From assembly GCA_047973305.1 (NCBI GenBank), contig JBKEBT010000150.1, forward strand, positions 1,548 to 65,547: a DNA stretch of 64,000 bases, written 5' to 3'. Below are positions 1 through 64,000 of the stretch, in pieces. The notes beneath the pieces were generated by a model. That model made no database searches. It had not been told where the DNA came from and saw only the letters and a list, made by a program, of their open reading frames with translations. The DNA is from Pyrinomonadaceae bacterium. GTDB taxonomy: Bacteria; Acidobacteriota; Blastocatellia; Pyrinomonadales; Pyrinomonadaceae. Position numbers and translations under genes: made by a program. The stretch's first letter is position 1. Every line of letters begins with the position of its first letter.

Positions 1-1002
1 GCCGATAAAACCAATCATTGCATATCCAGCGTGTGCAATTGAAGAATATGCCAGCATCCGCTTGATGTTGTTTTGCACAACCGCCGCTACGTTTCCGAAA
101 GTCATTGTCAAAATTGCCAAGATGCTTAGAACGGTAATCCATGATTCGTGCAAAACCGCCGAAACTTCAAGCCCGGCAATTAGGGGAAAGCCCAACACAA
201 AAATTCTAATAAATGAGGCGAACCCAGCGGTTTTTGGACCCGCAGCCATAAATGCCGTAACGGGTGTAGGCGCACCCTCGTAAACATCGGGTGTCCAAAC
301 ATGAAATGGAACAGTTGCAATTTTAAATCCGAAGCCAATCAACAACATCGCGCCGCCGATAACATAAAGAAGCGGATATTGCGCATTTGATATCCCGACC
401 GCAATTTTTGATATATTTGTTGTGCCACCCGCACCGTAAAGCAGTGCCATTCCGTAAAGCAAAAAGCCCGAGGCAAATGAACCCAAAATAAAATATTTCA
501 TTGCTGATTCATTTGAACGCAAATCGTTCTTTCGCATACCCGCCATTACATAAGTGGCAATCGAAAGCGTTTCCAGACCAAGAAATATGATCACGAGATC
601 GTTTCCCGATGCCATAAAAAGCATGCCTACGGTAGCAAAAATCAGCATCGTATGAAATTCACCCGGGTCTACTGATTCACGTTTCATCCAAATTCCCGAC
701 ATCAAAATTGTAAGTCCGCTTACAATCAGCATCACCAGCGAAAAGCTCAGCCGAATTCCATCGGTTACAATCATTCCGTTAAATCCGCCGCCAGCCAAAA
801 TCGGGTTAGCCCAACAATAAAATAGTGCACCCGCCGATGCCAATAAGCCGAGAATTGCAATTATCGAAGTTTCGCGCAGCTTGTTCGGACGAAAACTGTC
901 GTAAATCATCAAAATAATTCCGGTCAACGCCAAAATCATTTCGGGGGATACCGCCGAAATAACTACGTTGGGATCTGATAGTTCTGCCAAAAAAATATTC
1001 AT
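1..1002 (-). CDS. nuoN: NADH-quinone oxidoreductase subunit N, N-terminal part (gene runs off the left window edge)
   Basis: The minus-strand frame is open from the ATG at 1002..1000 to position 1, so it has no stop and is missing from the ORF track. My translation begins MNIFLAELSDPNVVISAVSPEMILALTGIILMIYDSF. It is a hydrophobic antiporter-like protein lying 8 nt downstream of the nuoM stop. Confidence 0.8.
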   Translation of the reverse strand, partial: MNIFLAELSDPNVVISAVSPEMILALTGIILMIYDSFRPNKLRETSIIAILGLLASAGALFYCWANPILAGGGFNGMIVTDGIRLSFSLVMLIVSGLTILMSGIWMKRESVDPGEFHTMLIFATVGMLFMASGNDLVIIFLGLETLSIATYVMAGMRKNDLRSNESAMKYFILGSFASGFLLYGMALLYGAGGTTNISKIAVGISNAQYPLLYVIGGAMLLIGFGFKIATVPFHVWTPDVYEGAPTPVTAFMAAGPKTAGFASFIRIFVLGFPLIAGLEVSAVLHESWITVLSILAILTMTFGNVAAVVQNNIKRMLAYSSIAHAGYAMIGFIG

Positions 1003-1010
1003 CGTAAATA

Positions 1011-2597
1011 TCAGTGCGAATCTTGTTTAATAACTTCCGTTACCGTTCCGCCTGTAACATCACCGGTGACAGATTGCTGAATTGAAACAATACTTTCTTT
1101 TGAGCGATCCAAAATTGGTTTGGGATAAACGCCCATAAATACCATCAAAAAAAGTAGCGGCAGCATAAGCCCGATTTCACGCGGGCTAAGATCTTTTAAA
1201 CTTTTATTCTTTTCATTTGTAACCTTGCCGAAGAAAACCCTTTGCGCAAGCCACAACAGGTAAACCGCCGCAAAAATAACGCCCGTACCCGCAAACATCG
1301 CCGCCACGTGGTTCATGGAACCGGGGAGTATTTTCGATGTCCACATACCCAGCATTATCAAAAATTCCCCCACAAAGCCGTTTAAAAACGGCAAGCCGAT
1401 TGATGCCATTGTGGTAAATATCCAAAACGTTGCGTAAACCGGCATAACGCTTGACAGCCCGCCGTATTCGGTTATCAGCCTTGTATGACGGCGTTCGTAA
1501 ATAAAACCGACCAGCAAAAACAGCGCGCCGGTTGTTACACCGTGTGCAAGCATTGTATAAAGCGCGCCCTGCATTCCTTGTTCGGTAAAAGAAAACATTC
1601 CGAGCACTACAAAGCCCATATGCGCAACCGAAGAATATGCAACCAAACGTTTGATATCGGGCTGCACCATCGCAACAAGTGCGCCGTAAATTATTCCGAT
1701 GATTGCCAGAATGATGAAAATCCACGCAAACTTTCGCGAAGCTTCGGGAAAAAGAACAAAATTAAAGCGCATCAAACCGTACGTTCCCATCTTCAGCAAA
1801 ACACCTGCAAGAATTACGGAACCCGCCGTTGGGGCTTCGGTGTGCGCATCAGGCAACCAAGTATGAAACGGAAAAATCGGCACTTTTATCGCGAACGCCA
1901 GGGCAAACGCAGCAAAAAGAAGCAAGCCAGTGTTACCCGCAAAGGTCAATTGACCCGAGCGAATTGCAGTTGAAAGCGTAACGTAATCAAATGAACCGGC
2001 GCCTCCCGTAGCATTTGCGTAAAGAAAATAAAGCGCAATAATTGCGACCAGCATCAGAAGACTGCCAACTGCGGTAAAAATAAAGAATTTTAGTGCTGCG
2101 TAAATTCGATTTGATCCGCCCCAAATGCCAATCAAGAAAAACATGGGAACCAATGACGCCTCGAAAAACAAATAGAACAGAAGTATATCCAGCGATACAA
2201 AAACTCCTATCATTGCGCTTTCAAGCAACAAAAGCATTACGTAAAACGCGGTCTTGTGTTTTTCCACCGCGTGCCATGTTGAAAGCACCGCGATTGGCAT
2301 TAAAAACGTTGTTAGAATTACAAGCCAAAGACTAAACCCATCAATTCCAACGTGATAGTTTGTGTTGATAGCTTCAAGCCAATTTACATAGCGAACAAAA
2401 CCGAATTCGCCTACAACACGTCCCCCACCGGTAAACAGAAATAAAGAAAGTAGAAAGTTTACCAGCGTAAAACCCAGGGTTATCAGCTTTAGTTTTGACG
2501 TATCTTTCCAGTAAATGCTGTGCCCGATTACCAAAATTGCTCCAAACAGGGGCAGCATAATCAGGATTGTAAGCAGATTTTCGAGTAAAAAATTCAT
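1011..2597 (-). CDS. nuoM: NADH-quinone oxidoreductase subunit M
   Basis: 528-aa polytopic Mrp-antiporter-like protein with motifs WLPDAHTEAPTAGSVILAGVLLKMG and LVAYSSVAHMGFV. It sits between nuoL and nuoN. Confidence 0.92.
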   Translation of the reverse strand: MNFLLENLLTILIMLPLFGAILVIGHSIYWKDTSKLKLITLGFTLVNFLLSLFLFTGGGRVVGEFGFVRYVNWLEAINTNYHVGIDGFSLWLVILTTFLMPIAVLSTWHAVEKHKTAFYVMLLLLESAMIGVFVSLDILLFYLFFEASLVPMFFLIGIWGGSNRIYAALKFFIFTAVGSLLMLVAIIALYFLYANATGGAGSFDYVTLSTAIRSGQLTFAGNTGLLLFAAFALAFAIKVPIFPFHTWLPDAHTEAPTAGSVILAGVLLKMGTYGLMRFNFVLFPEASRKFAWIFIILAIIGIIYGALVAMVQPDIKRLVAYSSVAHMGFVVLGMFSFTEQGMQGALYTMLAHGVTTGALFLLVGFIYERRHTRLITEYGGLSSVMPVYATFWIFTTMASIGLPFLNGFVGEFLIMLGMWTSKILPGSMNHVAAMFAGTGVIFAAVYLLWLAQRVFFGKVTNEKNKSLKDLSPREIGLMLPLLFLMVFMGVYPKPILDRSKESIVSIQQSVTGDVTGGTVTEVIKQDSH

Positions 2598-2605
2598 TTA
2601 AAATC

Positions 2606-4786
2606 CTACGATACGAGCTTTAATCCGTAATAAATAAAATATCCGATAACAAATACGGCGCCGAGCAAAATAATCGCGGCATATGAGCGCACATAGCCTA
2701 CTTGAATTCTTCTAAACACAGCAGCTAGTTCTACTACAAATGCGCCAATTCCGTTGACAGCACCATCGATTATTCCAACATCGAACCCCTTCCAAAGCCC
2801 TTTTCTGGAAAAAGCTGTGATTGGGTCAACAATTAATTTGTTGTAAATTTCATCCAAATACCACTTTTGCACAAGAATTTTTGGCATCTTCTTGAGCGGA
2901 TGTTTTCCGAAATAGAAATAAGCGCCGATTACGGAAATAACCGCGAGCGTTAGCGAAAGAAGTGCCAATAAACGTTCGAGCGAAATTTCCGCGGGGTCAT
3001 GCGCCGCGTGTGCGGCTTCAGATGCCGACGCAGTCGCTTCCGCAGAATGTCCAGCGTTTCCGTGTGAACCTTCGGGCGCAACTTCCGTCGCGTGCGCGCC
3101 CGTTGACGGAACTTCGGCAATTACCGGTTCCAAAGTTTGTTCAAAAACATTAATATCGCCCGCGCCAACGCGGCTTGAAAGTGCATACGGAATTCCGACC
3201 AATCCGCCGGTTGTTGCCAAAAATGCCAAAATTATCAGCGGCACGGTCATGGAAAGCGGCGATTCATGCGGCTTAAAATCTTTGGGAAGTGCGTGATGGT
3301 CATCATCATGGGCGTGATCTTCGCCTTCTAATTCATCATGAAACCGTTCTTTGCCCCAGAAGGTCATAACCATCATTCGGGTCATATAAACCGCCGTCAT
3401 TACCGCGGTGATTAGACCTATCAACCATAAAAACTTTGAGTAACCACCGAATGCCGTGTTTGCAAAAGTTTTGTATAAAATTTCATCCTTTGAGAAGAAG
3501 CCGGCAAACGGAAACCAGCCGGCGATTGCCAATGTGCCGATTGCCATCGTAATCCACGTGATTTTCATATACTTCTTCAAATTCCCCATCTTTCGCATAT
3601 CTTGTTCATGATGCATTCCATTGATCACGGAACCAGAACCAAGAAAGAGAAGTGCTTTGAAGAAGGCGTGAGTCATTACGTGAAAAATCGCGGCTCCGAA
3701 TGCGCCCACACCGCACGCCAAAAACATATATCCAAGCTGCGAAACAGTTGAATATGCCAGAACCTTTTTTATGTCGTTTTGTGCAATTGCTATTGATGCG
3801 GCAAAAATCGCGGTTGCCGTTCCGATAGTTGCGACAATTGCCATCGCCATCGGCGCGTTTTGAAAGATGATGTTCGAGCGAACTACAAGATAAACTCCGG
3901 CGGTTACCATTGTTGCCGCGTGAATCAAAGCCGATACGGGTGTTGGACCCGCCATTGCGTCAGGCAACCACGTTAGCAACGGAATTTGCGCAGATTTTCC
4001 CGTTGCGCCAATAAACAAAAACAGCGCAGCAGAGGTTAAACCGCCGGCGAAAATCATATTCCACGTAAAGGGTTCCGCCGCGTTAATGTTTTGCGCAACC
4101 CAACTAAACACGCTCGAAACTTGCGTGCCTCCAACGTTTTTATCGAAGAAATTTAGGGTGCCCGTAAACGAATATATTAGGAACATTCCCATCAGAACGC
4201 CCCAATCTCCAATACGGTTCATCACAAACGCCTTTTTTGCAGCGCGTCGCGCTTCATCTTTTTCGATGTAGTAACCAATTAGAAGATACGAACAGAGTCC
4301 TACACCTTCCCAACCGACAAACATCAAAAGATAATTATCGGCAAGAACAAGCGTAAGCATTGCAAACATAAACAGGTTAAGATAAGCAAAGAACCTGTAA
4401 AAGCCGCTATCGCCATGCATATAGCCGGTTGCAAAAATGTGGATTAAGAGCCCCACAAACGTTATAAAGCAAACGTAAATGCCCGAAAGGCGATCCATTC
4501 CGAGGGCGAAATCGACATGGAAGTTTCCCACCTGAATCCACGTCCAGATTTGATCGAGAATCGGTTTATCGGCAAACAATGCACCGGCATGTCCTACGCC
4601 AACACCAAAGGCAATCATAAACGAAACGAGGCACGAAATACCGACCGCCATACAAGCTACAATGCCGCTAAATTTTTCATTCTTAAGCCTGCCACCAATC
4701 AGCCAATTTACAGCTGCGCCAACTAGCGGGGCGAAAATTATTACGCTTAATAGATTATTCTCAATCATTACTGTTAAAGAAAACAA
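2606..4786 (-). CDS. nuoL: NADH-quinone oxidoreductase subunit L (extended, 726 aa)
   Basis: Motifs GWEGVGLCSYLLIGYY, LPDAMAGPTPVSALIHAATMVTAGVY and AYSTVSQLGYMF match NuoL/ND5. It carries His/Asp- and Ala/His-rich insertions before the C-terminal lateral-helix region. Confidence 0.92.
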   Translation of the reverse strand: MFSLTVMIENNLLSVIIFAPLVGAAVNWLIGGRLKNEKFSGIVACMAVGISCLVSFMIAFGVGVGHAGALFADKPILDQIWTWIQVGNFHVDFALGMDRLSGIYVCFITFVGLLIHIFATGYMHGDSGFYRFFAYLNLFMFAMLTLVLADNYLLMFVGWEGVGLCSYLLIGYYIEKDEARRAAKKAFVMNRIGDWGVLMGMFLIYSFTGTLNFFDKNVGGTQVSSVFSWVAQNINAAEPFTWNMIFAGGLTSAALFLFIGATGKSAQIPLLTWLPDAMAGPTPVSALIHAATMVTAGVYLVVRSNIIFQNAPMAMAIVATIGTATAIFAASIAIAQNDIKKVLAYSTVSQLGYMFLACGVGAFGAAIFHVMTHAFFKALLFLGSGSVINGMHHEQDMRKMGNLKKYMKITWITMAIGTLAIAGWFPFAGFFSKDEILYKTFANTAFGGYSKFLWLIGLITAVMTAVYMTRMMVMTFWGKERFHDELEGEDHAHDDDHHALPKDFKPHESPLSMTVPLIILAFLATTGGLVGIPYALSSRVGAGDINVFEQTLEPVIAEVPSTGAHATEVAPEGSHGNAGHSAEATASASEAAHAAHDPAEISLERLLALLSLTLAVISVIGAYFYFGKHPLKKMPKILVQKWYLDEIYNKLIVDPITAFSRKGLWKGFDVGIIDGAVNGIGAFVVELAAVFRRIQVGYVRSYAAIILLGAVFVIGYFIYYGLKLVS

Positions 4787-4882
4787 TTTGTTTTCAACTA
4801 CTTTTTTCTACTTTCTTCCCAATTCACATCGCGGTATGCAGTTTGATTCGCGTAAACACTGCCATCGCAATGGTTTAACCGA

Positions 4883-5830
4883 CTACTTTTCTGCCGTATT
4901 CGAAACTGCATCATAATAAACCTTGCCGTTTCGTTGATCGAAAACAACAATTCGGTTCACGCCCACGTACAGCTTGGTCAAACTCGGACCTTTTTCGCCG
5001 TTCGGTGTAGCTTCAACGCATTTTGGCGTTGCAAAAACTGCGATTCTAAGATATTCAGCGATTTTCTTCGCCTGTTCACGATCTACAAAGAACGTGAAAT
5101 CATAGGATTCAGCAGAATTTGCATTTGCAACACATTTTCCACCACCCGCGATAGCCGTTCCATTTGCCAACGAACCAATTGCAAGTTCGTAAAGCGTTGG
5201 ATATTTTGAAAAATCGCTGTATCTAACTACGTTGCTCTTTCCGTCAAGCATCAGCTTTGAAAGCGCCCATCCAACCGCAAAACTAAATTCTTGCGTTTCA
5301 GCAGTGTAATTATTCGCGTTCTGAATTTCCGGAAAGCTTGGTCCATTCCATTGTCGGTCAAAAACAAACGCCATATCCGAAACTTTTCGCGGGTCGCCTT
5401 TCAGCTTCAAATTTGAAAAGTCACGATTAACACGTGCTGCATGTTCTTCTGTGGTTTCAAATTCACTCTTCGAAAAATTAATCGTGTTTAGCGCATCTAT
5501 CACATCGCCAACCGGATAGCTTTTCAAGTTAGAATCAAATATCGAAACTTCTTTCTTTGGCTCACTCCAAAATTCCCAAGTCATATTTGGGTGAAGCACA
5601 ACCTTAACGCCATCGGGCGTTGAGGCGATTATCGATTTCGAACCGGTTGAACTTTCGGGGGCTGAAAGTGCATCAGTTTTAACCACCTTTGCCGTTTTCG
5701 TAGGCTTTGTTGTCGTTTCGTTAACGCGTTTTCCTCCGGTCTTTGACTTAGTTGAAGTGCTTTGCGCTAACCCGCCAACGGAAAGGCTAATGGTAATAAT
5801 TGTCAAAAAAGTAACAAATCTAAAGTTCAT
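4883..5830 (-). CDS. Secreted hypothetical protein inserted between nuoK and nuoL
   Basis: ORF 4883..5872. The ATG at 5830 follows a GGGGGA Shine-Dalgarno and yields MNFRFVTFLTIITISLSVGGLAQ, which looks like a signal peptide. I recognised no family. Confidence 0.6.
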   Translation of the reverse strand: MNFRFVTFLTIITISLSVGGLAQSTSTKSKTGGKRVNETTTKPTKTAKVVKTDALSAPESSTGSKSIIASTPDGVKVVLHPNMTWEFWSEPKKEVSIFDSNLKSYPVGDVIDALNTINFSKSEFETTEEHAARVNRDFSNLKLKGDPRKVSDMAFVFDRQWNGPSFPEIQNANNYTAETQEFSFAVGWALSKLMLDGKSNVVRYSDFSKYPTLYELAIGSLANGTAIAGGGKCVANANSAESYDFTFFVDREQAKKIAEYLRIAVFATPKCVEATPNGEKGPSLTKLYVGVNRIVVFDQRNGKVYYDAVSNTAEK

Positions 5831-5895
5831 GAATCCCCCTAAGTGCCGAACAAACTCCGTTCTAACTTTCAATAGAATTTCGGGAGTGCAAAAAG

Positions 5896-6201
5896 CTAGT
5901 CTTTCATTAAATCGGCTTCATCTACGTCAACCGAAAGTTTATTACGGAAAAACGTGATGATGATGCCGAGCCCAACTGCCGCTTCCACCGCCGCAACGCT
6001 CATTACAACAAACACAAATAGCTGACCGGTTGTATCGCCATAATGCCGCGCAAATGCGACAAATGTTAGATTTACCGCGTTCAGCATTAATTCGATACAC
6101 ATAAACATACCAATTGCGTTGCGCTTGTAAATTACGCCAACTGCGCCGATAGTAAACAGTATGCCCGAAAGGGCAAGGTAACTTTCCAAACCGGGTTCCA
6201 T
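5896..6201 (-). CDS. nuoK: NADH-quinone oxidoreductase subunit K
   Basis: 101-aa protein with three TM segments and the motif [14 protein letters not shown]. It overlaps the nuoJ stop by 1 nt. Confidence 0.92.
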
Positions 6202-6728
6202 TATTCCGCCCCTTTTCCTGTTAAGTTTTTATTTTCCTTAAATCTACGCGCCATTATCATCGCACCGACTATACCCATCAAAAGTAAAATCCCGACGATT
6301 TCAACCGGCAAAAGGTATTCCGAATACATCGCCTCACCGATGCTAAGCGAAGTTCCCGCGAGCGTATTCTTGGGGGATGTTTGTGCCGCCGCGCGAACTA
6401 CATAAAATACAAAAAACGTTTGAGCCAAAAGAATTGCACCAAGAACGCCACCAACCGCATATAGGTAACGGAGGCTGTTTAACTTAAGTTCTTCATCCAA
6501 ATTAAGAAGCAAAATTACAAAAATCACCAAAACCATAATCGCGCCCGCATACACAAGAATTTGCGCAATCGCTATAAAGGGTGCCATTAAAGTTAGATAA
6601 ATACTTGCAAGCGCGATAAATGTACCAATCAACGAAATAGCGCTATATAGCGCGTTCCTCTGATATACGCAAGAAATCGCGCAAGCGATTGCAAGTCCGG
6701 CGAGTAAGAAAAATATCGGTGTAACCAT
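6201..6728 (-). CDS. nuoJ: NADH-quinone oxidoreductase subunit J
   Basis: 175-aa hydrophobic protein positioned between nuoH and nuoK, with an ND6-like pattern ([19 protein letters not shown]). Confidence 0.88.
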
Positions 6729-6807
6729 CGTAAATTTATTCGCAAAAGAAAGTTATTAACATAAGTTTAACGCTTTAATTTTGCATTTAAAGCCGCGCAC
6801 CAAAAAT

Positions 6808-7941
6808 CTAACGATTAAGAAGGAAAACAATTGTAACCGTCAAAATCAAATTCCCAATCGCAACCGGCAAAAGAAACTTCCAGCCAAAGTTCATAAGCTG
6901 GTCAAATCTAAAACGCGGTAACGTTCCGCGAATCCAAATATACAAAAACAAAAACGCAAATATTTTAATCAAAAAGCTGCCAAAGCTTAAAATCGCATAT
7001 AGCCAGCCTCCGGGTTCAGCCAGGTATCCGATTCCGGGTGTGTACCATCCGCCGAGAAAAAGCGTTACACACATAACCGAAACCGTGAACATATTCACGT
7101 ATTCCGCCATAAAAAACAACGCGAATTTCAGCGCCGAATATTCTGTATGAAAACCCGCAACCAGTTCTGTTTCAGCTTCTGGTAAATCAAACGGCACGCG
7201 ATTGGTTTCTGCAAAAGCCGCAATCAAAAACACGACAAAGCCCAAAAACTGTGGCACTATGAACCACTTCATATACCACGGCGCGGTAACTTGCGCGTTT
7301 ACAATGTCTGCCAAATTCAACGACCCTGCAATCATCACCACACCGATTACCGATGCGCCCATTGCCAATTCATATGAAATCATTTGTGCCGTTGAACGAA
7401 GTCCGCCAAAAAGTGAATACTTGGAGTTTGAAGACCAGCCAGCAAGTGCGATTCCGTAAACGCCAACCGAAGTTATGGCAAGAACATAAAGCACGCCGAT
7501 ATCCAATTGCGCAATTGAAAGCGGCATGTTAATCATTCGCGGCGCAAGCCAAGCAGCACCCTCGCCCAACAACGGAATCCCTTGAATATAGGGCAAAATT
7601 GCGCCAAGCGGATCCTTTATGGTGGGTCCGAACGGATAAACAATCATTGGCATCAGCGCGCAGGTTAACGCAACTACCGGCGCGAGATAAAAAATCACCT
7701 TTGTTGATTTATCCGGTGCGATATCTTCCTTAACAATAAATTTCAAAAGATCGGCGAACGGTTGTAACAATCCCCATGGTCCTACACGGTTGGGACCTAC
7801 GCGCCCTTGCAGCCATCCCAGCACTTTTCGTTCCGCCAAAACGGTATATGCAACAATCATCAAAACTACGCCAAAAGCGAGTATTGCAGCAATCAAAATT
7901 GCGACGATTGGAAAAATTGTGTCAGCCAAAGAAGTTTGCAT
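6808..7941 (-). CDS. nuoH: NADH-quinone oxidoreductase subunit H
   Basis: Motifs AERKVLGWLQGRVGPNRVGPWGLLQPFAD and ETNRVPFDLPEAETELVAGFHTEYS are typical of NuoH/ND1. Confidence 0.95.
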   Translation of the reverse strand: MQTSLADTIFPIVAILIAAILAFGVVLMIVAYTVLAERKVLGWLQGRVGPNRVGPWGLLQPFADLLKFIVKEDIAPDKSTKVIFYLAPVVALTCALMPMIVYPFGPTIKDPLGAILPYIQGIPLLGEGAAWLAPRMINMPLSIAQLDIGVLYVLAITSVGVYGIALAGWSSNSKYSLFGGLRSTAQMISYELAMGASVIGVVMIAGSLNLADIVNAQVTAPWYMKWFIVPQFLGFVVFLIAAFAETNRVPFDLPEAETELVAGFHTEYSALKFALFFMAEYVNMFTVSVMCVTLFLGGWYTPGIGYLAEPGGWLYAILSFGSFLIKIFAFLFLYIWIRGTLPRFRFDQLMNFGWKFLLPVAIGNLILTVTIVFLLNR

Positions 7942-7943
7942 AA

Positions 7944-10184
7944 TTAATTTACCGTCGCCGCCTCCGTTTCAGCCGATTTCGGCGAACCATCCGGATTCAT
8001 TTGCGAAAGCGGGGAAACGAAAAGCGATTCCGGCTTTGGGTTTCCGTTTGCAAGCAAATGAAACTGCATGGTTTTCTCTGTCATTGTTGTCAGACGAAAC
8101 AGCTTGTGTCCGACTTTCGGCGTTACTTCGTTCTTTTTGCCGTTATCAACCAATGAAGCAATGCCACCCGAAAGCCGTTCGAGCGATGCCGAAATATCTG
8201 CGGTTTCGTTTATTGAATGTTTTATTTGAACCGGGTTTGATTCATCTCTCAAATCAGGATATCGCAACCCTTGGTAGATACTTACGGATTCCGCAATATC
8301 GCGAAAAACCGCCGATGCGGACATTTCGTATCCGAAATCTACACCCATTTTCTTTGCAATTGCCGCTGTAATCATCCAATCTGCCCTGGATTGGTAAACC
8401 GGTTCTATTGCCTTTCTAACGCGTTGCACATTTCCCGCATTGTTTGTGTAAGTGCCGTCAACCTCCGCAAAACTTGCAGCAGGCAAAACAATATCCGCGT
8501 ATTCGGTGGTTTCGTTTTCAAACATTTCCTGAACAACAACAAATTCCTTGCCCGCCAAACCGGAAATATCGTAAACGCCACCGCCGATTAAAAGCACATT
8601 TGAAGTTTCGATAACATCCTCAAAGGTTCGTTTGCCTTCCATCATATCGTTTGCGCCGATGGAATTATTATAAAGTGGAAGTGGATGAATTAGCACGCGC
8701 GAACTTTCGCCACCCAAATTCTTTGCCACACCCGCAAACACGGCTTGAGAATGTTTTGAAAGATTGCCGCCAATCATCACTATAATGTCACCCGCGGTTT
8801 CGGCAAGTGTGTTCTTGATTTGCGTAACCTCATCTTTTGAAACGCCCATTTTTGCACACGCTGTTTCGTCACCACTGAGCAGCGCAGGCGCAAATGCCTC
8901 AATCGAACCGGTATTTACGTGTAAAAACTGTGTTGCGGTTGCGGTTAAACGTATTGGTGTTTCATTAACTATTATCAACTTCGCGTTGTTTTTATCTGCC
9001 GCTTGGCGAATTTGCTTCGCCGTAAAGGTCTGTTCTTCTTCAGGTTCGCCGCCGATTAGAAGAATAGTTTTTGCATAACGAATTTCCTTGTGCGTGGAAA
9101 GCGGGGCGCTAAGATTTTCAAACAACGGCGCGAGATCGTACGCATCCGATATCGCAAAATTGTCGTTTGCAAGCACATCACGCGCGAACCGTTTTAAGGT
9201 AAAAATCGCCTCGTTTGTCAGCCTTGAGCTCGCAATAACGCCAATGTTAGAAGTGGTCGCCGCAAAGCGTTCTGCAATCATTCCAAGGGCATCATCCCAT
9301 GTTGCGGGAATAAGCTTTCCGCCTTTTTTATATCTAACCAAAGGCGTTCTAATACGATCCGGATGATTAATAAATTCGTGAGCGAACCGTGCTTTTACAT
9401 CCAAAAACTCACCGTTTAAGCCGTTTACGTATCTGTCACGCGCGACAATTCTGTGAACTTCACCGGCGCGTGAACCTATTGAAAGCTGCATTCCGTCAGA
9501 ACCGTAAGTATCGGTTGTGATTGTTTGGTCAAGCTCCCAAGGACGGGTGGAATGCTTATAAACTCCGTCGAGAAGCGTTCCGGTCGGACAAACTTCAACA
9601 CAGTTTCCGCACTGTGAACAATCAAGCCAGCCGCCGTATGTGCCGATTACGGAATTTGCACCGCGATTTGCCGCTTCTATTACGTCTTCGCCCATCCATT
9701 CATGGCAAACCCGCGTACAACGTTTACATAAAATGCACCGTTGCTGATCGTTTGCCACCATCGGAGAAAGATACTTTTCCGGATGTGCATTTTTATTTTC
9801 ATGAAAGCGACCTTCAATATCGCCCCAATCGAATATAACTTCCTGCAATTCGCATTCGCCGCCGCGATCACAAACAGGGCAATCCAGCGGGTGGTTTGCA
9901 AGAAGAAATTCGCCCATTGCACGTTGTGATTTTTCGATTTCTTCACTTTTTGTCGTGACGACCATACCTTCGCGCACGGGAATTGAGCAAGATGCCTGCA
10001 ACTTCGGCATTTTTTCAATTCGAACCAAGCACATGCGGCACGATGCCTGCACTTTCAAATCGCTGTAATAACAAAACGATGGAATTCCGCAACCGTTGTT
10101 ATTGCAAGCATCTATAAGCGGCGAACCTTCCGGAACTTCCACTTCTTGCCCATCAATCGTGATTTTTACTAGATTTTCTGACAT
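7944..10184 (-). CDS. nuoG: NADH-quinone oxidoreductase subunit G (75-kDa type)
   Basis: N-terminal 2Fe-2S and 4Fe-4S cysteine motifs (CRMCLV, HPLDCPVCDRGGECELQ, CILCKRCTRVC, CSQCGNCVEVCPTG) followed by a molybdopterin-oxidoreductase-like domain. I placed the start at the ATG at 10184; the track uses a TTG at 10193. Confidence 0.92.
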   Translation of the reverse strand: MSENLVKITIDGQEVEVPEGSPLIDACNNNGCGIPSFCYYSDLKVQASCRMCLVRIEKMPKLQASCSIPVREGMVVTTKSEEIEKSQRAMGEFLLANHPLDCPVCDRGGECELQEVIFDWGDIEGRFHENKNAHPEKYLSPMVANDQQRCILCKRCTRVCHEWMGEDVIEAANRGANSVIGTYGGWLDCSQCGNCVEVCPTGTLLDGVYKHSTRPWELDQTITTDTYGSDGMQLSIGSRAGEVHRIVARDRYVNGLNGEFLDVKARFAHEFINHPDRIRTPLVRYKKGGKLIPATWDDALGMIAERFAATTSNIGVIASSRLTNEAIFTLKRFARDVLANDNFAISDAYDLAPLFENLSAPLSTHKEIRYAKTILLIGGEPEEEQTFTAKQIRQAADKNNAKLIIVNETPIRLTATATQFLHVNTGSIEAFAPALLSGDETACAKMGVSKDEVTQIKNTLAETAGDIIVMIGGNLSKHSQAVFAGVAKNLGGESSRVLIHPLPLYNNSIGANDMMEGKRTFEDVIETSNVLLIGGGVYDISGLAGKEFVVVQEMFENETTEYADIVLPAASFAEVDGTYTNNAGNVQRVRKAIEPVYQSRADWMITAAIAKKMGVDFGYEMSASAVFRDIAESVSIYQGLRYPDLRDESNPVQIKHSINETADISASLERLSGGIASLVDNGKKNEVTPKVGHKLFRLTTMTEKTMQFHLLANGNPKPESLFVSPLSQMNPDGSPKSAETEAATVN

Positions 10185-10195
10185 ATTCGGCAAAT

Positions 10196-10318
10196 TTATT
10201 TGCTTTCAGCCTTGTTTTCAACGTTTGCTTTTCGTTGTTTTTTTGGTCGCGGACGAACATTTCCGTACGAACCCGCAAAAATCTTTCCTCGTCTTGTTTT
10301 CTTATCGCCTCTTCCCAT
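10196..10318 (-). CDS. 30S ribosomal protein bTHX (40 aa), absent from the ORF track
   Basis: Hand translation of the minus strand gives MGRGDKKTRRGKIFAGSYGNVRPRPKKQRKANVENKAESK. Upstream it reads TTAGGAGACACA-ATG, an AGGAGA Shine-Dalgarno. It closely matches Thermus Thx as I remember it ([27 protein letters not shown]). Confidence 0.8.
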   Translation of the reverse strand: MGRGDKKTRRGKIFAGSYGNVRPRPKKQRKANVENKAESK

Positions 10319-10371
10319 TGTGTCTCCTAAAAAGTAGTTTTCTTGTTATTGAATAATCTCGAAATACTTTT

Positions 10372-11646
10372 CTACGTCAAATATTTCTTAAAATCTTCCG
10401 GAAAGCGTTTTACGGCACCTTGAATTGACCACGTTGCCGCGTCGCCAAGCGGGCAAAACGATTTTCCTTCGATGTTGTCGCAAAGATCTAATATTAACTG
10501 TGCATCTTCAGGTCTGCCACCGCCATTTGCAATTCGGGTAAATATTTTTGTAAGCCAATCGGTTCCTTCACGGCACGGCGTGCACCATCCGCACGATTCG
10601 TGCTTGTAAAATTCAATCAAATTTTTTGTGGAATCTACAATATCGACGGTTTCATCCATTACGATAAACCCGCCTGAGCCCACCATCGAACCGCCCTCCA
10701 CCAAACCTTCGTAATCCATTCGTACGTTTTTGCCGATGATTTGATCGGCGCGCATCACGTAAACCGATGACCCGCCGGGAATGCAGGCTTTTAGCTTTTT
10801 ATCGTCACGAAGCATGCCGCCGCAGTCTTCAAAAATGAATTTTTCCAAATCCATATAACCCATTGGAAGTTCATAAACTCCGGGTTTCTTTACGTGTCCG
10901 GATACCGACCACAGCTTCGTTCCGCCTGATTTTTCCGTACCTAACTTTTGCCAAGCTTCACCACCCATTTTAATAATCTGCGGTATAGCCGTTAACGTTT
11001 CCACATTGTTTACGACCGTCGGCGATTCATAAAGCCCCTCAAGGGCAGGGAAAGGCGGCTTCATACGCGGGTGTCCGCGGTTACCTTCAAGCGATGAAAG
11101 AAGCGCGGTTTCTTCACCGCAAATGTATGCACCGGCGCCCGTTTGTGTATAAAGATTGCAAGAAAAATCGCTTCCCAAAATACTTGCGCCCAACACTCCG
11201 GCTTCTTTCGCTTCATCTATGGCTTTATCCATTATGTCGATCAAGTAACGATATTCGCCACGAAAATAGATGTAACAACTTTCCGCGCCAAGCGTGTAGG
11301 CGGCAATCAACATTCCCTCAATCAATGCGTGTGGATCCCGTTCAAGCAGATATCTATCTTTAAACGTACCGGGTTCAGATTCATCGGCGTTGCAAACGAT
11401 ATATTTCTGCTTTGGGGAATCACGCGGAACAAACGACCATTTCATTCCCGTTGGAAACCCCGCGCCGCCACGCCCGCGAAGCGACGATTTTTTTACCTCT
11501 TCAATTATTTCATCGGAAGACATGCCCAGCGCCTTCTTCAAAGATTCGTAGCCACCGTGTTCTTTATACACTTGTAACGTATGCCCATTTTCGATGTGCA
11601 TCATTTTAAGTTGTAGTGGCTCGCAACCAATCGCTTTGATTTCCAT
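10372..11646 (-). CDS. nuoF: NADH-quinone oxidoreductase subunit F
   Basis: Contains the FMN/NADH-site motifs GRGGAGFPTG and CNADESEPGTFKDR, and the N3 cluster motif ESCGWCTPCREG. Confidence 0.95.
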   Translation of the reverse strand: MEIKAIGCEPLQLKMMHIENGHTLQVYKEHGGYESLKKALGMSSDEIIEEVKKSSLRGRGGAGFPTGMKWSFVPRDSPKQKYIVCNADESEPGTFKDRYLLERDPHALIEGMLIAAYTLGAESCYIYFRGEYRYLIDIMDKAIDEAKEAGVLGASILGSDFSCNLYTQTGAGAYICGEETALLSSLEGNRGHPRMKPPFPALEGLYESPTVVNNVETLTAIPQIIKMGGEAWQKLGTEKSGGTKLWSVSGHVKKPGVYELPMGYMDLEKFIFEDCGGMLRDDKKLKACIPGGSSVYVMRADQIIGKNVRMDYEGLVEGGSMVGSGGFIVMDETVDIVDSTKNLIEFYKHESCGWCTPCREGTDWLTKIFTRIANGGGRPEDAQLILDLCDNIEGKSFCPLGDAATWSIQGAVKRFPEDFKKYLT

Positions 11647-11881
11647 AAACTTATTGTCTTAATTACTTTGGGTGTCTCTTATGATGTTTTCCCAAAATAT
11701 TGCTTCTTAACGGTAATTTTTTATCCAAACTAATAACGGCGCATTTCGGGCGAAAAATGCTCGAAACAGGTTAAGAAAAGTTTCGCCGGATTCGTTTGAA
11801 AGGGAGTCTGTCGCACTAGACCTTGCCCACAGCTACCAACACCTTGCTTTTTCGTCAGTTCGTCATTAATCGAACCCGATG

Positions 11882-12763
11882 CTATTTTGTCGCACCCTCC
11901 GAAACGTTGTAATCCATTCTCAAATAAATCGTAAACTGAACAACCGGCGCTATTCCGATTTCGCCAATTGATTTGTCGAAATCAGTTGATTCAAGCGGCA
12001 CGTAGTAAAACGTAAAACTCTTTCGTTCTAAAACCTGGTTTCCGGTATTGTAATTCGTTCGTGCGCCGCCGGTTTCAAATGCCTGATAACGTTGGTAGCG
12101 CGAAGCCGGATAATGTGTGCCGTAAACTTCCCTTGAAAGCCCGGCGGGAAAAAGTTTAACTCCAAATGAATTTCTATACGCGGTCTCCTTTTCCTTAATA
12201 ACCTTCACCGCTTCCGCAAAAAGTTTAGATTTGTAACTTTCTGCATTTGTCACAAGATAATCAACCTTTATGAGATCGAAAATCCCCAGTTTCGCTGCGG
12301 TTTCGATTACCTTTTCAAATAACTCTTCTTGCTTAAACTTAACGGCGACCGTCTTTTTGGTCTCAAATCCGTTTTGAAATTCGGTTGCAGTGTTTCCGAC
12401 GACCTTAAAATCATAAACACGGTTTTGTGTTATGAAATCTACGTAAATATCTGATTCCTTTATGCCGAATGGTTTTAAATCAGCCTTAAAAGCACTGATT
12501 TGTGCATTTAGCTTTTGGTTGTTCAGCGCAGGTGTTTTGTTTTCTTCCTGAATTCCGAACACCGCAATGAATTCATCCGCTTTGACGCTTGTTAAAACAC
12601 TTGCTTCAATCGAATATTCGTTCTTATCGTTAGAAGAATCAAGAACGCCCGTATTCGCCTGAGCCCGTTTTTCGGAACCGTCATAAACTTGATTCCCGCT
12701 CATTTGCGCAAGCGCAGGCAAACAAAAAAACGTCAAAAGAAAAAATACACTTAACTGTTTCAT
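11882..12763 (-). CDS. Secreted SIMPL/DUF541-like protein inserted between nuoE and nuoF
   Basis: Has a signal peptide (MKQLSVFFLLTFFCLPALAQ). The segment IEASVLTSVKADEFIAVFGIQEENKTPALNNQKLNAQISAFKADLKPFGIKESDI resembles the SIMPL fold pattern. Its ATG overlaps the nuoE TGA as ATGA. Confidence 0.5.
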   Translation of the reverse strand: MKQLSVFFLLTFFCLPALAQMSGNQVYDGSEKRAQANTGVLDSSNDKNEYSIEASVLTSVKADEFIAVFGIQEENKTPALNNQKLNAQISAFKADLKPFGIKESDIYVDFITQNRVYDFKVVGNTATEFQNGFETKKTVAVKFKQEELFEKVIETAAKLGIFDLIKVDYLVTNAESYKSKLFAEAVKVIKEKETAYRNSFGVKLFPAGLSREVYGTHYPASRYQRYQAFETGGARTNYNTGNQVLERKSFTFYYVPLESTDFDKSIGEIGIAPVVQFTIYLRMDYNVSEGATK

Positions 12764-13293
12764 ACTGCATCAAGCGAATCAATAAGCTCATCGAGCGATT
12801 CCTTTGTCAAATTTTCGTGATAATCAAACCCGATTTGCATCATCGGTGCCGTTCCACAACTGCCTAAACATTCAACCCGCGTAACCGTAAACTTACCATC
12901 TTCAGTGGTTTCGCCGGGGTTAATTCCCAACCTGCTGCAAATATGGTTTGTTAAATCCTCTTCGCCCATTATTCGACAGGACAGCGTTTTACACATCTGA
13001 ATATGGTATTTCCCAACCGGATGAACGTTAAACATCGAATAGAAAGTTGCTGTTTCCCAAACATCGGTAACTTCGACATTCAAGAAGTTTGCCAAGAAAT
13101 TTACCCCCGGATTATCTACATATCCACGCTCACGCTGCACCACAAAAAGAAGCGGAATAAGTGCCGAACGCTGCCGCCCCTCAGGATATTTCGAAAGATG
13201 CAATTTCATCTCCGCAACAACTTCTTCGGAAAACTCCGCGACCTCATTGGTGACGTTAACTTTGTTTGTATAATCAGTTGCAACTGATGCCAT
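12760..13293 (-). CDS. nuoE: NADH-quinone oxidoreductase subunit E
   Basis: Thioredoxin-like 2Fe-2S motifs (CKTLSCRIMG, CLGSCGTAPMMQI) and the expected operon position. Confidence 0.93.
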   Translation of the reverse strand: MASVATDYTNKVNVTNEVAEFSEEVVAEMKLHLSKYPEGRQRSALIPLLFVVQRERGYVDNPGVNFLANFLNVEVTDVWETATFYSMFNVHPVGKYHIQMCKTLSCRIMGEEDLTNHICSRLGINPGETTEDGKFTVTRVECLGSCGTAPMMQIGFDYHENLTKESLDELIDSLDAV

Positions 13294-13338
13294 ATTCTTA
13301 AATCCTACATTACCCCAAATCTTACTGAGACTATTTGT

Positions 13339-14547
13339 TTACCGATCTATTTCACCTAATACGATATCAAGCGAGCCAATGATTGCCACAACATCCGCGA
13401 TCAATTCGCCTTCGGTCATATCCGGCAAAGCGGACAGATTAACAAAACTTGGACCGCGAAAATGAACACGCTCCGGTTTTGGTCCGCCGTTTGATTTCAT
13501 ATAAACGCCAAGTTCGCCTTTTGAGGCTTCAATCGCATGATAAACCTCACCTTCCGGAACGTTAAACCCTTCAGCAACGATTAGAAAGTGATGAATTAAC
13601 GAATCCATCTGCGTTCGCATATCTTTTCGATCTGGCAGAACAACCTTCGGAGCGTCAGCCTTAATCGGACCTGGTTTTAAACGTTCAAGTGCTTGTCGGG
13701 CAATCTTTGCAGATTCACGGAATTCACGCATACGCACCATAAATCGCGCCCAGACATCACACCCGGTTTCTACCGGAATTTCAAAGTCGTACGTTTCGTA
13801 TCCGGAATACGGCTCATGACGCCGCAAGTCTAGCTCAACGCCACTTCCCCGAAGGCTTGGACCCGTCAGCCCCCAGTCAATCGCATCGTCTCGACTTATA
13901 TAACCAATTTCTTTTGTGCGACTCTGAAACAAAGGGTTTCCGGTCAGTAAATTATCAAACATTTCAAGCGCTGCGGGGAACTCATCCAAAAACTGACGAG
14001 CGCGATTATCAAAACCGGCGGGCAAATCCATCATCAAACCACCTATTCTGAAATAGCTCGGCGTCATTCGACCGCCTGAAGCGGATTCAATTAGGTTGAG
14101 AATTTTTTCACGTTGCCTGAAACAATAAAATAAGAGGCTCATTGCACCAATATCGAGTGCATGCGTGCCGAGCCAAACCAAATGCGAAGCGATGCGCTGC
14201 AATTCGCACATTAAAACGCGAATTACTTGGGCACGTTCAGGAATTTCAATTTGCAGGAGTTTTTCAGCCGCCATTACGTATGCAAGATTATTACCTAGGG
14301 GGTTCAAGTAATCCATTCGGTCAGTAATAACAATGCCTTGCTGGTATTTACGATATTCGAACAGCTTCTCCATTCCGGTATGGAGATAACCGATATCGGG
14401 AATTGTCCGAACCACAACCTCACCGTCAAGTACAAGTTCTAGCCGCAACACGCCGTGCGTAGAAGGATGCTGCGGACCCATCGAAATCGTCATTTGCGAT
14501 TCCAGCGGTTCATCGGTAATAAAATCTTTATCAACAATTGCACTCAT
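13339..14547 (-). CDS. nuoD: NADH-quinone oxidoreductase subunit D
   Basis: Motifs MGPQHPSTHGVLRL, GYLHTGMEK and C-terminal IIGSLDIVLGEIDR match the 49-kDa subunit. Confidence 0.95.
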   Translation of the reverse strand: MSAIVDKDFITDEPLESQMTISMGPQHPSTHGVLRLELVLDGEVVVRTIPDIGYLHTGMEKLFEYRKYQQGIVITDRMDYLNPLGNNLAYVMAAEKLLQIEIPERAQVIRVLMCELQRIASHLVWLGTHALDIGAMSLLFYCFRQREKILNLIESASGGRMTPSYFRIGGLMMDLPAGFDNRARQFLDEFPAALEMFDNLLTGNPLFQSRTKEIGYISRDDAIDWGLTGPSLRGSGVELDLRRHEPYSGYETYDFEIPVETGCDVWARFMVRMREFRESAKIARQALERLKPGPIKADAPKVVLPDRKDMRTQMDSLIHHFLIVAEGFNVPEGEVYHAIEASKGELGVYMKSNGGPKPERVHFRGPSFVNLSALPDMTEGELIADVVAIIGSLDIVLGEIDR

Positions 14548-14552
14548 AGAAA

Positions 14553-15038
14553 TTATGTCAAACTATAGGGTTCATAACCGCGCAACGGATAGTCTTTTCT
14601 AAGCGCGTGACCATCGAAATCAGACGGGAGCAAAATTCTTCGTAAATCAGGATGATTTTCAAAAACAATCCCAACCAAATCATAAGTTTCGCGTTCGTGC
14701 CAATTCGCCGTTTTCCAAACTCCGGTAACGCTTGGCAATTTTGCATCATCTTCTGATAATAATACTTTCAGACGTATTCGTTTGTGATGAATGGTCGAAA
14801 AGAGATGATAAATTACTTCGAATCGTGGATCTACTTCCGGACCGTGATCCGCCCCGCATAAATCGGAAAGCAGATTAAACTGGAATTCCGATTTCAGAAC
14901 TTCACAAAAGTCGGCAATCGTTTCTTTTTGAGTCAAAATTGTAAACTCACCCAATTGTTCGGTCACGTCCGCAACAAATGATTCGTGTCTTGATTTGATT
15001 TCAGCAACCAATTCTGTTGTTTCACTAAACTTATTCAT
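14553..15038 (-). CDS. nuoC: NADH-quinone oxidoreductase subunit C
   Basis: 30-kDa subunit pattern (FEVIYHLFS, ANWHERETYDLVGIVFENHPDLRRILL). Confidence 0.92.
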   Translation of the reverse strand: MNKFSETTELVAEIKSRHESFVADVTEQLGEFTILTQKETIADFCEVLKSEFQFNLLSDLCGADHGPEVDPRFEVIYHLFSTIHHKRIRLKVLLSEDDAKLPSVTGVWKTANWHERETYDLVGIVFENHPDLRRILLPSDFDGHALRKDYPLRGYEPYSLT

Positions 15039-15046
15039 ATTTAGGC

Positions 15047-15679
15047 TTATGACGATCGTCGTTTTTCGTGCTTTGCCGGAACCTTATAAGGTTTTTCACT
15101 TGCGGCTTCCGCAAGTTCTTCTAGCGCAGTGCCTTCCGTGACCGGAAGGGTGCCCGGTACGACCGATTCTCTTGATTCAACTTCGATTGTATCCGGTCGG
15201 TCTTTAACTGAATCTTTCAGGATCTTCTCTTGAAGCATTGTAATTGCGTGAACCAGCATTTCGGGGCGCGGAGGGCAACCCGGAATATAAATATCGACCG
15301 GAACAACCTTATCAACGCCTTGAACAATAGCGTAATTATCAAATACACCACCGGATGTGGCGCAAGCACCCATTGAGATAACCCATTTTGGTTCGGGCAT
15401 TTGATCATAAATTCTTCGAAGTACCGGCGCCATTTTTCTCGAAACCCTTCCGGAAACAATCATCACGTCCGCTTGCCTGGGCGATGCGCGAAACGTTTCA
15501 GCGCCAAATCTAGACAAATCATTACGAGAATTTACGCTGTTCATCATCTCAATTGCGCAACATGCCAAACCAAATGTAGCGGGCCATATTGACGATTTGC
15601 GTGCCCAGTTAATGACCGCATCAAGTTTTACCGTTACAACATCCGGAAGAGAGTTAAATACTGTATTTTCAATACCCAT
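15047..15679 (-). CDS. nuoB: NADH-quinone oxidoreductase subunit B (with about 50-aa C-terminal tail)
   Basis: PSST-type motifs [27 protein letters not shown] and GCPPRPE. An acidic/basic C-terminal extension follows the conserved core. Confidence 0.93.
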
Positions 15680-15699
15680 AATTTTTTTGGCTTACTCAT

Positions 15700-16191
15700 T
15701 TAAGCGGCTTTCTTAAGCTCTGACTCAATTTTAGTCTTCTTTGCCAATTTAAGCTTTTGTGCTTCGATTAATGCTTCTTCGCGCGATTCTTTGCTCCATT
15801 CAAATGCTCCTTTTTTCCATTCGTAAACTAAACCGATGATTACTGTTGTAAGGAAAAAGAGCATCGTAAAAAATGCAATGGTTCCGTAAAAAATTCCGGT
15901 TTGGTTTTCTAAGCCCAACAATTTCTTAAACGCAACGGCAAACGGAACCACAAAAAGAATTTCAATATCAAATAACAGAAACGCGACTGCAACCATATAA
16001 AATTTAATCGAAAATCTGTCGCGTGCAGAGCCGACGGGGTCCTTTCCACACTCATATGGCATAAGTTTTGTTGCCGTGCTCTTGCGCGGACCAATTATTT
16101 GCCCAACCAAAATTTGGCTGAGGGCAAAACCGGCGGCGACCAAAAACATAATTCCTATCGGCGCATAATCAAGAAGGCTAAATTCTTCCAT
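15700..16191 (-). CDS. nuoA: NADH-quinone oxidoreductase subunit A (with charged C-terminal tail)
   Basis: ND3-like motifs (YECGKDPVGSARDRFSIKFY, FLLFDIEILF). It is the first gene of the operon. Confidence 0.9.
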   Translation of the reverse strand: MEEFSLLDYAPIGIMFLVAAGFALSQILVGQIIGPRKSTATKLMPYECGKDPVGSARDRFSIKFYMVAVAFLLFDIEILFVVPFAVAFKKLLGLENQTGIFYGTIAFFTMLFFLTTVIIGLVYEWKKGAFEWSKESREEALIEAQKLKLAKKTKIESELKKAA

Positions 16192-16284
16192 TGTTCTTTA
16201 AAAATCCTCACAGAATTCGTAAAAAGACTCACTAGTTTTCCAGTATTTCAGCGATAATTACTTAACGGTTAATGATCAAAATAA

Positions 16285-16313
16285 ATCGTATGTTATGCGC
16301 AAAACACTGTCAA
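16285..16313 (-). promoter_or_regulatory. Candidate sigma70 promoter of the nuo operon
   Basis: The minus strand reads TTGACA (16313..16308), a 17-nt spacer, then TACGAT (16290..16285). It lies about 90 nt upstream of the nuoA ATG. Confidence 0.45.
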
Positions 16314-16514
16314 GGAAGCTTAAATTAACGGATTAAATTGCAAAAAAAAATACAACGAAAATTTGCTTCCGCAGTTGCACGAACGACACGTTGTTCGTCT
16401 GAGAATTCCTACTTGAATTCATTGACCGTTCGTAAAACCTTGTGATAGTTTCAAGTGTAATAGTTTTCTACATTCCAGTCGGAGGCATTCCAACATTTTC
16501 ATAGGTTTAATCAA

Positions 16515-17450
16515 GTGATAACCGGTTTCAATACTGACGTAAATTTCGAGGGCATAACGTATCATGTACAAACCGAAGACAAAGGTTTGGACACGCCATT
16601 GATTTTGTCCTTGGTTTACCAACACGGTACGATTTTGGCGAGCAAGCGTTCGAAATATGATGACCTTGTTGAAAAGGGTTTTGATGAAAAGGTGCTTGCT
16701 GAGCGGCTAAAACGGCAGCACGCATTAATGTGCGCCGCCGTAAAGAGCGGAAGAATTGAAGACCTTAAACGAATGACCCTTTCACGCGCCAAGCGGAAAG
16801 TTGATGTTAAGACAGATTCCAACTTGCCCTTTGTCGATTCCCTCGCTCGAACTGATTCAAACGTTGTTCACGGAAATATTGATACGGAAATAGAAAAGAC
16901 CGTAGATGAGTCGATTTCTAATTCGGAACCATTTTTGGAAGAGTCTCAACAACCACTGTTGGTAACCGAGATTATTGAAACTTCAATCGCCAATAACGAT
17001 AGCGAAAAGTTCGAAACGGTTTGGGACATTCCGTTGGTTGAAGACGTTACGATAATCGAATCCGACGAATTCTTCGAGGAAGGTTTTGTTCTTTCGCCTG
17101 ACGCCATCAGCATTGTTGAAGAAGCAAATTTCTCGGCGCATCCATTGCGCGACGAACTAAAAATCAAGTTTTTGGCTGATTACACATTTCGTGCCGGCGA
17201 TAAGAAAAACGTAAATTTGATTGTTTGCAGAGGCGAAGACGAAAGGGAAGTAGAAGGCGCACAGGTAATGGTTAAGGTATTGGGTTCGGATTTTCGTCCA
17301 TTGATTTTTCATGCCAAAACCGATTCACACGGCGTTGCGACCGTTTTCGTTAAGCTTCCGATGTTCCGTACCGGACGTGCGGCGTTGCTTGTTCGCGCAA
17401 GTGTTGGTGGCGAAGAAACCGAACAAAGACGCGTAATTTTTCATCAATGA
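16515..17450 (+). CDS. Hypothetical protein (GTG start) translationally coupled to the thiS-like gene
   Basis: 311-aa ORF with no recognised family. The N-terminus contains YHVQTEDKG; the C-terminal roughly 90 aa look like a beta-sandwich. Its stop overlaps the next ATG as ATGA. Confidence 0.55.
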   Translation: MITGFNTDVNFEGITYHVQTEDKGLDTPLILSLVYQHGTILASKRSKYDDLVEKGFDEKVLAERLKRQHALMCAAVKSGRIEDLKRMTLSRAKRKVDVKTDSNLPFVDSLARTDSNVVHGNIDTEIEKTVDESISNSEPFLEESQQPLLVTEIIETSIANNDSEKFETVWDIPLVEDVTIIESDEFFEEGFVLSPDAISIVEEANFSAHPLRDELKIKFLADYTFRAGDKKNVNLIVCRGEDEREVEGAQVMVKVLGSDFRPLIFHAKTDSHGVATVFVKLPMFRTGRAALLVRASVGGEETEQRRVIFHQ

Positions 17451-17650
17451 TTGAAATAGTATTAAACGGAGAAACAAAAACTTTTGATAATCCGCTTCCT
17501 GTCGCGGATGTTTTATCACTACTTGATCTATCTAGCAATTTTGTTGCAATCGAAATAAATAAAAATGTGCTTCGACGTTTAGACTGGAGCACAACCTACC
17601 TAAAAGACGGCGATAAGATTGAAGTAATTCACTTTGTTGGTGGCGGATAA
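17447..17650 (+). CDS. thiS: ThiS/MoaD-family sulfur-carrier protein
   Basis: 67-aa protein: MIEIVLNGETKTF...DGDKIEVIHFVGGG. It has the beta-grasp length and the C-terminal Gly-Gly typical of ThiS. Confidence 0.8.
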   Translation: MIEIVLNGETKTFDNPLPVADVLSLLDLSSNFVAIEINKNVLRRLDWSTTYLKDGDKIEVIHFVGGG

Positions 17651-17778
17651 ACCGCGAAATGTGGTATCTTTTGGCTCAATTCATTACAGTTTTGCTTCCA
17701 AGTGAATCGGTAAATCCATAGATTCGATTTATAAGGAATAGTTCACTAAATTTGTACCGTATTAAGAAAAGGTAGCGC

Positions 17779-18936
17779 ATGGGAATTTTGAAGTTTGCTG
17801 CAACACTGATCGCCATTGCACTTGTAACATTCACGTTAATTATTGCAAAACAATTACTTATACCGTTTGTGATCGCATTTTTCATTTGGTACATTACGGT
17901 AACGTTAAGCCATTGGATTGGTGAATTACCACCGATAAAAAAGTATTTCCCGGCATGGGCAAACACCGCAATTGCAGCTCTTGTAATTGGAATCATACTA
18001 GTTTTTATAGCGTTAATGATCGTCCAAAATGCAACTGCAATGATTGCTTCGATTCCAAAATATCAACAAAATTTGGATGGGTTGGTTTCAAGGGTAGAAA
18101 ACGCCGCAAACTTTCAATTTATTCAACAAATTAGGTCAAAGTTACCGTCCGATTCGGCATCAGCTGAATCAACCGGCGCGTTTGCAAAATTCAGTGCGAA
18201 TTTGAATATCGGAAGATTATTGTTGGGAATTGTGAGTTCAATCGGCGAAGTCGTAAGCAGCGGGATGATGATTCTAATTTACGTAATCTTCATCTTTTTT
18301 GAGCAAGCGGTATTTCCCAAGAAAATGAAGAGTCTCTTCTCAAAGGGGTCTGCCTATGATAGATATTTGCGTACGGCGGATCGCATAAATGAGGCGATGC
18401 GTGCATATTTTACCGTTAAAGTGGCGGTTAGTGCGTTAACTGCTACATGTAGCTATTTGGTTTTGCTTTTAATCGGGGTAGATTTCGCCTTCTTTTGGGC
18501 ATTTCTGATATTTATTTTGAACTTTATTCCAAATATCGGTTCTTTGATTGCCACGGTATTTCCCGCGACCATTGCTTTGGTTCAGTTCGATACGGTCTTG
18601 CCGTTCTTTGAGGTTGTTGTGGGAATCGGCGTAATTCAGCTTATAGTCGGAAACTTTCTTGAGCCACGTTTACTTGGCAGTTCATTAAATATTAGTAGCT
18701 TGGTTGTGCTTTTTGCGTTGATGGTTTGGGGAACGATTTGGGGAATTACCGGAATGGTTTTATGTGTTCCCATAACGGTCATGATTATGATTGTATTAGC
18801 GCAATTCCCTTCAACTCGGTCAGCGGCGTTGCTTCTTTCCGAAAACGGCGAACTTTTGGATGACCTCGAAAAAATACACGAAGCCAGCGAAGAAGATGAT
18901 ATTATTTCGCAAATAGTTGATGATGAAGAAGATTAA
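17779..18936 (+). CDS. AI-2E (PerM/YhhT) family transporter
   Basis: 385-aa polytopic protein. The segment NFIPNIGSLIATVFPATIAL...FLEPRLLG is typical of the AI-2E family. Confidence 0.8.
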   Translation: MGILKFAATLIAIALVTFTLIIAKQLLIPFVIAFFIWYITVTLSHWIGELPPIKKYFPAWANTAIAALVIGIILVFIALMIVQNATAMIASIPKYQQNLDGLVSRVENAANFQFIQQIRSKLPSDSASAESTGAFAKFSANLNIGRLLLGIVSSIGEVVSSGMMILIYVIFIFFEQAVFPKKMKSLFSKGSAYDRYLRTADRINEAMRAYFTVKVAVSALTATCSYLVLLLIGVDFAFFWAFLIFILNFIPNIGSLIATVFPATIALVQFDTVLPFFEVVVGIGVIQLIVGNFLEPRLLGSSLNISSLVVLFALMVWGTIWGITGMVLCVPITVMIMIVLAQFPSTRSAALLLSENGELLDDLEKIHEASEEDDIISQIVDDEED

Positions 18937-18941
18937 GTTTG

Positions 18942-21371
18942 TTATTCGGCAGTTTTTGATGCCTGTGATTTAACAACCGCTTCATCTTCAATTTCACCGC
19001 CTTTGCTGATGGGGATTTCCGCGGGATTCGAGTATTTCGAGCCTTGTTCTTCAATTAATTCCTTCGGAACAATGATACTTGAAACCGAGTTCGACGGCGG
19101 AACATAACCCGGATAATCAACCCGTGAATGATAAATCGAAACCAACGATTTAATCATCGATTCACGAATCTTAGTCAACTCGCGCAAGGTCAGGTCACAT
19201 TCATCCAACTGATCGTCCGCCAAAATTGCGTCAATAATCTTGGTTACAATAAAGCGTATGTTGTCCGGGGTTGGTTCACTTAGTGCGCGCGCAGCCGCTT
19301 CACAGCTATCGGCAATCATCATAATTGCAGCTTCCTTAAACTGTGGTTTCGGACCCGGGTACCGAAAATCGTTTTCATCAATCTCAACACCCTTTGCTGC
19401 TTCATCGCGTGCTTTTGTCAAAAAATAATGTAGCGTACGCGTGCCGTGATGTTGCGGAATAAAATCGCTAATTCTTTGCGGAAGTCCCATTTCTTTTGCC
19501 ATCTTTGACCCGTAAGTTACATGGCTGATGATTATTTTCGCGCTTTGTGCCGGTTTGAGACGATCATGGGGATTTCCACGCTGCTGATTTTCAACAAAAT
19601 GTTCGGGTGCGGCGGTTTTGCCAATGTCGTGATAAAGTGCGCCGATTCGGGCAAGCAACCCGTTTGCCCCAACCACCCGACACGCTTCTTCCGAAAGTTG
19701 TCCAACCGCGTGCGAATGTTGATTTGTGCCCGGTGCGCGCAACGCCAACTGACCCAGTATCGGAAGATCTGCGTTGGAAAGCTCCAACAGTTTTACATCC
19801 GTAAGTATTCCAAACAAAGATTCGCAGATTGGCAAAAATGCCGCCGTCGCCATTGCCGTAAATAGACCGCTTGCCAACCCGCAGCCAATATTTAACAGCA
19901 CCGAATTCAAAATAAACGGCTGTTGCGAATATGCAATTAGCGCGACAGCAACAATTGCGCTTGCCAACCCAACAAGTCCTCCGGCGATTGTTACCGATTG
20001 ACGACTTCTGTAACGACCAATTCCGTAAACAGCAACGGCTGATGCAATTGCCGCGTAGATTGTAAATTCAAGCCCTTTTGGCGCAAGCAAGCCGGCTAGC
20101 AAGCTCGTAAACATTCCGGTAAACAATGCCATTCTTCTATCGGAAAGCATCGTCATCAACAAACTTGAAAACGCAAACGGAATGGCAAGTGCCAAAATTG
20201 AAGGGTCGTTTAGCGGTGCGCGAACATTCTGTATTGCGGTAAACTCAGCCAACCGAAAGGCAAGAGCCATAAAAGTTGTTTGAACAAGCACAACAAAGCC
20301 GAACAAGGCGAAAAGTTTGTTTTCCGAAAGATCAAGCCGTGAAACGATTCCGCGATTTAATACAAACTTCCAAGCAATCCAATAAAACCCGGTGATTAGC
20401 GCAAGCAGACCGAAAAACCGATTCCATTGACGCGAATTTCGAGAATAATCACGAATCGCATTAATTTCCGAAAGCATTTGCGGTGTAATCGTATCCCCTT
20501 CACGAACAATTGTTTGCCCGCGTTTCAACGAGATTTTCACCGGTTGTACGCTAGCGACCAGTTCGCTGCGCTTCTTTGTTGTCGCAGCCGAATCATAAAT
20601 AACTGTCGGTTGAATTAACGGTGCAATTGCCTTATCAAAGGCATCTACTTCGGTTTCGGAGAATGAACCAATTTCTGTGAGCTTTGTACCTACACTTTTG
20701 CGCGCTGTTGAAAGGGAAACCCAACTTGTTTCAGGCATTGAAACCACGGAATCGGTATTCGGATTTTGTCTGTCAACCAGTGAAACTTCGGGCGCTAAAA
20801 ACTGCCTGTCTTTGTCGTCGTAAATCGCGCCTTTCTGGCTTTCTTCAATAACATCGCTTAGCTGTAAAAGTTCGTTTGAAGTAAATCTACGCGCGGTAAA
20901 AACTTCACCAAGTTCCTTTCCGCCTGCCCCAGACCATTCCGCACTTCCTTTGTTTTCTACAACCGAATTTCCGGCGGGCGTACCTGCACGCGCGTTTGAG
21001 CTTTGCAGCTTTTCCCAAGAGTTTTTGAATTCCTGCGAAGCGTTTGGCGGTGGCTGCAAAGTAAAAATCGGTTTTACGCTTGCGCCTATTGATTTCTGAA
21101 TCTCTTCGGTTTCGTTTTGATCGATGGTCGAAATATCAGCCGGTGAAACAATGCTCTCGCGTGCGATATCGCCTTCTTTGTATTCTGCGGATTGAGTACG
21201 CGAAAACGGATTGTTAATCAAAATCGTTGTTACAACGCATAAAAATACAAACCCCACCCAGAACTTTTGTCCTTCGGAAACCTTGCCAAACAATTTCGTA
21301 ACGCGGTTTTTTTGTTTTGACCATCGCCGCTTGAAGGCGGTTTTTCGCTGTGTTTCGATTCTTTTCTCCAT
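18942..21371 (-). CDS. 7TM-receptor HD/HDIG phosphohydrolase (PgpH/YqfF-like)
   Basis: 809-aa protein with an extracellular N-domain, about seven TM helices, then an HD domain with HSHAVGQLSEEA, LYHDIGK and a C-terminal HHG motif. Confidence 0.8.
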   Translation of the reverse strand: MEKRIETQRKTAFKRRWSKQKNRVTKLFGKVSEGQKFWVGFVFLCVVTTILINNPFSRTQSAEYKEGDIARESIVSPADISTIDQNETEEIQKSIGASVKPIFTLQPPPNASQEFKNSWEKLQSSNARAGTPAGNSVVENKGSAEWSGAGGKELGEVFTARRFTSNELLQLSDVIEESQKGAIYDDKDRQFLAPEVSLVDRQNPNTDSVVSMPETSWVSLSTARKSVGTKLTEIGSFSETEVDAFDKAIAPLIQPTVIYDSAATTKKRSELVASVQPVKISLKRGQTIVREGDTITPQMLSEINAIRDYSRNSRQWNRFFGLLALITGFYWIAWKFVLNRGIVSRLDLSENKLFALFGFVVLVQTTFMALAFRLAEFTAIQNVRAPLNDPSILALAIPFAFSSLLMTMLSDRRMALFTGMFTSLLAGLLAPKGLEFTIYAAIASAVAVYGIGRYRSRQSVTIAGGLVGLASAIVAVALIAYSQQPFILNSVLLNIGCGLASGLFTAMATAAFLPICESLFGILTDVKLLELSNADLPILGQLALRAPGTNQHSHAVGQLSEEACRVVGANGLLARIGALYHDIGKTAAPEHFVENQQRGNPHDRLKPAQSAKIIISHVTYGSKMAKEMGLPQRISDFIPQHHGTRTLHYFLTKARDEAAKGVEIDENDFRYPGPKPQFKEAAIMMIADSCEAAARALSEPTPDNIRFIVTKIIDAILADDQLDECDLTLRELTKIRESMIKSLVSIYHSRVDYPGYVPPSNSVSSIIVPKELIEEQGSKYSNPAEIPISKGGEIEDEAVVKSQASKTAE

Positions 21372-21383
21372 TTCTATTCGCGT

Positions 21384-23117
21384 TTAATGCACCGCATAGG
21401 CGGTAAGATCTCTTGAAATTTGCTCGCCGATGGCATTCAACAAGGGGCTTAAGGAATTTTTTTGAATAGCTGAAACTGCCACGCATTCACTGCCGCTGTC
21501 AAGTTTTACTTGTCGCTTAAGTGCTTCAGTGGCTTCCTTAGAAATCTTGTCACATTTATTCAAAGCAACAATAACCGGAATATTCACAATTTCCAGTTCG
21601 CGCAAAATCTTGTTTACTGAATCTATTTGATGAAGAGCTCGCGGATTTGATGAATCCACAACGTGAACCAAAAGATTGCTATCGCTTATCTCTTCAAGCG
21701 TTGCCCGAAAAGCCGCAACCAACGTTTCGGGTAAATCGCGTATAAAACCCACGGTGTCATTTATTACAACTTCCTGCTCATAGGGCAAGCGCAAACGTCG
21801 CGCGGTTGGGTCAAGAGTGGCAAACATTTTCTTTTCCGCCAAAACTTTGCTGTTTGTAAGCGTGTTCAGTAGCGTAGATTTTCCGGCGTTGGTATATCCT
21901 ACAAGCGAAATTAACGGCAACGCCTTTTGAACGCGTTCTTTCCTGCGTTCCCGACGCTGACGCCCCAAGTTCTTCGCCTGGTTTTCGAGATTATTGATTC
22001 GCGTTCGCACAAGTCTTCTATCGGTTTCGAGTTTGGTTTCGCCCGGTCCCCGTCCTCCTATTCCGCCGGCGAGTCTAGAAAATGCGGAATTTTGTCCCTT
22101 TACCAGGCGCGGAAGCAGGTATTTCAATTGAGCCAGTTCAACCTGTAGTTTTCCTTCGCGCGAATTTGCGCGTTGTGCGAAAATATCTAAAATCAGCTGC
22201 GGTCTGTCGATAACCTTCAATTCAGTTGCTTCGGAAAGCGAACGAATTTGCGCTGGAGTCAATTCGCGGTCAAACACCAAAATATCCGCCCCTAGTTGCA
22301 TCGCACGAATCAAAAGCTCATTAAGTTTGCCTGCGCCAAGCACAGTTTTCGGATGGATTTCACGCCGTCGTTGAATTATTTTATCTAAAACCACCACGTT
22401 TGCGGATAGTGCTAGTTCCTCAAGTTCTGCGATAGATTCTTCGGCAGCTTCTCGCGAAGAATTTGTGACACAAACCAAAATTACCCGGTCGCGGTTTGTT
22501 TGTTTTCTAGCGCGAACTTTTCGGTTGCGCGCCATTTCCGCTTCAAGAGATTCAATCAATCTTAAGAAATCGGTATCGAGATGAGCGGGAATTTGGGGGG
22601 TTAGAAAATTCCAAGGTTCTTTTTGTTGTTCATCGCCTGCGCTATCGGGCAAAAGGTGTGCGGAATAAACCAGGTTTGGCAATCCATCTGCTGCGTCAAC
22701 GCAAATCGCGCTCATCAAATCCAAGCGAAGCAACGCCAAATCAGTTAAATCGTCTTCATTTAGTTTTTCGCCAAGGAGGTGCGTATGGATACAGCGCAAC
22801 CCGCGAAATCGACCTTCGGCAGCGCGAATGCGCTTAAAATCAGGCATTTCAATCTGCTTGGAATTGCCAACCATTACATATTCAACCTTTCCCTTTCGGT
22901 TAATCAATACGCCGATTTGCCTTCCCGTTTCATGTGAAAGTTCGGACATTTGCCGCGCTAACTCAGGTGAAACAATTTGCTGTGGTGTTACCTTACGGTT
23001 ATAAAGCCTTTCGATTCTTTTAAGCTGATCGTGCTTTAGCCCCTTGGTAAAGCCTTGAATATTACTGATATATGAGCCCTCCGATTTATAAATTATATCA
23101 CAGCGCAACGTATCCAC
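21384..23117 (-). CDS. hflX: GTPase HflX (long N-terminal extension)
   Basis: G-domain motifs GYTNAGKSTLLN, DTVGFI and NKCD, preceded by the HflX N-domain pattern (ILDIFAQRANSREGKLQVELAQLKY, GPGETKLE). Confidence 0.9.
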   Translation of the reverse strand: MDTLRCDIIYKSEGSYISNIQGFTKGLKHDQLKRIERLYNRKVTPQQIVSPELARQMSELSHETGRQIGVLINRKGKVEYVMVGNSKQIEMPDFKRIRAAEGRFRGLRCIHTHLLGEKLNEDDLTDLALLRLDLMSAICVDAADGLPNLVYSAHLLPDSAGDEQQKEPWNFLTPQIPAHLDTDFLRLIESLEAEMARNRKVRARKQTNRDRVILVCVTNSSREAAEESIAELEELALSANVVVLDKIIQRRREIHPKTVLGAGKLNELLIRAMQLGADILVFDRELTPAQIRSLSEATELKVIDRPQLILDIFAQRANSREGKLQVELAQLKYLLPRLVKGQNSAFSRLAGGIGGRGPGETKLETDRRLVRTRINNLENQAKNLGRQRRERRKERVQKALPLISLVGYTNAGKSTLLNTLTNSKVLAEKKMFATLDPTARRLRLPYEQEVVINDTVGFIRDLPETLVAAFRATLEEISDSNLLVHVVDSSNPRALHQIDSVNKILRELEIVNIPVIVALNKCDKISKEATEALKRQVKLDSGSECVAVSAIQKNSLSPLLNAIGEQISRDLTAYAVH

Positions 23118-23151
23118 CCGTGAAACAATTGGAGTCCGCTTTTGATTTCAA

Positions 23152-24213
23152 ATGCAAACGCATCGTAAACTAAACGCAAGATTTAAAGAAATGAATTCAT
23201 TAGGAAAAATAATTGGTGTAAATCCTTCGCTTGCGATTCCGGGTGGAGAGATTGTAATTGAGTGCGATGGGCTTGAGCCGGAAAATTTCGCTGATTTTAA
23301 GCTTCTAATCGGCGACGAAAATGCGAAATTCGTAAGTGTTTCAAATTCGAAGATAATTGCGATAGTGCCGAAAGTTGAAGGTGAAGTTCTTATACGGTAC
23401 CGAGTTGGCGAAGAATTTTCAAACGAAATCGGACTTACTGTTGGAATACAGCTTGCAGATGGATTGCATATGGTTTCCAATCCGGCAGTTGACCCTAAAG
23501 ACAATTCCGTAGTTTTGACAAATTCCGGGCGTCGCGGTGAAGAATTGCCAAACACACTTTATCGTTTGGAAACTGATGGGGCACTTTTGGAAATGAGCGC
23601 AAGTGTTTTGAATCCAACCGGAGTTGCTTTTAATCCGCACGGCAAGCTTTTTGTATCAAATCGTGCAGACGGGGAAGTTTGTAAAATTGAAAACGACAGT
23701 GAGGTGATTCCGTTTTCGTCCGGCTTAGGCGTTGCAACGGGAATTGCTTTTGATAAGGACGGAACGCTTTATGTTGGGGACCGAACCGGTTTGATTTTTA
23801 AGGTAAACAACTTAGGCAACACGGAAACATGGACAATACTTGAACCTTCTGTTTCGGCATATCATTTAACATTTGGCGCAGATGCCCGTCTATACGCCAC
23901 GGCTCCCGGACTTTCCGGATTTGACTGCGTTTACCGAATAGATGAAGACGGAACCGATGAAATCTTTTATAAAGGCTTGGGACGTCCGCAGGGCTTAGCG
24001 CTCGACACGGAAGGTTTTGTTTATGTTGCCGCTTGTTTGAGGGGGCGACGCGGCGTAATTAAAATTTCGCCCGATGGCAAAGATGCACAAGTTTTGATTG
24101 CCGGGAAGGAAATCGTGGGGCTTTGTTTTACGCGAAATAATACGATTCTTATCGCAACGGCTGATGAGCTTTATTCGCTTCCCATAGATGCAAACGGGGT
24201 TTTGCTGGATTAA
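23152..24213 (+). CDS. IPT/TIG domain plus NHL/SMP-30-like beta-propeller protein
   Basis: N-terminal IIGVNPSLAIPGGEIVIECDG looks IPT-like. Repeats of the type GVAFNPHGKLFVSN, GIAFDKDGTLYVGD and GLALDTEGFVYVA follow. The start is ambiguous, 23152 or the ATG at 23191. Confidence 0.65.
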   Translation: MQTHRKLNARFKEMNSLGKIIGVNPSLAIPGGEIVIECDGLEPENFADFKLLIGDENAKFVSVSNSKIIAIVPKVEGEVLIRYRVGEEFSNEIGLTVGIQLADGLHMVSNPAVDPKDNSVVLTNSGRRGEELPNTLYRLETDGALLEMSASVLNPTGVAFNPHGKLFVSNRADGEVCKIENDSEVIPFSSGLGVATGIAFDKDGTLYVGDRTGLIFKVNNLGNTETWTILEPSVSAYHLTFGADARLYATAPGLSGFDCVYRIDEDGTDEIFYKGLGRPQGLALDTEGFVYVAACLRGRRGVIKISPDGKDAQVLIAGKEIVGLCFTRNNTILIATADELYSLPIDANGVLLD

Positions 24214-24234
24214 TTGATTGTGTTAAAAACAACA

Positions 24235-24263
24235 AAAGGGCTGCTTTTTTAAGGCAGCCCTTT
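24235..24263. terminator. Bidirectional rho-independent terminator between convergent genes
   Basis: Perfect 10-bp stem AAAGGGCTGC (24235..24244) / GCAGCCCTTT (24254..24263) with a 9-nt loop TTTTTTAAG. It is flanked by A and T runs. Confidence 0.8.
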
Positions 24264-24268
24264 AGATT

Positions 24269-25378
24269 TTAGTTGTCGTTATCGGTTGTAGTTGGTGCAT
24301 CCGTGCGCTTTTTAAGCCGTGGCGGACCACTGTCACTTGATGATGAAGGCGATGTTGAATCATCAGGGGTATCCGAAACATCGGGCGAAGGGTCTCTTCG
24401 TTTCAATGTCGGTCTACCTTGTTCCACGCTATCAACATCATCGGGGCTAACAACACCGGCGTTAGATATTCGAAGTAAATGCTCCTTAACACGCTGAAAC
24501 TCAGATGTGCTTATAATATATTCCTGCTTTTCGGGAAATTTTGCGGCAAGCGCCAAACTGAAGTCACGACGATCAACCGATTGGGGATGCGAAGTAAAAA
24601 GCTTTGAAATCGTACCCGGTTTCTTTTTGTTTTGCGATGCAAGTTTTTCAAACATACTTGCCATTGCCGTTGGGTCATAGCCAGAGGCATAAAGATATTG
24701 AACTCCGAGTGAATCCGCTTCTTTTTCCGAACCGCGACTAAACTTAAAGAACGCCATAGCTTGTGCCAACCCCGCTGTGTTTTGAATAATCGCACCGCCG
24801 ATTCCGCCTGTTAAAATCATTCCAGCCAACAATCCGTAACCTAGCAACTGATTCTTTCCTGCGTTCTCCATAGCATGGCGCGCCGCAACGTGGGCAATTT
24901 CGTGCGCCATTACGCCTGCGAGTTCTGCTTCATTGTCTGCGGCAATTATCAACCCCTTATTTACGAAGAAAAATCCGCCCGGCAATGCAAACGCATTAAC
25001 CTCATCGCTGTCAATTACTTTTATCGTAAACGGAATTTTTGCATCGGAATGAAGCACAAGATTTTGTCCGACACGATTGATGTATTCGGTAACCATTGGA
25101 TCATCCACCATCGGAGCTTGCTGCTCAACTTGCGCCGCAAGTTGTCTGCCAAGTGCGATTTCTTTGTCTCGCGAGCCACCAAGCCAGCCGGCGAACTTGT
25201 CAAAACCGCCGTTTATGTTACGTTTGCCAATCATGGCGGGGTCTTCATCTTTGCTTAGTTTTTGTCCGGTTTGTGCAAAACCGCCTTGCGGAAGGAGCAC
25301 AACCGTAGTCATCCAAACTGACAAAAGCAAAGCAAACGCTACCGTTCTCTTAATCATTTTATTCGCCTCCAAAATCAT
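24269..25378 (-). CDS. M48 family zinc metallopeptidase (BepA/Ste24-like), secreted
   Basis: HEIAH zinc motif (GVMAHEIAHVAARH) and a downstream GSEKEAD. The signal peptide reads MIKRTVAFALLLSVWMTTVV if the start is 25357. The C-terminal tail is Ser/Pro/Asp-rich. Confidence 0.85.
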   Translation of the reverse strand: MILEANKMIKRTVAFALLLSVWMTTVVLLPQGGFAQTGQKLSKDEDPAMIGKRNINGGFDKFAGWLGGSRDKEIALGRQLAAQVEQQAPMVDDPMVTEYINRVGQNLVLHSDAKIPFTIKVIDSDEVNAFALPGGFFFVNKGLIIAADNEAELAGVMAHEIAHVAARHAMENAGKNQLLGYGLLAGMILTGGIGGAIIQNTAGLAQAMAFFKFSRGSEKEADSLGVQYLYASGYDPTAMASMFEKLASQNKKKPGTISKLFTSHPQSVDRRDFSLALAAKFPEKQEYIISTSEFQRVKEHLLRISNAGVVSPDDVDSVEQGRPTLKRRDPSPDVSDTPDDSTSPSSSSDSGPPRLKKRTDAPTTTDNDN

Positions 25379-25632
25379 TTCGAATATGACAGACTTCTTA
25401 GATTTTAATCAATTATAGCTTATAAGGGCAACACCCTTTCTGATGCACAACTCAGTTTTATGGTTGTTACAAAATACAAAAATCTGATTCTTAAGAGAAA
25501 ATATAAAAAAAGCAACAGAAATAGTTTTAACCTTGATCAAAAATTGTTAAAATGGTTTTACGGCGTAAAGATGCCGGAAAAGTTACTCTGTCGCATAGTT
25601 TGTAAACACTCATAGAAAACGTTCGACATCAG

Positions 25633-28600
25633 ATGAGCCGAATCGAAGAAAAAGTAAAAGATTTAATCGAGGTGCGAAGGCACGAACAGCTTTTGGATTT
25701 TTTGGCTGAACCCGAAAAAACCGTAAGTTCCTATTATTACACGCCTGTAACAGCGGAATTAATGGTCTCCTGGCTTGATGCTGTTTCCGCAGTGGAAAAA
25801 GATCGGGGCGCGTGCAAAGCACTTGCCGGCTATCGCGGCGTAGGAAAAAGTCATTTTCTTGCAACTTTCGGAGCGATGTTGGCGCACCCGGAAATGCGTG
25901 CGAAAGTTGATGATTCGCACGTTTTTTCGAGCCTTCATCATTTAAAACGAAGACATTACCCCGTTGCCTATGTTCGCAGAGGCACAAAACCTACTTTTAC
26001 GGAAGAACTTGTAAACGCGGTTTGTTTATCGATGGGTATTCCTTTCGAAGAAGCGCCGAGCAATATCGAAGCATTGATAACGCTTGCGGCGTCTTCCGCA
26101 AAGGAAATGCCCTTTGTGATTATTGTCGATACCGACCTCGAAAGATCTTCGCGCGTTGCGCGCGATGATGGCGCACTTCTTGGCGAACTGGCACGAATTT
26201 CACGCGGAAAAAATATCTTTATCGGTGTTGCTCTGGATGACGATATTACCGATGCAGATGGAATAAACGCCGCGATTGCAGATTCGTTCACAATCGATTA
26301 TTTAGATCAAGAACATCTTTACCAGATTGTAAACACATACGTTTTTCCAAAGCATCGGCATTCCGCACACCTTATTCAAGGGCTATATCGAGAGTTTCGA
26401 AACACACTTCCAAATTTTCGTTGGAGCGAACAAAGGTTTAATTCGCTTTACCCGTTGCACCCCTCCATTTTAGAGGTCGCACCGTTCGTAAGATTTTACG
26501 CACCAACATTTGGGCTGCTGGGCTTTGCCGCAAAGGCAGGCGAACGTATTTTGGGCAGACCCGCAAATTCCTTAATCTCGCTTGATGAAGTTTTTGACAA
26601 TGTCGAAGCTACGCTCAGAAAATCGCCGGATCTTAAAGAAAGCTTCACGGCATACGATTCCGCTTCGGCAGAAGTAATCGCAAAATTGCCGGTAATGCAG
26701 CGTTTACAGGCAAAACTGATTCTTAAAGCCTTGTTTATTTTGTCGCTTGATGGCGATGGAACCACGGCGGGCGAAATCAGCGAAGCGATGCTGATTTTTG
26801 ATGAAAATGACCCACAGCACAGCATTAGCGCCACAACCGAATTACTAACAAGTTTTGCTTCAAATATCGAAGGTGTTTGGGAAAAGGCTGAAGAAGGTCG
26901 CGAGACGCGTTTCGGAATTAAGATCGCAAGCAAAGATGATTTGAATTCCGCGTTGGATCAGGCAATCGCATCGGTTACGGATGCCGAAGTTTCACGGACA
27001 CTTTTGCGCGTTGCGAAAGATAAATTCAGCGATTGGGTATTGGATCCAAATAACCTTGCCGCACGAGCAAGCGAATTTACCGCAGAGTTTGTTTGGCGCG
27101 GTTCAAAAAGAAAAGCGGATATTGTTTGGGAATGGGGTAATAACTTGCCGGCTGCAAACAAGCCACGAGAAAAGCAACAAAAAGTAGACTTACATATTTC
27201 GATTGTTGCACCTACATTTGCCGCCACGGAAGGAAATCCGGCAGATTCAGGCATAAAATGGATTTCCGGTACACTTACAAAAGATGAAATCGAAACACTA
27301 AAGCGCCTTTCCGTGCTTTTGAGCGATTCAACATTAAAGAAGAAATTCGGCGAACAGGTTCGCGCCGCCGGTCACACAAATATAGTTGCGGCGGAAAAAA
27401 TTTGGGAGCGCATCTTCTTCAAAGCCGCAAAACTTCAAATAAGCAGTGAGATTCATCCTATACCCGAGAACATACGAACTCACGGCTTGTTTGGCGAAGT
27501 GCTAGAAGACATGTTCGATGGATATTTTGAGAAGAATTATCCGTCACATCCGCAATTTAACGGCACGCTTGATATGGAAAAAGTCGGGCTGCTGGTAAAC
27601 GATTTGTTTAGCGGCGTTCGCGGCGTTACACCAAACGTTCAAGAAGTTGCGCAAAAATTTGCATTTCCGCTTGGTCTTGTGCATGTACAAGATGGAAATT
27701 TGACACTTGTAAATGAAAAACAGTTGGTGTCCACGCCATTTCTGAAGCCGTTTGTCGAAAAAGTCGAAAACTTGGGTGAAGGAGTTCTTTCACTTCAGCA
27801 AGTGGATTCCGATTTGGGTGCGTCTCCCTACGGACTTTCACCCGAAGCGCAGTATTTGGTGCTTTCCGCCCTCGTTGCGCTTCGCAACATCGAATTTGTT
27901 ACATCGCGGGGTGACCGCATCTCCCATCGTTCACTTGATTTAAAGATTCTTTGGGATGACATAATTGGAATTGCGCGTCCCGAAGACGTGACCGCTGATT
28001 ACGAGAAGTTAAACCAGTGGGCACGCGCGCTTTTGCGTAACAATGAGATTCCGGAATTTAAGGAGTCAGAAGGAAGAGTTGAAGTAGTTTCCGCGCTTTC
28101 AGAGTGGCGAAATCGCTGGCTTGAATCCGGGATTCTTGAACGGTTCGCGGAGGTACCGGATGAAGGACTAAACCGCCGAATTTGGAATCTTTCGGTTACA
28201 ATCGAAAAATCTTTCGGTGTTGTTGCGCGCATTTTAAATCATATTGGTGAGGATTCATCCGTGCTTGAGGATGTTCTTCAACGAATTGCGGAAACGTTTT
28301 CAAACTCGTTTTCTGAACTGGATGAGCGTTATAAAGACTTGATGCGGTTTAAACGCTTTATCGAAGGTTTTGGTAGGCGAAGGCAAGTTTGGTCTTATCT
28401 TGCAGTGTCTGAAATTACGCACGATGAAGAAATTGAGAAGTACAGACAGCGTTTGCTTGCTTTAATTGACCAAGGCAATAACTATTCGGCAAATTATTCA
28501 AGCGATGAATTTGAAAGCACTTGGAACGCATTTCACGAGAAATTTACCGAACATTTCACAATTCGGCATGACGCAATAATGAATTCGCAGCAAATGAAGC

Positions 28601-29175
28601 GGGAATTTGAAGCGATTTTAAAAAGCGATGAGTGGTGGGAATTTGAATATCTTTCAAAACTTGCGATATTTAAGCCTATTCATTGGCGACGCGCGCAAAA
28701 AATATTGAAACGCTATCGCGAACTTGAGTGTAGCTTCGATGCAAAAGCAAATCTGAACACGCATCCGTTTTGTGCCTGTTCATTTAGCCTTTCGCGAATT
28801 TCTGAACTTGCAACTCTGGCAAAATCGCTTGAAACCACAATTCGCGCTGCACGCAGAAGCTACCGCAACACGCTTCGAACGTTGAAAGAGTTTATTGAAC
28901 AAAGGATTCAACAGCTTGTTGCGGCAGAACCCAAAAACGGTATGCAACAAGCTGCCAAGGAGCTTTTGACACATTTGAACAGCCCGAATTTGGCTCCGTT
29001 TACCGGCGACCAACTCGTAGTTTTGTATAACGCAATGTTGAATGATTCGACATCCACAACGGTTTCAATCGCGTTTCCCGGACAGGGAAATCTTTATACA
29101 TCCGAAGAACTTCGCTCACGCGTAAATGCGTGGATTGATGATCTTCCGGACTACCCTATAATGTTAAAACTCTGA
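25633..29175 (+). CDS. Large (1180 aa) stand-alone P-loop NTPase with a BrxC/PglY-like Walker A context
   Basis: Walker A reads ALAGYRGVGKSHFLATFG; a candidate Walker B reads MPFVIIVDTDLE. A long helical C-terminal region contains the Cys cluster ELECSF...HPFCACSF. The gene has its own upstream gap and a downstream terminator. Confidence 0.6.
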   Translation: MSRIEEKVKDLIEVRRHEQLLDFLAEPEKTVSSYYYTPVTAELMVSWLDAVSAVEKDRGACKALAGYRGVGKSHFLATFGAMLAHPEMRAKVDDSHVFSSLHHLKRRHYPVAYVRRGTKPTFTEELVNAVCLSMGIPFEEAPSNIEALITLAASSAKEMPFVIIVDTDLERSSRVARDDGALLGELARISRGKNIFIGVALDDDITDADGINAAIADSFTIDYLDQEHLYQIVNTYVFPKHRHSAHLIQGLYREFRNTLPNFRWSEQRFNSLYPLHPSILEVAPFVRFYAPTFGLLGFAAKAGERILGRPANSLISLDEVFDNVEATLRKSPDLKESFTAYDSASAEVIAKLPVMQRLQAKLILKALFILSLDGDGTTAGEISEAMLIFDENDPQHSISATTELLTSFASNIEGVWEKAEEGRETRFGIKIASKDDLNSALDQAIASVTDAEVSRTLLRVAKDKFSDWVLDPNNLAARASEFTAEFVWRGSKRKADIVWEWGNNLPAANKPREKQQKVDLHISIVAPTFAATEGNPADSGIKWISGTLTKDEIETLKRLSVLLSDSTLKKKFGEQVRAAGHTNIVAAEKIWERIFFKAAKLQISSEIHPIPENIRTHGLFGEVLEDMFDGYFEKNYPSHPQFNGTLDMEKVGLLVNDLFSGVRGVTPNVQEVAQKFAFPLGLVHVQDGNLTLVNEKQLVSTPFLKPFVEKVENLGEGVLSLQQVDSDLGASPYGLSPEAQYLVLSALVALRNIEFVTSRGDRISHRSLDLKILWDDIIGIARPEDVTADYEKLNQWARALLRNNEIPEFKESEGRVEVVSALSEWRNRWLESGILERFAEVPDEGLNRRIWNLSVTIEKSFGVVARILNHIGEDSSVLEDVLQRIAETFSNSFSELDERYKDLMRFKRFIEGFGRRRQVWSYLAVSEITHDEEIEKYRQRLLALIDQGNNYSANYSSDEFESTWNAFHEKFTEHFTIRHDAIMNSQQMKREFEAILKSDEWWEFEYLSKLAIFKPIHWRRAQKILKRYRELECSFDAKANLNTHPFCACSFSLSRISELATLAKSLETTIRAARRSYRNTLRTLKEFIEQRIQQLVAAEPKNGMQQAAKELLTHLNSPNLAPFTGDQLVVLYNAMLNDSTSTTVSIAFPGQGNLYTSEELRSRVNAWIDDLPDYPIMLKL

Positions 29176-29200
29176 TTTTCAGGCTAACTCGCGTTTCGTT

Positions 29201-29233
29201 GGCAAAGCTTTTTACGGAGCTTTGCCCTTTTTT
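29201..29233 (+). terminator. Rho-independent terminator after the 1180-aa gene
   Basis: 9-bp stem GGCAAAGCT (29201..29209) / AGCTTTGCC (29218..29226) followed by CTTTTTT. Confidence 0.8.
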
Positions 29234-29256
29234 AATTTGCAATTAATATCGTAAAT

Positions 29257-30120
29257 ATGAAATCGGTTGCGATAATCGGCATTGGCAGAATGGGAGGAAG
29301 TTTGGCTTATGCTTTGGATAAAAACGGCTTTACCGTAAGGCAATTTATTGCACATCACACCGAAGTTGCGCTTGAAGTGGCGCGGAATTTGAAGAACAAG
29401 CCGCAAGTTCTCGAGAGCGAACAACTTGATGAGGTTGATGCGGATGTAGTTTTAATAGCGACAGGCGACGATAAAATTGCGGAAATTGCGAAAAGTCTTC
29501 CCAAAACACAACATCAAACCGTGCTTTTGCATTTAAGCGGATCGCGATCTTCTTCCGTGCTTTCGCCCGCAAAAAGCTCCGGATATTTGATTGGTTCGGT
29601 ACATCCGCTAGTTTCTTTAAGCGATGCGGTCTCCGGCGCCGAACGTTTTGCGGGTGCATACTTTTGCCTTGAGGGCGAACCGGAAGCGGTCAAATTTGGT
29701 ACAGAATTTGTTGAAGCGCTCGGCGGAAAATCTTTTACGATTTCTTCTGATGCAAAACCGCTTTATCATGCGGCTGCCGTAACTTCAAGCGGTAACTTGG
29801 TCGCCTTGATTGATTTCGCTTATGAGATGCTTCGTGAATGTGGGTTAGATGTGGAAACAGCCAAACAAATTCTGTTACCATTGGTTTTCAGCACGATAGA
29901 AAATCTAAAAACACGCTCGACGGCGGCAGCGCTAACCGGACCTTTTGCTCGCGGCGATGTGGAAACCGTTGAAGCCCATATCAATGCGATTGGTGAAAAA
30001 TGCGCGCCGGATGTGAAGGAAATTTATCTAAAACTTGCTATTCGTTCAGTTAAACTGGCGATGGAAAGTGGGCTTTCGCGCGACCGCGCGAAGATGATTT
30101 TAGAATTATTAAACCGTTGA
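29257..30120 (+). CDS. Rossmann-fold NAD(P)-binding protein (DUF2520/ProC-like)
   Basis: N-terminal dinucleotide-binding motif VAIIGIGRMGGSLAYAL. The 287-aa length and C-terminal helical domain fit DUF2520-type proteins. Confidence 0.6.
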   Translation: MKSVAIIGIGRMGGSLAYALDKNGFTVRQFIAHHTEVALEVARNLKNKPQVLESEQLDEVDADVVLIATGDDKIAEIAKSLPKTQHQTVLLHLSGSRSSSVLSPAKSSGYLIGSVHPLVSLSDAVSGAERFAGAYFCLEGEPEAVKFGTEFVEALGGKSFTISSDAKPLYHAAAVTSSGNLVALIDFAYEMLRECGLDVETAKQILLPLVFSTIENLKTRSTAAALTGPFARGDVETVEAHINAIGEKCAPDVKEIYLKLAIRSVKLAMESGLSRDRAKMILELLNR

Positions 30121-30218
30121 ACGCACACACCTATTTGCGAACTTTTTTACGAATATCAAAAGACTTCGTACTGACTAAACCTACAACAAACTTACTTTTT
30201 GCTGCATCGAATGCTAGA

Positions 30219-30755
30219 ATGAATCTTGAAATTATGGCGTCAAAGAATAATAAATTTCAACGCGAACGCGAGCTGTTTTATGAGCATATTCAAGATGCGG
30301 GGTTACGCAGAACCTCTCAGCGAGATTTGATTTTGGATGTATTTTTGGCTACCGATGATCACGTTTCAAGCGAAGATTTATACATGCTTGTACACAGCAA
30401 GGATGAAAGTGTAGGGCACACGACCGTGTATCGAACTTTGAAACTTTTGACAGAAGCGGGGCTTGCCAGGCAGGTGCGTTTGGGCGACGGAAGAACTTAT
30501 TACGAGCTAGATCATGATCACGAACATCACGATCATATGATTTGTACGGAATGCGGAGCCGTAATCGAATTTTTTTCTGCGGAAATTGAAGCGTTGCAAG
30601 ATGCGATGGCGAATAAGTTTAGGTTCAAGCCCACGTATCACTCGCTTCGAATTTTGGGAATTTGCGAAGCTTGCGATCTTGGCACAAAAAACATTGGTGA
30701 AAAGAAAGAAGTAGGTACACAGAAGCGAGTTCGTGTAAAAAGTGTTGTTGGTTGA
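30219..30755 (+). CDS. Fur-family metalloregulator
   Basis: Motifs RRTSQRDLILDVF, GHTTVYRTLKLL, HHDHMICTECG and CEAC. The track starts at a TTG at 30117; the ATG at 30219 or 30234 is more plausible for a protein of about 175 aa. Confidence 0.85.
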   Translation: MNLEIMASKNNKFQRERELFYEHIQDAGLRRTSQRDLILDVFLATDDHVSSEDLYMLVHSKDESVGHTTVYRTLKLLTEAGLARQVRLGDGRTYYELDHDHEHHDHMICTECGAVIEFFSAEIEALQDAMANKFRFKPTYHSLRILGICEACDLGTKNIGEKKEVGTQKRVRVKSVVG

Positions 30756-30757
30756 AA

Positions 30758-31537
30758 ATGGGCGAAGTTTATATTGATTTTGGTAGTGAGGGGCACGCTG
30801 CAACGGTAGCTACGGGAACGTATTTGCTGGATGCGGCTAGACGGGTTGGGATAAAGGTTGCGTGCGATGATGACAACATAGTTGACGAAGCATACAAAGA
30901 CAAAAAGCATTTCTGCGTTGTAATTGTAAGCGAGGGCGTCGAACTTTTATCTGAGCCTACGAAACTTGAAAAAGAACAATTGGGCGACACCGGCTTGAAA
31001 AAGGGAAATCGCTTGGCATGTCAAGCAAGGGTTGAAAAAAGCGGGGAAATAAGCGTTATGTTTGAAAAGAAAAAAACGCAGGGTGATAAGACGAAAAAAG
31101 AAGAAAAATTGGGGGAAGAATATCGAGCCGATTTTGAAGAAATGCCGCTTAGCGAAAAATACTCGTCGCTTTTGGATCTTGAATTGATTGCATTGCGTGA
31201 CACAATTGAATTTGTCGTAAATTCGCCTTACGAAGTCGCCGGAAAGGTTGTGGAGGTTCTTGCAGGTTTTGGAATGAAAATAGATAAGAAAGAACGAGAG
31301 GCTAAAGTGCCGGCAGAACACGCCGCAGGCAAAGGTAAGGCGGGTGGAGAACAAGCGAAAGTGGAAAACGCGCCCGAAGTATCGAAAGTTACTCGTGCAA
31401 AAAGTAAAAAGAAAGAAACTTCCGAAAGCAATAAAACCAAAAAGACAGGGGAAAAATTCGGAACAAAAAAGACTTCGTCAAAATCATCTTCAGAAAAAAC
31501 TGAGACAACGGATAAAGAACAAAAAAGCAAGGAGTAA
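30758..31537 (+). CDS. Ferredoxin-fold (2Fe-2S-like) domain protein with a long Lys/Glu-rich tail
   Basis: The N-terminal roughly 100 aa have the beta-grasp ferredoxin pattern ending in RLACQARV, but contain only 3 Cys. The C-terminal roughly 150 aa are low-complexity K/E/S/T-rich. The ATG lies 2 nt after the Fur-family stop. Confidence 0.55.
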   Translation: MGEVYIDFGSEGHAATVATGTYLLDAARRVGIKVACDDDNIVDEAYKDKKHFCVVIVSEGVELLSEPTKLEKEQLGDTGLKKGNRLACQARVEKSGEISVMFEKKKTQGDKTKKEEKLGEEYRADFEEMPLSEKYSSLLDLELIALRDTIEFVVNSPYEVAGKVVEVLAGFGMKIDKKEREAKVPAEHAAGKGKAGGEQAKVENAPEVSKVTRAKSKKKETSESNKTKKTGEKFGTKKTSSKSSSEKTETTDKEQKSKE

Positions 31538-31564
31538 TTTAAGCGTAAGTCCGCTTTTGCCAAC

Positions 31565-32401
31565 GTGTCTGAAAAATTACAACCAACAAATAAAACCGTT
31601 AGAAAAGAACGCGTTCAATACGGAGCAACTTTTGCACTTATTGCGATGATGCTTTATGTTGTGGGATTTCCGTTGATGGTAATTTTCTTCTTCGGCATAT
31701 TTGCATACTTTATTTGGCTAACATTTTCATCACCGAATTACGACAACTCAGCGAATATTTTCGATTTTTATATCTCGGCAAACTCGATATTGCGTGATGG
31801 AAATAGGAAGTTTTTTGGGTTTGAAGTTGTTGAAGCAATTGAACACGGCGAGCGGATTATATTTGAAATGCACGGTGCACCGCCGCTAGTTTATTTTGCA
31901 CTAGGTGCGTTAAACGAACGTGCGCAAAGATATGATCAAGCCGCGCGTATGCTTTCATACGTAGTTGAAGATGAGCATTCGGATGAATCTGCGTATTTGC
32001 ACCCTTCATCAGAACTTAGAACCTATGTCAGCATTCTCAGAAAAATCGAACAAAATCCCGAAGATGCACCGCTTACATCTGCAGCAATTCGTTCGCTGGA
32101 ACGGATGCGAAAACGGGAAGCGGCAGAACTTTTGCGAACAAGCCGCGCGCGTCTTGAGGCAAACGCAAATTATATGCAAGAACCGGCACTTCCGGAAAAT
32201 AATTCCGTTATTGAACGCGTAAGTTTGCAGGAAAACTCGGTGTTTGAATCGGAGGCTACGCTTTTTGGGAAACAAAAGCGAACCGAATCAGACAGGCGGG
32301 AAATTCACGATAAAAAGGATTTGGAATTTGACGAAAGACACGAGCATCGTAAGCCGATTTCAGAAGTTTTAAGAGATATTTACGATAAAAATATTCAATA
32401 A
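31565..32401 (+). CDS. Hypothetical membrane protein
   Basis: GTG-start ORF of 278 aa with two N-terminal TM helices and a helical cytoplasmic part. I recognised no family. Confidence 0.5.
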   Translation: MSEKLQPTNKTVRKERVQYGATFALIAMMLYVVGFPLMVIFFFGIFAYFIWLTFSSPNYDNSANIFDFYISANSILRDGNRKFFGFEVVEAIEHGERIIFEMHGAPPLVYFALGALNERAQRYDQAARMLSYVVEDEHSDESAYLHPSSELRTYVSILRKIEQNPEDAPLTSAAIRSLERMRKREAAELLRTSRARLEANANYMQEPALPENNSVIERVSLQENSVFESEATLFGKQKRTESDRREIHDKKDLEFDERHEHRKPISEVLRDIYDKNIQ

Positions 32402-32403
32402 AG

Positions 32404-33654
32404 ATGCCTACGGCTGAGATAATCGCAATTGGTTCGGAGTTGCTTACTCCCACAAAGACAGACACAAATAGTCTTTGGCTAACGGAACGCCTGAACGAAA
32501 TCGGCGTGGAAGTTCGGCTAAAAACCGTGGTTGGCGATGATGAAGCGCGTCTAGAGGAAGCGATTCGCGATGCCGTAAAACGCAGCGATGTTGTAATCAC
32601 CACCGGCGGGCTGGGACCGACAGAAGACGACATCACAAGAAAAATAGTGGCGCGCGCGCTTGACCGAAATCTTGTGTTGTCTAATAAAATTCTTGAAGAT
32701 CTGGAGAATAAGTTCAAAACATTTGGTTATGAAATGCCTTCACGAAACCGTTCGCAAGCCTATTTGATTGAAGATGCGGAAGTTTTGCCAAACCCGAACG
32801 GGACAGCAATCGGTATGTTTATTAAAACCGCGGGTTTCACTTTAATTGTGCTTCCGGGTCCGCCGCGTGAAAATCAGCCGATGTTTTCTGATTTTGCACT
32901 TCCTCATCTGACGGAAAAAGCCGGCGAAATAAGTGTTAGGCGTAAAATTCTTCGCGTTGTTGGTTTGGGCGAATCTCTTTTAGACGAAAAAGTTGCGCCG
33001 CTTTACACCAAATACCAAAATCCACAAACTTCGATTTTGTTTAATAAAACCGAAGTCGAAATTCAATTGACGGCTTCAGCTAAAAACGCTGAAAAAGCTG
33101 ATGAATTAAACGAAAAGCTTGCAAACGAAATTTTAGAAGTTATCGGCGAGAATGTCTTTTCAACCGATGGAAGGCAGATGGAAGAAGTTGTTGCTGATTT
33201 GTTGGTTCGCGGTAAATTGACGCTTTCAACAGCGGAAAGCTGCACCGGTGGCTTGATTGCTATGCGTTTGACCGATGTACCCGGTTCTTCTGCATATTTT
33301 GTTGAAGGCGAAGTTTCCTACGCGAACGCGGCAAAAACTCGTTCGCTGGGTGTTGCAAAGAATTTAATCGAAACCCATGGCGCGGTTAGTTCAGAAGTAG
33401 CGGAAGCAATGGCAACGGGTATTCGAAATTGCGCCGAAACCGATTTTGCTGTTTCAACAACAGGTATTGCTGGACCTACCGGCGGAACCGTTGAAAAGCC
33501 GGTTGGAACGGTTTATATCGCGATTGCTACGGCAAGCGGTGTATATTCAAAGAAATTTGTCTTTCCCGGCGATAGATATTTAATTCGATGGCGTGCAAGT
33601 CAAGCCGCGCTTGAGCTTTTAAGAAGAGAAGTTCTGAAAAATGGAAGAAAATAA
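32404..33654 (+). CDS. cinA: CinA family protein (MoCF-binding domain plus nicotinamide-nucleotide amidohydrolase PncC domain)
   Basis: N-terminal AEIIAIGSELLTPTKTDTNSLWL and VITTGGLGPTEDDIT; C-terminal LSTAESCTGGLIA and TGIAGPTGG. Confidence 0.9.
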   Translation: MPTAEIIAIGSELLTPTKTDTNSLWLTERLNEIGVEVRLKTVVGDDEARLEEAIRDAVKRSDVVITTGGLGPTEDDITRKIVARALDRNLVLSNKILEDLENKFKTFGYEMPSRNRSQAYLIEDAEVLPNPNGTAIGMFIKTAGFTLIVLPGPPRENQPMFSDFALPHLTEKAGEISVRRKILRVVGLGESLLDEKVAPLYTKYQNPQTSILFNKTEVEIQLTASAKNAEKADELNEKLANEILEVIGENVFSTDGRQMEEVVADLLVRGKLTLSTAESCTGGLIAMRLTDVPGSSAYFVEGEVSYANAAKTRSLGVAKNLIETHGAVSSEVAEAMATGIRNCAETDFAVSTTGIAGPTGGTVEKPVGTVYIAIATASGVYSKKFVFPGDRYLIRWRASQAALELLRREVLKNGRK

Positions 33655-34039
33655 AAAACCAAACATCAATGCTCCGGCAACTGCCTTGCTTACGGCGGGA
33701 ATTCTGAATTGTGTGCTTGGTGTATTTGCTATAATTTCCGGCTTACTGCGCATATTTGTTTACGGAATTATGTTGCCGCAGGATAAAGCGCAAAGGAGTG
33801 TCTTTTTGGTGGTAACCGCGCTGTTTTATTTCTTGGGACTTTTCGGCGTAATTGTCGCACCATTTGTAATCAAGGGTGCTATGAATATGAAGAAGCATGT
33901 GCATTTAAAGCGGGCACGGCTTGCGGCAGTGTTGGTAATTGTTCCGCTAAGTTGTTTATTTATAATCACTTCACCGATTGGCATTTGGGCGTTTCTGACA
34001 CTTAACCGAAAAGATGTAAAGAATTTGTTTGTGTCTTAG
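33641..34039 (+). CDS. Small membrane protein
   Basis: 132-aa ORF with four predicted hydrophobic helices. It overlaps the cinA 3' end by 14 nt. Confidence 0.5.
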   Translation: MEENKKPNINAPATALLTAGILNCVLGVFAIISGLLRIFVYGIMLPQDKAQRSVFLVVTALFYFLGLFGVIVAPFVIKGAMNMKKHVHLKRARLAAVLVIVPLSCLFIITSPIGIWAFLTLNRKDVKNLFVS

Positions 34040-34097
34040 GCTTTTTGCAAATTGAAATGCCTCTTGCGTCCAACCAGTGACATCCGGTCAATTGAAG

Positions 34098-35465
34098 ATG
34101 AAAAATCTGTATGTAACAACGCATAAGCTACTCTGCATAACAATTGTTTCGATTGTTTATTCATTTGCCATAAATGCGCAAGCTAAACTTGATATTACAA
34201 ATACCCCTGATTCGCGCGTGCTTCAAGTGAGCCGCAAGGAGTTTATAAAGAGCGACAATATAGAAATTGATATAAATTATCCGAAGATTGCCTCAAACAA
34301 TTCCGCCTTTAACCAAACGGTTTCAAACTTAGTTGATGAACGCCTAAAGACATTTCTTGAATACAAATACAAAATGGATGATGTCGCGCGAAAGCAAAGT
34401 GCAACGCAAAAGTGGTTTATTTCAGTTGATTATGACATTTCGTATATTGATAACGATGTGATCAGCGTAGGTTTTTCCGAACGCAGCTATGCCGGTGGCA
34501 CACACCCAAATACCAACACTTTCTCTGTAAATTTTGCGTTTGGCATAAATCATGAGCTTCAATTAAATGATTTATTTAAGGCGAATTCTGATTTTGTTTC
34601 GATAATTTCAAAAGAGAGCATCAACCAAATAAAAACGGCGTTGGGAAAAGATGCCGATGATGATTGGATTGAGCGCGGCGCGGGTCCGAATATCAAAAAT
34701 TTTTCATCGTGGACGTTTTCAAAAGATGGCTTACGTTTTGTTTTTGATAATTATCGCGTAGCACCGTATGCAATGGGACATTTTGAAAGTGAAGTTCCAT
34801 ATGGTGAATTTTCGTCCGAAATTCGCTCAGACAAATTTAAGTTCGAAGAATTGGGGTTTGATAACACGGGAAATCCATATTTTTGGTGTCGAGGGGGTCA
34901 TTTTCCCGGTTATACGGAAAATTTTCTCTCCGCGAAAGCAGCTGCTGCGCGAGCTCACTTTTTCAGTGATTCTGATTTTAATCCCTATAAAAACAATGCT
35001 CCGATGAAGAATTTCATTGTGAAAGGTGATGAAGTATTGATTGGTAAAACGTTGGGGAATTATTCATGCGTTTTGTTTCCGTCATCAACCAAAAGAAATT
35101 ACACAGGGTGGGTGGAAACGAATGAATTAGAAATCAATCGAAACGAAAAACTGCCCGCATCCTCAGATTGGTTAGGAAAATGGGTGTATTCCGACAAAGA
35201 CCTAAATATAAGCGCAACCGGTAAAGCGGATAAATTCACCGTCAACGGAAATGCAATTTGGATTCGTTCAGCCGAACTCGGTGCCGTTAATACGGGCTTG
35301 CTTGAAAATGAACAGGCGGTTCGCAAAGGAAACAAACTTGTCATTGAAACCGAAGATGATTGCAAAATAGAGATGTTTCGAGTTGGAAAATATTTGATTG
35401 CGCGTGACAATTTAAATTGCGGTGGAATGAACGTAACGTTTACCGGCGTTTACACAAAAAAATAA
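34098..35465 (+). CDS. DUF4163/DUF3298 (RsiV/PdaC-like) domain protein with a C-terminal extension
   Basis: The segments YPKIASNNSAFNQTVSNLV...ISVDYDISYIDNDVISVGFSERSYAGGTHPNTNTFSVNF and VAPYAMGHFESEVPY are typical of the family. I chose the ATG at 34098; the track starts at a GTG at 34077. Confidence 0.65.
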   Translation: MKNLYVTTHKLLCITIVSIVYSFAINAQAKLDITNTPDSRVLQVSRKEFIKSDNIEIDINYPKIASNNSAFNQTVSNLVDERLKTFLEYKYKMDDVARKQSATQKWFISVDYDISYIDNDVISVGFSERSYAGGTHPNTNTFSVNFAFGINHELQLNDLFKANSDFVSIISKESINQIKTALGKDADDDWIERGAGPNIKNFSSWTFSKDGLRFVFDNYRVAPYAMGHFESEVPYGEFSSEIRSDKFKFEELGFDNTGNPYFWCRGGHFPGYTENFLSAKAAAARAHFFSDSDFNPYKNNAPMKNFIVKGDEVLIGKTLGNYSCVLFPSSTKRNYTGWVETNELEINRNEKLPASSDWLGKWVYSDKDLNISATGKADKFTVNGNAIWIRSAELGAVNTGLLENEQAVRKGNKLVIETEDDCKIEMFRVGKYLIARDNLNCGGMNVTFTGVYTKK

Positions 35466-35541
35466 CGGCACTTCATCTTAGCAGTTTAGTGCGAACGCTG
35501 ATTATGATTGGGTTGAGCATGGAAGAAATATGGTGCCAAAA

Positions 35542-35561
35542 TAAGCGCAATAAGCGCTTTT
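35542..35561 (+). terminator. Possible terminator downstream of the DUF3298-like gene
   Basis: Stem AAGCGC / GCGCTT with loop AATAA, followed by TTTGTTTG. Confidence 0.45.
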
Positions 35562-35745
35562 TGTTTGTGCAAATCTCAAATACGATTTCGTTCAAACGAG
35601 CTTGGTTTTACAACGAGTTGAATGCAGATGTAAATCGAAAGCATTGTAAACGTGGAAGTAGTTCAACGGGAAATTCTTCTATTAATAACCGCCGTTTTGC
35701 AGCATGCGGAAATTGTTGCGTGAGTTAATTTGTTCGCGAATTAGC

Positions 35746-36510
35746 CTATTTGGATAGATCTTTTGAGATTTTGTCAGCAGTTTTCACAACTAGATCAGTC
35801 ATTTCAGAAAACGTTTCTTTGGTAATTTGTTTTTTGTATCCAGCAACACTGATCGCGGCTACAACTCTGCCGGTTTGATCTGTTATTGGCGCACCAATAC
35901 AACGCGAGCCAATTGTTTCTTCTTCGTCGTCGAGCGCATAACCTTGAGTGCGCACAAGACGCAATTCGTCTTTTAGCTTTTTAGCTGAAACTATTGTGTT
36001 TTCATTATAGCGGGGAAGTCCGTATGTTAATATTCTATCAACAACTTCTTCTTCCCAATCACTCATAACCGCTTTGCCCACTGCAGTGCAGTGAATTCCC
36101 ATACGCATTCCAACCCAAGTTTTAACTTTTGGTGTGTATGGCGATTCAAGTTTTTCGATTATCACAACTTCGTTGCGTTCTTGCATCGCTAAATGAACGG
36201 TTAGATTGCACATTCGCAACAGAACCTTTAGGTGGGGCGACGCTATTTTGCGGATATTTAATCCACTCATTGCGCGATTTGCAAGCGTAAATATTTTCAT
36301 CCCGAACATATATCGTCCGGTTGCTTCGTTTCTATGCAAATAGCCAAGCCGTTCAAGGGTTAACAGTAATCCGAATGTTGAACTTTTTGGAAGCGAAAGG
36401 TTTCGGGTTAATTCTGAAAGGCTCAATCCGCTTTGCGATTTTGCAAGCTCTTCCATAATCAACATCGCTTTTTCGATTGCGGGAACCGATTTGGTTTTTG
36501 AATCTGACAT
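35746..36510 (-). CDS. IclR-family transcriptional regulator
   Basis: N-terminal winged HTH (AIEKAMLIMEELAKSQSGLSLSELTRNLSLPKSSTFGLLLTLERLGYL) and a C-terminal IclR effector domain. It is divergent from the rfaH-like gene. I chose the ATG at 36510; the track starts at a TTG at 36525. Confidence 0.85.
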   Translation of the reverse strand: MSDSKTKSVPAIEKAMLIMEELAKSQSGLSLSELTRNLSLPKSSTFGLLLTLERLGYLHRNEATGRYMFGMKIFTLANRAMSGLNIRKIASPHLKVLLRMCNLTVHLAMQERNEVVIIEKLESPYTPKVKTWVGMRMGIHCTAVGKAVMSDWEEEVVDRILTYGLPRYNENTIVSAKKLKDELRLVRTQGYALDDEEETIGSRCIGAPITDQTGRVVAAISVAGYKKQITKETFSEMTDLVVKTADKISKDLSK

Positions 36511-36618
36511 AATTAATCTAAACAACAGATTATTCTTGCTTTTGTTTAACAGTTTAAACTATTACCTGTCAATAGTCGCCAAAAATCTACCTAAGTACAA
36601 GACTAAACCAAATACGCA

Positions 36619-36652
36619 GTTCAGCCGGCTGAACAATAAAGAGCAATTGCTC
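36619..36652. promoter_or_regulatory. Two perfect palindromes in the IclR/rfaH-like divergent region (candidate operators)
   Basis: GTTCAGCCGGCTGAAC (36619..36634) is a 16-bp perfect palindrome and GAGCAATTGCTC (36641..36652) is a 12-bp perfect palindrome. A related GTTCAACGGGCTGAAC occurs at 43193..43208. Confidence 0.5.
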
Positions 36653-36724
36653 AAAAAAACGGTTTCATTGAACTCCTGTGCAAATTATACTTACGCAACT
36701 AGAAAATCGTTAAAAACATAATTT

Positions 36725-37234
36725 ATGGAAATTAATGCGGACTTGAATTGGTATGCTATTCGAACCAAATCGAATCAAGAACGAATAGCTGAGCTAAATT
36801 TGAATCGGATGGGCTTGGAAGTTTTTAACCCAGAGCTTAAATCAGAAAAAGAAGTTTTCGGCGTTACAAAAACCGTATTGAGTCCCTTATTCCCAAACTA
36901 CTTATTTGCAAAGTTCAACCCTTCAAAGTATCTACACTTAATTCAATATGCACGCGGAGTTCGGCAGGTATTGCGAACAGGAATAGCATTGTTGCCGGTT
37001 GAAGAACAGATTATAAAGGAAATTAGGCGTCGGCTTGTTTCCGGCGAATATGTTCAAGCTGAAAAACTATCAAGTGGCAGCTCTGTCGCAATAAAACAGG
37101 GCGCATTTAACGGGTTAAACGCAATCTTTGATCGCGAAACTAGCGATCGCAAACGGGTTGTGCTGCTGTTGGATATCATGGGTGTAAATGCAGAAGTAAT
37201 TCTGGATAAACGCGCGGTAAAAACCGCGGTCTAA
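36725..37234 (+). CDS. rfaH: RfaH-type specialised NusG paralog (NGN plus KOW)
   Basis: The 169-aa protein aligns by eye along its full length with E. coli RfaH as I recall it. Matching segments are NWYAIRTKSNQERIAELNLNR, SPLFPNYLFAKFNP (the RfaH signature, where NusG has FFPGYVLV), ARGVRQVLRTG, and the KOW segment VAIKQGAFNGLNAIFDRETSDRKRVVLLLDIMG. Confidence 0.75.
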   Translation: MEINADLNWYAIRTKSNQERIAELNLNRMGLEVFNPELKSEKEVFGVTKTVLSPLFPNYLFAKFNPSKYLHLIQYARGVRQVLRTGIALLPVEEQIIKEIRRRLVSGEYVQAEKLSSGSSVAIKQGAFNGLNAIFDRETSDRKRVVLLLDIMGVNAEVILDKRAVKTAV

Positions 37235-37268
37235 AAGTTCTCGCACAAAAATCAAAAGAGTTTTAATC

Positions 37269-37313
37269 GGAAAAGTTCGCCGAAATGGCGGTAGTCTGTC
37301 ATTCAATCGAATC
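37269..37313 (+). promoter_or_regulatory. ops-like element (GGCGGTAGTCTG, 37287..37298) inside a 45-nt conserved leader block, copy A
   Basis: The + strand reads GGAAAA-N6-CGAAATGGCGGTAGtctGTcATTcaatCGAATC. The core matches the ops consensus GGCGGTAGnnTG. The same block, with identical spacing, is at 43397..43441. Confidence 0.65.
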
Positions 37314-37413
37314 CAAAATTATTACGAACAAGTTTGTGCTTTCAGCTTGGTTTTAGTTCGTGCGTAAAATAAAATGAATTATCAAACTTCCATAAAATAT
37401 TCTACAAAAATAG

Positions 37414-38178
37414 ATGAAATTAAAAGATAAAGTTGCCATTGTTACCGGCGGCGGAACCGGAATCGGAAAAGGAATAAGCCGATGTTTGGCAAGTGCCGGC
37501 GCGAAAATTGTAATTGCACAGCCAACGCTCGAAAAAGCAAACGCAGCTGCCGAAGAATTTCGTAAAGAAGGGTTTGAAGTTTTGCCGATGAGCGTAGATA
37601 TAAGTTCGCGAAAAACGGTAAAAGCAATGGTTGCGGAAACGCTGGACAAATTCGGAAGAATCGACATTTTGGTAAACAACGGCGCCCTGACCGGATCAAA
37701 AGCAACCGCACCTTTTCTTGAAATTACTGACGAACTTTTGGATAGAACGGTTGATGTGAATCTCAAGGGAACGGTGATTGTTTCGCAAGAAGTAGCCCGC
37801 AACATGATTGAACACGGTGGTTCTATTATCAATATTTCATCAGTCGGCGCTTTCGCTGCTCAAGAAGGAGCATCAATTTACTGCGCAACAAAATCGGCAC
37901 TCTTGGGTTTAACGAAAACTATGGCATTGGAACTTGCACCGCAAAATATACGTGTAAATGCAATTGCGCCGGGAGACATATTAACTGAAACCAGCGAACG
38001 CATTGTTGAAGAGAAAATGGAAGATGGATATTCAAATAAGTATCTGCGCAAGATTCCGCTAGACCGACGCGGCAAACCTTCCGAAATCGGTAAAACCGCC
38101 GTGTTTTTAGCGTCTGACGATGCCTCTTACATCACGGGTGAAACAATTGTGGTTGATGGCGGTTTCTTGATTTATTGA
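37414..38178 (+). CDS. Short-chain dehydrogenase/reductase (SDR)
   Basis: Motifs TGGGTGIGKG, NNGA and the catalytic YCATKSA (YxxxK). Confidence 0.9.
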   Translation: MKLKDKVAIVTGGGTGIGKGISRCLASAGAKIVIAQPTLEKANAAAEEFRKEGFEVLPMSVDISSRKTVKAMVAETLDKFGRIDILVNNGALTGSKATAPFLEITDELLDRTVDVNLKGTVIVSQEVARNMIEHGGSIINISSVGAFAAQEGASIYCATKSALLGLTKTMALELAPQNIRVNAIAPGDILTETSERIVEEKMEDGYSNKYLRKIPLDRRGKPSEIGKTAVFLASDDASYITGETIVVDGGFLIY

Positions 38179-38400
38179 TTTTGAGCTGGGCGATGTTTTT
38201 CGCAACGCAAATGATTTCAACCATTAGTATTGAAACCGTGGATTAAAGATTTGAATGGGTTGGAAGACAATTGAGAGCCAAGCCGAACGATTAGTAACGA
38301 GAAACGCACGACGATATTTTCCCGAGGCGTTTTGAAAGTTTTGAACCAAATCATAAAAGTGGATGGAGGATAAACTGCAATAAAAGCAGCCTACAAAGTT

Positions 38401-39309
38401 ATGAAGTTGAAAGGAATGGTTCCGCCAATCGGAACACCGATAAATGAAGACGAAACTGTTGATGAAAATGGCTTACGCAAGCTTGTAAACTACTTAATAG
38501 ACGGCGGCGTCGATGGAGTTTTTGTCAATGGTTCAATGGGTTGTTCCGCGCTTTTGACTGATGCAGAACAGTTTCGCGCCATTGAAATTGTTGCGGATGA
38601 AGTAAACGGACGTGTTCCAGTAGTGGCAGGAATTTCAGATAGCAGCACGAAAAGGGTAATCGAAAAAACCAAAATTGTGGAACGCTTCAGGGTTGATTTC
38701 TTAACCGCGGTTGTGCCGTACTTTTTCAAATTAACACAACAGCAAGGAAAGCGATTTTTTCAGGAAGTTGCAGCCGCTGCGCAAAAGCCTGTCTTGATCT
38801 ACAACAACCCGTATTTAACTCCAATGGATTTTGAAGTTTCCACGTTACTAGAACTTTCTGAAGAACCTAATATAGTGGGCGTTAAAGATTCAAATCAAGA
38901 TTTCAACCGCTTAACAGGGTTGCTGGAAGCATTTCGTGGCAAAGATGAATTTACAATTATGCTCGGAACTGAACTCTTGATTCCGCAGGGCTTGATGATG
39001 GGTGCTGATGGTGCAATAGGCGGTGCGCACAACATTGCGCCGGCATTCGCTGCCGAGCTTTATAAGGCACATCTGGCTGGCGATTACGAAACGGCGTATG
39101 CGCGCAGCAACGACCTAGCGCAAATTTGCAAAATATTTCAGTATGGTTCAATTTGGGGAGGGTTTGAAGCGGCTTTGCAATTGCTGGGAATTTGCGAAAA
39201 GGTGGTTTTTGAGCCATACGCTTCTGCAAATGCCGACGAAAAACTGAAGGTTGAAGAGATTTTAAACGGTTGCGGTTTGCTGCAACAGCCTGTAGGTTCG
39301 CCAATTTAG
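38401..39309 (+). CDS. DapA/NanA-family class I aldolase (dihydrodipicolinate synthase family)
   Basis: Has the family pattern: GVFVNGSMGCSALL where GxxGE is expected, YNNP for the Tyr motif, and VGVKDS for the Schiff-base Lys. Confidence 0.8.
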   Translation: MKLKGMVPPIGTPINEDETVDENGLRKLVNYLIDGGVDGVFVNGSMGCSALLTDAEQFRAIEIVADEVNGRVPVVAGISDSSTKRVIEKTKIVERFRVDFLTAVVPYFFKLTQQQGKRFFQEVAAAAQKPVLIYNNPYLTPMDFEVSTLLELSEEPNIVGVKDSNQDFNRLTGLLEAFRGKDEFTIMLGTELLIPQGLMMGADGAIGGAHNIAPAFAAELYKAHLAGDYETAYARSNDLAQICKIFQYGSIWGGFEAALQLLGICEKVVFEPYASANADEKLKVEEILNGCGLLQQPVGSPI

Positions 39310-39313
39310 CTAA

Positions 39314-40066
39314 ATGAAAATCACTGATGAAATTTATTTGGTTGGAAGTTTGCAGCTTGGAATTTCGGGGCAATGGGATAGCCATGTTTACTTGATAAAG
39401 GGAACTGAGGGCTTGATATTGATTGATTCGGGCGGCGGAACTGATTGCGAAATGATATTCGATAATATTCGGCGTGAAGGGTTTGATCCGAATGAGATAA
39501 AATCAATTTTATTGACCCATTTCCATTTTGATCATTCATGTGGAGCCGCTGAAATCAGGGATAAAACCGGATGCGAAGTTTATATTTCTACCAAGTCAAG
39601 AGATTTGCTTGAAACCGGAACGGCAAAAGAAGCGGGACTTGAGCAGGCGATTGAACAAGGGGTTTACCCGGAGGGGTTTAAGTTTCGGAATTGCGTTGTA
39701 GATAAAGCATTGAATGACGGTGATGTGTTTGAAACAGCCGGGTTGAAATTTGAAACAATCGGCGTTGAAGGACATAGCGCGGATTCGATTTGTTATTTGG
39801 TTGAGCTAAATGGCAAGAAAAATTTATTTTCAGGCGACGTTCTTTTTTACGGCGGAATAATCGGCTTAATAAATGCACCGGGTTCCACTATGGATGGCTA
39901 TAGAAGGGATCTTAAAAAGCTTGCCAATTTGCATATTGAGGGACTTTTTCCGGGACATTTTTTGTTTACGATAAATGGCGGGCAGAAACATATAGATGCC
40001 GCGATTGAAATGTGTGAAAAAGGAGTGATTCCGCAAACCGTTGGGCAATACGGTGTAGTGTTTTAG
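39314..40066 (+). CDS. MBL-fold metallo-hydrolase
   Basis: HFHFDH metal-binding motif, followed downstream by GHSADS and a further His. Confidence 0.8.
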   Translation: MKITDEIYLVGSLQLGISGQWDSHVYLIKGTEGLILIDSGGGTDCEMIFDNIRREGFDPNEIKSILLTHFHFDHSCGAAEIRDKTGCEVYISTKSRDLLETGTAKEAGLEQAIEQGVYPEGFKFRNCVVDKALNDGDVFETAGLKFETIGVEGHSADSICYLVELNGKKNLFSGDVLFYGGIIGLINAPGSTMDGYRRDLKKLANLHIEGLFPGHFLFTINGGQKHIDAAIEMCEKGVIPQTVGQYGVVF

Positions 40067-40068
40067 AA

Positions 40069-41064
40069 ATGACTGTTTCAATTAAGGTTGACGAGTTCAG
40101 TTTTGAGCGAGTATCGGAAATCGGCAAACACCGATTGTTCTTGGAAATTGCTTCTGCCGGCGTTGGTGAACAAATCGGACTTCCCTTGTTGATTGCAAAT
40201 GGTGCTAGAACCGGTAAAACTCTCGTAGTTTTTGCGGGGGTTCACGGCGATGAACTGGAAGGCATTCAAGCGGTTCATGAGGTTTTTAATAGCCTTGACC
40301 CTGAAAGTTTGTGCGGAAGATTTATCGCCGTTCCGACCGCGAATCTTCCTGCAGTTCGGGCGATGCAGCGAAACAGTCCCATAGATTTATTGAATTTGGC
40401 GCGCGTATTTCCGGGCAACAAACACGGCAGTGTAACCGAGCGCATTGCCTTTTATCTTTCCACAATAATACTTCCGCAAGCCGATTTTTTTATCGATCTG
40501 CATAGTTCAGGGATAACTTCGTTGATGCCCCTAATGGTGGGTTACGATGCCGGTGAAACAATTGCGGGAACCGAATCAAAATCTGCGGCTTTGAAATTTG
40601 GAACGCCTGTAATGTGGGGACACGCTGAAATCGGACAAGGACGTTCGATAACTTCAGCCGGCGAACAGGGAATTCCGTGGCTTTATGTTGAATCACCAAG
40701 CGGGGGAAAAGTTTCTTCTGATTATTTGCCGTTTTACAGCAATGGTTTGTTCAACTTGCTAAAGCATCTGCATATTATTTCGGGTGAAATAGCCGAAAGC
40801 ACGCCTAAATACAGCCTGCTTGGCTCAGGTGATACGGATAGTGCACAAGTTGTAAACACTTACGGATTTTTTGTGTCGAAAGTAAAATTGCTTGATTTTG
40901 TTAAACGCGGAACGCTTATAGCTGAGGTTCGAAACGTTTACGGCGAAACGATTGAACAAGTTGTTGCCAAGAATGCGGGTTGCGTTTCAATGTTGCGAGC
41001 TGCGACGGTTGTTGAACCGGGCACGTTGGTCTGTTTGGTAGTTGAAGCAGAATTTGTAAATTAA
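40069..41064 (+). CDS. Succinylglutamate desuccinylase/aspartoacylase (AstE/AspA, M14-like) family deacylase
   Basis: GVHGDELEG zinc-binding motif, then DLHS later in the sequence. The 331-aa length is typical. Confidence 0.75.
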   Translation: MTVSIKVDEFSFERVSEIGKHRLFLEIASAGVGEQIGLPLLIANGARTGKTLVVFAGVHGDELEGIQAVHEVFNSLDPESLCGRFIAVPTANLPAVRAMQRNSPIDLLNLARVFPGNKHGSVTERIAFYLSTIILPQADFFIDLHSSGITSLMPLMVGYDAGETIAGTESKSAALKFGTPVMWGHAEIGQGRSITSAGEQGIPWLYVESPSGGKVSSDYLPFYSNGLFNLLKHLHIISGEIAESTPKYSLLGSGDTDSAQVVNTYGFFVSKVKLLDFVKRGTLIAEVRNVYGETIEQVVAKNAGCVSMLRAATVVEPGTLVCLVVEAEFVN

Positions 41065-41124
41065 CAAAGTTCATTCCAAATAAATCAAATAAAATTTAAG
41101 GTATTTAGTCTACCGGAGTAAAAA

Positions 41125-42594
41125 ATGGGTTTTTCAACTTTTGATTGGGTAGTAGTAGGAATCTATCTGTTGGCAAGCGTTTTGATTGGCGCATCATTTT
41201 TTAAGAAGCACGAAAACGCAAAAGATTATTTGCTGGCAGGTCGAAACATGCATTGGTTTCCGATAGCAATTTCGATTATTGCCACGGATTTAAGTGCGCT
41301 TTCTTATATCGGCGTTCCGGCATTGGTTTATAAAACCGACCTAAAATATATGATCACTGCAATCATGATGCCGTTGCAAATGCTTTTGGTTGTGGTTGTA
41401 TTTGTTCCACTTCTTTATCGGCTGAATATTTACACGGTTTATGGATATTTGGAACGCAGATTTAATAAGACTACAAGATTATATGCAGCTTTGTTGTTTA
41501 TGGGGGGGCGCGGCGCATGGCTTGCAACCATGATTTTTGCAACATCGGTTGTATTAACCGAAATTACGGGAATCGATACAGTTACAGCCATTATTATCTG
41601 CGGCTTGGCAACAACTGCCTACACATTCTTAGGAGGAATGGAAGCGGTTGTTTGGACTGATTTTATGCAGTTCTTTGTGTTGGTTGGCGGTGCAATAGCC
41701 ATATTGCTTTTTATACTTTACGGGTTTGGATGGGATTTTGGTCAAATTTGGACAATTGCATCGAACACCGGTCACACAAAATTTGTTGATTTTTCGTTTG
41801 ATTTTACCAAGGCGTTCACGTTTTGGGGGTTATTGTTTGGCTCTTTGATTTATCAGATTTCGACTTATGGAACCGATCAGCTCAATGTTCAGCGATATTT
41901 CGCGACCAAAGATTTGAAAAGCACTATCTGGGCAACGCTGGGTTCGGCAGTAATCTTGTTTCCGATTTTGATTTTGCTTTATGTTATCGGTCTTGGTTTG
42001 GTGGCATATTATCATTCGCATCCGGAGTTGCAAGCTACTTTGGGAAATCCGGACAGGGTAATGCCGCATTTTACATCCAATGTACTTCCAATGGGGCTTC
42101 GCGGTTTGGTTATTGCCGGAATCTTTGCGGCAACCATGTCCAGCATGTCTGCGGGAATAAACTCGTTGTCTACAAGCACAATGAAAGATTTGCTTGAACA
42201 AATCAGTCCAAAATTGATTAAGAACGAGTTGTTTTGGGCGCGCTCGTTGTGTTTGGGATGGGGAGTGCTTGTAACAATTATTGCGCTTGTGATGATCAGC
42301 GGACAACTTACGATTATTGAAAGATTTAATTCAATATACCAGCTTTTTGCGGGACCATTGGCGGGCATCTTCCTGTTGGGAATTCTTTCAAAAAGAACTT
42401 CGGCAGTTCCGGTGTTGCTCGGCTCGGTTGTTGGATTTGCAACGGCGATATATGTTCAGCAAACAACAAACATCCATTGGCTTTGGTTTGCTCCAATCGG
42501 TTTTGCGGTAACATATTTTATTGGGTACGTTGGAAGTTTCATAATTTCGAGTTCAAACTCTGCAGAACCTGAAGCCACTCAAAACGCTAGTTAG
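41125..42594 (+). CDS. Sodium:solute symporter (SSS) family transporter
   Basis: 489-aa protein with about 13 TM helices. The segments YLLAGRNMHWFPIAISIIATDLSALSYIG and GGMEAVVWTDFMQ are typical of SSS transporters. Confidence 0.85.
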   Translation: MGFSTFDWVVVGIYLLASVLIGASFFKKHENAKDYLLAGRNMHWFPIAISIIATDLSALSYIGVPALVYKTDLKYMITAIMMPLQMLLVVVVFVPLLYRLNIYTVYGYLERRFNKTTRLYAALLFMGGRGAWLATMIFATSVVLTEITGIDTVTAIIICGLATTAYTFLGGMEAVVWTDFMQFFVLVGGAIAILLFILYGFGWDFGQIWTIASNTGHTKFVDFSFDFTKAFTFWGLLFGSLIYQISTYGTDQLNVQRYFATKDLKSTIWATLGSAVILFPILILLYVIGLGLVAYYHSHPELQATLGNPDRVMPHFTSNVLPMGLRGLVIAGIFAATMSSMSAGINSLSTSTMKDLLEQISPKLIKNELFWARSLCLGWGVLVTIIALVMISGQLTIIERFNSIYQLFAGPLAGIFLLGILSKRTSAVPVLLGSVVGFATAIYVQQTTNIHWLWFAPIGFAVTYFIGYVGSFIISSSNSAEPEATQNAS

Positions 42595-42738
42595 GTAGGT
42601 GTTTTGCGGTTTTTTGTTCGAACAACAGCAAGAAGAGTGTTTTATTTGGTGGTAGTTGGATTTGTAAGTAAAAAACAGAACAGACAATTCCTTGGGCAAA
42701 AATACCGAATAGATTTCGGATTCTATTATTTGATTAAT

Positions 42739-43110
42739 ATGATTGAACATACAGTAGTTGGTGAACTGAAGCTTCCTTTTTCGCATGCGGTTCGCGTTGA
42801 TAATTTTGTATTCATTTCCGGACAGGCTTCGGTTGATTTATCAAGCGGTGAAATTATTTCAGGCACACTTGCTGAAGAAGTTGGGCAATCCATGCAAAAC
42901 TTACGAACGATTCTTGAGAACGCCGGTGCGCAGTGGGAAGATATTGTTAAAGTTGGATGTTTCGTACGCCGAAATGAAGATTTGGCTGAATTCAATGTGC
43001 TTTACCGTCAGTATTTCTGCGAGCCATTTCCGGCGCGTACAACCGTTACCAATTGTTTGCCACCCAGCTTGCTTTTTGAAATCGATTGCGTTGCGGTAAT
43101 TAAGAAATAA
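42739..43110 (+). CDS. RidA/YjgF/Endoribonuclease L-PSP family protein
   Basis: Motifs FVFISGQ, NLRTILENAGAQWEDIVKV and ARTTV..LP....EIDCVA. I placed the start at the ATG at 42739; the upstream part of ORF 42604 looks non-coding. Confidence 0.85.
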   Translation: MIEHTVVGELKLPFSHAVRVDNFVFISGQASVDLSSGEIISGTLAEEVGQSMQNLRTILENAGAQWEDIVKVGCFVRRNEDLAEFNVLYRQYFCEPFPARTTVTNCLPPSLLFEIDCVAVIKK

Positions 43111-43192
43111 GCGTGTCGATTTCGGCAATCCAACCGTTTGTCAGTCAACAAAAGCCTTTCTTCAGTTAAAGAACACAGTTTTTTACAGTTTG

Positions 43193-43208
43193 GTTCAACG
43201 GGCTGAAC
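43193..43208. promoter_or_regulatory. GTTCA-N6-TGAAC inverted repeat, second copy
   Basis: GTTCAACGGGCTGAAC followed by CAAAG. Compare GTTCAGCCGGCTGAAC followed by CAATAAAG at 36619. Confidence 0.45.
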
Positions 43209-43333
43209 AAAGTGCCGGAAAAGTACAAATTGGGTATTTTAATTGTTTAATAATTAACCTATTGTTACCGAGATAAAATCAAAAAGAAGTCGGAAGACTT
43301 AGAAATAGCAAATAAGATGATTCGAAGTTGTTT

Positions 43334-43412
43334 ATTTTCGAATCGAAAATCCTCCTTTAGAAAATGGGTTACCTTAATTCCAACCTATTCGATTTTGGAA
43401 AATAAAATCGAA
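43334..43412. promoter_or_regulatory. Two AT-rich TCGA-centred palindromes in the TonB-receptor leader
   Basis: ATTTTCGA-A-TCGAAAAT at 43334..43350 has 8-bp arms. TTCGATTTT-N7-AAAATCGAA at 43388..43412 has 9-bp arms and abuts the ops-like block. Confidence 0.4.
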
Positions 43413-43441
43413 ATGGCGGTAGCCCGTAATTATTCCGAATC
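43397..43441 (+). promoter_or_regulatory. ops-like element (GGCGGTAGCCCG, 43415..43426) inside the 45-nt conserved leader block, copy B
   Basis: GGAAAA-N6-CGAAATGGCGGTAGcccGTaATTattcCGAATC. It is identical to copy A at 32 of 45 positions, including a 14-nt perfect run. The ops core ends 112 nt before the receptor ATG; in copy A the distance is 116 nt. Confidence 0.6.
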
Positions 43442-43537
43442 ACCTACCTCAAATTGTAGATTGACTAAGCGCTTTTAAGAAATTTGCGCGAGTTGATTTT
43501 ATGTCGAGTTGTCAAAATAAAATAGGAGCGTTCAAAC

Positions 43538-46500
43538 ATGAAAAATGTATTTAGGCTGATCTTTTTTTCACTTTGTCTTATTGGCGTGCATACAGCATTT
43601 GGGCAAACTACCAATCAAGGAACGATTGTTGGAACAGTTAAAGACCAAATGGGCGATGCAATCCCTGCAGTGGTTGTATCAATCACAAACAATGAAACCG
43701 GTGCAGGCAGAACTGCCACAACAGATGAGCACGGAAACTATCGGGTTGATTTTTTGACACCCGGGGTATATCGAATATTGGCGGAGCTTTCAGGATTTAA
43801 GAAAGCCGAATTATCACAGATAACTGTGAATGTAAGCGATATTACCAGAGCCGATATTAAAATGGAGATTGGGCAAATTTCCGAACAAGTAACGGTTGAT
43901 AACGATACTGCGGGAATGGTAAATACAGAAAACGCCACATTTGGTGAAGTAATAAACGAGAACATCATTCAAAATATGCCGTTAAATGGAAGGGAATTTG
44001 TTGAGCTTTCAGGATTGGTTCCCGGGGTTTCCGATGGAAGCGGTAAAACGGGTTCAATTTCCAGCAAAGGCGTAGCGACCGCGGTAGGCGGTTCCCGTTC
44101 ATCATACAACTCATTTTATGTTGATGGGGCAGATTCAACCGATAACTATTTCGGGCAGTTGGTTTCATCACCGGCATTGGATGCAGTTAAGGAATTTCGC
44201 GTTGAAACTAGTTTGTATTCCGCACGCTTCGGACGCGCCGGCGGTGGCGTAATAAATGTAGTCACAAAGTCCGGCACAAATGATTTTCATGGTTCACTCT
44301 ACGAATTTCATCGAAGCGAAGATTTTGATGCAATGCCGTATTTCTATACCGGTCCAAAAGAAGATAGACCCACGTACCTGCAAAATCAATATGGCGGCAC
44401 TATAGGCGGTCCGGTTTACCTTCCAACTTTGGGTTTTGGCGGAAAGAAATATTACAGTGGCAAAAACAGAACATTTTTCTTTTTTAGCACGGAGTTTTAT
44501 CGTCAAAAGAAGCCCGGACAGTTCATTGAAGGTATTGCGCCTACGGCGTTGGAACGCGTAGGAAATTTCACGGAAACTATCAATCCGTACACGAATGCGC
44601 CCGTTACACTCGTTTATCCAAATGTTTACAAAGTTACATCAACGTGTCCCGATCCAACGCAACCACCGGTAACTTCGGGCACTCCTTCAGCCGGACAGCA
44701 CTGTCAGCAGATGCCGATTACCAACAAAATTTTACCGGCAAACTTAATCAATCCTTTGGGTCAGAAGTTGATGGATTTAATTCCGGAACCGAATTATGAT
44801 GATCCGATATTCAACCTACGAGTCTTTAAGAGCGGCAGACATACAGCTGACAAATATCTCATAAAACTCGACCACAATTTCAAAGACGGCAGCAATCTAA
44901 ACGGAAGCTACAATTACGGAATTTACGACAATACGAACCCGGGGATAACTGATTTTGCCGCAACCAATTCATACGATTACGGAAAAACTTTGGCAATTGG
45001 CTTTACCAAGCCGATAAATCGAAATTTGGTTTCGGACACAAAGTTTAATTATACGTGGAGCGACAGCGGACTAAGACAATTGGCTTCGGACAAAAACTAC
45101 GCTGAAGAATATGGTTTTTGGGTTGGAGGACAAAAGCCCGATATAAACGGATTTCCAAGAGTACAACTCTACACCGTTGGAAACAGGTATATGACATTGG
45201 GCTCATCAGGTCCTAACATGCGAAGCAACAAAACAATGTATGTACGCGAAGACCTGATCTATATCAAAGGCAACCACACAATTTCATTGGGTGCCGATTT
45301 TAAGGCGCAGGATTATGGCTGGATTTACGATGTTGCAATGTTTGGCGCGTATTACATTGGAATTCTTGAAAATGGAGTTACATCCGGAAACCTTTACTAC
45401 AGAGTTACGGGGCATACATTTGGAAACTTGCTAACAGGAATTTCTTCTTATTCATCTTATAGTTACGGCGATTCCAGATATGCTAGATCGCAGCGCAACA
45501 GCATTGGTACATACTTGCAGGATGATTGGAAAGTTTCAGACCGTTTAACGATGAACTTGGGGCTCAGATACGATTTTGAACCGCCTTTCAGTAGCAAAGA
45601 TGGCAAGTTTATGACGCTTAATTGGGAAAATGGCATGCCGCTTTATTCCAAACAAACCAATTCTTCATTGCTGCAAGATTTAAAATTTAATTATCAAACG
45701 GGTGGTCCAAAAACTCCGTTTGATGCAAACAAACTAAATTTTGCTCCACGAGTTGGCTTCGCACTCAACATTTTTAATGACAATTCAACTGTGCTTCGCG
45801 GCGGATTCGGGCTGGTTTACAATAGCGAAAGCTTTTACACCACGGGTTACGGATCGTTCGTTGCGCCGTTCGGCGGTACTTTTATTTGGAGAACGCGTGC
45901 AGCGTTGCAGCCCGATTTGGTAAATCACTTGATTCCGATGGATCAAGAACCGTATCAGCTGCCGCTTACTGAGCCAACTTCTCCGGGCAGCACTTGGGTA
46001 AACCCCAGATACTATCCGACAGGATATGTTCAGAATTGGAATCTCGGCATATCGCGAGAAATAGGCTGGGGAGTTGTTGCTGAAACATCTTATGTTGGTT
46101 CGAAGGGAACCAACCTAAACGGACTTGGTTCATTGAGAAGTTACGATCCTGCACTATTGGCAAAAGCCAAAGAAAATAACCCCGAATGGGTTACAACCGG
46201 CGGAAGTAACGTAGTAAGCCTTAGATTAAAGGGTTTTAATTCTAGTTATCATTCTTTACAGGCAAAGCTCAGGAAACGGTTCCGAAATGGAATAAGCTTT
46301 TTAGGTGCGTATACATGGTCACATACAATGGCTGAAGCATCTAACGATCTTGTAGATGAAAATCTTGATTCGTTGGATACAGAAACGCAAACCTATGTGT
46401 ATAAACGAATAGATACAAATGCCGATTTCGATATCCGCCACCGCTTTACCTTTTCCGGCACATACGATTTACCGTTTGGTAAGGGGCAGCATTTTGGATC

Positions 46501-46957
46501 TGATTGGAATTCATTTGTAAATACATTGTTTGGAAACTGGCGTCTAAATATGATTACCAAAATGCAATCGGGTCAGCCGTTCAGCGTTCGTGGTACAAAT
46601 GGTCGCCCGCCGAACAGACTCTGTGACGGAAACCTTCCGGCAAGCGAAAGAACCGTTGAAAGATGGTTTGATACAAGTTGTTTTGTTGATTCGGCTTCAA
46701 GCACCATAAACGGTAATGCATCGCCAAACATCATTTGGGGACCAAATTTGATTGCATTCGATTTTGGTCTTCATAAAGAACTAAAGTTTGGTGATAATGT
46801 TAAATTGCAGCTTCGCGGTGAAGCCTTTAACGCTTTTAACAGAGTTAACCTAATAGGACCAAGTCTTAATTACTTTGTTAATGCGGATTCAGGCGCAACG
46901 CTTACTCGGCAGCGTGACAACAGAAGTCTTCAATTTGGTTTAAGACTTATTTTTTAA
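43538..46957 (+). CDS. TonB-dependent receptor with N-terminal carboxypeptidase-regulatory-like domain
   Basis: Signal peptide, then GTIVGTVKDQMGDAIPAVVVSITNNETG (CarboxypepD_reg-like), a plug region, a 1139-aa beta-barrel and a C-terminal aromatic residue (LRLIF). An AGGAG Shine-Dalgarno lies 8 nt upstream. Confidence 0.88.
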   Translation: MKNVFRLIFFSLCLIGVHTAFGQTTNQGTIVGTVKDQMGDAIPAVVVSITNNETGAGRTATTDEHGNYRVDFLTPGVYRILAELSGFKKAELSQITVNVSDITRADIKMEIGQISEQVTVDNDTAGMVNTENATFGEVINENIIQNMPLNGREFVELSGLVPGVSDGSGKTGSISSKGVATAVGGSRSSYNSFYVDGADSTDNYFGQLVSSPALDAVKEFRVETSLYSARFGRAGGGVINVVTKSGTNDFHGSLYEFHRSEDFDAMPYFYTGPKEDRPTYLQNQYGGTIGGPVYLPTLGFGGKKYYSGKNRTFFFFSTEFYRQKKPGQFIEGIAPTALERVGNFTETINPYTNAPVTLVYPNVYKVTSTCPDPTQPPVTSGTPSAGQHCQQMPITNKILPANLINPLGQKLMDLIPEPNYDDPIFNLRVFKSGRHTADKYLIKLDHNFKDGSNLNGSYNYGIYDNTNPGITDFAATNSYDYGKTLAIGFTKPINRNLVSDTKFNYTWSDSGLRQLASDKNYAEEYGFWVGGQKPDINGFPRVQLYTVGNRYMTLGSSGPNMRSNKTMYVREDLIYIKGNHTISLGADFKAQDYGWIYDVAMFGAYYIGILENGVTSGNLYYRVTGHTFGNLLTGISSYSSYSYGDSRYARSQRNSIGTYLQDDWKVSDRLTMNLGLRYDFEPPFSSKDGKFMTLNWENGMPLYSKQTNSSLLQDLKFNYQTGGPKTPFDANKLNFAPRVGFALNIFNDNSTVLRGGFGLVYNSESFYTTGYGSFVAPFGGTFIWRTRAALQPDLVNHLIPMDQEPYQLPLTEPTSPGSTWVNPRYYPTGYVQNWNLGISREIGWGVVAETSYVGSKGTNLNGLGSLRSYDPALLAKAKENNPEWVTTGGSNVVSLRLKGFNSSYHSLQAKLRKRFRNGISFLGAYTWSHTMAEASNDLVDENLDSLDTETQTYVYKRIDTNADFDIRHRFTFSGTYDLPFGKGQHFGSDWNSFVNTLFGNWRLNMITKMQSGQPFSVRGTNGRPPNRLCDGNLPASERTVERWFDTSCFVDSASSTINGNASPNIIWGPNLIAFDFGLHKELKFGDNVKLQLRGEAFNAFNRVNLIGPSLNYFVNADSGATLTRQRDNRSLQFGLRLIF

Positions 46958-46972
46958 ACTCAATTGAATAAC

Positions 46973-46993
46973 AAGCGAAGCTTTTTCGCTTTT
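46973..46993 (+). terminator. Hairpin with T-tract directly after the TonB receptor gene
   Basis: Stem AAGCGAA / TTCGCTT, 5-nt loop, then TT. A second, longer hairpin lies at 47023..47061: AAAGGATTTC / GAAATCCTTT followed by TT. Confidence 0.55.
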
Positions 46994-47129
46994 CAAACTG
47001 TAGCCGACGCCGCCACTTCGAGAAAGGATTTCAAACGGAAAGAAAGCCGGAAATCCTTTTTCGCAAGGCGGTTTCAGTTGCTTAAACTTGATTTCGAAAA
47101 CATATCCAAATTAGTAAGCAAGTTTCAAA

Positions 47130-48665
47130 ATGAAAAAATTCATCGCCGGACTTTTCTTTTTCATCTGCTTTGTTCTTCCAAGTTTTGGACAGTCTGCTGT
47201 CAAAATCGGTTCCGAACTTCAGTTATTTACAGACAAGTACTTAATAGAAGATATGAGTGGCGAAATTGATTTGCGTCTGCATCATCCAACCCCACGGGAA
47301 GTAGTGTTGGTTCATGATGCGCCTTGGGAAGGCAACGGTTCTGGCTATCACAGCATTTTTAAGGATGGAGATAAATACAAGCTTTACTATAAAGCATGGC
47401 GAGTTTCTCAACCAAAAGGCGCAAAGAAGGAGAATACTTCATATTTAGCTTATGCCGAAAGCAAGGACGGCATCAATTGGATTAAGCCAAATCTAGGAAT
47501 TTACGAAATTAACGGCACAAGAAACAACAACGTTGTGTTGATTAGTGAAAAAGTAGGCAATTTTAATGTAACCGCCGGTTTGCCCGGTGTTTTTAAAGAT
47601 GAAAACCCGAACGCGCCCGCTGATGAACGCTACAAAGCGCTAATTGTTTCTTCTGCGCATGGAACGGATTATCACGGTTTGTTGGCATATAAATCCGCAG
47701 ACGGCATACATTGGGAAATGATGTCGAACAAACTCATTATTACGGATGATGCATTTGATAATCAAAACGTAGCCTTTTGGGATCCCCGCACAAAACAGTA
47801 TCGCGCATATTGGCGTTCTTGGTCAGAAAGTGACAAAAAATCACTTTACAAGGGAATTCGCGGCATTAAAACAGCTACAAGCAAAGATTTTATTACTTGG
47901 GAAAACAAACAATTACTTAGCTACGAAAATTCGCCCGAAGAACATCTTTATACAAATCCGATTGAACCTTATTATCGCGCGCCACAGCTATATATTGGCT
48001 TTCCTGCAAGATATATCGAACGTGCGTGGGGAACTTCTTTGCGGGCATTGCCGGAAGGTGATGAGCGCAAGGCGCGTTCTGAGCGTGTGATGCGGTATGG
48101 AACCGCAATTACTGATTCGCTCTTTATGACAAGTAGGGATGGAGTCAGGTTTTATCGTTGGAATGAAGCTTTTCTTACCCCCGGAATTGAACGCGACGGA
48201 AGTTGGACGTACGGTGACAATTATCTGGCTTGGGGTATGGTTGAAACAAAATCGGAATATGCGGGCGCACCCAATGAACTGTCGCTTTACGCAACCGAAG
48301 GTTATTGGAAGAACAATGGAAGCAAACTTCGTAGGTTCACTATAAGAATCGATGGATTTGTTTCGGTAAAGGGATCGGCAAACGGCGGCGAACTGTTGAT
48401 AAAAAATTTAGTCTTTAGCGGCAATTCATTGAACTTGAACTTTTCATCATCTGCGGCTGGCGAATTGCGGGTTGAAATACTTGATTCTGATGGCAAAACA
48501 ATTCCAAACTTTTCGCTCGATGACTGTGATGTTATTTTTGGTGATTCTTTAAACCGAAAAGTTAGTTGGAACGGAAATTCTGATGTGTCGTCATTGGAAG
48601 GCAAAACCATTAAACTGAGATTTAAGTTAAAGGATGCCGATTTGTATTCATTTCAGTTCCGTTGA
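47130..48665 (+). CDS. Secreted beta-propeller protein with Asp-box-like repeats (glycoside-hydrolase-like)
   Basis: Signal peptide MKKFIAGLFFFICFVLPSFGQ. Repeats ESKDGINW, KSADGIHW, TSKDFITW and TSRDGVRFYRW. The C-terminal beta-sandwich looks like a carbohydrate-binding module. Confidence 0.5.
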   Translation: MKKFIAGLFFFICFVLPSFGQSAVKIGSELQLFTDKYLIEDMSGEIDLRLHHPTPREVVLVHDAPWEGNGSGYHSIFKDGDKYKLYYKAWRVSQPKGAKKENTSYLAYAESKDGINWIKPNLGIYEINGTRNNNVVLISEKVGNFNVTAGLPGVFKDENPNAPADERYKALIVSSAHGTDYHGLLAYKSADGIHWEMMSNKLIITDDAFDNQNVAFWDPRTKQYRAYWRSWSESDKKSLYKGIRGIKTATSKDFITWENKQLLSYENSPEEHLYTNPIEPYYRAPQLYIGFPARYIERAWGTSLRALPEGDERKARSERVMRYGTAITDSLFMTSRDGVRFYRWNEAFLTPGIERDGSWTYGDNYLAWGMVETKSEYAGAPNELSLYATEGYWKNNGSKLRRFTIRIDGFVSVKGSANGGELLIKNLVFSGNSLNLNFSSSAAGELRVEILDSDGKTIPNFSLDDCDVIFGDSLNRKVSWNGNSDVSSLEGKTIKLRFKLKDADLYSFQFR

Positions 48666-48740
48666 TTGCGATATAAACTGCGATTCACGATTTTTAAGAA
48701 GGTTCAACAGAATTTAAGCTATTTATAGGAGCAAATTAGA

Positions 48741-50615
48741 GTGCATTTTTTCGTTCGTTGGTTCAAAACACATTCCTTTAAATCGTTACCCTTCTTTGTT
48801 TTATTCATTTCGTTTACAGTCAGCGCTTCGGCACAAAATTATCTGTATGAATCAGACAGATGGGAAAAATCCGGCGAAGCAATAATAATTTCCGATATGT
48901 CGCAGGTTGAACCAAGAAATGCTCTAACGTTTGATCTTAGGCGAAAAAGACATTGGAAGGTTTTGGATTATGAAACCAAAGACGGTTTAAAAGGCAACAG
49001 CATTGCGAGCTTGCCGGATACGGGCGCGCCGGCGGTTACGCTCAAACTGAACAAAACCGGTTGGTTTGCGGTTTATGTAGGTCTTGGCGGCGCCGGCAGA
49101 TTTGGATACGGACAAACCAGCGAAGCGCGCAAAAAATTGACAAACGATGTTGCATATCAACATCGCAGATACAGCGGCGCAAGCGATGATATTGATGAGG
49201 TTTTCTTTAAAAATGCCGATCTAACAGGACAAGATTTGGAGTTTGCACAGATGAGAATGAAGGCGAGAATGAACGTCGATATTCCCGCCGTAAACCCGCG
49301 TCATACCGTAATAATGTACGTTAAACTTGTTCCTTTAACTCCAAAAGAAGTTGCATTCATAAAAACCGAAAGCGAACGTACAGATACAAAAAATTTGATT
49401 GGTACAATGGATGGGTTTAGTTGGCTTAATAAAAACTATCCAACCACCAAAGAAGAGTTTTTAGAAAATTTTGAGCATTTTAGGGATTCAGATTTCGGAA
49501 CTCTTTCGTGGCAGATTATTGGCGGCGATTTGGTCAATTACGATTCTAAATTGGGAACAATAATTGGCGATTTATCAGATGATCCACCGCGTTCCGGAGA
49601 TATTGACGTTACAAGGGCGGTTAAGAAGTTTATAGAAGATGGAGCAGATGAAACAAAGCTGGCAGTTGAAGCGGCTCATTCAATGAACAAGAAAATCAGC
49701 ATTGGCTTTAGAACTCAAGCGTGGCAGGCACCGCCGGCTTTTGAAGATTATTTCAGCTCCAGATTTTATCGCGAAAATCCGCAATTTAGAACCTATGACC
49801 GCGATGGAACGCCTGTTATGAGAATGAGCTATGCGGTTCCGGAAGTTAGAGAGCATATTTACGGAATCTTTAAGGAAATTCTGAATTACCAGCCCGATGG
49901 ACTTGAAATAATATATTTTCGGGGTTTGCCATTAATGCTTTGGGAAGATGCCTTTAGCAACCGATTCAAAGAGAAATACGGAGCCGATGCAAAACAAATT
50001 CCCGAAGACGACCCGCGACTTTCTGAACTCCGCTGCGAAATCATGACCGATTTTATGCGTAAAACACGCAAATTGCTCGATGATGTGCAAAAGGCACAAG
50101 GAAGAGAAAAGCGTTACGAGCTTTCCGTTTCCGTTGTACACACCGAAGAAGACAATAAGAAATATGGGTTGGATGTTGAGCAATGGGTGAAAGAAGGCTT
50201 AATCGATAAAATCTCAATTTTTCCGGCGGCTTTTCATACCAACACCAGAAAACCCGTGGATTTCAAGTGGTTTGCGAAAATAACAAAGGGAACAAAAATC
50301 GGGTTTTACCCTATAATGATTGGTGCGGGCATGGCTAGTTATGAAGACCTGATTAAGAATGCGCAAAAGAATTACGCTGCGGGTGCGGCAGGAATGATGT
50401 TTTGGGATCCGGACCCGATAAATCAATATAAAAAGCCCGATTCGCACTATTTTAATCGTCCCGTAAATACTTATTGGTCATTGGTTTCGCGAATCGGGCA
50501 CAAAGACGATTTGAGTATTTTTGAAGCAGAAAACAGACCCAGTGCGAAATATATTCCGTTAAAGAAATGGGGAAATCATTATTTTGGGCGTTGGATTCCG
50601 GATGTTGGATTTTAG
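48741..50615 (+). CDS. Secreted hypothetical protein (possible TIM-barrel glycosidase-like)
   Basis: GTG start with an AGGAG 9 nt upstream, and a signal peptide ending SASAQ. The protein is 624 aa and I did not firmly recognise a family. Confidence 0.45.
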   Translation: MHFFVRWFKTHSFKSLPFFVLFISFTVSASAQNYLYESDRWEKSGEAIIISDMSQVEPRNALTFDLRRKRHWKVLDYETKDGLKGNSIASLPDTGAPAVTLKLNKTGWFAVYVGLGGAGRFGYGQTSEARKKLTNDVAYQHRRYSGASDDIDEVFFKNADLTGQDLEFAQMRMKARMNVDIPAVNPRHTVIMYVKLVPLTPKEVAFIKTESERTDTKNLIGTMDGFSWLNKNYPTTKEEFLENFEHFRDSDFGTLSWQIIGGDLVNYDSKLGTIIGDLSDDPPRSGDIDVTRAVKKFIEDGADETKLAVEAAHSMNKKISIGFRTQAWQAPPAFEDYFSSRFYRENPQFRTYDRDGTPVMRMSYAVPEVREHIYGIFKEILNYQPDGLEIIYFRGLPLMLWEDAFSNRFKEKYGADAKQIPEDDPRLSELRCEIMTDFMRKTRKLLDDVQKAQGREKRYELSVSVVHTEEDNKKYGLDVEQWVKEGLIDKISIFPAAFHTNTRKPVDFKWFAKITKGTKIGFYPIMIGAGMASYEDLIKNAQKNYAAGAAGMMFWDPDPINQYKKPDSHYFNRPVNTYWSLVSRIGHKDDLSIFEAENRPSAKYIPLKKWGNHYFGRWIPDVGF

Positions 50616-50650
50616 CCGTTGCAAACTTTTTCGAAGTTTATAGTTTTTAG

Positions 50651-53455
50651 ATGATTGTTCGAATTTGGTTAGGCATTTCTATTTTGCTTGTGATCTTTTC
50701 AAACTCTGCCATTGTTGCCGGACAAGATTGGATTGACAAAAGCTTTGATGATTTTTCAGCCGGAAGTTTTGAGGCTTCCGGACAGAATCTTTTTGCAGAT
50801 AAAAAGGGCGGCATCAGAGCAATTCGCCGCTTTGATTTGAATCAAGATGGTTTCATTGACCTGCTTTTCAACAATACCCACGATGATGATGTGTTTGTTC
50901 CCGCAACTTTGACATCAATTGACAACAGTGGCGCCTTCAACAATCGTTTTTTAGAAATAGACGGAAGCATTGAAACAGAAATCGCCGATTTGAATAAGGA
51001 CGGATTTGAAGACATCATCTTTTGTCCGAATCAATCGGGAATTCAAAACAATCGGCGTTTAATCACAATTGTTTGGGGTGGCAAGGATGGCTGGTCAACT
51101 GCAAGAAGCAACGGGGTTTTGCCGGTTAATAACGTTAAATCTCTAACCGCGGCTGACCTAAATGGCGATGGATGGCTTGATATTGCTACGCTAAATTCAA
51201 ACGCGTGGCAGCCAAACCAGCCGCCGGGCAATATCATACGAATCTATTTTGGTGGCGAAAACGGGTTTTTACTAAACCGGTTTAGCGATATCGGCGTTGA
51301 AAATGCCATTAAGATTGTTTCCGGCGATTTTTACGACAACGGAATAAATGCCGCAGCTGTTCTTGCCGAAGATAATTCGCTTACTATTTTGCGAAGCGAT
51401 CACAACCCAGCGGAAACGAATTCGAAGCCTGAGATTGTAGTTTCAAAGATAGATTTGAAGCTAAAAAAAGGGAAAGTTGTAACGCTGGCGAAAGGCGATA
51501 TAGATAACGATGGGAAGCTTGATATTGCAATTGGAACCGATCAGAACTCGATAATCTTGTTAAAAAATACAGGTGGCGGAAGTTTTTCAGAAGCAAGAGT
51601 TTTAGAAGGCGTAAACGCTTCATCAATAACAATCGCGGATGTAGATGCAGATAATTCCGCAGATTTGGTAACTTCAAAATTTTCTATGCGCAAAGCAGCC
51701 GGCGGCGAAATGCTTGGCGGTGGCGAAATTGAAAACGACAACGTTACGGTAATATGGGGACAAAACGGCGATTTTAACAAACAGAATTTGACCGTTTTGG
51801 ACGCCGCATACACCGCCGCAACCGCTGTAACCGATTTGGATGGAGATGGAATTCAGGATATTGTTTGCGCCACGCATCAGGGCGAAAAAGTATATAAAAC
51901 CGAATCAGCCGTGTTTTTTGGTTTAGGAAACCGCCGATTTAAAAAATCAACCAAGGGCATTCCAACCGAAGGGGCAACGGATGTAAGCGTAATTCCCAAA
52001 ACCGCATTCAACAATACGACCGTGGTGGTTTCAAACAGCAGAACCGGAACGCTAAATGAAGCCGTGCCGCTTTCGTTATATTACGGTGGCAAGGCAGGCT
52101 TTAATAACTTGGTTGAAATTCCGTTTACCAGCGGCTATCAAAGTTCGGCGGCTGATTTAAATGGCGATGGGTTTGTTGATTTGGTTTCGGTAAATTCCGC
52201 CCATTCACAACTAAAAAACGATAAAACGGCGGGAATAAACATCTTTTGGGGAAGCAAAAAAGGATTCGATTTCAAGAACAATCGAACAGTTCTATCTGAG
52301 AATTTAGCGTCAACATCAAATATCGCCGATCTAAATAAAGATGGATACTTGGATATCATAGTCGGTTTTTTTAATCCGCCGGATGGAACTCCAACTGATT
52401 TGGCAATCTATTACGGATCGGAAGCCGGATACGATAGAAAAAACCGCGTTGCAATTCCTTCTTTGGGGCGTTCGGGTAGTCCGAATGTTGCGGATTATAA
52501 TCAGGATGGCTGGCTGGATATTGCGGTTGTTTCGTATGTAACAAATTGGGTAAGAATCTTTTATGGCAGTGAAAACGGGTTTTCTGAAGAAAACCAACTA
52601 AAGGTAAGTGTTCCGGCACCAATTGATTTAGAAACAGCAGATCTTAACAATGATGGCTTTGCAGATCTGATTGTTCCAATTTATAAAGACTTTGTAAACA
52701 ACTATCACGATGCCGGTGTTTTGATTTTATGGGGCAGCAACCGGGACTTCAAATACTGGAATTCCCAACGGTTGCCTTCGTTGACCGTCTTAGGACCAAC
52801 AGTTGCCGATTTTGATTCTGATGGTTATTTGGATCTTTTTTTACCTGCATATTTAGGTGACAACACGCGCCAATCTGTTCCCATGTATTTGTATTGGGGA
52901 AGCAAAAACGGGTTCAGCGTAAACGATACAACAGAATTTATAGCCGATTCAGGAGCAGATGCCGTTGCCGCAGATTTTGACAAAGACGGCAAAATTGATT
53001 TGGCAATTGCGGAACACGCCCGAAATTCAGGACACAGAAAAGCAAAATCGCAAGTGTTTTATAACGACGGAAATCGCTTTCGAAATGCAAACAAACGTGT
53101 TGAATCATTGACGGCAATGGGTACGCATTGGATGTGGAATTACGACATCGGACACATCCTCACAAGAAAATACGAACAATCTTTTACTTCGCGAGTGTTT
53201 GAACTAAATGCCGGTTCCGTAAATGGGCAAATTTCATATGAAGCCGCATTTATTTCCGGCGGCAGAGTAACGGTTCAGGTGAAATCATCGGAAAACCGCG
53301 AAAGTTTGATGAACGAAAGTTGGCGTGAGGTAAAGAATTCAAAATTTTCTATAAATCGCAACGAACGAGTTTTGCAATATAGGTTAACTTTAAGATCCGA
53401 TAACGGCGACAATTTCCCAACGGTAAAAAGTGTTGCTTTAAGAGTTGCGAAGTAA
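50651..53455 (+). CDS. FG-GAP/VCBS repeat protein (CRTAC1/ASPIC-UnbV-like)
   Basis: At least 12 Ca-binding repeat cores, including DLNQDGFIDLL, DLNKDGFEDII, DLNGDGWLDIA, DIDNDGKLDIA, DLDGDGIQDIV, DYNQDGWLDIA, DFDSDGYLDLF and DFDKDGKIDLA. Confidence 0.85.
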   Translation: MIVRIWLGISILLVIFSNSAIVAGQDWIDKSFDDFSAGSFEASGQNLFADKKGGIRAIRRFDLNQDGFIDLLFNNTHDDDVFVPATLTSIDNSGAFNNRFLEIDGSIETEIADLNKDGFEDIIFCPNQSGIQNNRRLITIVWGGKDGWSTARSNGVLPVNNVKSLTAADLNGDGWLDIATLNSNAWQPNQPPGNIIRIYFGGENGFLLNRFSDIGVENAIKIVSGDFYDNGINAAAVLAEDNSLTILRSDHNPAETNSKPEIVVSKIDLKLKKGKVVTLAKGDIDNDGKLDIAIGTDQNSIILLKNTGGGSFSEARVLEGVNASSITIADVDADNSADLVTSKFSMRKAAGGEMLGGGEIENDNVTVIWGQNGDFNKQNLTVLDAAYTAATAVTDLDGDGIQDIVCATHQGEKVYKTESAVFFGLGNRRFKKSTKGIPTEGATDVSVIPKTAFNNTTVVVSNSRTGTLNEAVPLSLYYGGKAGFNNLVEIPFTSGYQSSAADLNGDGFVDLVSVNSAHSQLKNDKTAGINIFWGSKKGFDFKNNRTVLSENLASTSNIADLNKDGYLDIIVGFFNPPDGTPTDLAIYYGSEAGYDRKNRVAIPSLGRSGSPNVADYNQDGWLDIAVVSYVTNWVRIFYGSENGFSEENQLKVSVPAPIDLETADLNNDGFADLIVPIYKDFVNNYHDAGVLILWGSNRDFKYWNSQRLPSLTVLGPTVADFDSDGYLDLFLPAYLGDNTRQSVPMYLYWGSKNGFSVNDTTEFIADSGADAVAADFDKDGKIDLAIAEHARNSGHRKAKSQVFYNDGNRFRNANKRVESLTAMGTHWMWNYDIGHILTRKYEQSFTSRVFELNAGSVNGQISYEAAFISGGRVTVQVKSSENRESLMNESWREVKNSKFSINRNERVLQYRLTLRSDNGDNFPTVKSVALRVAK

Positions 53456-53513
53456 TGTTATAAGCGTCGTTTTGGCGATAGGTTTGATGCAGAAGCGAAA
53501 ATCGAATTTTATT

Positions 53514-54617
53514 ATGAAAAAGTTAGTGTTTATCGCATTTATTTTGTTTGGTTCGTATGTATGTTTAGCCCAAGAAAAGGTTGAGCTAACTTGGTACAAC
53601 GCCGTGGATTTGGGAATTGACGGTCGCGGTTGGGAAGACCCAAAGGCGCCGTTTGATAGGTTGCCGGATAAGGCAAAGGGAAAAGTTTCCAAGGATGTTT
53701 GGTCAAGAGCCCTAAATTCTGCGGGGCTCAATGTTTCGTTCGCAACCGATTCAGAAATGATTGTTGTACGTTGGAAGCTTCGTCACCCCAGTATTTATGG
53801 CGCAACTCTCTCTCCACTAAGCGTTGGCGGTCTAGATCTTTACCTTCGTGAAAACAATAAATGGTATTGGGCGGCTGCAAAATCACCGAAGCCGCCAAGT
53901 GTTCAACCTGAATCGATTGAAACATTCTTGCGCGGACTTCCAAAAGAACTTCTCGAATTTCGAATGTATCTTCCAAGTTATAACGGACTCGAAAAGCTTG
54001 AAATCGGCGTAATTAAGGATTCTAAGTTCGGAAAGGCTGTTGAAAACACCACGGAGAAACCGTTAGTTTTCTATGGCGGATCTTTAATTCAAGGCAGTGC
54101 CTCGTCAAGACCGGGGATGACCTTGGTCTCCCAATTAAACCGCCGTTTGAATCGTGAAACTATCAACTTGGGATTTTCCGGAACGTGCAAAATGGAATCT
54201 GAATTCGGAGATTTATTGGCTGAACTTGATCCGGCAATGTATGTAATTGATTGCCTCCCAAGCATGACCGCGGCGGAAATCAAGGAAAGAACCGAGAAGT
54301 TTGTAAAGAAAATTCGTAAGGCAAACCCTGAAACGCCAATAGTTTTTCTTGGAACGCCAAATTATTCGCAATCGCTTTGGAACCCTTCCGTTCAGAAATC
54401 AATTGCTTCAAAAAATCGAATTATTGCAGCGCAGTTTGCCCAGCTTCAAAAAGATGGATATAAGCGCATCTATTACCTCAAAGGAGAAAATCTGTTTCCG
54501 AGCGATGGCGAATCGACCGTTGATGGTGTGCTGCCAACGGATTACGGCTTCAAGGTATTCGCGGATGCGTTAGAACCGCTTTTGCGACGCATTTTGCAAG
54601 AATCTGAGAATAAGTAA
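53514..54617 (+). CDS. SGNH/GDSL-fold esterase-like protein (sialate O-acetylesterase-like architecture)
   Basis: Signal peptide MKKLVFIAFILFGSYVCLAQ, an N-terminal beta-sandwich, block I VFYGGSLIQGSAS, then INLGFSG. Block V reads DGVLPTDYG, with Leu where the catalytic His is expected. Confidence 0.65.
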   Translation: MKKLVFIAFILFGSYVCLAQEKVELTWYNAVDLGIDGRGWEDPKAPFDRLPDKAKGKVSKDVWSRALNSAGLNVSFATDSEMIVVRWKLRHPSIYGATLSPLSVGGLDLYLRENNKWYWAAAKSPKPPSVQPESIETFLRGLPKELLEFRMYLPSYNGLEKLEIGVIKDSKFGKAVENTTEKPLVFYGGSLIQGSASSRPGMTLVSQLNRRLNRETINLGFSGTCKMESEFGDLLAELDPAMYVIDCLPSMTAAEIKERTEKFVKKIRKANPETPIVFLGTPNYSQSLWNPSVQKSIASKNRIIAAQFAQLQKDGYKRIYYLKGENLFPSDGESTVDGVLPTDYGFKVFADALEPLLRRILQESENK

Positions 54618-54806
54618 TGTGAATTTTTATCCTGTGATTTTGTTGTTAAGGCTTCCTGTAATACGTTAAGAAATTATACGTGCAGCCTAAGATTTTGCAT
54701 GAAACCCGTTGTGTTTCTTAATTTACTTTAAGCCGCTTGATGAGCCTTAAGTATTCACAAATAGAGATTCTATTTTCAGAAAGCGAATTAAAGAAGAAGT
54801 ATATTG

Positions 54807-55940
54807 ATGAGAAGTTTGTTGCAAATCATTTTATTTTCGGTTTTGCTTGCTACGTTTTCGGTAAAGGCTCAAGAGGCATTGCTTTTTGAAAACGGTACGG
54901 TTGCTGCACCCGCCTACAAAGGCGAGCAGCATTGCTATCCGGTTTTAGCACGAACTTCAACGGGAAACCTTTTTGTAGCGTGGGCACATTTTCAGAAAAA
55001 CAAAGACAGTAAAATTCTGGGAGCGGTTTCGACAGACAACGGAAGAACTTGGGGCAAGCCGTTTAAGGTTTTGGAATCGAAAGGAATGTCTGAATCGGAT
55101 CCTGCAATAATCATTGATGGCGATAGGATTTTGGTTTACAGCTCATCGGTAAAACGTCCGAACAAAATCACCAATACTGATACGCTTTTGGCGGAAAGCC
55201 GCGATGAAGGCAAAACATGGTCGAAACCTCTAAAATTGGCTATTCCGTTTAATTATTTGGTAGGCAAGCGGCACCTTGGGTTAAAGTTGCAAGATGGAAC
55301 GTTGGTTTTGCCCGCTTCATACGATATTTGGGCACAGAAAGGCGGTATTCCGGCTAAAAGCGAAGGCGAAATGGATTTGAAATCGGGTGTTTTGCTGTCT
55401 AAAGACGGAATCAATTGGACACCGTATCTTGATATTCATCTGTTGGCTCAAAAGGTTTCGCCTTTCGGAACCAACGGCGTTGTCGAACCTGCTGCGGTAG
55501 AACTTGAAAATCGCGAAATTCTATTGCTTTTGCGAACCGGCACTTCAAATCTTTATGAATCGCGAAGTGCCGACGGCGGAAAAACTTGGACGCAACCTTC
55601 AAAAAGCGCATTAACAAGCCATAATACACCAGCTTCGTTGTGGCGTTTGGATAAAGGCTCAAACGAAATTATTGTAATTTGGAACAATCATCCGCTTGAG
55701 CGCGATAACTTGAGCGTTGCAATTTCAGCCGATGGCGGGCGAAATTGGTCGAAGCCTAAAACCGTGGCGAGCAAAGACGGCAGACCCAAAAACTATCACG
55801 ATTTACAAGTTTCATACCCCGGAATTACACAGGATAGGGAAGGGAACTTTGTTGCGGTGTGGCAAAAGCAACTTCCAAATGGCGACGGACGTGAAATCCG
55901 TTGGGCACGTTTTAACCGCGCTTGGGTTTTAGCGCAGTAA
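54807..55940 (+). CDS. BNR/Asp-box six-bladed propeller protein (sialidase/GH33-like)
   Basis: Signal peptide plus five Asp boxes: STDNGRTW, SRDEGKTW, SKDGINW, SADGGKTW and SADGGRNW. I saw no canonical (F/Y)RIP motif. Confidence 0.7.
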   Translation: MRSLLQIILFSVLLATFSVKAQEALLFENGTVAAPAYKGEQHCYPVLARTSTGNLFVAWAHFQKNKDSKILGAVSTDNGRTWGKPFKVLESKGMSESDPAIIIDGDRILVYSSSVKRPNKITNTDTLLAESRDEGKTWSKPLKLAIPFNYLVGKRHLGLKLQDGTLVLPASYDIWAQKGGIPAKSEGEMDLKSGVLLSKDGINWTPYLDIHLLAQKVSPFGTNGVVEPAAVELENREILLLLRTGTSNLYESRSADGGKTWTQPSKSALTSHNTPASLWRLDKGSNEIIVIWNNHPLERDNLSVAISADGGRNWSKPKTVASKDGRPKNYHDLQVSYPGITQDREGNFVAVWQKQLPNGDGREIRWARFNRAWVLAQ

Positions 55941-55945
55941 AAAAA

Positions 55946-57019
55946 ATGCACACACTTTTACAAAAATACAAGGATTTTTTGCCCGCAGCAGAAATCGAGC
56001 AATTCATAAGTTTGGGTGAAGGCGCAACACCATTGGTGAAAAGCGAAAATCTAAGCAACAAAGGCGAACTCTATTTCAAAATGGAGCAGTTGAATCCAAC
56101 AGGTTCATTTAAAGATCGTTTTGCTGCGCTTGAAACCGCGTTGATAAAACAAGCCGGAATAGAAACTTTTATCGCTACATCCTCCGGTAATACAGGATCT
56201 GCCCTTGCCGCTTATTCGGCAAAACACGGGTTAAGATGTTTGCTTTTTGTGAACGAAATCGCGCCGGTTCCAAAGCTGAAACAGATGCTTGCGTATGGTG
56301 CGGAAGTGTATAGGGTAAAGGATTTTGGCGTAACCAATGAGCTTTCGGCGCCTATTTTCAAACGATTGCAGGATTTGGCGGCAGAAAGCGGCACGCGTTT
56401 AGTAATCTCCGCATACAAATATTCGCCTGATGGAATGGAGGGCGTTAAAACAATCGGATATGAATTGGTTGAACAACTTGGCGAAGTGCCGGAAAACATA
56501 TTTGTTCCGGTAGGCGGCGGTGGATTGCTTTCGGGAATTCGACGTGCTTTTGAGGATTTGAAAGAACGAAAATTGATCGAAAATCTGCCGAAAATAAATG
56601 GGGTTCAACCCGAATTGAATGACACAATTGTTACATCATGGTTGCAGAATGCAGATAAAGCCCAACAAATAGAAACCACAACTTCGATTAGCGGCTTGGC
56701 TGTGCAGGTAGATATTGACGCAACGCTGGCGTTAAATGCCGTAAAAGCAACGGGCGGCTGTGCAATCTCAGTTACAGATGAAGAAATCTATTCGGCGCAA
56801 CGTATGTTGGCAACCAAAGAGGGCGTTTATGCTGAGCCCGCCGGTGCCGCTTCTGTTGCCGGATATTTAAAAGCACTTGTAAACGGTACAGTTGGTGAAA
56901 CCGGCAAGAACGTTTGTATCCTGACCGGACACGGTCTGAAAGATACAAGTGTTTCAACGCATCAAGAAATTAGAGATATTGATGCAAGTTTCTTAACGCA
57001 CGAATTAATCGCAAACTGA
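55946..57019 (+). CDS. PLP-dependent enzyme, tryptophan-synthase-beta superfamily (threonine-synthase/cysteine-synthase-like)
   Basis: NPTGSFKDR contains the Schiff-base Lys, SSGNTG is present, and the glycine-rich VPVGGGGLLSG loop follows. Confidence 0.75.
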   Translation: MHTLLQKYKDFLPAAEIEQFISLGEGATPLVKSENLSNKGELYFKMEQLNPTGSFKDRFAALETALIKQAGIETFIATSSGNTGSALAAYSAKHGLRCLLFVNEIAPVPKLKQMLAYGAEVYRVKDFGVTNELSAPIFKRLQDLAAESGTRLVISAYKYSPDGMEGVKTIGYELVEQLGEVPENIFVPVGGGGLLSGIRRAFEDLKERKLIENLPKINGVQPELNDTIVTSWLQNADKAQQIETTTSISGLAVQVDIDATLALNAVKATGGCAISVTDEEIYSAQRMLATKEGVYAEPAGAASVAGYLKALVNGTVGETGKNVCILTGHGLKDTSVSTHQEIRDIDASFLTHELIAN

Positions 57020-57020
57020 T

Positions 57021-58478
57021 ATGCATATTCTTGGTGGCGGCATTTATCACGAATCACCTTCATTTTCGAGCGAACCAACCGATTTGGAATCCTTCAGGAA
57101 AGTTCTATTGTTGGAAGGGAATGAATCGGTTGAAAAGTTGCGCGAAACCGAAAGTGAAATGTCCGGATTTATAAAGGGTGCTGAAAAATTCGGCTTTGAA
57201 ATTATTCCAACACTTTGGGCTTGGGGTGTTTCAACCGCGCCCGTTCAGGCTGAAACGTTGGATTATTTAATTGGAATTGTTCAACAAGCATTTGAAAATT
57301 CGCAACATATTGATGGAATTCTCTTTGCTTTACACGGCGCGCTTGTTGCGGAAAATGCCCTTGATGGCGATGGCTATATTCTTTCAAAATTCAGAGAATT
57401 TGCCGGAGATGAAATTCCAATCGCAATTACACTTGATTTTCATGCAAACATCTCTGAATTGATGGTTGAAAAGGCGACTGCAATTGTAGGTTACGATACA
57501 TATCCGCATATTGATCAAGAAGCACGGGGGTTAGAAGCTGCGGAGATTTTGGTTAGAACTATTCGTGGCGAGATAAATCCGGTAACGGCATTGGAAAAAC
57601 CGCCGATGATTACGGTTCCGAATGTTCAGTTTACAGATGTAATGCCAATGAAAGCTCTGATGGAAGCCGCGCATAAAACTGAACAGGAAAGCGATGTTGT
57701 TTCTGTAACCGTTGCAGGCGGTTTTGCTTATTCTGACGTGCCCGAAATCGGACCCAGCGTGCTGGTTGTAACAAACAACAAACCCGAACGCGGGCAACAA
57801 TACGCACGCGCAATTGCTGAAAAGTTTTGGGAAATGCGTGAAGATTTCTTGCCAAAACTGCCAAGTGTTTCAGATGCCGTGGCGGAAGCAGCCGGCAGCG
57901 ATGCGTTTCCGGTGATTTTGGCGGATGTGGGCGACAACATTGGTGCAGGAACTACGGGCGACAGCACTTTTATATTGGAAGAATTGCTGCGTCAAGAAGT
58001 TCAAAGTGCTGTTGTAATAATCGCAGACAAAGAATCCGTCGAAAAAGCATTCGATGTTGGAATTGGAAAAAACGTAGAACTTTTGGTTGGCGGCAAATGT
58101 GATGACTTTCACGGCAAACCGGTTTTTGTAAATGTCACGGTAAGATTGATTTCAGATGGCACATTTCTAAATCGGGGACCTATGCGCGACGGTATTGTTG
58201 AAAATATGGGAAAAACAGCAGTTGTGGAAGTTAAAGGTATCAAAATAGTTTTAACAGAATTCAAAATGCCGCCCTGGAATCTACAACAGCTAAAATCTAT
58301 CGGCATTTCGCCGGAAAACGAAGAAATAATTGTTCTAAAATCGGCTGTCGCATTTAGGGCGGCGTATCAACCCATAGCGTCAAAAATTATTGAAGTAAAT
58401 TCACCGGGGCTTTCTTCGGTCGCTCTGGAATCGTTTGAATACAAGAATATTAGAGAAAAACTCTACCCGCTTAATTAG
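57021..58478 (+). CDS. M81 family metallopeptidase (MlrC-like)
   Basis: N-terminal GGGIYHESPSF matches the family GGxxHETNTF pattern. Also present are LHGA and DFHAN. The length is about 485 aa. Confidence 0.65.
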   Translation: MHILGGGIYHESPSFSSEPTDLESFRKVLLLEGNESVEKLRETESEMSGFIKGAEKFGFEIIPTLWAWGVSTAPVQAETLDYLIGIVQQAFENSQHIDGILFALHGALVAENALDGDGYILSKFREFAGDEIPIAITLDFHANISELMVEKATAIVGYDTYPHIDQEARGLEAAEILVRTIRGEINPVTALEKPPMITVPNVQFTDVMPMKALMEAAHKTEQESDVVSVTVAGGFAYSDVPEIGPSVLVVTNNKPERGQQYARAIAEKFWEMREDFLPKLPSVSDAVAEAAGSDAFPVILADVGDNIGAGTTGDSTFILEELLRQEVQSAVVIIADKESVEKAFDVGIGKNVELLVGGKCDDFHGKPVFVNVTVRLISDGTFLNRGPMRDGIVENMGKTAVVEVKGIKIVLTEFKMPPWNLQQLKSIGISPENEEIIVLKSAVAFRAAYQPIASKIIEVNSPGLSSVALESFEYKNIREKLYPLN

Positions 58479-58591
58479 TTAGTTCGGCAAAATAAGTTGT
58501 TTTATTTAATGAAGTTGAGAAACCGGTGCGGAATCGGTGCGCTTTTAAATCGAAGTCAATTATAAACCAAAATCATAAGGAGTAAATTAAA

Positions 58592-59938
58592 ATGCGAAGT
58601 TACGAGAAATCACGCGAATTGTATGAACGTGCCTGCAAATCAATGGCTGGCGGTGTCAGCAGTCATTTCAGAATGGCAGGTTCGCCGCATCCACTCTTTT
58701 TTAAAAAAGGAAAAGGCGCGAGGATTTTTGACGTGGATGACAATGAATATCTTGATTTTACATTAAGTCAGGGTCCGTTGATTTTGGGACATTCTCATCC
58801 GAACGTGATTCAACGCGTACAAGAAGAAATGAATCTCGGACAACTTTTTGCCGGACAGCATTTAATGGAGCTTGAGCTCGCAGAAAAATTGCAAAGCCTA
58901 ATTCCTTGTGCTGAATTAATTCGGTTTAGCAATAGCGGGTCAGAATCTGTGCAAGCAGCCTTGCGTTTGGCACGTGGCGCAACCGGACGCAATAAATATG
59001 TAAAATTTGAAGGGCAATATCACGGTTGGTTTGACAATGTTTTAATAAGCCAGCACCCATCAAAAGAAGCGGCAGGCGAATTTGATTTGCCCACGAAAAT
59101 TTTGGAAACAACAGGACAAGCGCCGGGCGTTTTGGAAGAATTGATAGTGCTGCCTTGGAATGATTTAGACGCGGTTGAACGCGCATTTGAAACTTGGGGC
59201 GATGATATTGCAGGGCTTATCACAGAGCCGATTATGTGCAATAACGGTTGTATTGAACCACAACCCGGATACCTACAAGGGTTGCGCGACATTTGTGATA
59301 AATATGGAACGGTTTTGATTTTTGACGAGATTATTACGGGCTTTAGGCTGGGGCTTGGAGGCGCGCAAACCTATTACGACGTTATTCCTGATTTGGGAAC
59401 GTTCGGAAAGGCAATGGCTTCGGGATTTCCGGTCAGCTTTTTAGCAGGAAAACGCAAGTTTATGGATTTGGTGGCAAATGGCACTGTAATGCATGCCGGA
59501 ACCTATAATTCAAATAATCCTTCGATTGCGGCTTCTGCGGCTACTGTTGAAGTGCTGGAAAACGATAAAGACCTTTACAACAGAATTCAAAATCTGGGGT
59601 TAAGGTTGCAGGAAGGCTTAAGAAAAGCCGCCGAAGAAAACGGTCAAACTGTTTTGGTAAGCGGTCCGGGGCAAATAACACACCTTGGTTTTACAAACCG
59701 TACCGAACTGGTTAATTACAGAGATTGTTTGGAATTCGACGGAGCCAAATATGCGGAATTTACCGCGCTGATGCTTGGTCGTGGAGTTAGGGTAATTGGA
59801 CGCGGAATTTGGTATATCTCTGCAGTTCATACAGAAGCTGATATTGAGGAAGCTATCGAAACCGCCGCTGCGGTATTTGCCGAAATGAACAAAGAATCAG
59901 AAGCCTTTGAAACAGTTGGCAATTTATCCGCCGCCTAG
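58592..59938 (+). CDS. Class III (omega) aminotransferase, glutamate-1-semialdehyde aminomutase-like
   Basis: Motifs GGVSSHFR, FSNSGSESVQAALRLAR, FDEIITGFRL and TFGKAMASGFP, the last carrying the PLP Lys. Confidence 0.85.
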   Translation: MRSYEKSRELYERACKSMAGGVSSHFRMAGSPHPLFFKKGKGARIFDVDDNEYLDFTLSQGPLILGHSHPNVIQRVQEEMNLGQLFAGQHLMELELAEKLQSLIPCAELIRFSNSGSESVQAALRLARGATGRNKYVKFEGQYHGWFDNVLISQHPSKEAAGEFDLPTKILETTGQAPGVLEELIVLPWNDLDAVERAFETWGDDIAGLITEPIMCNNGCIEPQPGYLQGLRDICDKYGTVLIFDEIITGFRLGLGGAQTYYDVIPDLGTFGKAMASGFPVSFLAGKRKFMDLVANGTVMHAGTYNSNNPSIAASAATVEVLENDKDLYNRIQNLGLRLQEGLRKAAEENGQTVLVSGPGQITHLGFTNRTELVNYRDCLEFDGAKYAEFTALMLGRGVRVIGRGIWYISAVHTEADIEEAIETAAAVFAEMNKESEAFETVGNLSAA

Positions 59939-59973
59939 TTTGCTGATTCGGCAAGCTATACCTATTTAATGAT

Positions 59974-60876
59974 ATGCGTTTAACGACATTTAGAAACAAT
60001 GCCGCAAGCGAAGCGGGATTATATCGCGTTGGTGCGCTTTGGAATGACGATTCGGCGATTTTGGATTTCTTTAAGGCGTTCGCACTTGAAGAAGTGGATT
60101 CATATTCGTTACTTCCATGGTTTAATTTAGACGGAAATTTGCTTCCGCGTGCATTGGAATTTTATGCAAGGTGTTTGGAGAATCCTGCCGAAGCAGAAAA
60201 ATTCTTAATCGCACAAAAAGAAATAGAACTTTCAGCACCCGTTCCGCGCCCCGGCAAGTTGATTTGTATCGGCTTGAATTATCGGGATCACGCAATTGAA
60301 AGCAACATGGAAATTCCGAAAATACCCATTGTGTTTTCTAAATATCCAACTTCTGTTGTTGGCGACAATCAGCCCGTGATTCTTCCTAATGGTAGTAAAC
60401 AGGCTGATTATGAAGCCGAATTGGCGGTAATAATCGGCAGGTATGCGAAAAACATATCGCCTGAAAATGCGCTTGATTATGTGCTTGGATATGCAAATTT
60501 GAACGATGTGAGCGAACGCGGGTTTCAGTTTGCAGATGGTCAATGGCAGCGCGGAAAATCATGCGATACATTTGCACCGATTGGAAAATTTATTGCCACA
60601 AAGGATGAAATTGTGGATCCACATAATCTGAATATTGCTTTTCGGCTGAACAATGAAACGCTGCAGCAATCAAATACAAACCAATTGATATTTGATATAC
60701 CTGCAATAGTTTCATTCTTGAGCGAAACCGTAACACTTGAACCCGGCGACGTTATTGCGACCGGTACACCACCGGGGGTAGGTTTTGCCAGAAAGCCTCC
60801 GGTTTACTTAAAAAGCGGAGACATTATGGAAGTTGAAATTGAAGGGCTTGGTATTTTGCGGAATCCCGTTGGCTAA
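59974..60876 (+). CDS. Fumarylacetoacetate hydrolase (FAH) family protein
   Basis: Motifs KLICIGLNYRDHA, DYEAELAVIIG, GKSCDTFAPIGP-like and GDVIATGTPPGVG. Confidence 0.88.
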   Translation: MRLTTFRNNAASEAGLYRVGALWNDDSAILDFFKAFALEEVDSYSLLPWFNLDGNLLPRALEFYARCLENPAEAEKFLIAQKEIELSAPVPRPGKLICIGLNYRDHAIESNMEIPKIPIVFSKYPTSVVGDNQPVILPNGSKQADYEAELAVIIGRYAKNISPENALDYVLGYANLNDVSERGFQFADGQWQRGKSCDTFAPIGKFIATKDEIVDPHNLNIAFRLNNETLQQSNTNQLIFDIPAIVSFLSETVTLEPGDVIATGTPPGVGFARKPPVYLKSGDIMEVEIEGLGILRNPVG

Positions 60877-60904
60877 AAAGAAACTTCCAATATGATTAAA
60901 AAAG

Positions 60905-60928
60905 CGGCGTCTATCGCCGTTTTTTTTT
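60905..60928. terminator. Short GC hairpin with T9 tract, bidirectional between convergent genes
   Basis: AAAAAAG-CGGCG-TCTAT-CGCCG-TTTTTTTTT. Confidence 0.6.
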
Positions 60929-61012
60929 GTTCAGGAGGAAATTTCGGCTGACCCAATATCTTATTGTTCCGCGGAAAAGTTTCTTGAAAGCAGATATGTT
61001 GATGCACCAAAA

Positions 61013-62467
61013 CTAAAAATCTAGCTGATATTGCTTGAATTGTGCACCTTTCCTTTTGGAAAGTTCCAAATAATCTGCAACGAATTTTTCATTTTCTGCC
61101 GAATACGATTTTAGATTGTATCCTGCTTTTGACAGTTGCGCCGCGATAAACGAGCCCGCGGTTTGGATTGCCTCATTTCCAGCCGGATGTCTTAACAAAT
61201 CAATGTCTTCCGGGCTTGCTTCTTTATTTGCCAACACGCGATTAATTGCGAGAAACGCTTGGCTAACCACTTCGGCATTTGTTGTAAATGCGCCGTTGGA
61301 TTTCTCGTAAGCCGCTCTTCCGTAATCAAACAGCATTTGTGAAATCACTTCTCGAGGCGACTTTTTTGCGTCGTCAACCGGCGCAGAAGCCTTCCATTTT
61401 TCACTTGTAACCATCTCAAATAATTTTGAAGCAAATGGAACGCGCGGGGCACCTTCACGGTTTGCGGCAACCGCAATCACAATTCCAACTTTCGGAAAAA
61501 CAAATAAATGCGTGGCTGTTTCGGGCTGCCCGCCACTGTGGCTTATTGTGAAATGTCCGTTTATTGGCGTTGTGTTCCAACCCGCGCTGTATGCAACAAA
61601 TTTGCCGTCTTTTGTTGTCGCGGGGTTGTACATTAGATTGATGCTGTTTGGTGAAAGTAGTTTTCTATTTGCTATTGCATCGCCGAATTTGAGCATATCT
61701 AACACGTTTGAACGAATTCCGCCGGCAGCAAATCTGCTGCTTATATCCACATAATCAGAATTTTTTATTTCACCTTCCAACAGCTGGTAACCGCGTGTGC
61801 GAAAGGGAATAATCTCAACCGCGTCATCCATTCGCGTTGCATTCATTCCCAAAGGCAGCCAAACATTTTCTGTCATAAATTTTGAATACGGTTCGCCCGA
61901 AGCACCTTCAATTACGGCACCTAGAAGATTATAGCCATAGCTGGAATAAGATGCCCGCGTGCCGGGTTCTGCAACAAGATCGAATTCTTCAAAAATTGCG
62001 ATTGCTTCACGCGTTGTTTTCTTTTCTTTTATCCTTCCTTCAACTTCGTAATTCTTGTAATGACTTATTCCACCTGTGTGCGAAAGCAGTTGCCGAATTG
62101 TTACGGGAAAGTTTTTCTTCGGAAAATAGGGAACGTATTTTTGAACTTCATCATCAAGGTTAAGCTTGCCGCGATCTGCCAATAGCAATATCGCAGCCGC
62201 CGTCATCGGCTTGTTTACCGAAGCCATCCGATACATTGTTTGTGCCAGAGCGGGCGAACGATTTTCAATATCGGCAAATCCGTAACCTTTCACCCAAGTT
62301 TTTCCTTTGTAAGAATATCCGATACTTAAACCGGGAATCTTATCTTTTTCCATTTGTTCTTGAACAAATTTGTCAAAAGCTGCGGAATCAAATGAATCTT
62401 GCGCAGCAATTTGAACAACAAATGCCACAATTAATATCGGAAGCAGAAAAAGCTTAAATGGTTTCAT
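61013..62467 (-). CDS. Beta-lactamase-fold serine hydrolase (class C/PBP4*-like) with C-terminal extension
   Basis: Signal peptide, the SxxK motif (MASVNKPMT) and a YSSYGYNLLG (YxN-like) motif. The protein is 484 aa. Confidence 0.8.
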   Translation of the reverse strand: MKPFKLFLLPILIVAFVVQIAAQDSFDSAAFDKFVQEQMEKDKIPGLSIGYSYKGKTWVKGYGFADIENRSPALAQTMYRMASVNKPMTAAAILLLADRGKLNLDDEVQKYVPYFPKKNFPVTIRQLLSHTGGISHYKNYEVEGRIKEKKTTREAIAIFEEFDLVAEPGTRASYSSYGYNLLGAVIEGASGEPYSKFMTENVWLPLGMNATRMDDAVEIIPFRTRGYQLLEGEIKNSDYVDISSRFAAGGIRSNVLDMLKFGDAIANRKLLSPNSINLMYNPATTKDGKFVAYSAGWNTTPINGHFTISHSGGQPETATHLFVFPKVGIVIAVAANREGAPRVPFASKLFEMVTSEKWKASAPVDDAKKSPREVISQMLFDYGRAAYEKSNGAFTTNAEVVSQAFLAINRVLANKEASPEDIDLLRHPAGNEAIQTAGSFIAAQLSKAGYNLKSYSAENEKFVADYLELSKRKGAQFKQYQLDF

Positions 62468-62563
62468 TCGGTAATGATAGCATCTGAGCTAAATTTTCCT
62501 ATTGTGGTTGGTCTTATTTTCAGACTTGTAGGTTAAAAAAATCAATCCGTTGGTATGACCTGG

Positions 62564-63283
62564 TTACCCAAAACAAGAGACGAAACTCTCGTTCCTCCTA
62601 TTGTTTTTAGATTCTTTCAGATTCCTTTCAAACTCCAACGGGCTCAGATATCTGAGGCTTGAATGCCTTCTGATTCGGTTATAGTAGCCTTCGATATAGC
62701 TGAAAACTTCCGTCCGGGCTTGCTCTACGCTTTCGAATTTGCCACCTTCCAGCAGTTCTGCTTTGATTCTCGAGAAGAAACTCTCTGCCTGGGCGTTTTC
62801 GTAGCAATCGCCTTTCGCCGACATCGATTGTCTCAATCCTTTCAACAACTTACGGTAATCTTTTGCGCCATACTGACTCCCACGATCCGTATGAATAATC
62901 GCGTTTATGCCGATTAATCCTCGTCGTTTTGCCATCAAAAGTGCGCCGATTACAAGCTCAGCTCTCATATTATCCGCCACCTGCCAGCCAACGATCCGTT
63001 TCGTAAACTTATCTTGAAACATCGCCAAATAGCAAAACTTTCCGCCCGAAAGCGGCAAGTATGTGATGTCGCCCACGATTACCTCACCCCGAGTGATCTT
63101 GTCGATTTCTACCTCTTTCAAAAGATTCGGACTGTAGCCCAAATCATGTTTCGAATCAGTCGTTTTCGGCACAAATCGAATTTCAAAGGACTCTTCTGGT
63201 TGCGAAAGAATTTCGGGAAAAGCGTGTGATCTAAATAAAATTACGTGACGCGAATGGAATTTGATTTTACTTTGAGGCTCGGT
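62564..63283 (-). pseudogene. IS3-family transposase (OrfB) remnant that lacks OrfA and the N-terminal HTH region
   Basis: DDE core motifs are intact: VGDITYLPL, IIHTDRGSQYGA and YENAQAESFFSRIKAE. The frame stays open upstream of the annotated GTG (63172) back to a stop at 63284..63286 with no ATG and no OrfA-like sequence. I found no inverted repeats. Confidence 0.7.
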
Positions 63284-63333
63284 TCAGCGAGCAAAAGAGG
63301 TTGCAGATTGAAACAAGAATGCTGATTTAGCTC

Positions 63334-63612
63334 TTACTTTTGAGAGTCATCATTTGGCGGATCGTATTTATTGAACAAAAACCGGGCGGTAAAAAAGAAA
63401 ACGATGCAGCCAATAATTGTAAACGTGCTTACAAAAACAACTTCCTCTTTCGGTCTGGCGAAAAAACCGATTAGAGCTAAAAGGATGAAAAGCCCCGCGA
63501 ATGCGAGAAAAATCAATGCACAGATGGCTTTAATCAGTTCCATAACCGTATTCACTTTACCATGAATGGGAAAAAGCGGATTAACAATTTCAGTGAAGGT
63601 TGATGACGGCAA
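63334..63612 (-). CDS. Small membrane protein
   Basis: 92-aa ORF with two hydrophobic helices. I recognised no family. Confidence 0.4.
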   Translation of the reverse strand: MPSSTFTEIVNPLFPIHGKVNTVMELIKAICALIFLAFAGLFILLALIGFFARPKEEVVFVSTFTIIGCIVFFFTARFLFNKYDPPNDDSQK

Positions 63613-63685
63613 AAGAACTGTTGAGCAATTTGCGCCTTAATCAGTATATCCTTAAGAATCCAGATTCAATAAAAATACGCTTCGT

Positions 63686-64000
63686 TTATTTAATGAGAGC
63701 CGCAAAAACAGCCGCGTCAACATTTCCGCCGCTTACAATTACACAAGTCTTCTTGTTATTGAATTTTTCTGCTTCGGTTAAGATTGCACCCAGCGAAACA
63801 GCGCCGGTAGGTTCAACTTTCAGATTTGCCAGCACGAAGTAGCTTTGAAGTGCTGATTTTATTGCATCATCCGGAACTTGGATTATTTCAGAAAGTTCAT
63901 CTTTAATAATCGCCCAGTTTCTTTTTCCGAGTGAAAGCGTGCGTGCGCCATCTGCAATGGTTTGAGGTTCACTTTCGTTTTTTACCAATTCACCGGCTTT
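63686..64000 (-). CDS. Threonine/serine dehydratase-like PLP enzyme, C-terminal part (gene starts beyond the right edge)
   Basis: The C-terminal pattern TIADGARTLSLGKRNWAII...EPTGAVSLGAIL...CVIVSGGNVD is typical of threonine ammonia-lyase and serine racemase. The frame stays open to position 64000. Confidence 0.7.
   Translation of the reverse strand, partial: KAGELVKNESEPQTIADGARTLSLGKRNWAIIKDELSEIIQVPDDAIKSALQSYFVLANLKVEPTGAVSLGAILTEAEKFNNKKTCVIVSGGNVDAAVFAALIK

Follow-up and report, generated by a model that had tools for sequence, protein, structure and literature searches.

A hairpin and ops-like core as a probable loading site for an RfaH-like NusG paralog before a TonB-dependent uptake operon in Acidobacteriota

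What an element resembling the ops site of Escherichia coli RfaH might be doing in front of two operons of a soil acidobacterium is the question raised by a 64,000-nt stretch (the window) of contig JBKEBT010000150.1 from assembly GCA_047973305.1, a Pyrinomonadaceae MAG (Acidobacteriota). The initial annotation had singled out a 45-nt block present twice, as copy 1 (37269-37313, GGAAAAGTTCGCCGAAATGGCGGTAGTCTGTCATTCAATCGAATC) and copy 2 (43397-43441, GGAAAATAAAATCGAAATGGCGGTAGCCCGTAATTATTCCGAATC), and an ungapped comparison reproduced its counts: 32 of the 45 positions are identical, including a 14-nt identical run (CGAAATGGCGGTAG) that begins at 37281 in copy 1 and at 43409 in copy 2. As it had also stated, GGCGGTAG occurs exactly twice in the window, both times on the plus strand, which is the coding strand here, and both times between genes, with cores that end 116 nt (37298 to the ATG at 37414) and 112 nt (43426 to the ATG at 43538) before the respective start codons. 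Core 1 (37287-37299, plus strand; GGCGGTAGTCTG plus T) fits GGCGGTAGnnTG in full. Core 2 (43415-43427, plus strand; GGCGGTAGCCCG plus T) departs from T11 G12 in having C11 G12, and retains the bases that form the ops hairpin (43416-43423, GCGGTAGC); both features had been described correctly.

The likeness of the two leaders might be due to chance. The 14-mer was rejected as significant by itself, about 25 other exact direct 14-mer pairs being present in the window, and a test on intergenic 45-mers, together with comparative tests, was therefore used in its place. Among all 24 intergenic segments (6.3 kb) the two copies form the top 45-nt match, their 32 identities exceeding the best match in every one of 40 shuffles (mean 28.2, maximum 31 identities). 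On the other hand, 17 of 100 shuffles contained at least two GGCGGTAG, which, with the recurrence of exact 14-mers, is what speaks for chance. Sites with one mismatch to GGCGGTAG number 37 in the window, 31 of them inside genes, and the CGAAAT context was absent from all 6 intergenic ones. Decisive against a chance origin is the evidence from other genomes, in which the core is kept in orthologous leaders and is associated family-wide with the NusG paralog described below; we give a fortuitous likeness a virtually negligible probability.

Just upstream of copy 1, and about 6 kb upstream of copy 2, lies a gene for a specialised, RfaH-like NusG paralog (36725-37234, plus strand; 169 aa; Pfam NusG, 1.5e-14). 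Profile searches gave RfaH as its best family (NCBIfam TIGR01955, 115.1 bits, below the cutoff of 144.5), followed by UpxY (NF033644, 76.6 bits; cutoff 100), LoaP (NF033641, 46.3 bits; cutoff 125) and NusG (37.8 bits), and its best match among solved structures is E. coli RfaH (3e-14). Residues K10, R23, R73, I93 and F130 of RfaH are conserved in the paralog, the first three as K15, R28 and R77; R16, H20, Q24, T72 and E48 are not, with R16 replaced by I, H20 by N, T72 by A and E48 by S. The DNA-binding cluster of E. coli RfaH consists of K10, R16, H20, T72 and R73 (PMC2871177). An AlphaFold2 model built from a 7-sequence alignment was confident for the N-terminal domain, and residues 108-169 had pLDDT values below 50 and mixed secondary structure; in E. 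coli RfaH the C-terminal domain is autoinhibited and all-alpha, and refolds upon recruitment.

To follow the motif across relatives, 79 loci were fetched solely by protein similarity to the paralog, and GGCGG[T/C]AGNN[T/C]G was sought on the plus strand. Within 350 nt of the paralog gene its density was 0.87 per kb on the 3' side and 0.30 per kb on the 5' side; elsewhere it was 0.008 per kb, the last figure being near the level expected by chance in G+C-rich sequence according to an estimate by hand. This amounts to an approximately 100-fold enrichment on the 3' side of paralog genes, which, together with RfaH being the best family for the paralog, supports the earlier proposal of an ops-like element linked to an RfaH-like factor; the low density away from these genes likewise bears out that the motif is not a dispersed repeat. 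In 24 loci the motif lies 65-263 nt after the paralog gene, and in 8 it immediately precedes the gene; together with a JUMPstart-like hairpin, the core is found beside RfaH-like genes of several distant phyla. Across 37 sites, G5-T6-A7-G8 is invariant or shows T/C variation only. When protein columns were ranked for co-variation with T6/C6, kinship among the sequences being ignored, those of RfaH H65, H20 and R23 were among the top (ranks 1, 4 and 5), and substitutions of these residues in E. coli RfaH weaken the ops-dependent delay (PMC2871177). One MAG has C6 beside the paralog gene and T6 in its TonB leaders.

The initial annotation had proposed looking for the 45-nt block in orthologous leaders. 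The 19-nt stretch CCGAAATGGCGGTAGTCTG around core 1 recurs unchanged in L002 and L007, the paralogs of which show 64-66% identity. For copy 2, orthologous leaders of the TonB-receptor gene were obtained through exact-protein look-ups, except for L094, the sole locus from a metagenome scan. Core 2 is kept in most of them: GGCGGTAG is complete in L008, L009, L094, L096, L098 (two leaders) and L014, partial or degenerate in L095 and L012, and absent from L097, so the core is not indispensable. Among the loci that keep the core, the TonB proteins are 58-73% identical, and the mean column identity of the leaders is only 51%. Copy 1 has T11, as do L008, L009, L094, L096, L098 and L014; C11 also adjoins paralog genes in L025, L039 and L071 and is, on this comparison, a natural variant. 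The rest of the block did not hold, as GGAAAA, GT-N-ATT and CGAATC are not conserved, and information across relatives is confined to about -5 to +13 relative to G1, with none beyond +13. Conservation covers a structured unit shorter than the 45-nt block: a variable-stem hairpin, about 3 nt, and then GGCGGTAGYYTG-T.

The hairpin of copy 2 (hairpin 2, 43388-43412, plus strand) pairs TTCGATTTTG with TAAAATCGAA through 10 pairs, including one G-U, around a 5-nt loop, and ends 2 nt before G1 of the core; the GGAAAA of the 45-nt block lies in its apex, which is made up of one closing G-U pair and the loop. Folding of 43384-43427 gave -12.7 kcal/mol (z = -2.4). At copy 1 there is a weak hairpin (hairpin 1, 37267-37283, plus strand; TCGG, a 9-nt loop, CCGA) that ends 3 nt before the core; folded together with the core, the sequence has an alternative structure that involves core bases. 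Across the family, 33 of 37 sites (37% in controls) have a hairpin whose end lies 1-5 nt before G1, the distance being exactly 3 nt in 22, and the mean stem is 5.19 compared to 3.88 +/- 0.17 when the 3' arm was fixed and the 5' region shuffled. These shuffle tests were used in place of a covariance model because loop lengths vary, which left the 5' arms out of register in the MAFFT alignment. Stem sequences differ between lineages, with changes on both arms. We also considered a hairpin in which ACCG would pair with the CGGT of the core, and rejected it, since by eye the T6-to-C change is uncompensated upstream.

Further upstream, both units share a second layout. A gene for an IclR-family regulator (35746-36525, minus strand; Pfam HTH_IclR and IclR_C) is divergent from the paralog gene, an arrangement kept in L002, L003, L004, L007 and L014-L017. 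The palindrome GTTCA-N6-TGAAC is found at 36619-36634 (GTTCAGCCGGCTGAAC, candidate operator 1) in the gap between these two genes and again at 43193-43208 (GTTCAACGGGCTGAAC, candidate operator 2) in the TonB leader. The gap also contains it in L001-L007 and L015-L017, with ATTCA...TGAAC in L014; among TonB leaders it is present in L008-L013 and L094-L097, and L098 has imperfect copies only. The IclR-family regulator probably binds this shared palindrome. Predicted promoters of the sigma-70 type begin 28 nt after the palindrome in both units, P1 at 36663-36691 (plus strand; -35 TTTCAT, 17-nt spacer, -10 TATACT) and P2 at 43237-43265 (plus strand; -35 TTTTAA, 17-nt spacer, -10 TATTGT), so that the operator-promoter spacing is identical. 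The call of P1 is based on the conserved pattern and the spacing alone, and the P2 pattern is kept in L008, L009, L012, L094, L095 and L097. Core 2 lies 149 nt past the predicted -10, inside the predicted 5' UTR, and the ops is found 125-149 nt past the predicted -10 in six TonB leaders.

Operon 1 (37414-43110, plus strand) encodes an SDR, a DHDPS-family lyase, a protein with a metallo-beta-lactamase fold, an AstE/AspA-type deacylase, a Na+/solute symporter and RidA. Operon 2 (43538-60876, plus strand; 17.3 kb, 10 genes) starts with a TonB-dependent outer-membrane transporter, two proteins without a confident family, the second of which is a weak GHL10 match, and an FG-GAP protein, and continues with a GxDLY/SGNH esterase, a BNR sialidase-family protein, a PLP enzyme, MlrC/M81, a class III aminotransferase and an FAA hydrolase; its synteny is retained in L008-L013 and L095-L098. 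No intrinsic terminators were found between operons 1 and 2, and there was no excess of intrinsic-terminator-like sites within operon 2. The TonB gene carries a strong, conserved AGGAG ribosome-binding site, so ribosome recruitment of the RfaH type would not be needed. The placing of both operons in the same RfaH-like regulon, as suggested beforehand, is supported by the common operator-promoter module and by the gene order in L014, in which the IclR gene is followed divergently by the paralog and its ops, with the TonB ortholog directly behind them. Action in trans is plausible, since L017, with the paralog, and L098, with its TonB leaders carrying ops, are different contigs of one MAG.

We consider it likely that 43388-43427, comprising the hairpin and the GGCGGTAG-type ops core, is the loading site of the RfaH-like paralog encoded at 36725-37234, acting on the TonB operon. 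From the sequences and their conservation, the association with paralog genes, the hairpin and the common operator-promoter layout, we infer where transcription would start and pause, how the paralog would bind and counter termination, and which protein would occupy the operator. Transcription of the TonB operon would begin at the sigma-70-like promoter 43237-43265 under the GTTCA-N6-TGAAC operator 28 nt upstream, probably bound by the divergent IclR-family regulator, and RNA polymerase, having moved about 140 nt into the 5' UTR, would transcribe first the hairpin and next the core. A pause is expected near position 11, as at E. coli ops, and G1...C11 G12 would still fit the elemental pause rule (G at -10, pyrimidine at -1, G at +1). 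There the non-template strand would show a small GCGGTAGC hairpin with G5 and T6 looped out, to which the paralog would bind through its N-terminal domain. The hairpin in the nascent RNA may lengthen the pause, but a distance of about 13-14 nt would separate it from the expected RNA 3' end, more than the 10-12 nt of classical pause hairpins, and this counts against the reading. The paralog would then remain on the polymerase and displace housekeeping NusG, and we propose that transcription of the 17.3-kb operon would thereby be shielded from Rho and pausing. The same factor would load at the first site (37267-37299), directly 3' of its own gene, for operon 1, so that the two units would constitute one regulon, controlled at initiation through the common operator and during elongation through the common ops.

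Three other readings of the element have to be weighed against loading of the paralog. It might act as RNA, with the KOW domain of the paralog, or some other RNA-binding protein, recognising the hairpin and a single-stranded GGCGGUAGYYUG tail in the nascent transcript, or it might mark a processing or small-RNA site. KOW binding has been proposed for LoaP, and the E. coli waaQ leader yields RirA. The changes on both hairpin arms speak for folding as a single strand, JUMPstart is classed in Rfam as an RNA motif, and in the E. coli record it carries an annotation for the small RNA rirA. We nevertheless regard an RNA role as unlikely, given that the residues co-varying with base 6 belong to the N-terminal DNA-binding patch and not to KOW, that LoaP is a poor match to the paralog (46 bits against a cutoff of 125), that no Rfam family matches, and that the core is identical to the non-template DNA hairpin GCGGTAGC of E. 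coli (PMC11685472). If the element were instead a pause or attenuation signal of the 5' UTR that works without a factor, timing translation or Rho for example, its co-occurrence with the paralog would reflect common leader ancestry and not recruitment at this copy. Ops-like sequences alone do pause diverse polymerases (PMC7593976), and the C11 of copy 2 and the degenerate cores of some orthologous leaders would suit a signal of this kind. It is made very unlikely by G5-T6-A7-G8, which are dispensable for pausing and required for recognition by RfaH (PMC6391919, PMC11001881) and yet show such restricted variation across the 37 sites, and by the 100-fold association with the paralog.

It is highly improbable, finally, that the element, instead of acting in elongation, is a protein-binding operator or promoter element (an IclR site, or a sigma-54 or ECF promoter). 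Its intergenic position next to a regulator gene and a TGGC...TTG pattern superficially like sigma-54 would point that way, but the element is asymmetric and strand-specific, occurs in several phyla and in loci without the IclR gene of the window locus, and already has a separate conserved palindrome and -35/-10 pair upstream; a hairpin with arms that change together would also be unexpected for a promoter. The sigma-54 pattern itself was rejected by eye, as the GG-N10-GC spacing is not found and positions 14-15 are TA.

Among known systems, the proposed loading site can be compared first with E. coli RfaH and the ops of JUMPstart (RF01707). Both have the core GGCGGTAGnnTG and the identical hairpin-forming GCGGTAGC, which all eight E. 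coli ops sites contain (PMC11685472), located in the non-template strand within an extended 5' UTR that precedes a long operon, and in both a hairpin stands directly 5' of ops, the Rfam consensus being a 5-bp hairpin, 1 nt and GGCGGUAGCGUG. The factor is in either case an RfaH-like NusG paralog, with several unlinked leaders under one factor. On the other hand, the window factor comes from Acidobacteriota and not Proteobacteria, falls below the RfaH cutoff, lacks H20, Q24 and E48, and is encoded in cis, immediately before the first ops; the spacer of the site is about 3 nt instead of 1, and its stem and loop have no sequence relationship to those of JUMPstart. Owing to these differences in spacer, stem and loop, the RF01707 covariance model gave no match at E <= 10 on 37200-37420 or 43260-43540 (threshold 35 bits), compared to 55.2 bits for the E. 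coli waaQ leader as positive control and 19.7 bits for the relative L038, and Rfam searches at gathering and permissive thresholds, with JUMPstart confirmed in the library, returned nothing relevant. Of the JUMPstart-like module suggested initially, the architecture thus stands and the match to the Rfam family does not. Instead of genes for the envelope, toxins or conjugation, the targets in the window are uptake and catabolic genes that carry strong ribosome-binding sites, each unit has a candidate IclR-type operator beside it, and in place of the polysaccharide and envelope operons that define JUMPstart leaders in Gammaproteobacteria there are TonB-dependent uptake and catabolic enzymes.

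The Bacteroides UpxY/opsX system (PMC11685472) resembles the proposed one in its composite site, formed by a nascent-RNA pause hairpin and a small non-template DNA hairpin with GCG..AGC stems, and in a factor encoded within the locus under its control. It differs in that opsX precedes upxY, the first gene of its operon, and the UpxZ inhibitor follows, whereas copy 1 comes after the paralog, copy 2 is 6 kb away and sites of the window type are mostly 3' of paralog genes. In Bacteroides the DNA hairpin (YGCGNAGCR) has a loop of one base, as opposed to the two-base GT loop that the window core shares with E. coli, and the UpxY targets are capsule biosynthesis genes. PrfaH of IncX plasmids (PMC11880322) is described as an RfaH-like factor encoded beside its own ops-like site and acting on the long operon next to it, though enterobacterial, serving a conjugation operon and having a single site. 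LoaP of Bacillota (PMC12691694) is also a specialised NusG paralog encoded next to what it controls, and a hairpin in the leader has been implicated in its recruitment, but it is a proposed RNA-hairpin reader without an ops core and its targets are polyketide genes.

Until the work on Bacteroides UpxY, RfaH was the only specialised NusG paralog with an understood recruitment, and a 2019 paper stated that nothing was then known for any other (PMC6391919). RfaH is about 95% proteobacterial, with envelope, toxin, conjugation and antibiotic-synthesis targets, and ops recognition has been placed late in its evolution (PMC7593976). A different history is about as likely as not: rather than being a late speciality of enterobacteria, recruitment by hairpin plus ops may be an old cross-phylum module travelling with a clade of RfaH-like paralogs (Acidobacteriota, Nitrospirota, Nitrospinota, Verrucomicrobiota and others), standing before polysaccharide biosynthesis genes in Nitrospirota and co-opted in Blastocatellia-type Acidobacteriota, with an IclR-type operator, for a regulon of several operons that serves the TonB-dependent harvest and the breakdown of an acidic glycan. 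If so, the T6/C6 variants and the co-varying H20, R23 and H65 would represent a natural specificity code, and this would be, to our knowledge, the first specialised NusG paralog dedicated to nutrient acquisition. In the source genome the core marks two uptake and catabolism operons. Confirmation would carry a mechanism known from virulence and envelope genes of enterobacteria over to a locus for catabolism in a remote phylum, widening the role of such factors past envelope, toxin, conjugation and antibiotic-synthesis genes; specificity studies would gain a collection of natural ops variants with their cognate proteins, and there would be a sequence tag (hairpin plus GGCGGYAGYYTG) with which to predict regulons in uncultured Acidobacteriota and Nitrospirota.

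A minor observation concerns the stretch 3' of the core, where the two window copies agree at 10 of 15 positions (nominal P of about 0.004 by a rough binomial estimate), a match that could reflect recent copying between the leaders or chance. The hexamer CGAATC is common in the window, with 57 occurrences compared to 51 expected.

The window, from a Pyrinomonadaceae MAG (Acidobacteriota), carries a minus-strand gene for an IclR-family regulator (35746-36525), followed on the plus strand by a gene encoding a NusG paralog (36725-37234, 169 aa), an ops-like core (copy 1, 37287), a six-gene operon (operon 1, 37414-43110; SDR, DHDPS-family lyase, metallo-beta-lactamase fold, AstE/AspA-type deacylase, Na+/solute symporter and RidA), a 427-nt gap (43111-43537) containing a second core (copy 2), and a ten-gene operon (operon 2, 43538-60876; TonB-dependent transporter, weak GHL10-like protein, FG-GAP protein, SGNH esterase, BNR sialidase-family protein and further catabolic enzymes). 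As no substrate-specific NCBIfam model reached its cutoff for the genes of this locus, it can be assigned only to uptake and catabolism of an acidic, sialic-acid-like glycan, with no narrower label. The paralog scored best with the RfaH family (115 bits), compared to 77, 46 and 38 bits for UpxY, LoaP and NusG, respectively, and its closest solved structure is that of E. coli RfaH.

The initial annotation had described a 45-nt block shared by the leaders of both operons (37269-37313 and 43397-43441), and this description was reproduced: an ungapped comparison of the blocks gives 32 identities in 45 positions, with a common 14-nt run (CGAAATGGCGGTAG), and GGCGGTAG occurs exactly twice in the window, at 37287 and 43415, both times on the plus strand, in intergenic DNA and on the coding strand. 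One-mismatch variants of GGCGGTAG number 37 in the window, 31 of them intragenic, and none of the six intergenic variants lies in a CGAAAT context. By itself this is weak evidence, since the window contains some 25 further pairs of exact 14-mers in direct orientation and two GGCGGTAG arise in 17% of shuffles. In its favour, this pair is the best 45-nt match among all 24 intergenic segments (32 identities versus a shuffle mean of 28.2 and maximum of 31).

In the loci of close homologs (64-66% identity to the paralog), the IclR and paralog genes are again divergent, and a 19-nt CCGAAATGGCGGTAGSCTG-type stretch, CCGAAATGGCGGTAGTCTG, recurs unchanged some 75 nt past the paralog stop codon. A protein-alignment scan with one genome per species yielded 80 paralog loci, picked by protein alone, from Acidobacteriota, Nitrospirota, Nitrospinota, Verrucomicrobiota, delta-proteobacterial lineages and others. 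The plus-strand motif GGCGG[T/C]AGNN[T/C]G was found 24 times in the 350 nt after the paralog gene (0.87 per kb), 8 times in the 350 nt before it (0.30 per kb) and 18 times elsewhere in these loci (0.008 per kb), the last value being, by a hand calculation from base composition, close to what chance would give in G+C-rich DNA. Two loci (L038 and L069) contain GGCGGTAGCGTG, which is ops exactly as in E. coli. The sites carry high information content between about -5 and +13 and none further out; of the proposed 45-nt block, only the core region stands in the relatives, its outer parts being uninformative there. In Nitrospirota, polysaccharide biosynthesis or export genes (ABC-2 permease, Polysacc_synt_2, asparagine synthase, FemAB-like) lie 3' of the sites in six of the seven loci checked (L025, L029, L040, L041, L042 and L055), the exception being L035, with a FAD-dependent oxidoreductase. 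These targets belong to the classical class, unlike those of the Acidobacteriota loci, which are catabolic (enolase-superfamily, SDR, TonB transporter). A further GGCGGTAGCGGA, lacking the CGAAAT context, is located about 2.5 kb before the paralog, in a 740-nt gap 5' of a 154-aa ORF (L002, 6617-6628; also L003, 7989), and may be either a third site or a chance match.

The TonB proteins form a clear ortholog set (58-74% identity), and in the orthologous loci the end of operon 1 is followed by a gap of ~310-435 nt, the TonB gene, and sulfatase, esterase or sialidase genes. Conservation of the core in these leaders was borne out: it is full in L008 and L009 (GGCGGTAGCTTG), in L096 and both leaders of L098 (GGCGGTAGCCTG), and in L094 (GGCGGTAGCCTA, a full GGCGGTAG with A at position 12), partial in L095 (GCGGTAGC only) and L012 (GGACGGTAG), and absent from L097. 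The multiple alignment of TonB leaders, with a mean column identity of 51%, contains five conserved islands, the core among them. The proposed link between the TonB operon and the RfaH-like factor is upheld by the gene order in L014, where the paralog and its ops are followed immediately by a TonB ortholog (58% identity). As the paralog (L017) and the TonB leaders (L098) are on different contigs of the same MAG in another case, action of the paralog in trans is plausible. L098 also carries tandem TonB-receptor/sulfatase units, the product of a recent duplication, with identical leaders of ~250 nt containing hairpin and ops (9566-10003 and 16667-17215). An inverted repeat in the 5' UTR of the window TonB operon, GATTCGAA-N10-TTCGAATC (43319-43344), lies 5' of the hairpin-ops; the orthologous leaders do not conserve it.

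When the 50 nt preceding each of 37 sites were folded, a hairpin 3' arm ended 1-5 nt before G1, the first base of the core, in 33 of them, and exactly 3 nt before it in 22, compared to 37% for shuffled sequence and random positions and 7-17 of 37 for windows shifted by 5-40 nt. The mean contiguous stem was 5.19, versus 3.88 +/- 0.17 when the 3' arm was fixed and the 5' region alone was shuffled. Stems vary by lineage (TTCGATTTTG/TAAAATCGAA, TCGG/CCGA, TCGGAGCG/CGCTCCGA, CCGGT/ACCGG, ACGGTG/CACCGT, CCGGC/GCCGG), and conservation, as judged by sequence comparison, acts on the predicted hairpin structure and not on stem sequence. The copy 2 hairpin (43388-43412) has 10 pairs, with the GGAAAA of the initial annotation at its apex, and 43384-43427 folds at -12.7 kcal/mol (z = -2.4); the copy 1 stem has 4 pairs only, with an alternative fold available. 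JUMPstart, too, consists of a hairpin and ops, its Rfam consensus being a 5-bp hairpin, 1 nt and then GGCGGUAGCGUG, so the earlier term JUMPStart-like fits the architecture. The likeness extends to layout and core and not to membership in the Rfam family: the model gave 55.2 bits on the E. coli waaQ leader (positive control), 19.7 bits on L038 (cutoff 35) and no match to either window copy even at E <= 10. The Bacteroides opsX is, like the window element, composite, combining a pause hairpin with a small non-template DNA hairpin (PMC11685472).

Eighteen fetched loci have a palindrome, GTTCA-N6-TGAAC, in the gap between the IclR and paralog genes or in the TonB leader, with imperfect copies alone in L014 and L098; in the window it occupies two intergenic places, before the paralog gene (36619) and before the TonB leader (43193). 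At both it opens a module (36619-36691 and 43193-43265) in which exactly 28 nt separate it from a TTTACA-like -35 hexamer, followed by a 17-nt spacer and a TAnnnT -10, and most relatives keep the same spacings. A consensus scanner called no canonical promoter at the module sites, and the promoters are predicted from conservation alone; the divergently encoded IclR-family regulator probably binds the palindrome. Since the core falls 125-149 nt past the -10 in six TonB leaders, it is predicted to be part of a long 5' UTR, with its distance from the putative promoter roughly constant. An additional operator-promoter-ops module precedes an SDR-SDR-DHDPS operon 3' of the TonB unit in L096 (17145-17407), so that relatives have up to three such units, in differing operon order.

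In the mechanism that we propose, the shared operator, probably IclR-bound, would govern initiation at both promoters, and the first unit would supply the paralog. Polymerase would pause at either hairpin-ops site, where the exposed GCGGTAGC would hold G5/T6 in a loop, as it does in E. coli; the paralog would then load and carry the polymerase across 5.7 kb and 17.3 kb. In E. coli, the pause is at U11 and recognition needs the G5-T6 loop (PMC11001881), the ops hairpin pairs being C3:G8 and G4:A7 (PMC6391919). The C11 of copy 2 is still a pyrimidine at the pause position, and is also found beside paralog genes elsewhere. A common natural variant has C at position 6 (GGCGGCAG; L016 10591, L017 10591, L022 10705, L024 4204, L036 1386, L044 10635 and others), the position that E. 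coli RfaH reads as a flipped-out base. Among ~170 alignment columns, ignoring phylogeny, those corresponding to RfaH H65, H20, R23 and Q24 rank 1, 4, 5 and 7 in separating T6 from C6 sites, and in the R23 column, likewise ignoring phylogeny, Arg accompanies 15 of 18 T-sites versus 4 of 13 C-sites. Substitutions of H20, R23 and H65 weaken the ops-dependent delay in E. coli (PMC2871177). This co-variation hints at direct readout of the core by the paralog; C6 and T6 sites are mixed in one MAG.

It is also possible that the element, with its hairpin, is recognized at the RNA level or acts as a factor-independent pause, or that it is an operator or promoter element; these readings fit the data less well than loading of the paralog. 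Against the RfaH-type reading we counted the sub-cutoff family score (cutoff 144.5), the differences from RfaH at R16, H20, Q24, T72 and E48, a structure prediction in which the C-terminal fold was not obtained, the degenerate or missing core in three of nine orthologous leaders, the strong, conserved AGGAG site of the TonB gene, and the lack of enrichment of terminator-like sites in operon 2.

RfaH is described as ~95% proteobacterial, its targets comprise envelope, secretion, toxin, conjugation and antibiotic genes (PMC7593976), and its recruitment is understood for E. coli alone (PMC7593976; PMC6391919), with the Bacteroides opsX added in 2024 (PMC11685472). A literature search of incomplete coverage, which is thus no proof of novelty, turned up no description of ops elements accompanying RfaH-like paralogs in Acidobacteriota or Nitrospirota, nor any of an RfaH-like factor on a TonB-dependent catabolic locus.

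Other features were observed in the window. A stem-loop, CGCGG-TAAAAA-CCGCG (37210-37230), lies at the end of the paralog reading frame just 5' of the stop codon; its Rfam match is weak and at chance level. Within 51149-52524, direct repeats that are 28-50 nt long and share 75-79% identity lie 339-999 nt apart, with all copy pairs separated by multiples of ~333 nt; they correspond to the FG-GAP units of a 934-aa protein. A G+C-rich hairpin flanked by A- and T-runs (60905-60919), situated where operon 2 (stop at 60876) and a minus-strand gene (61013-62467) converge, is likely a bidirectional terminator, by prediction, at the end of operon 2.
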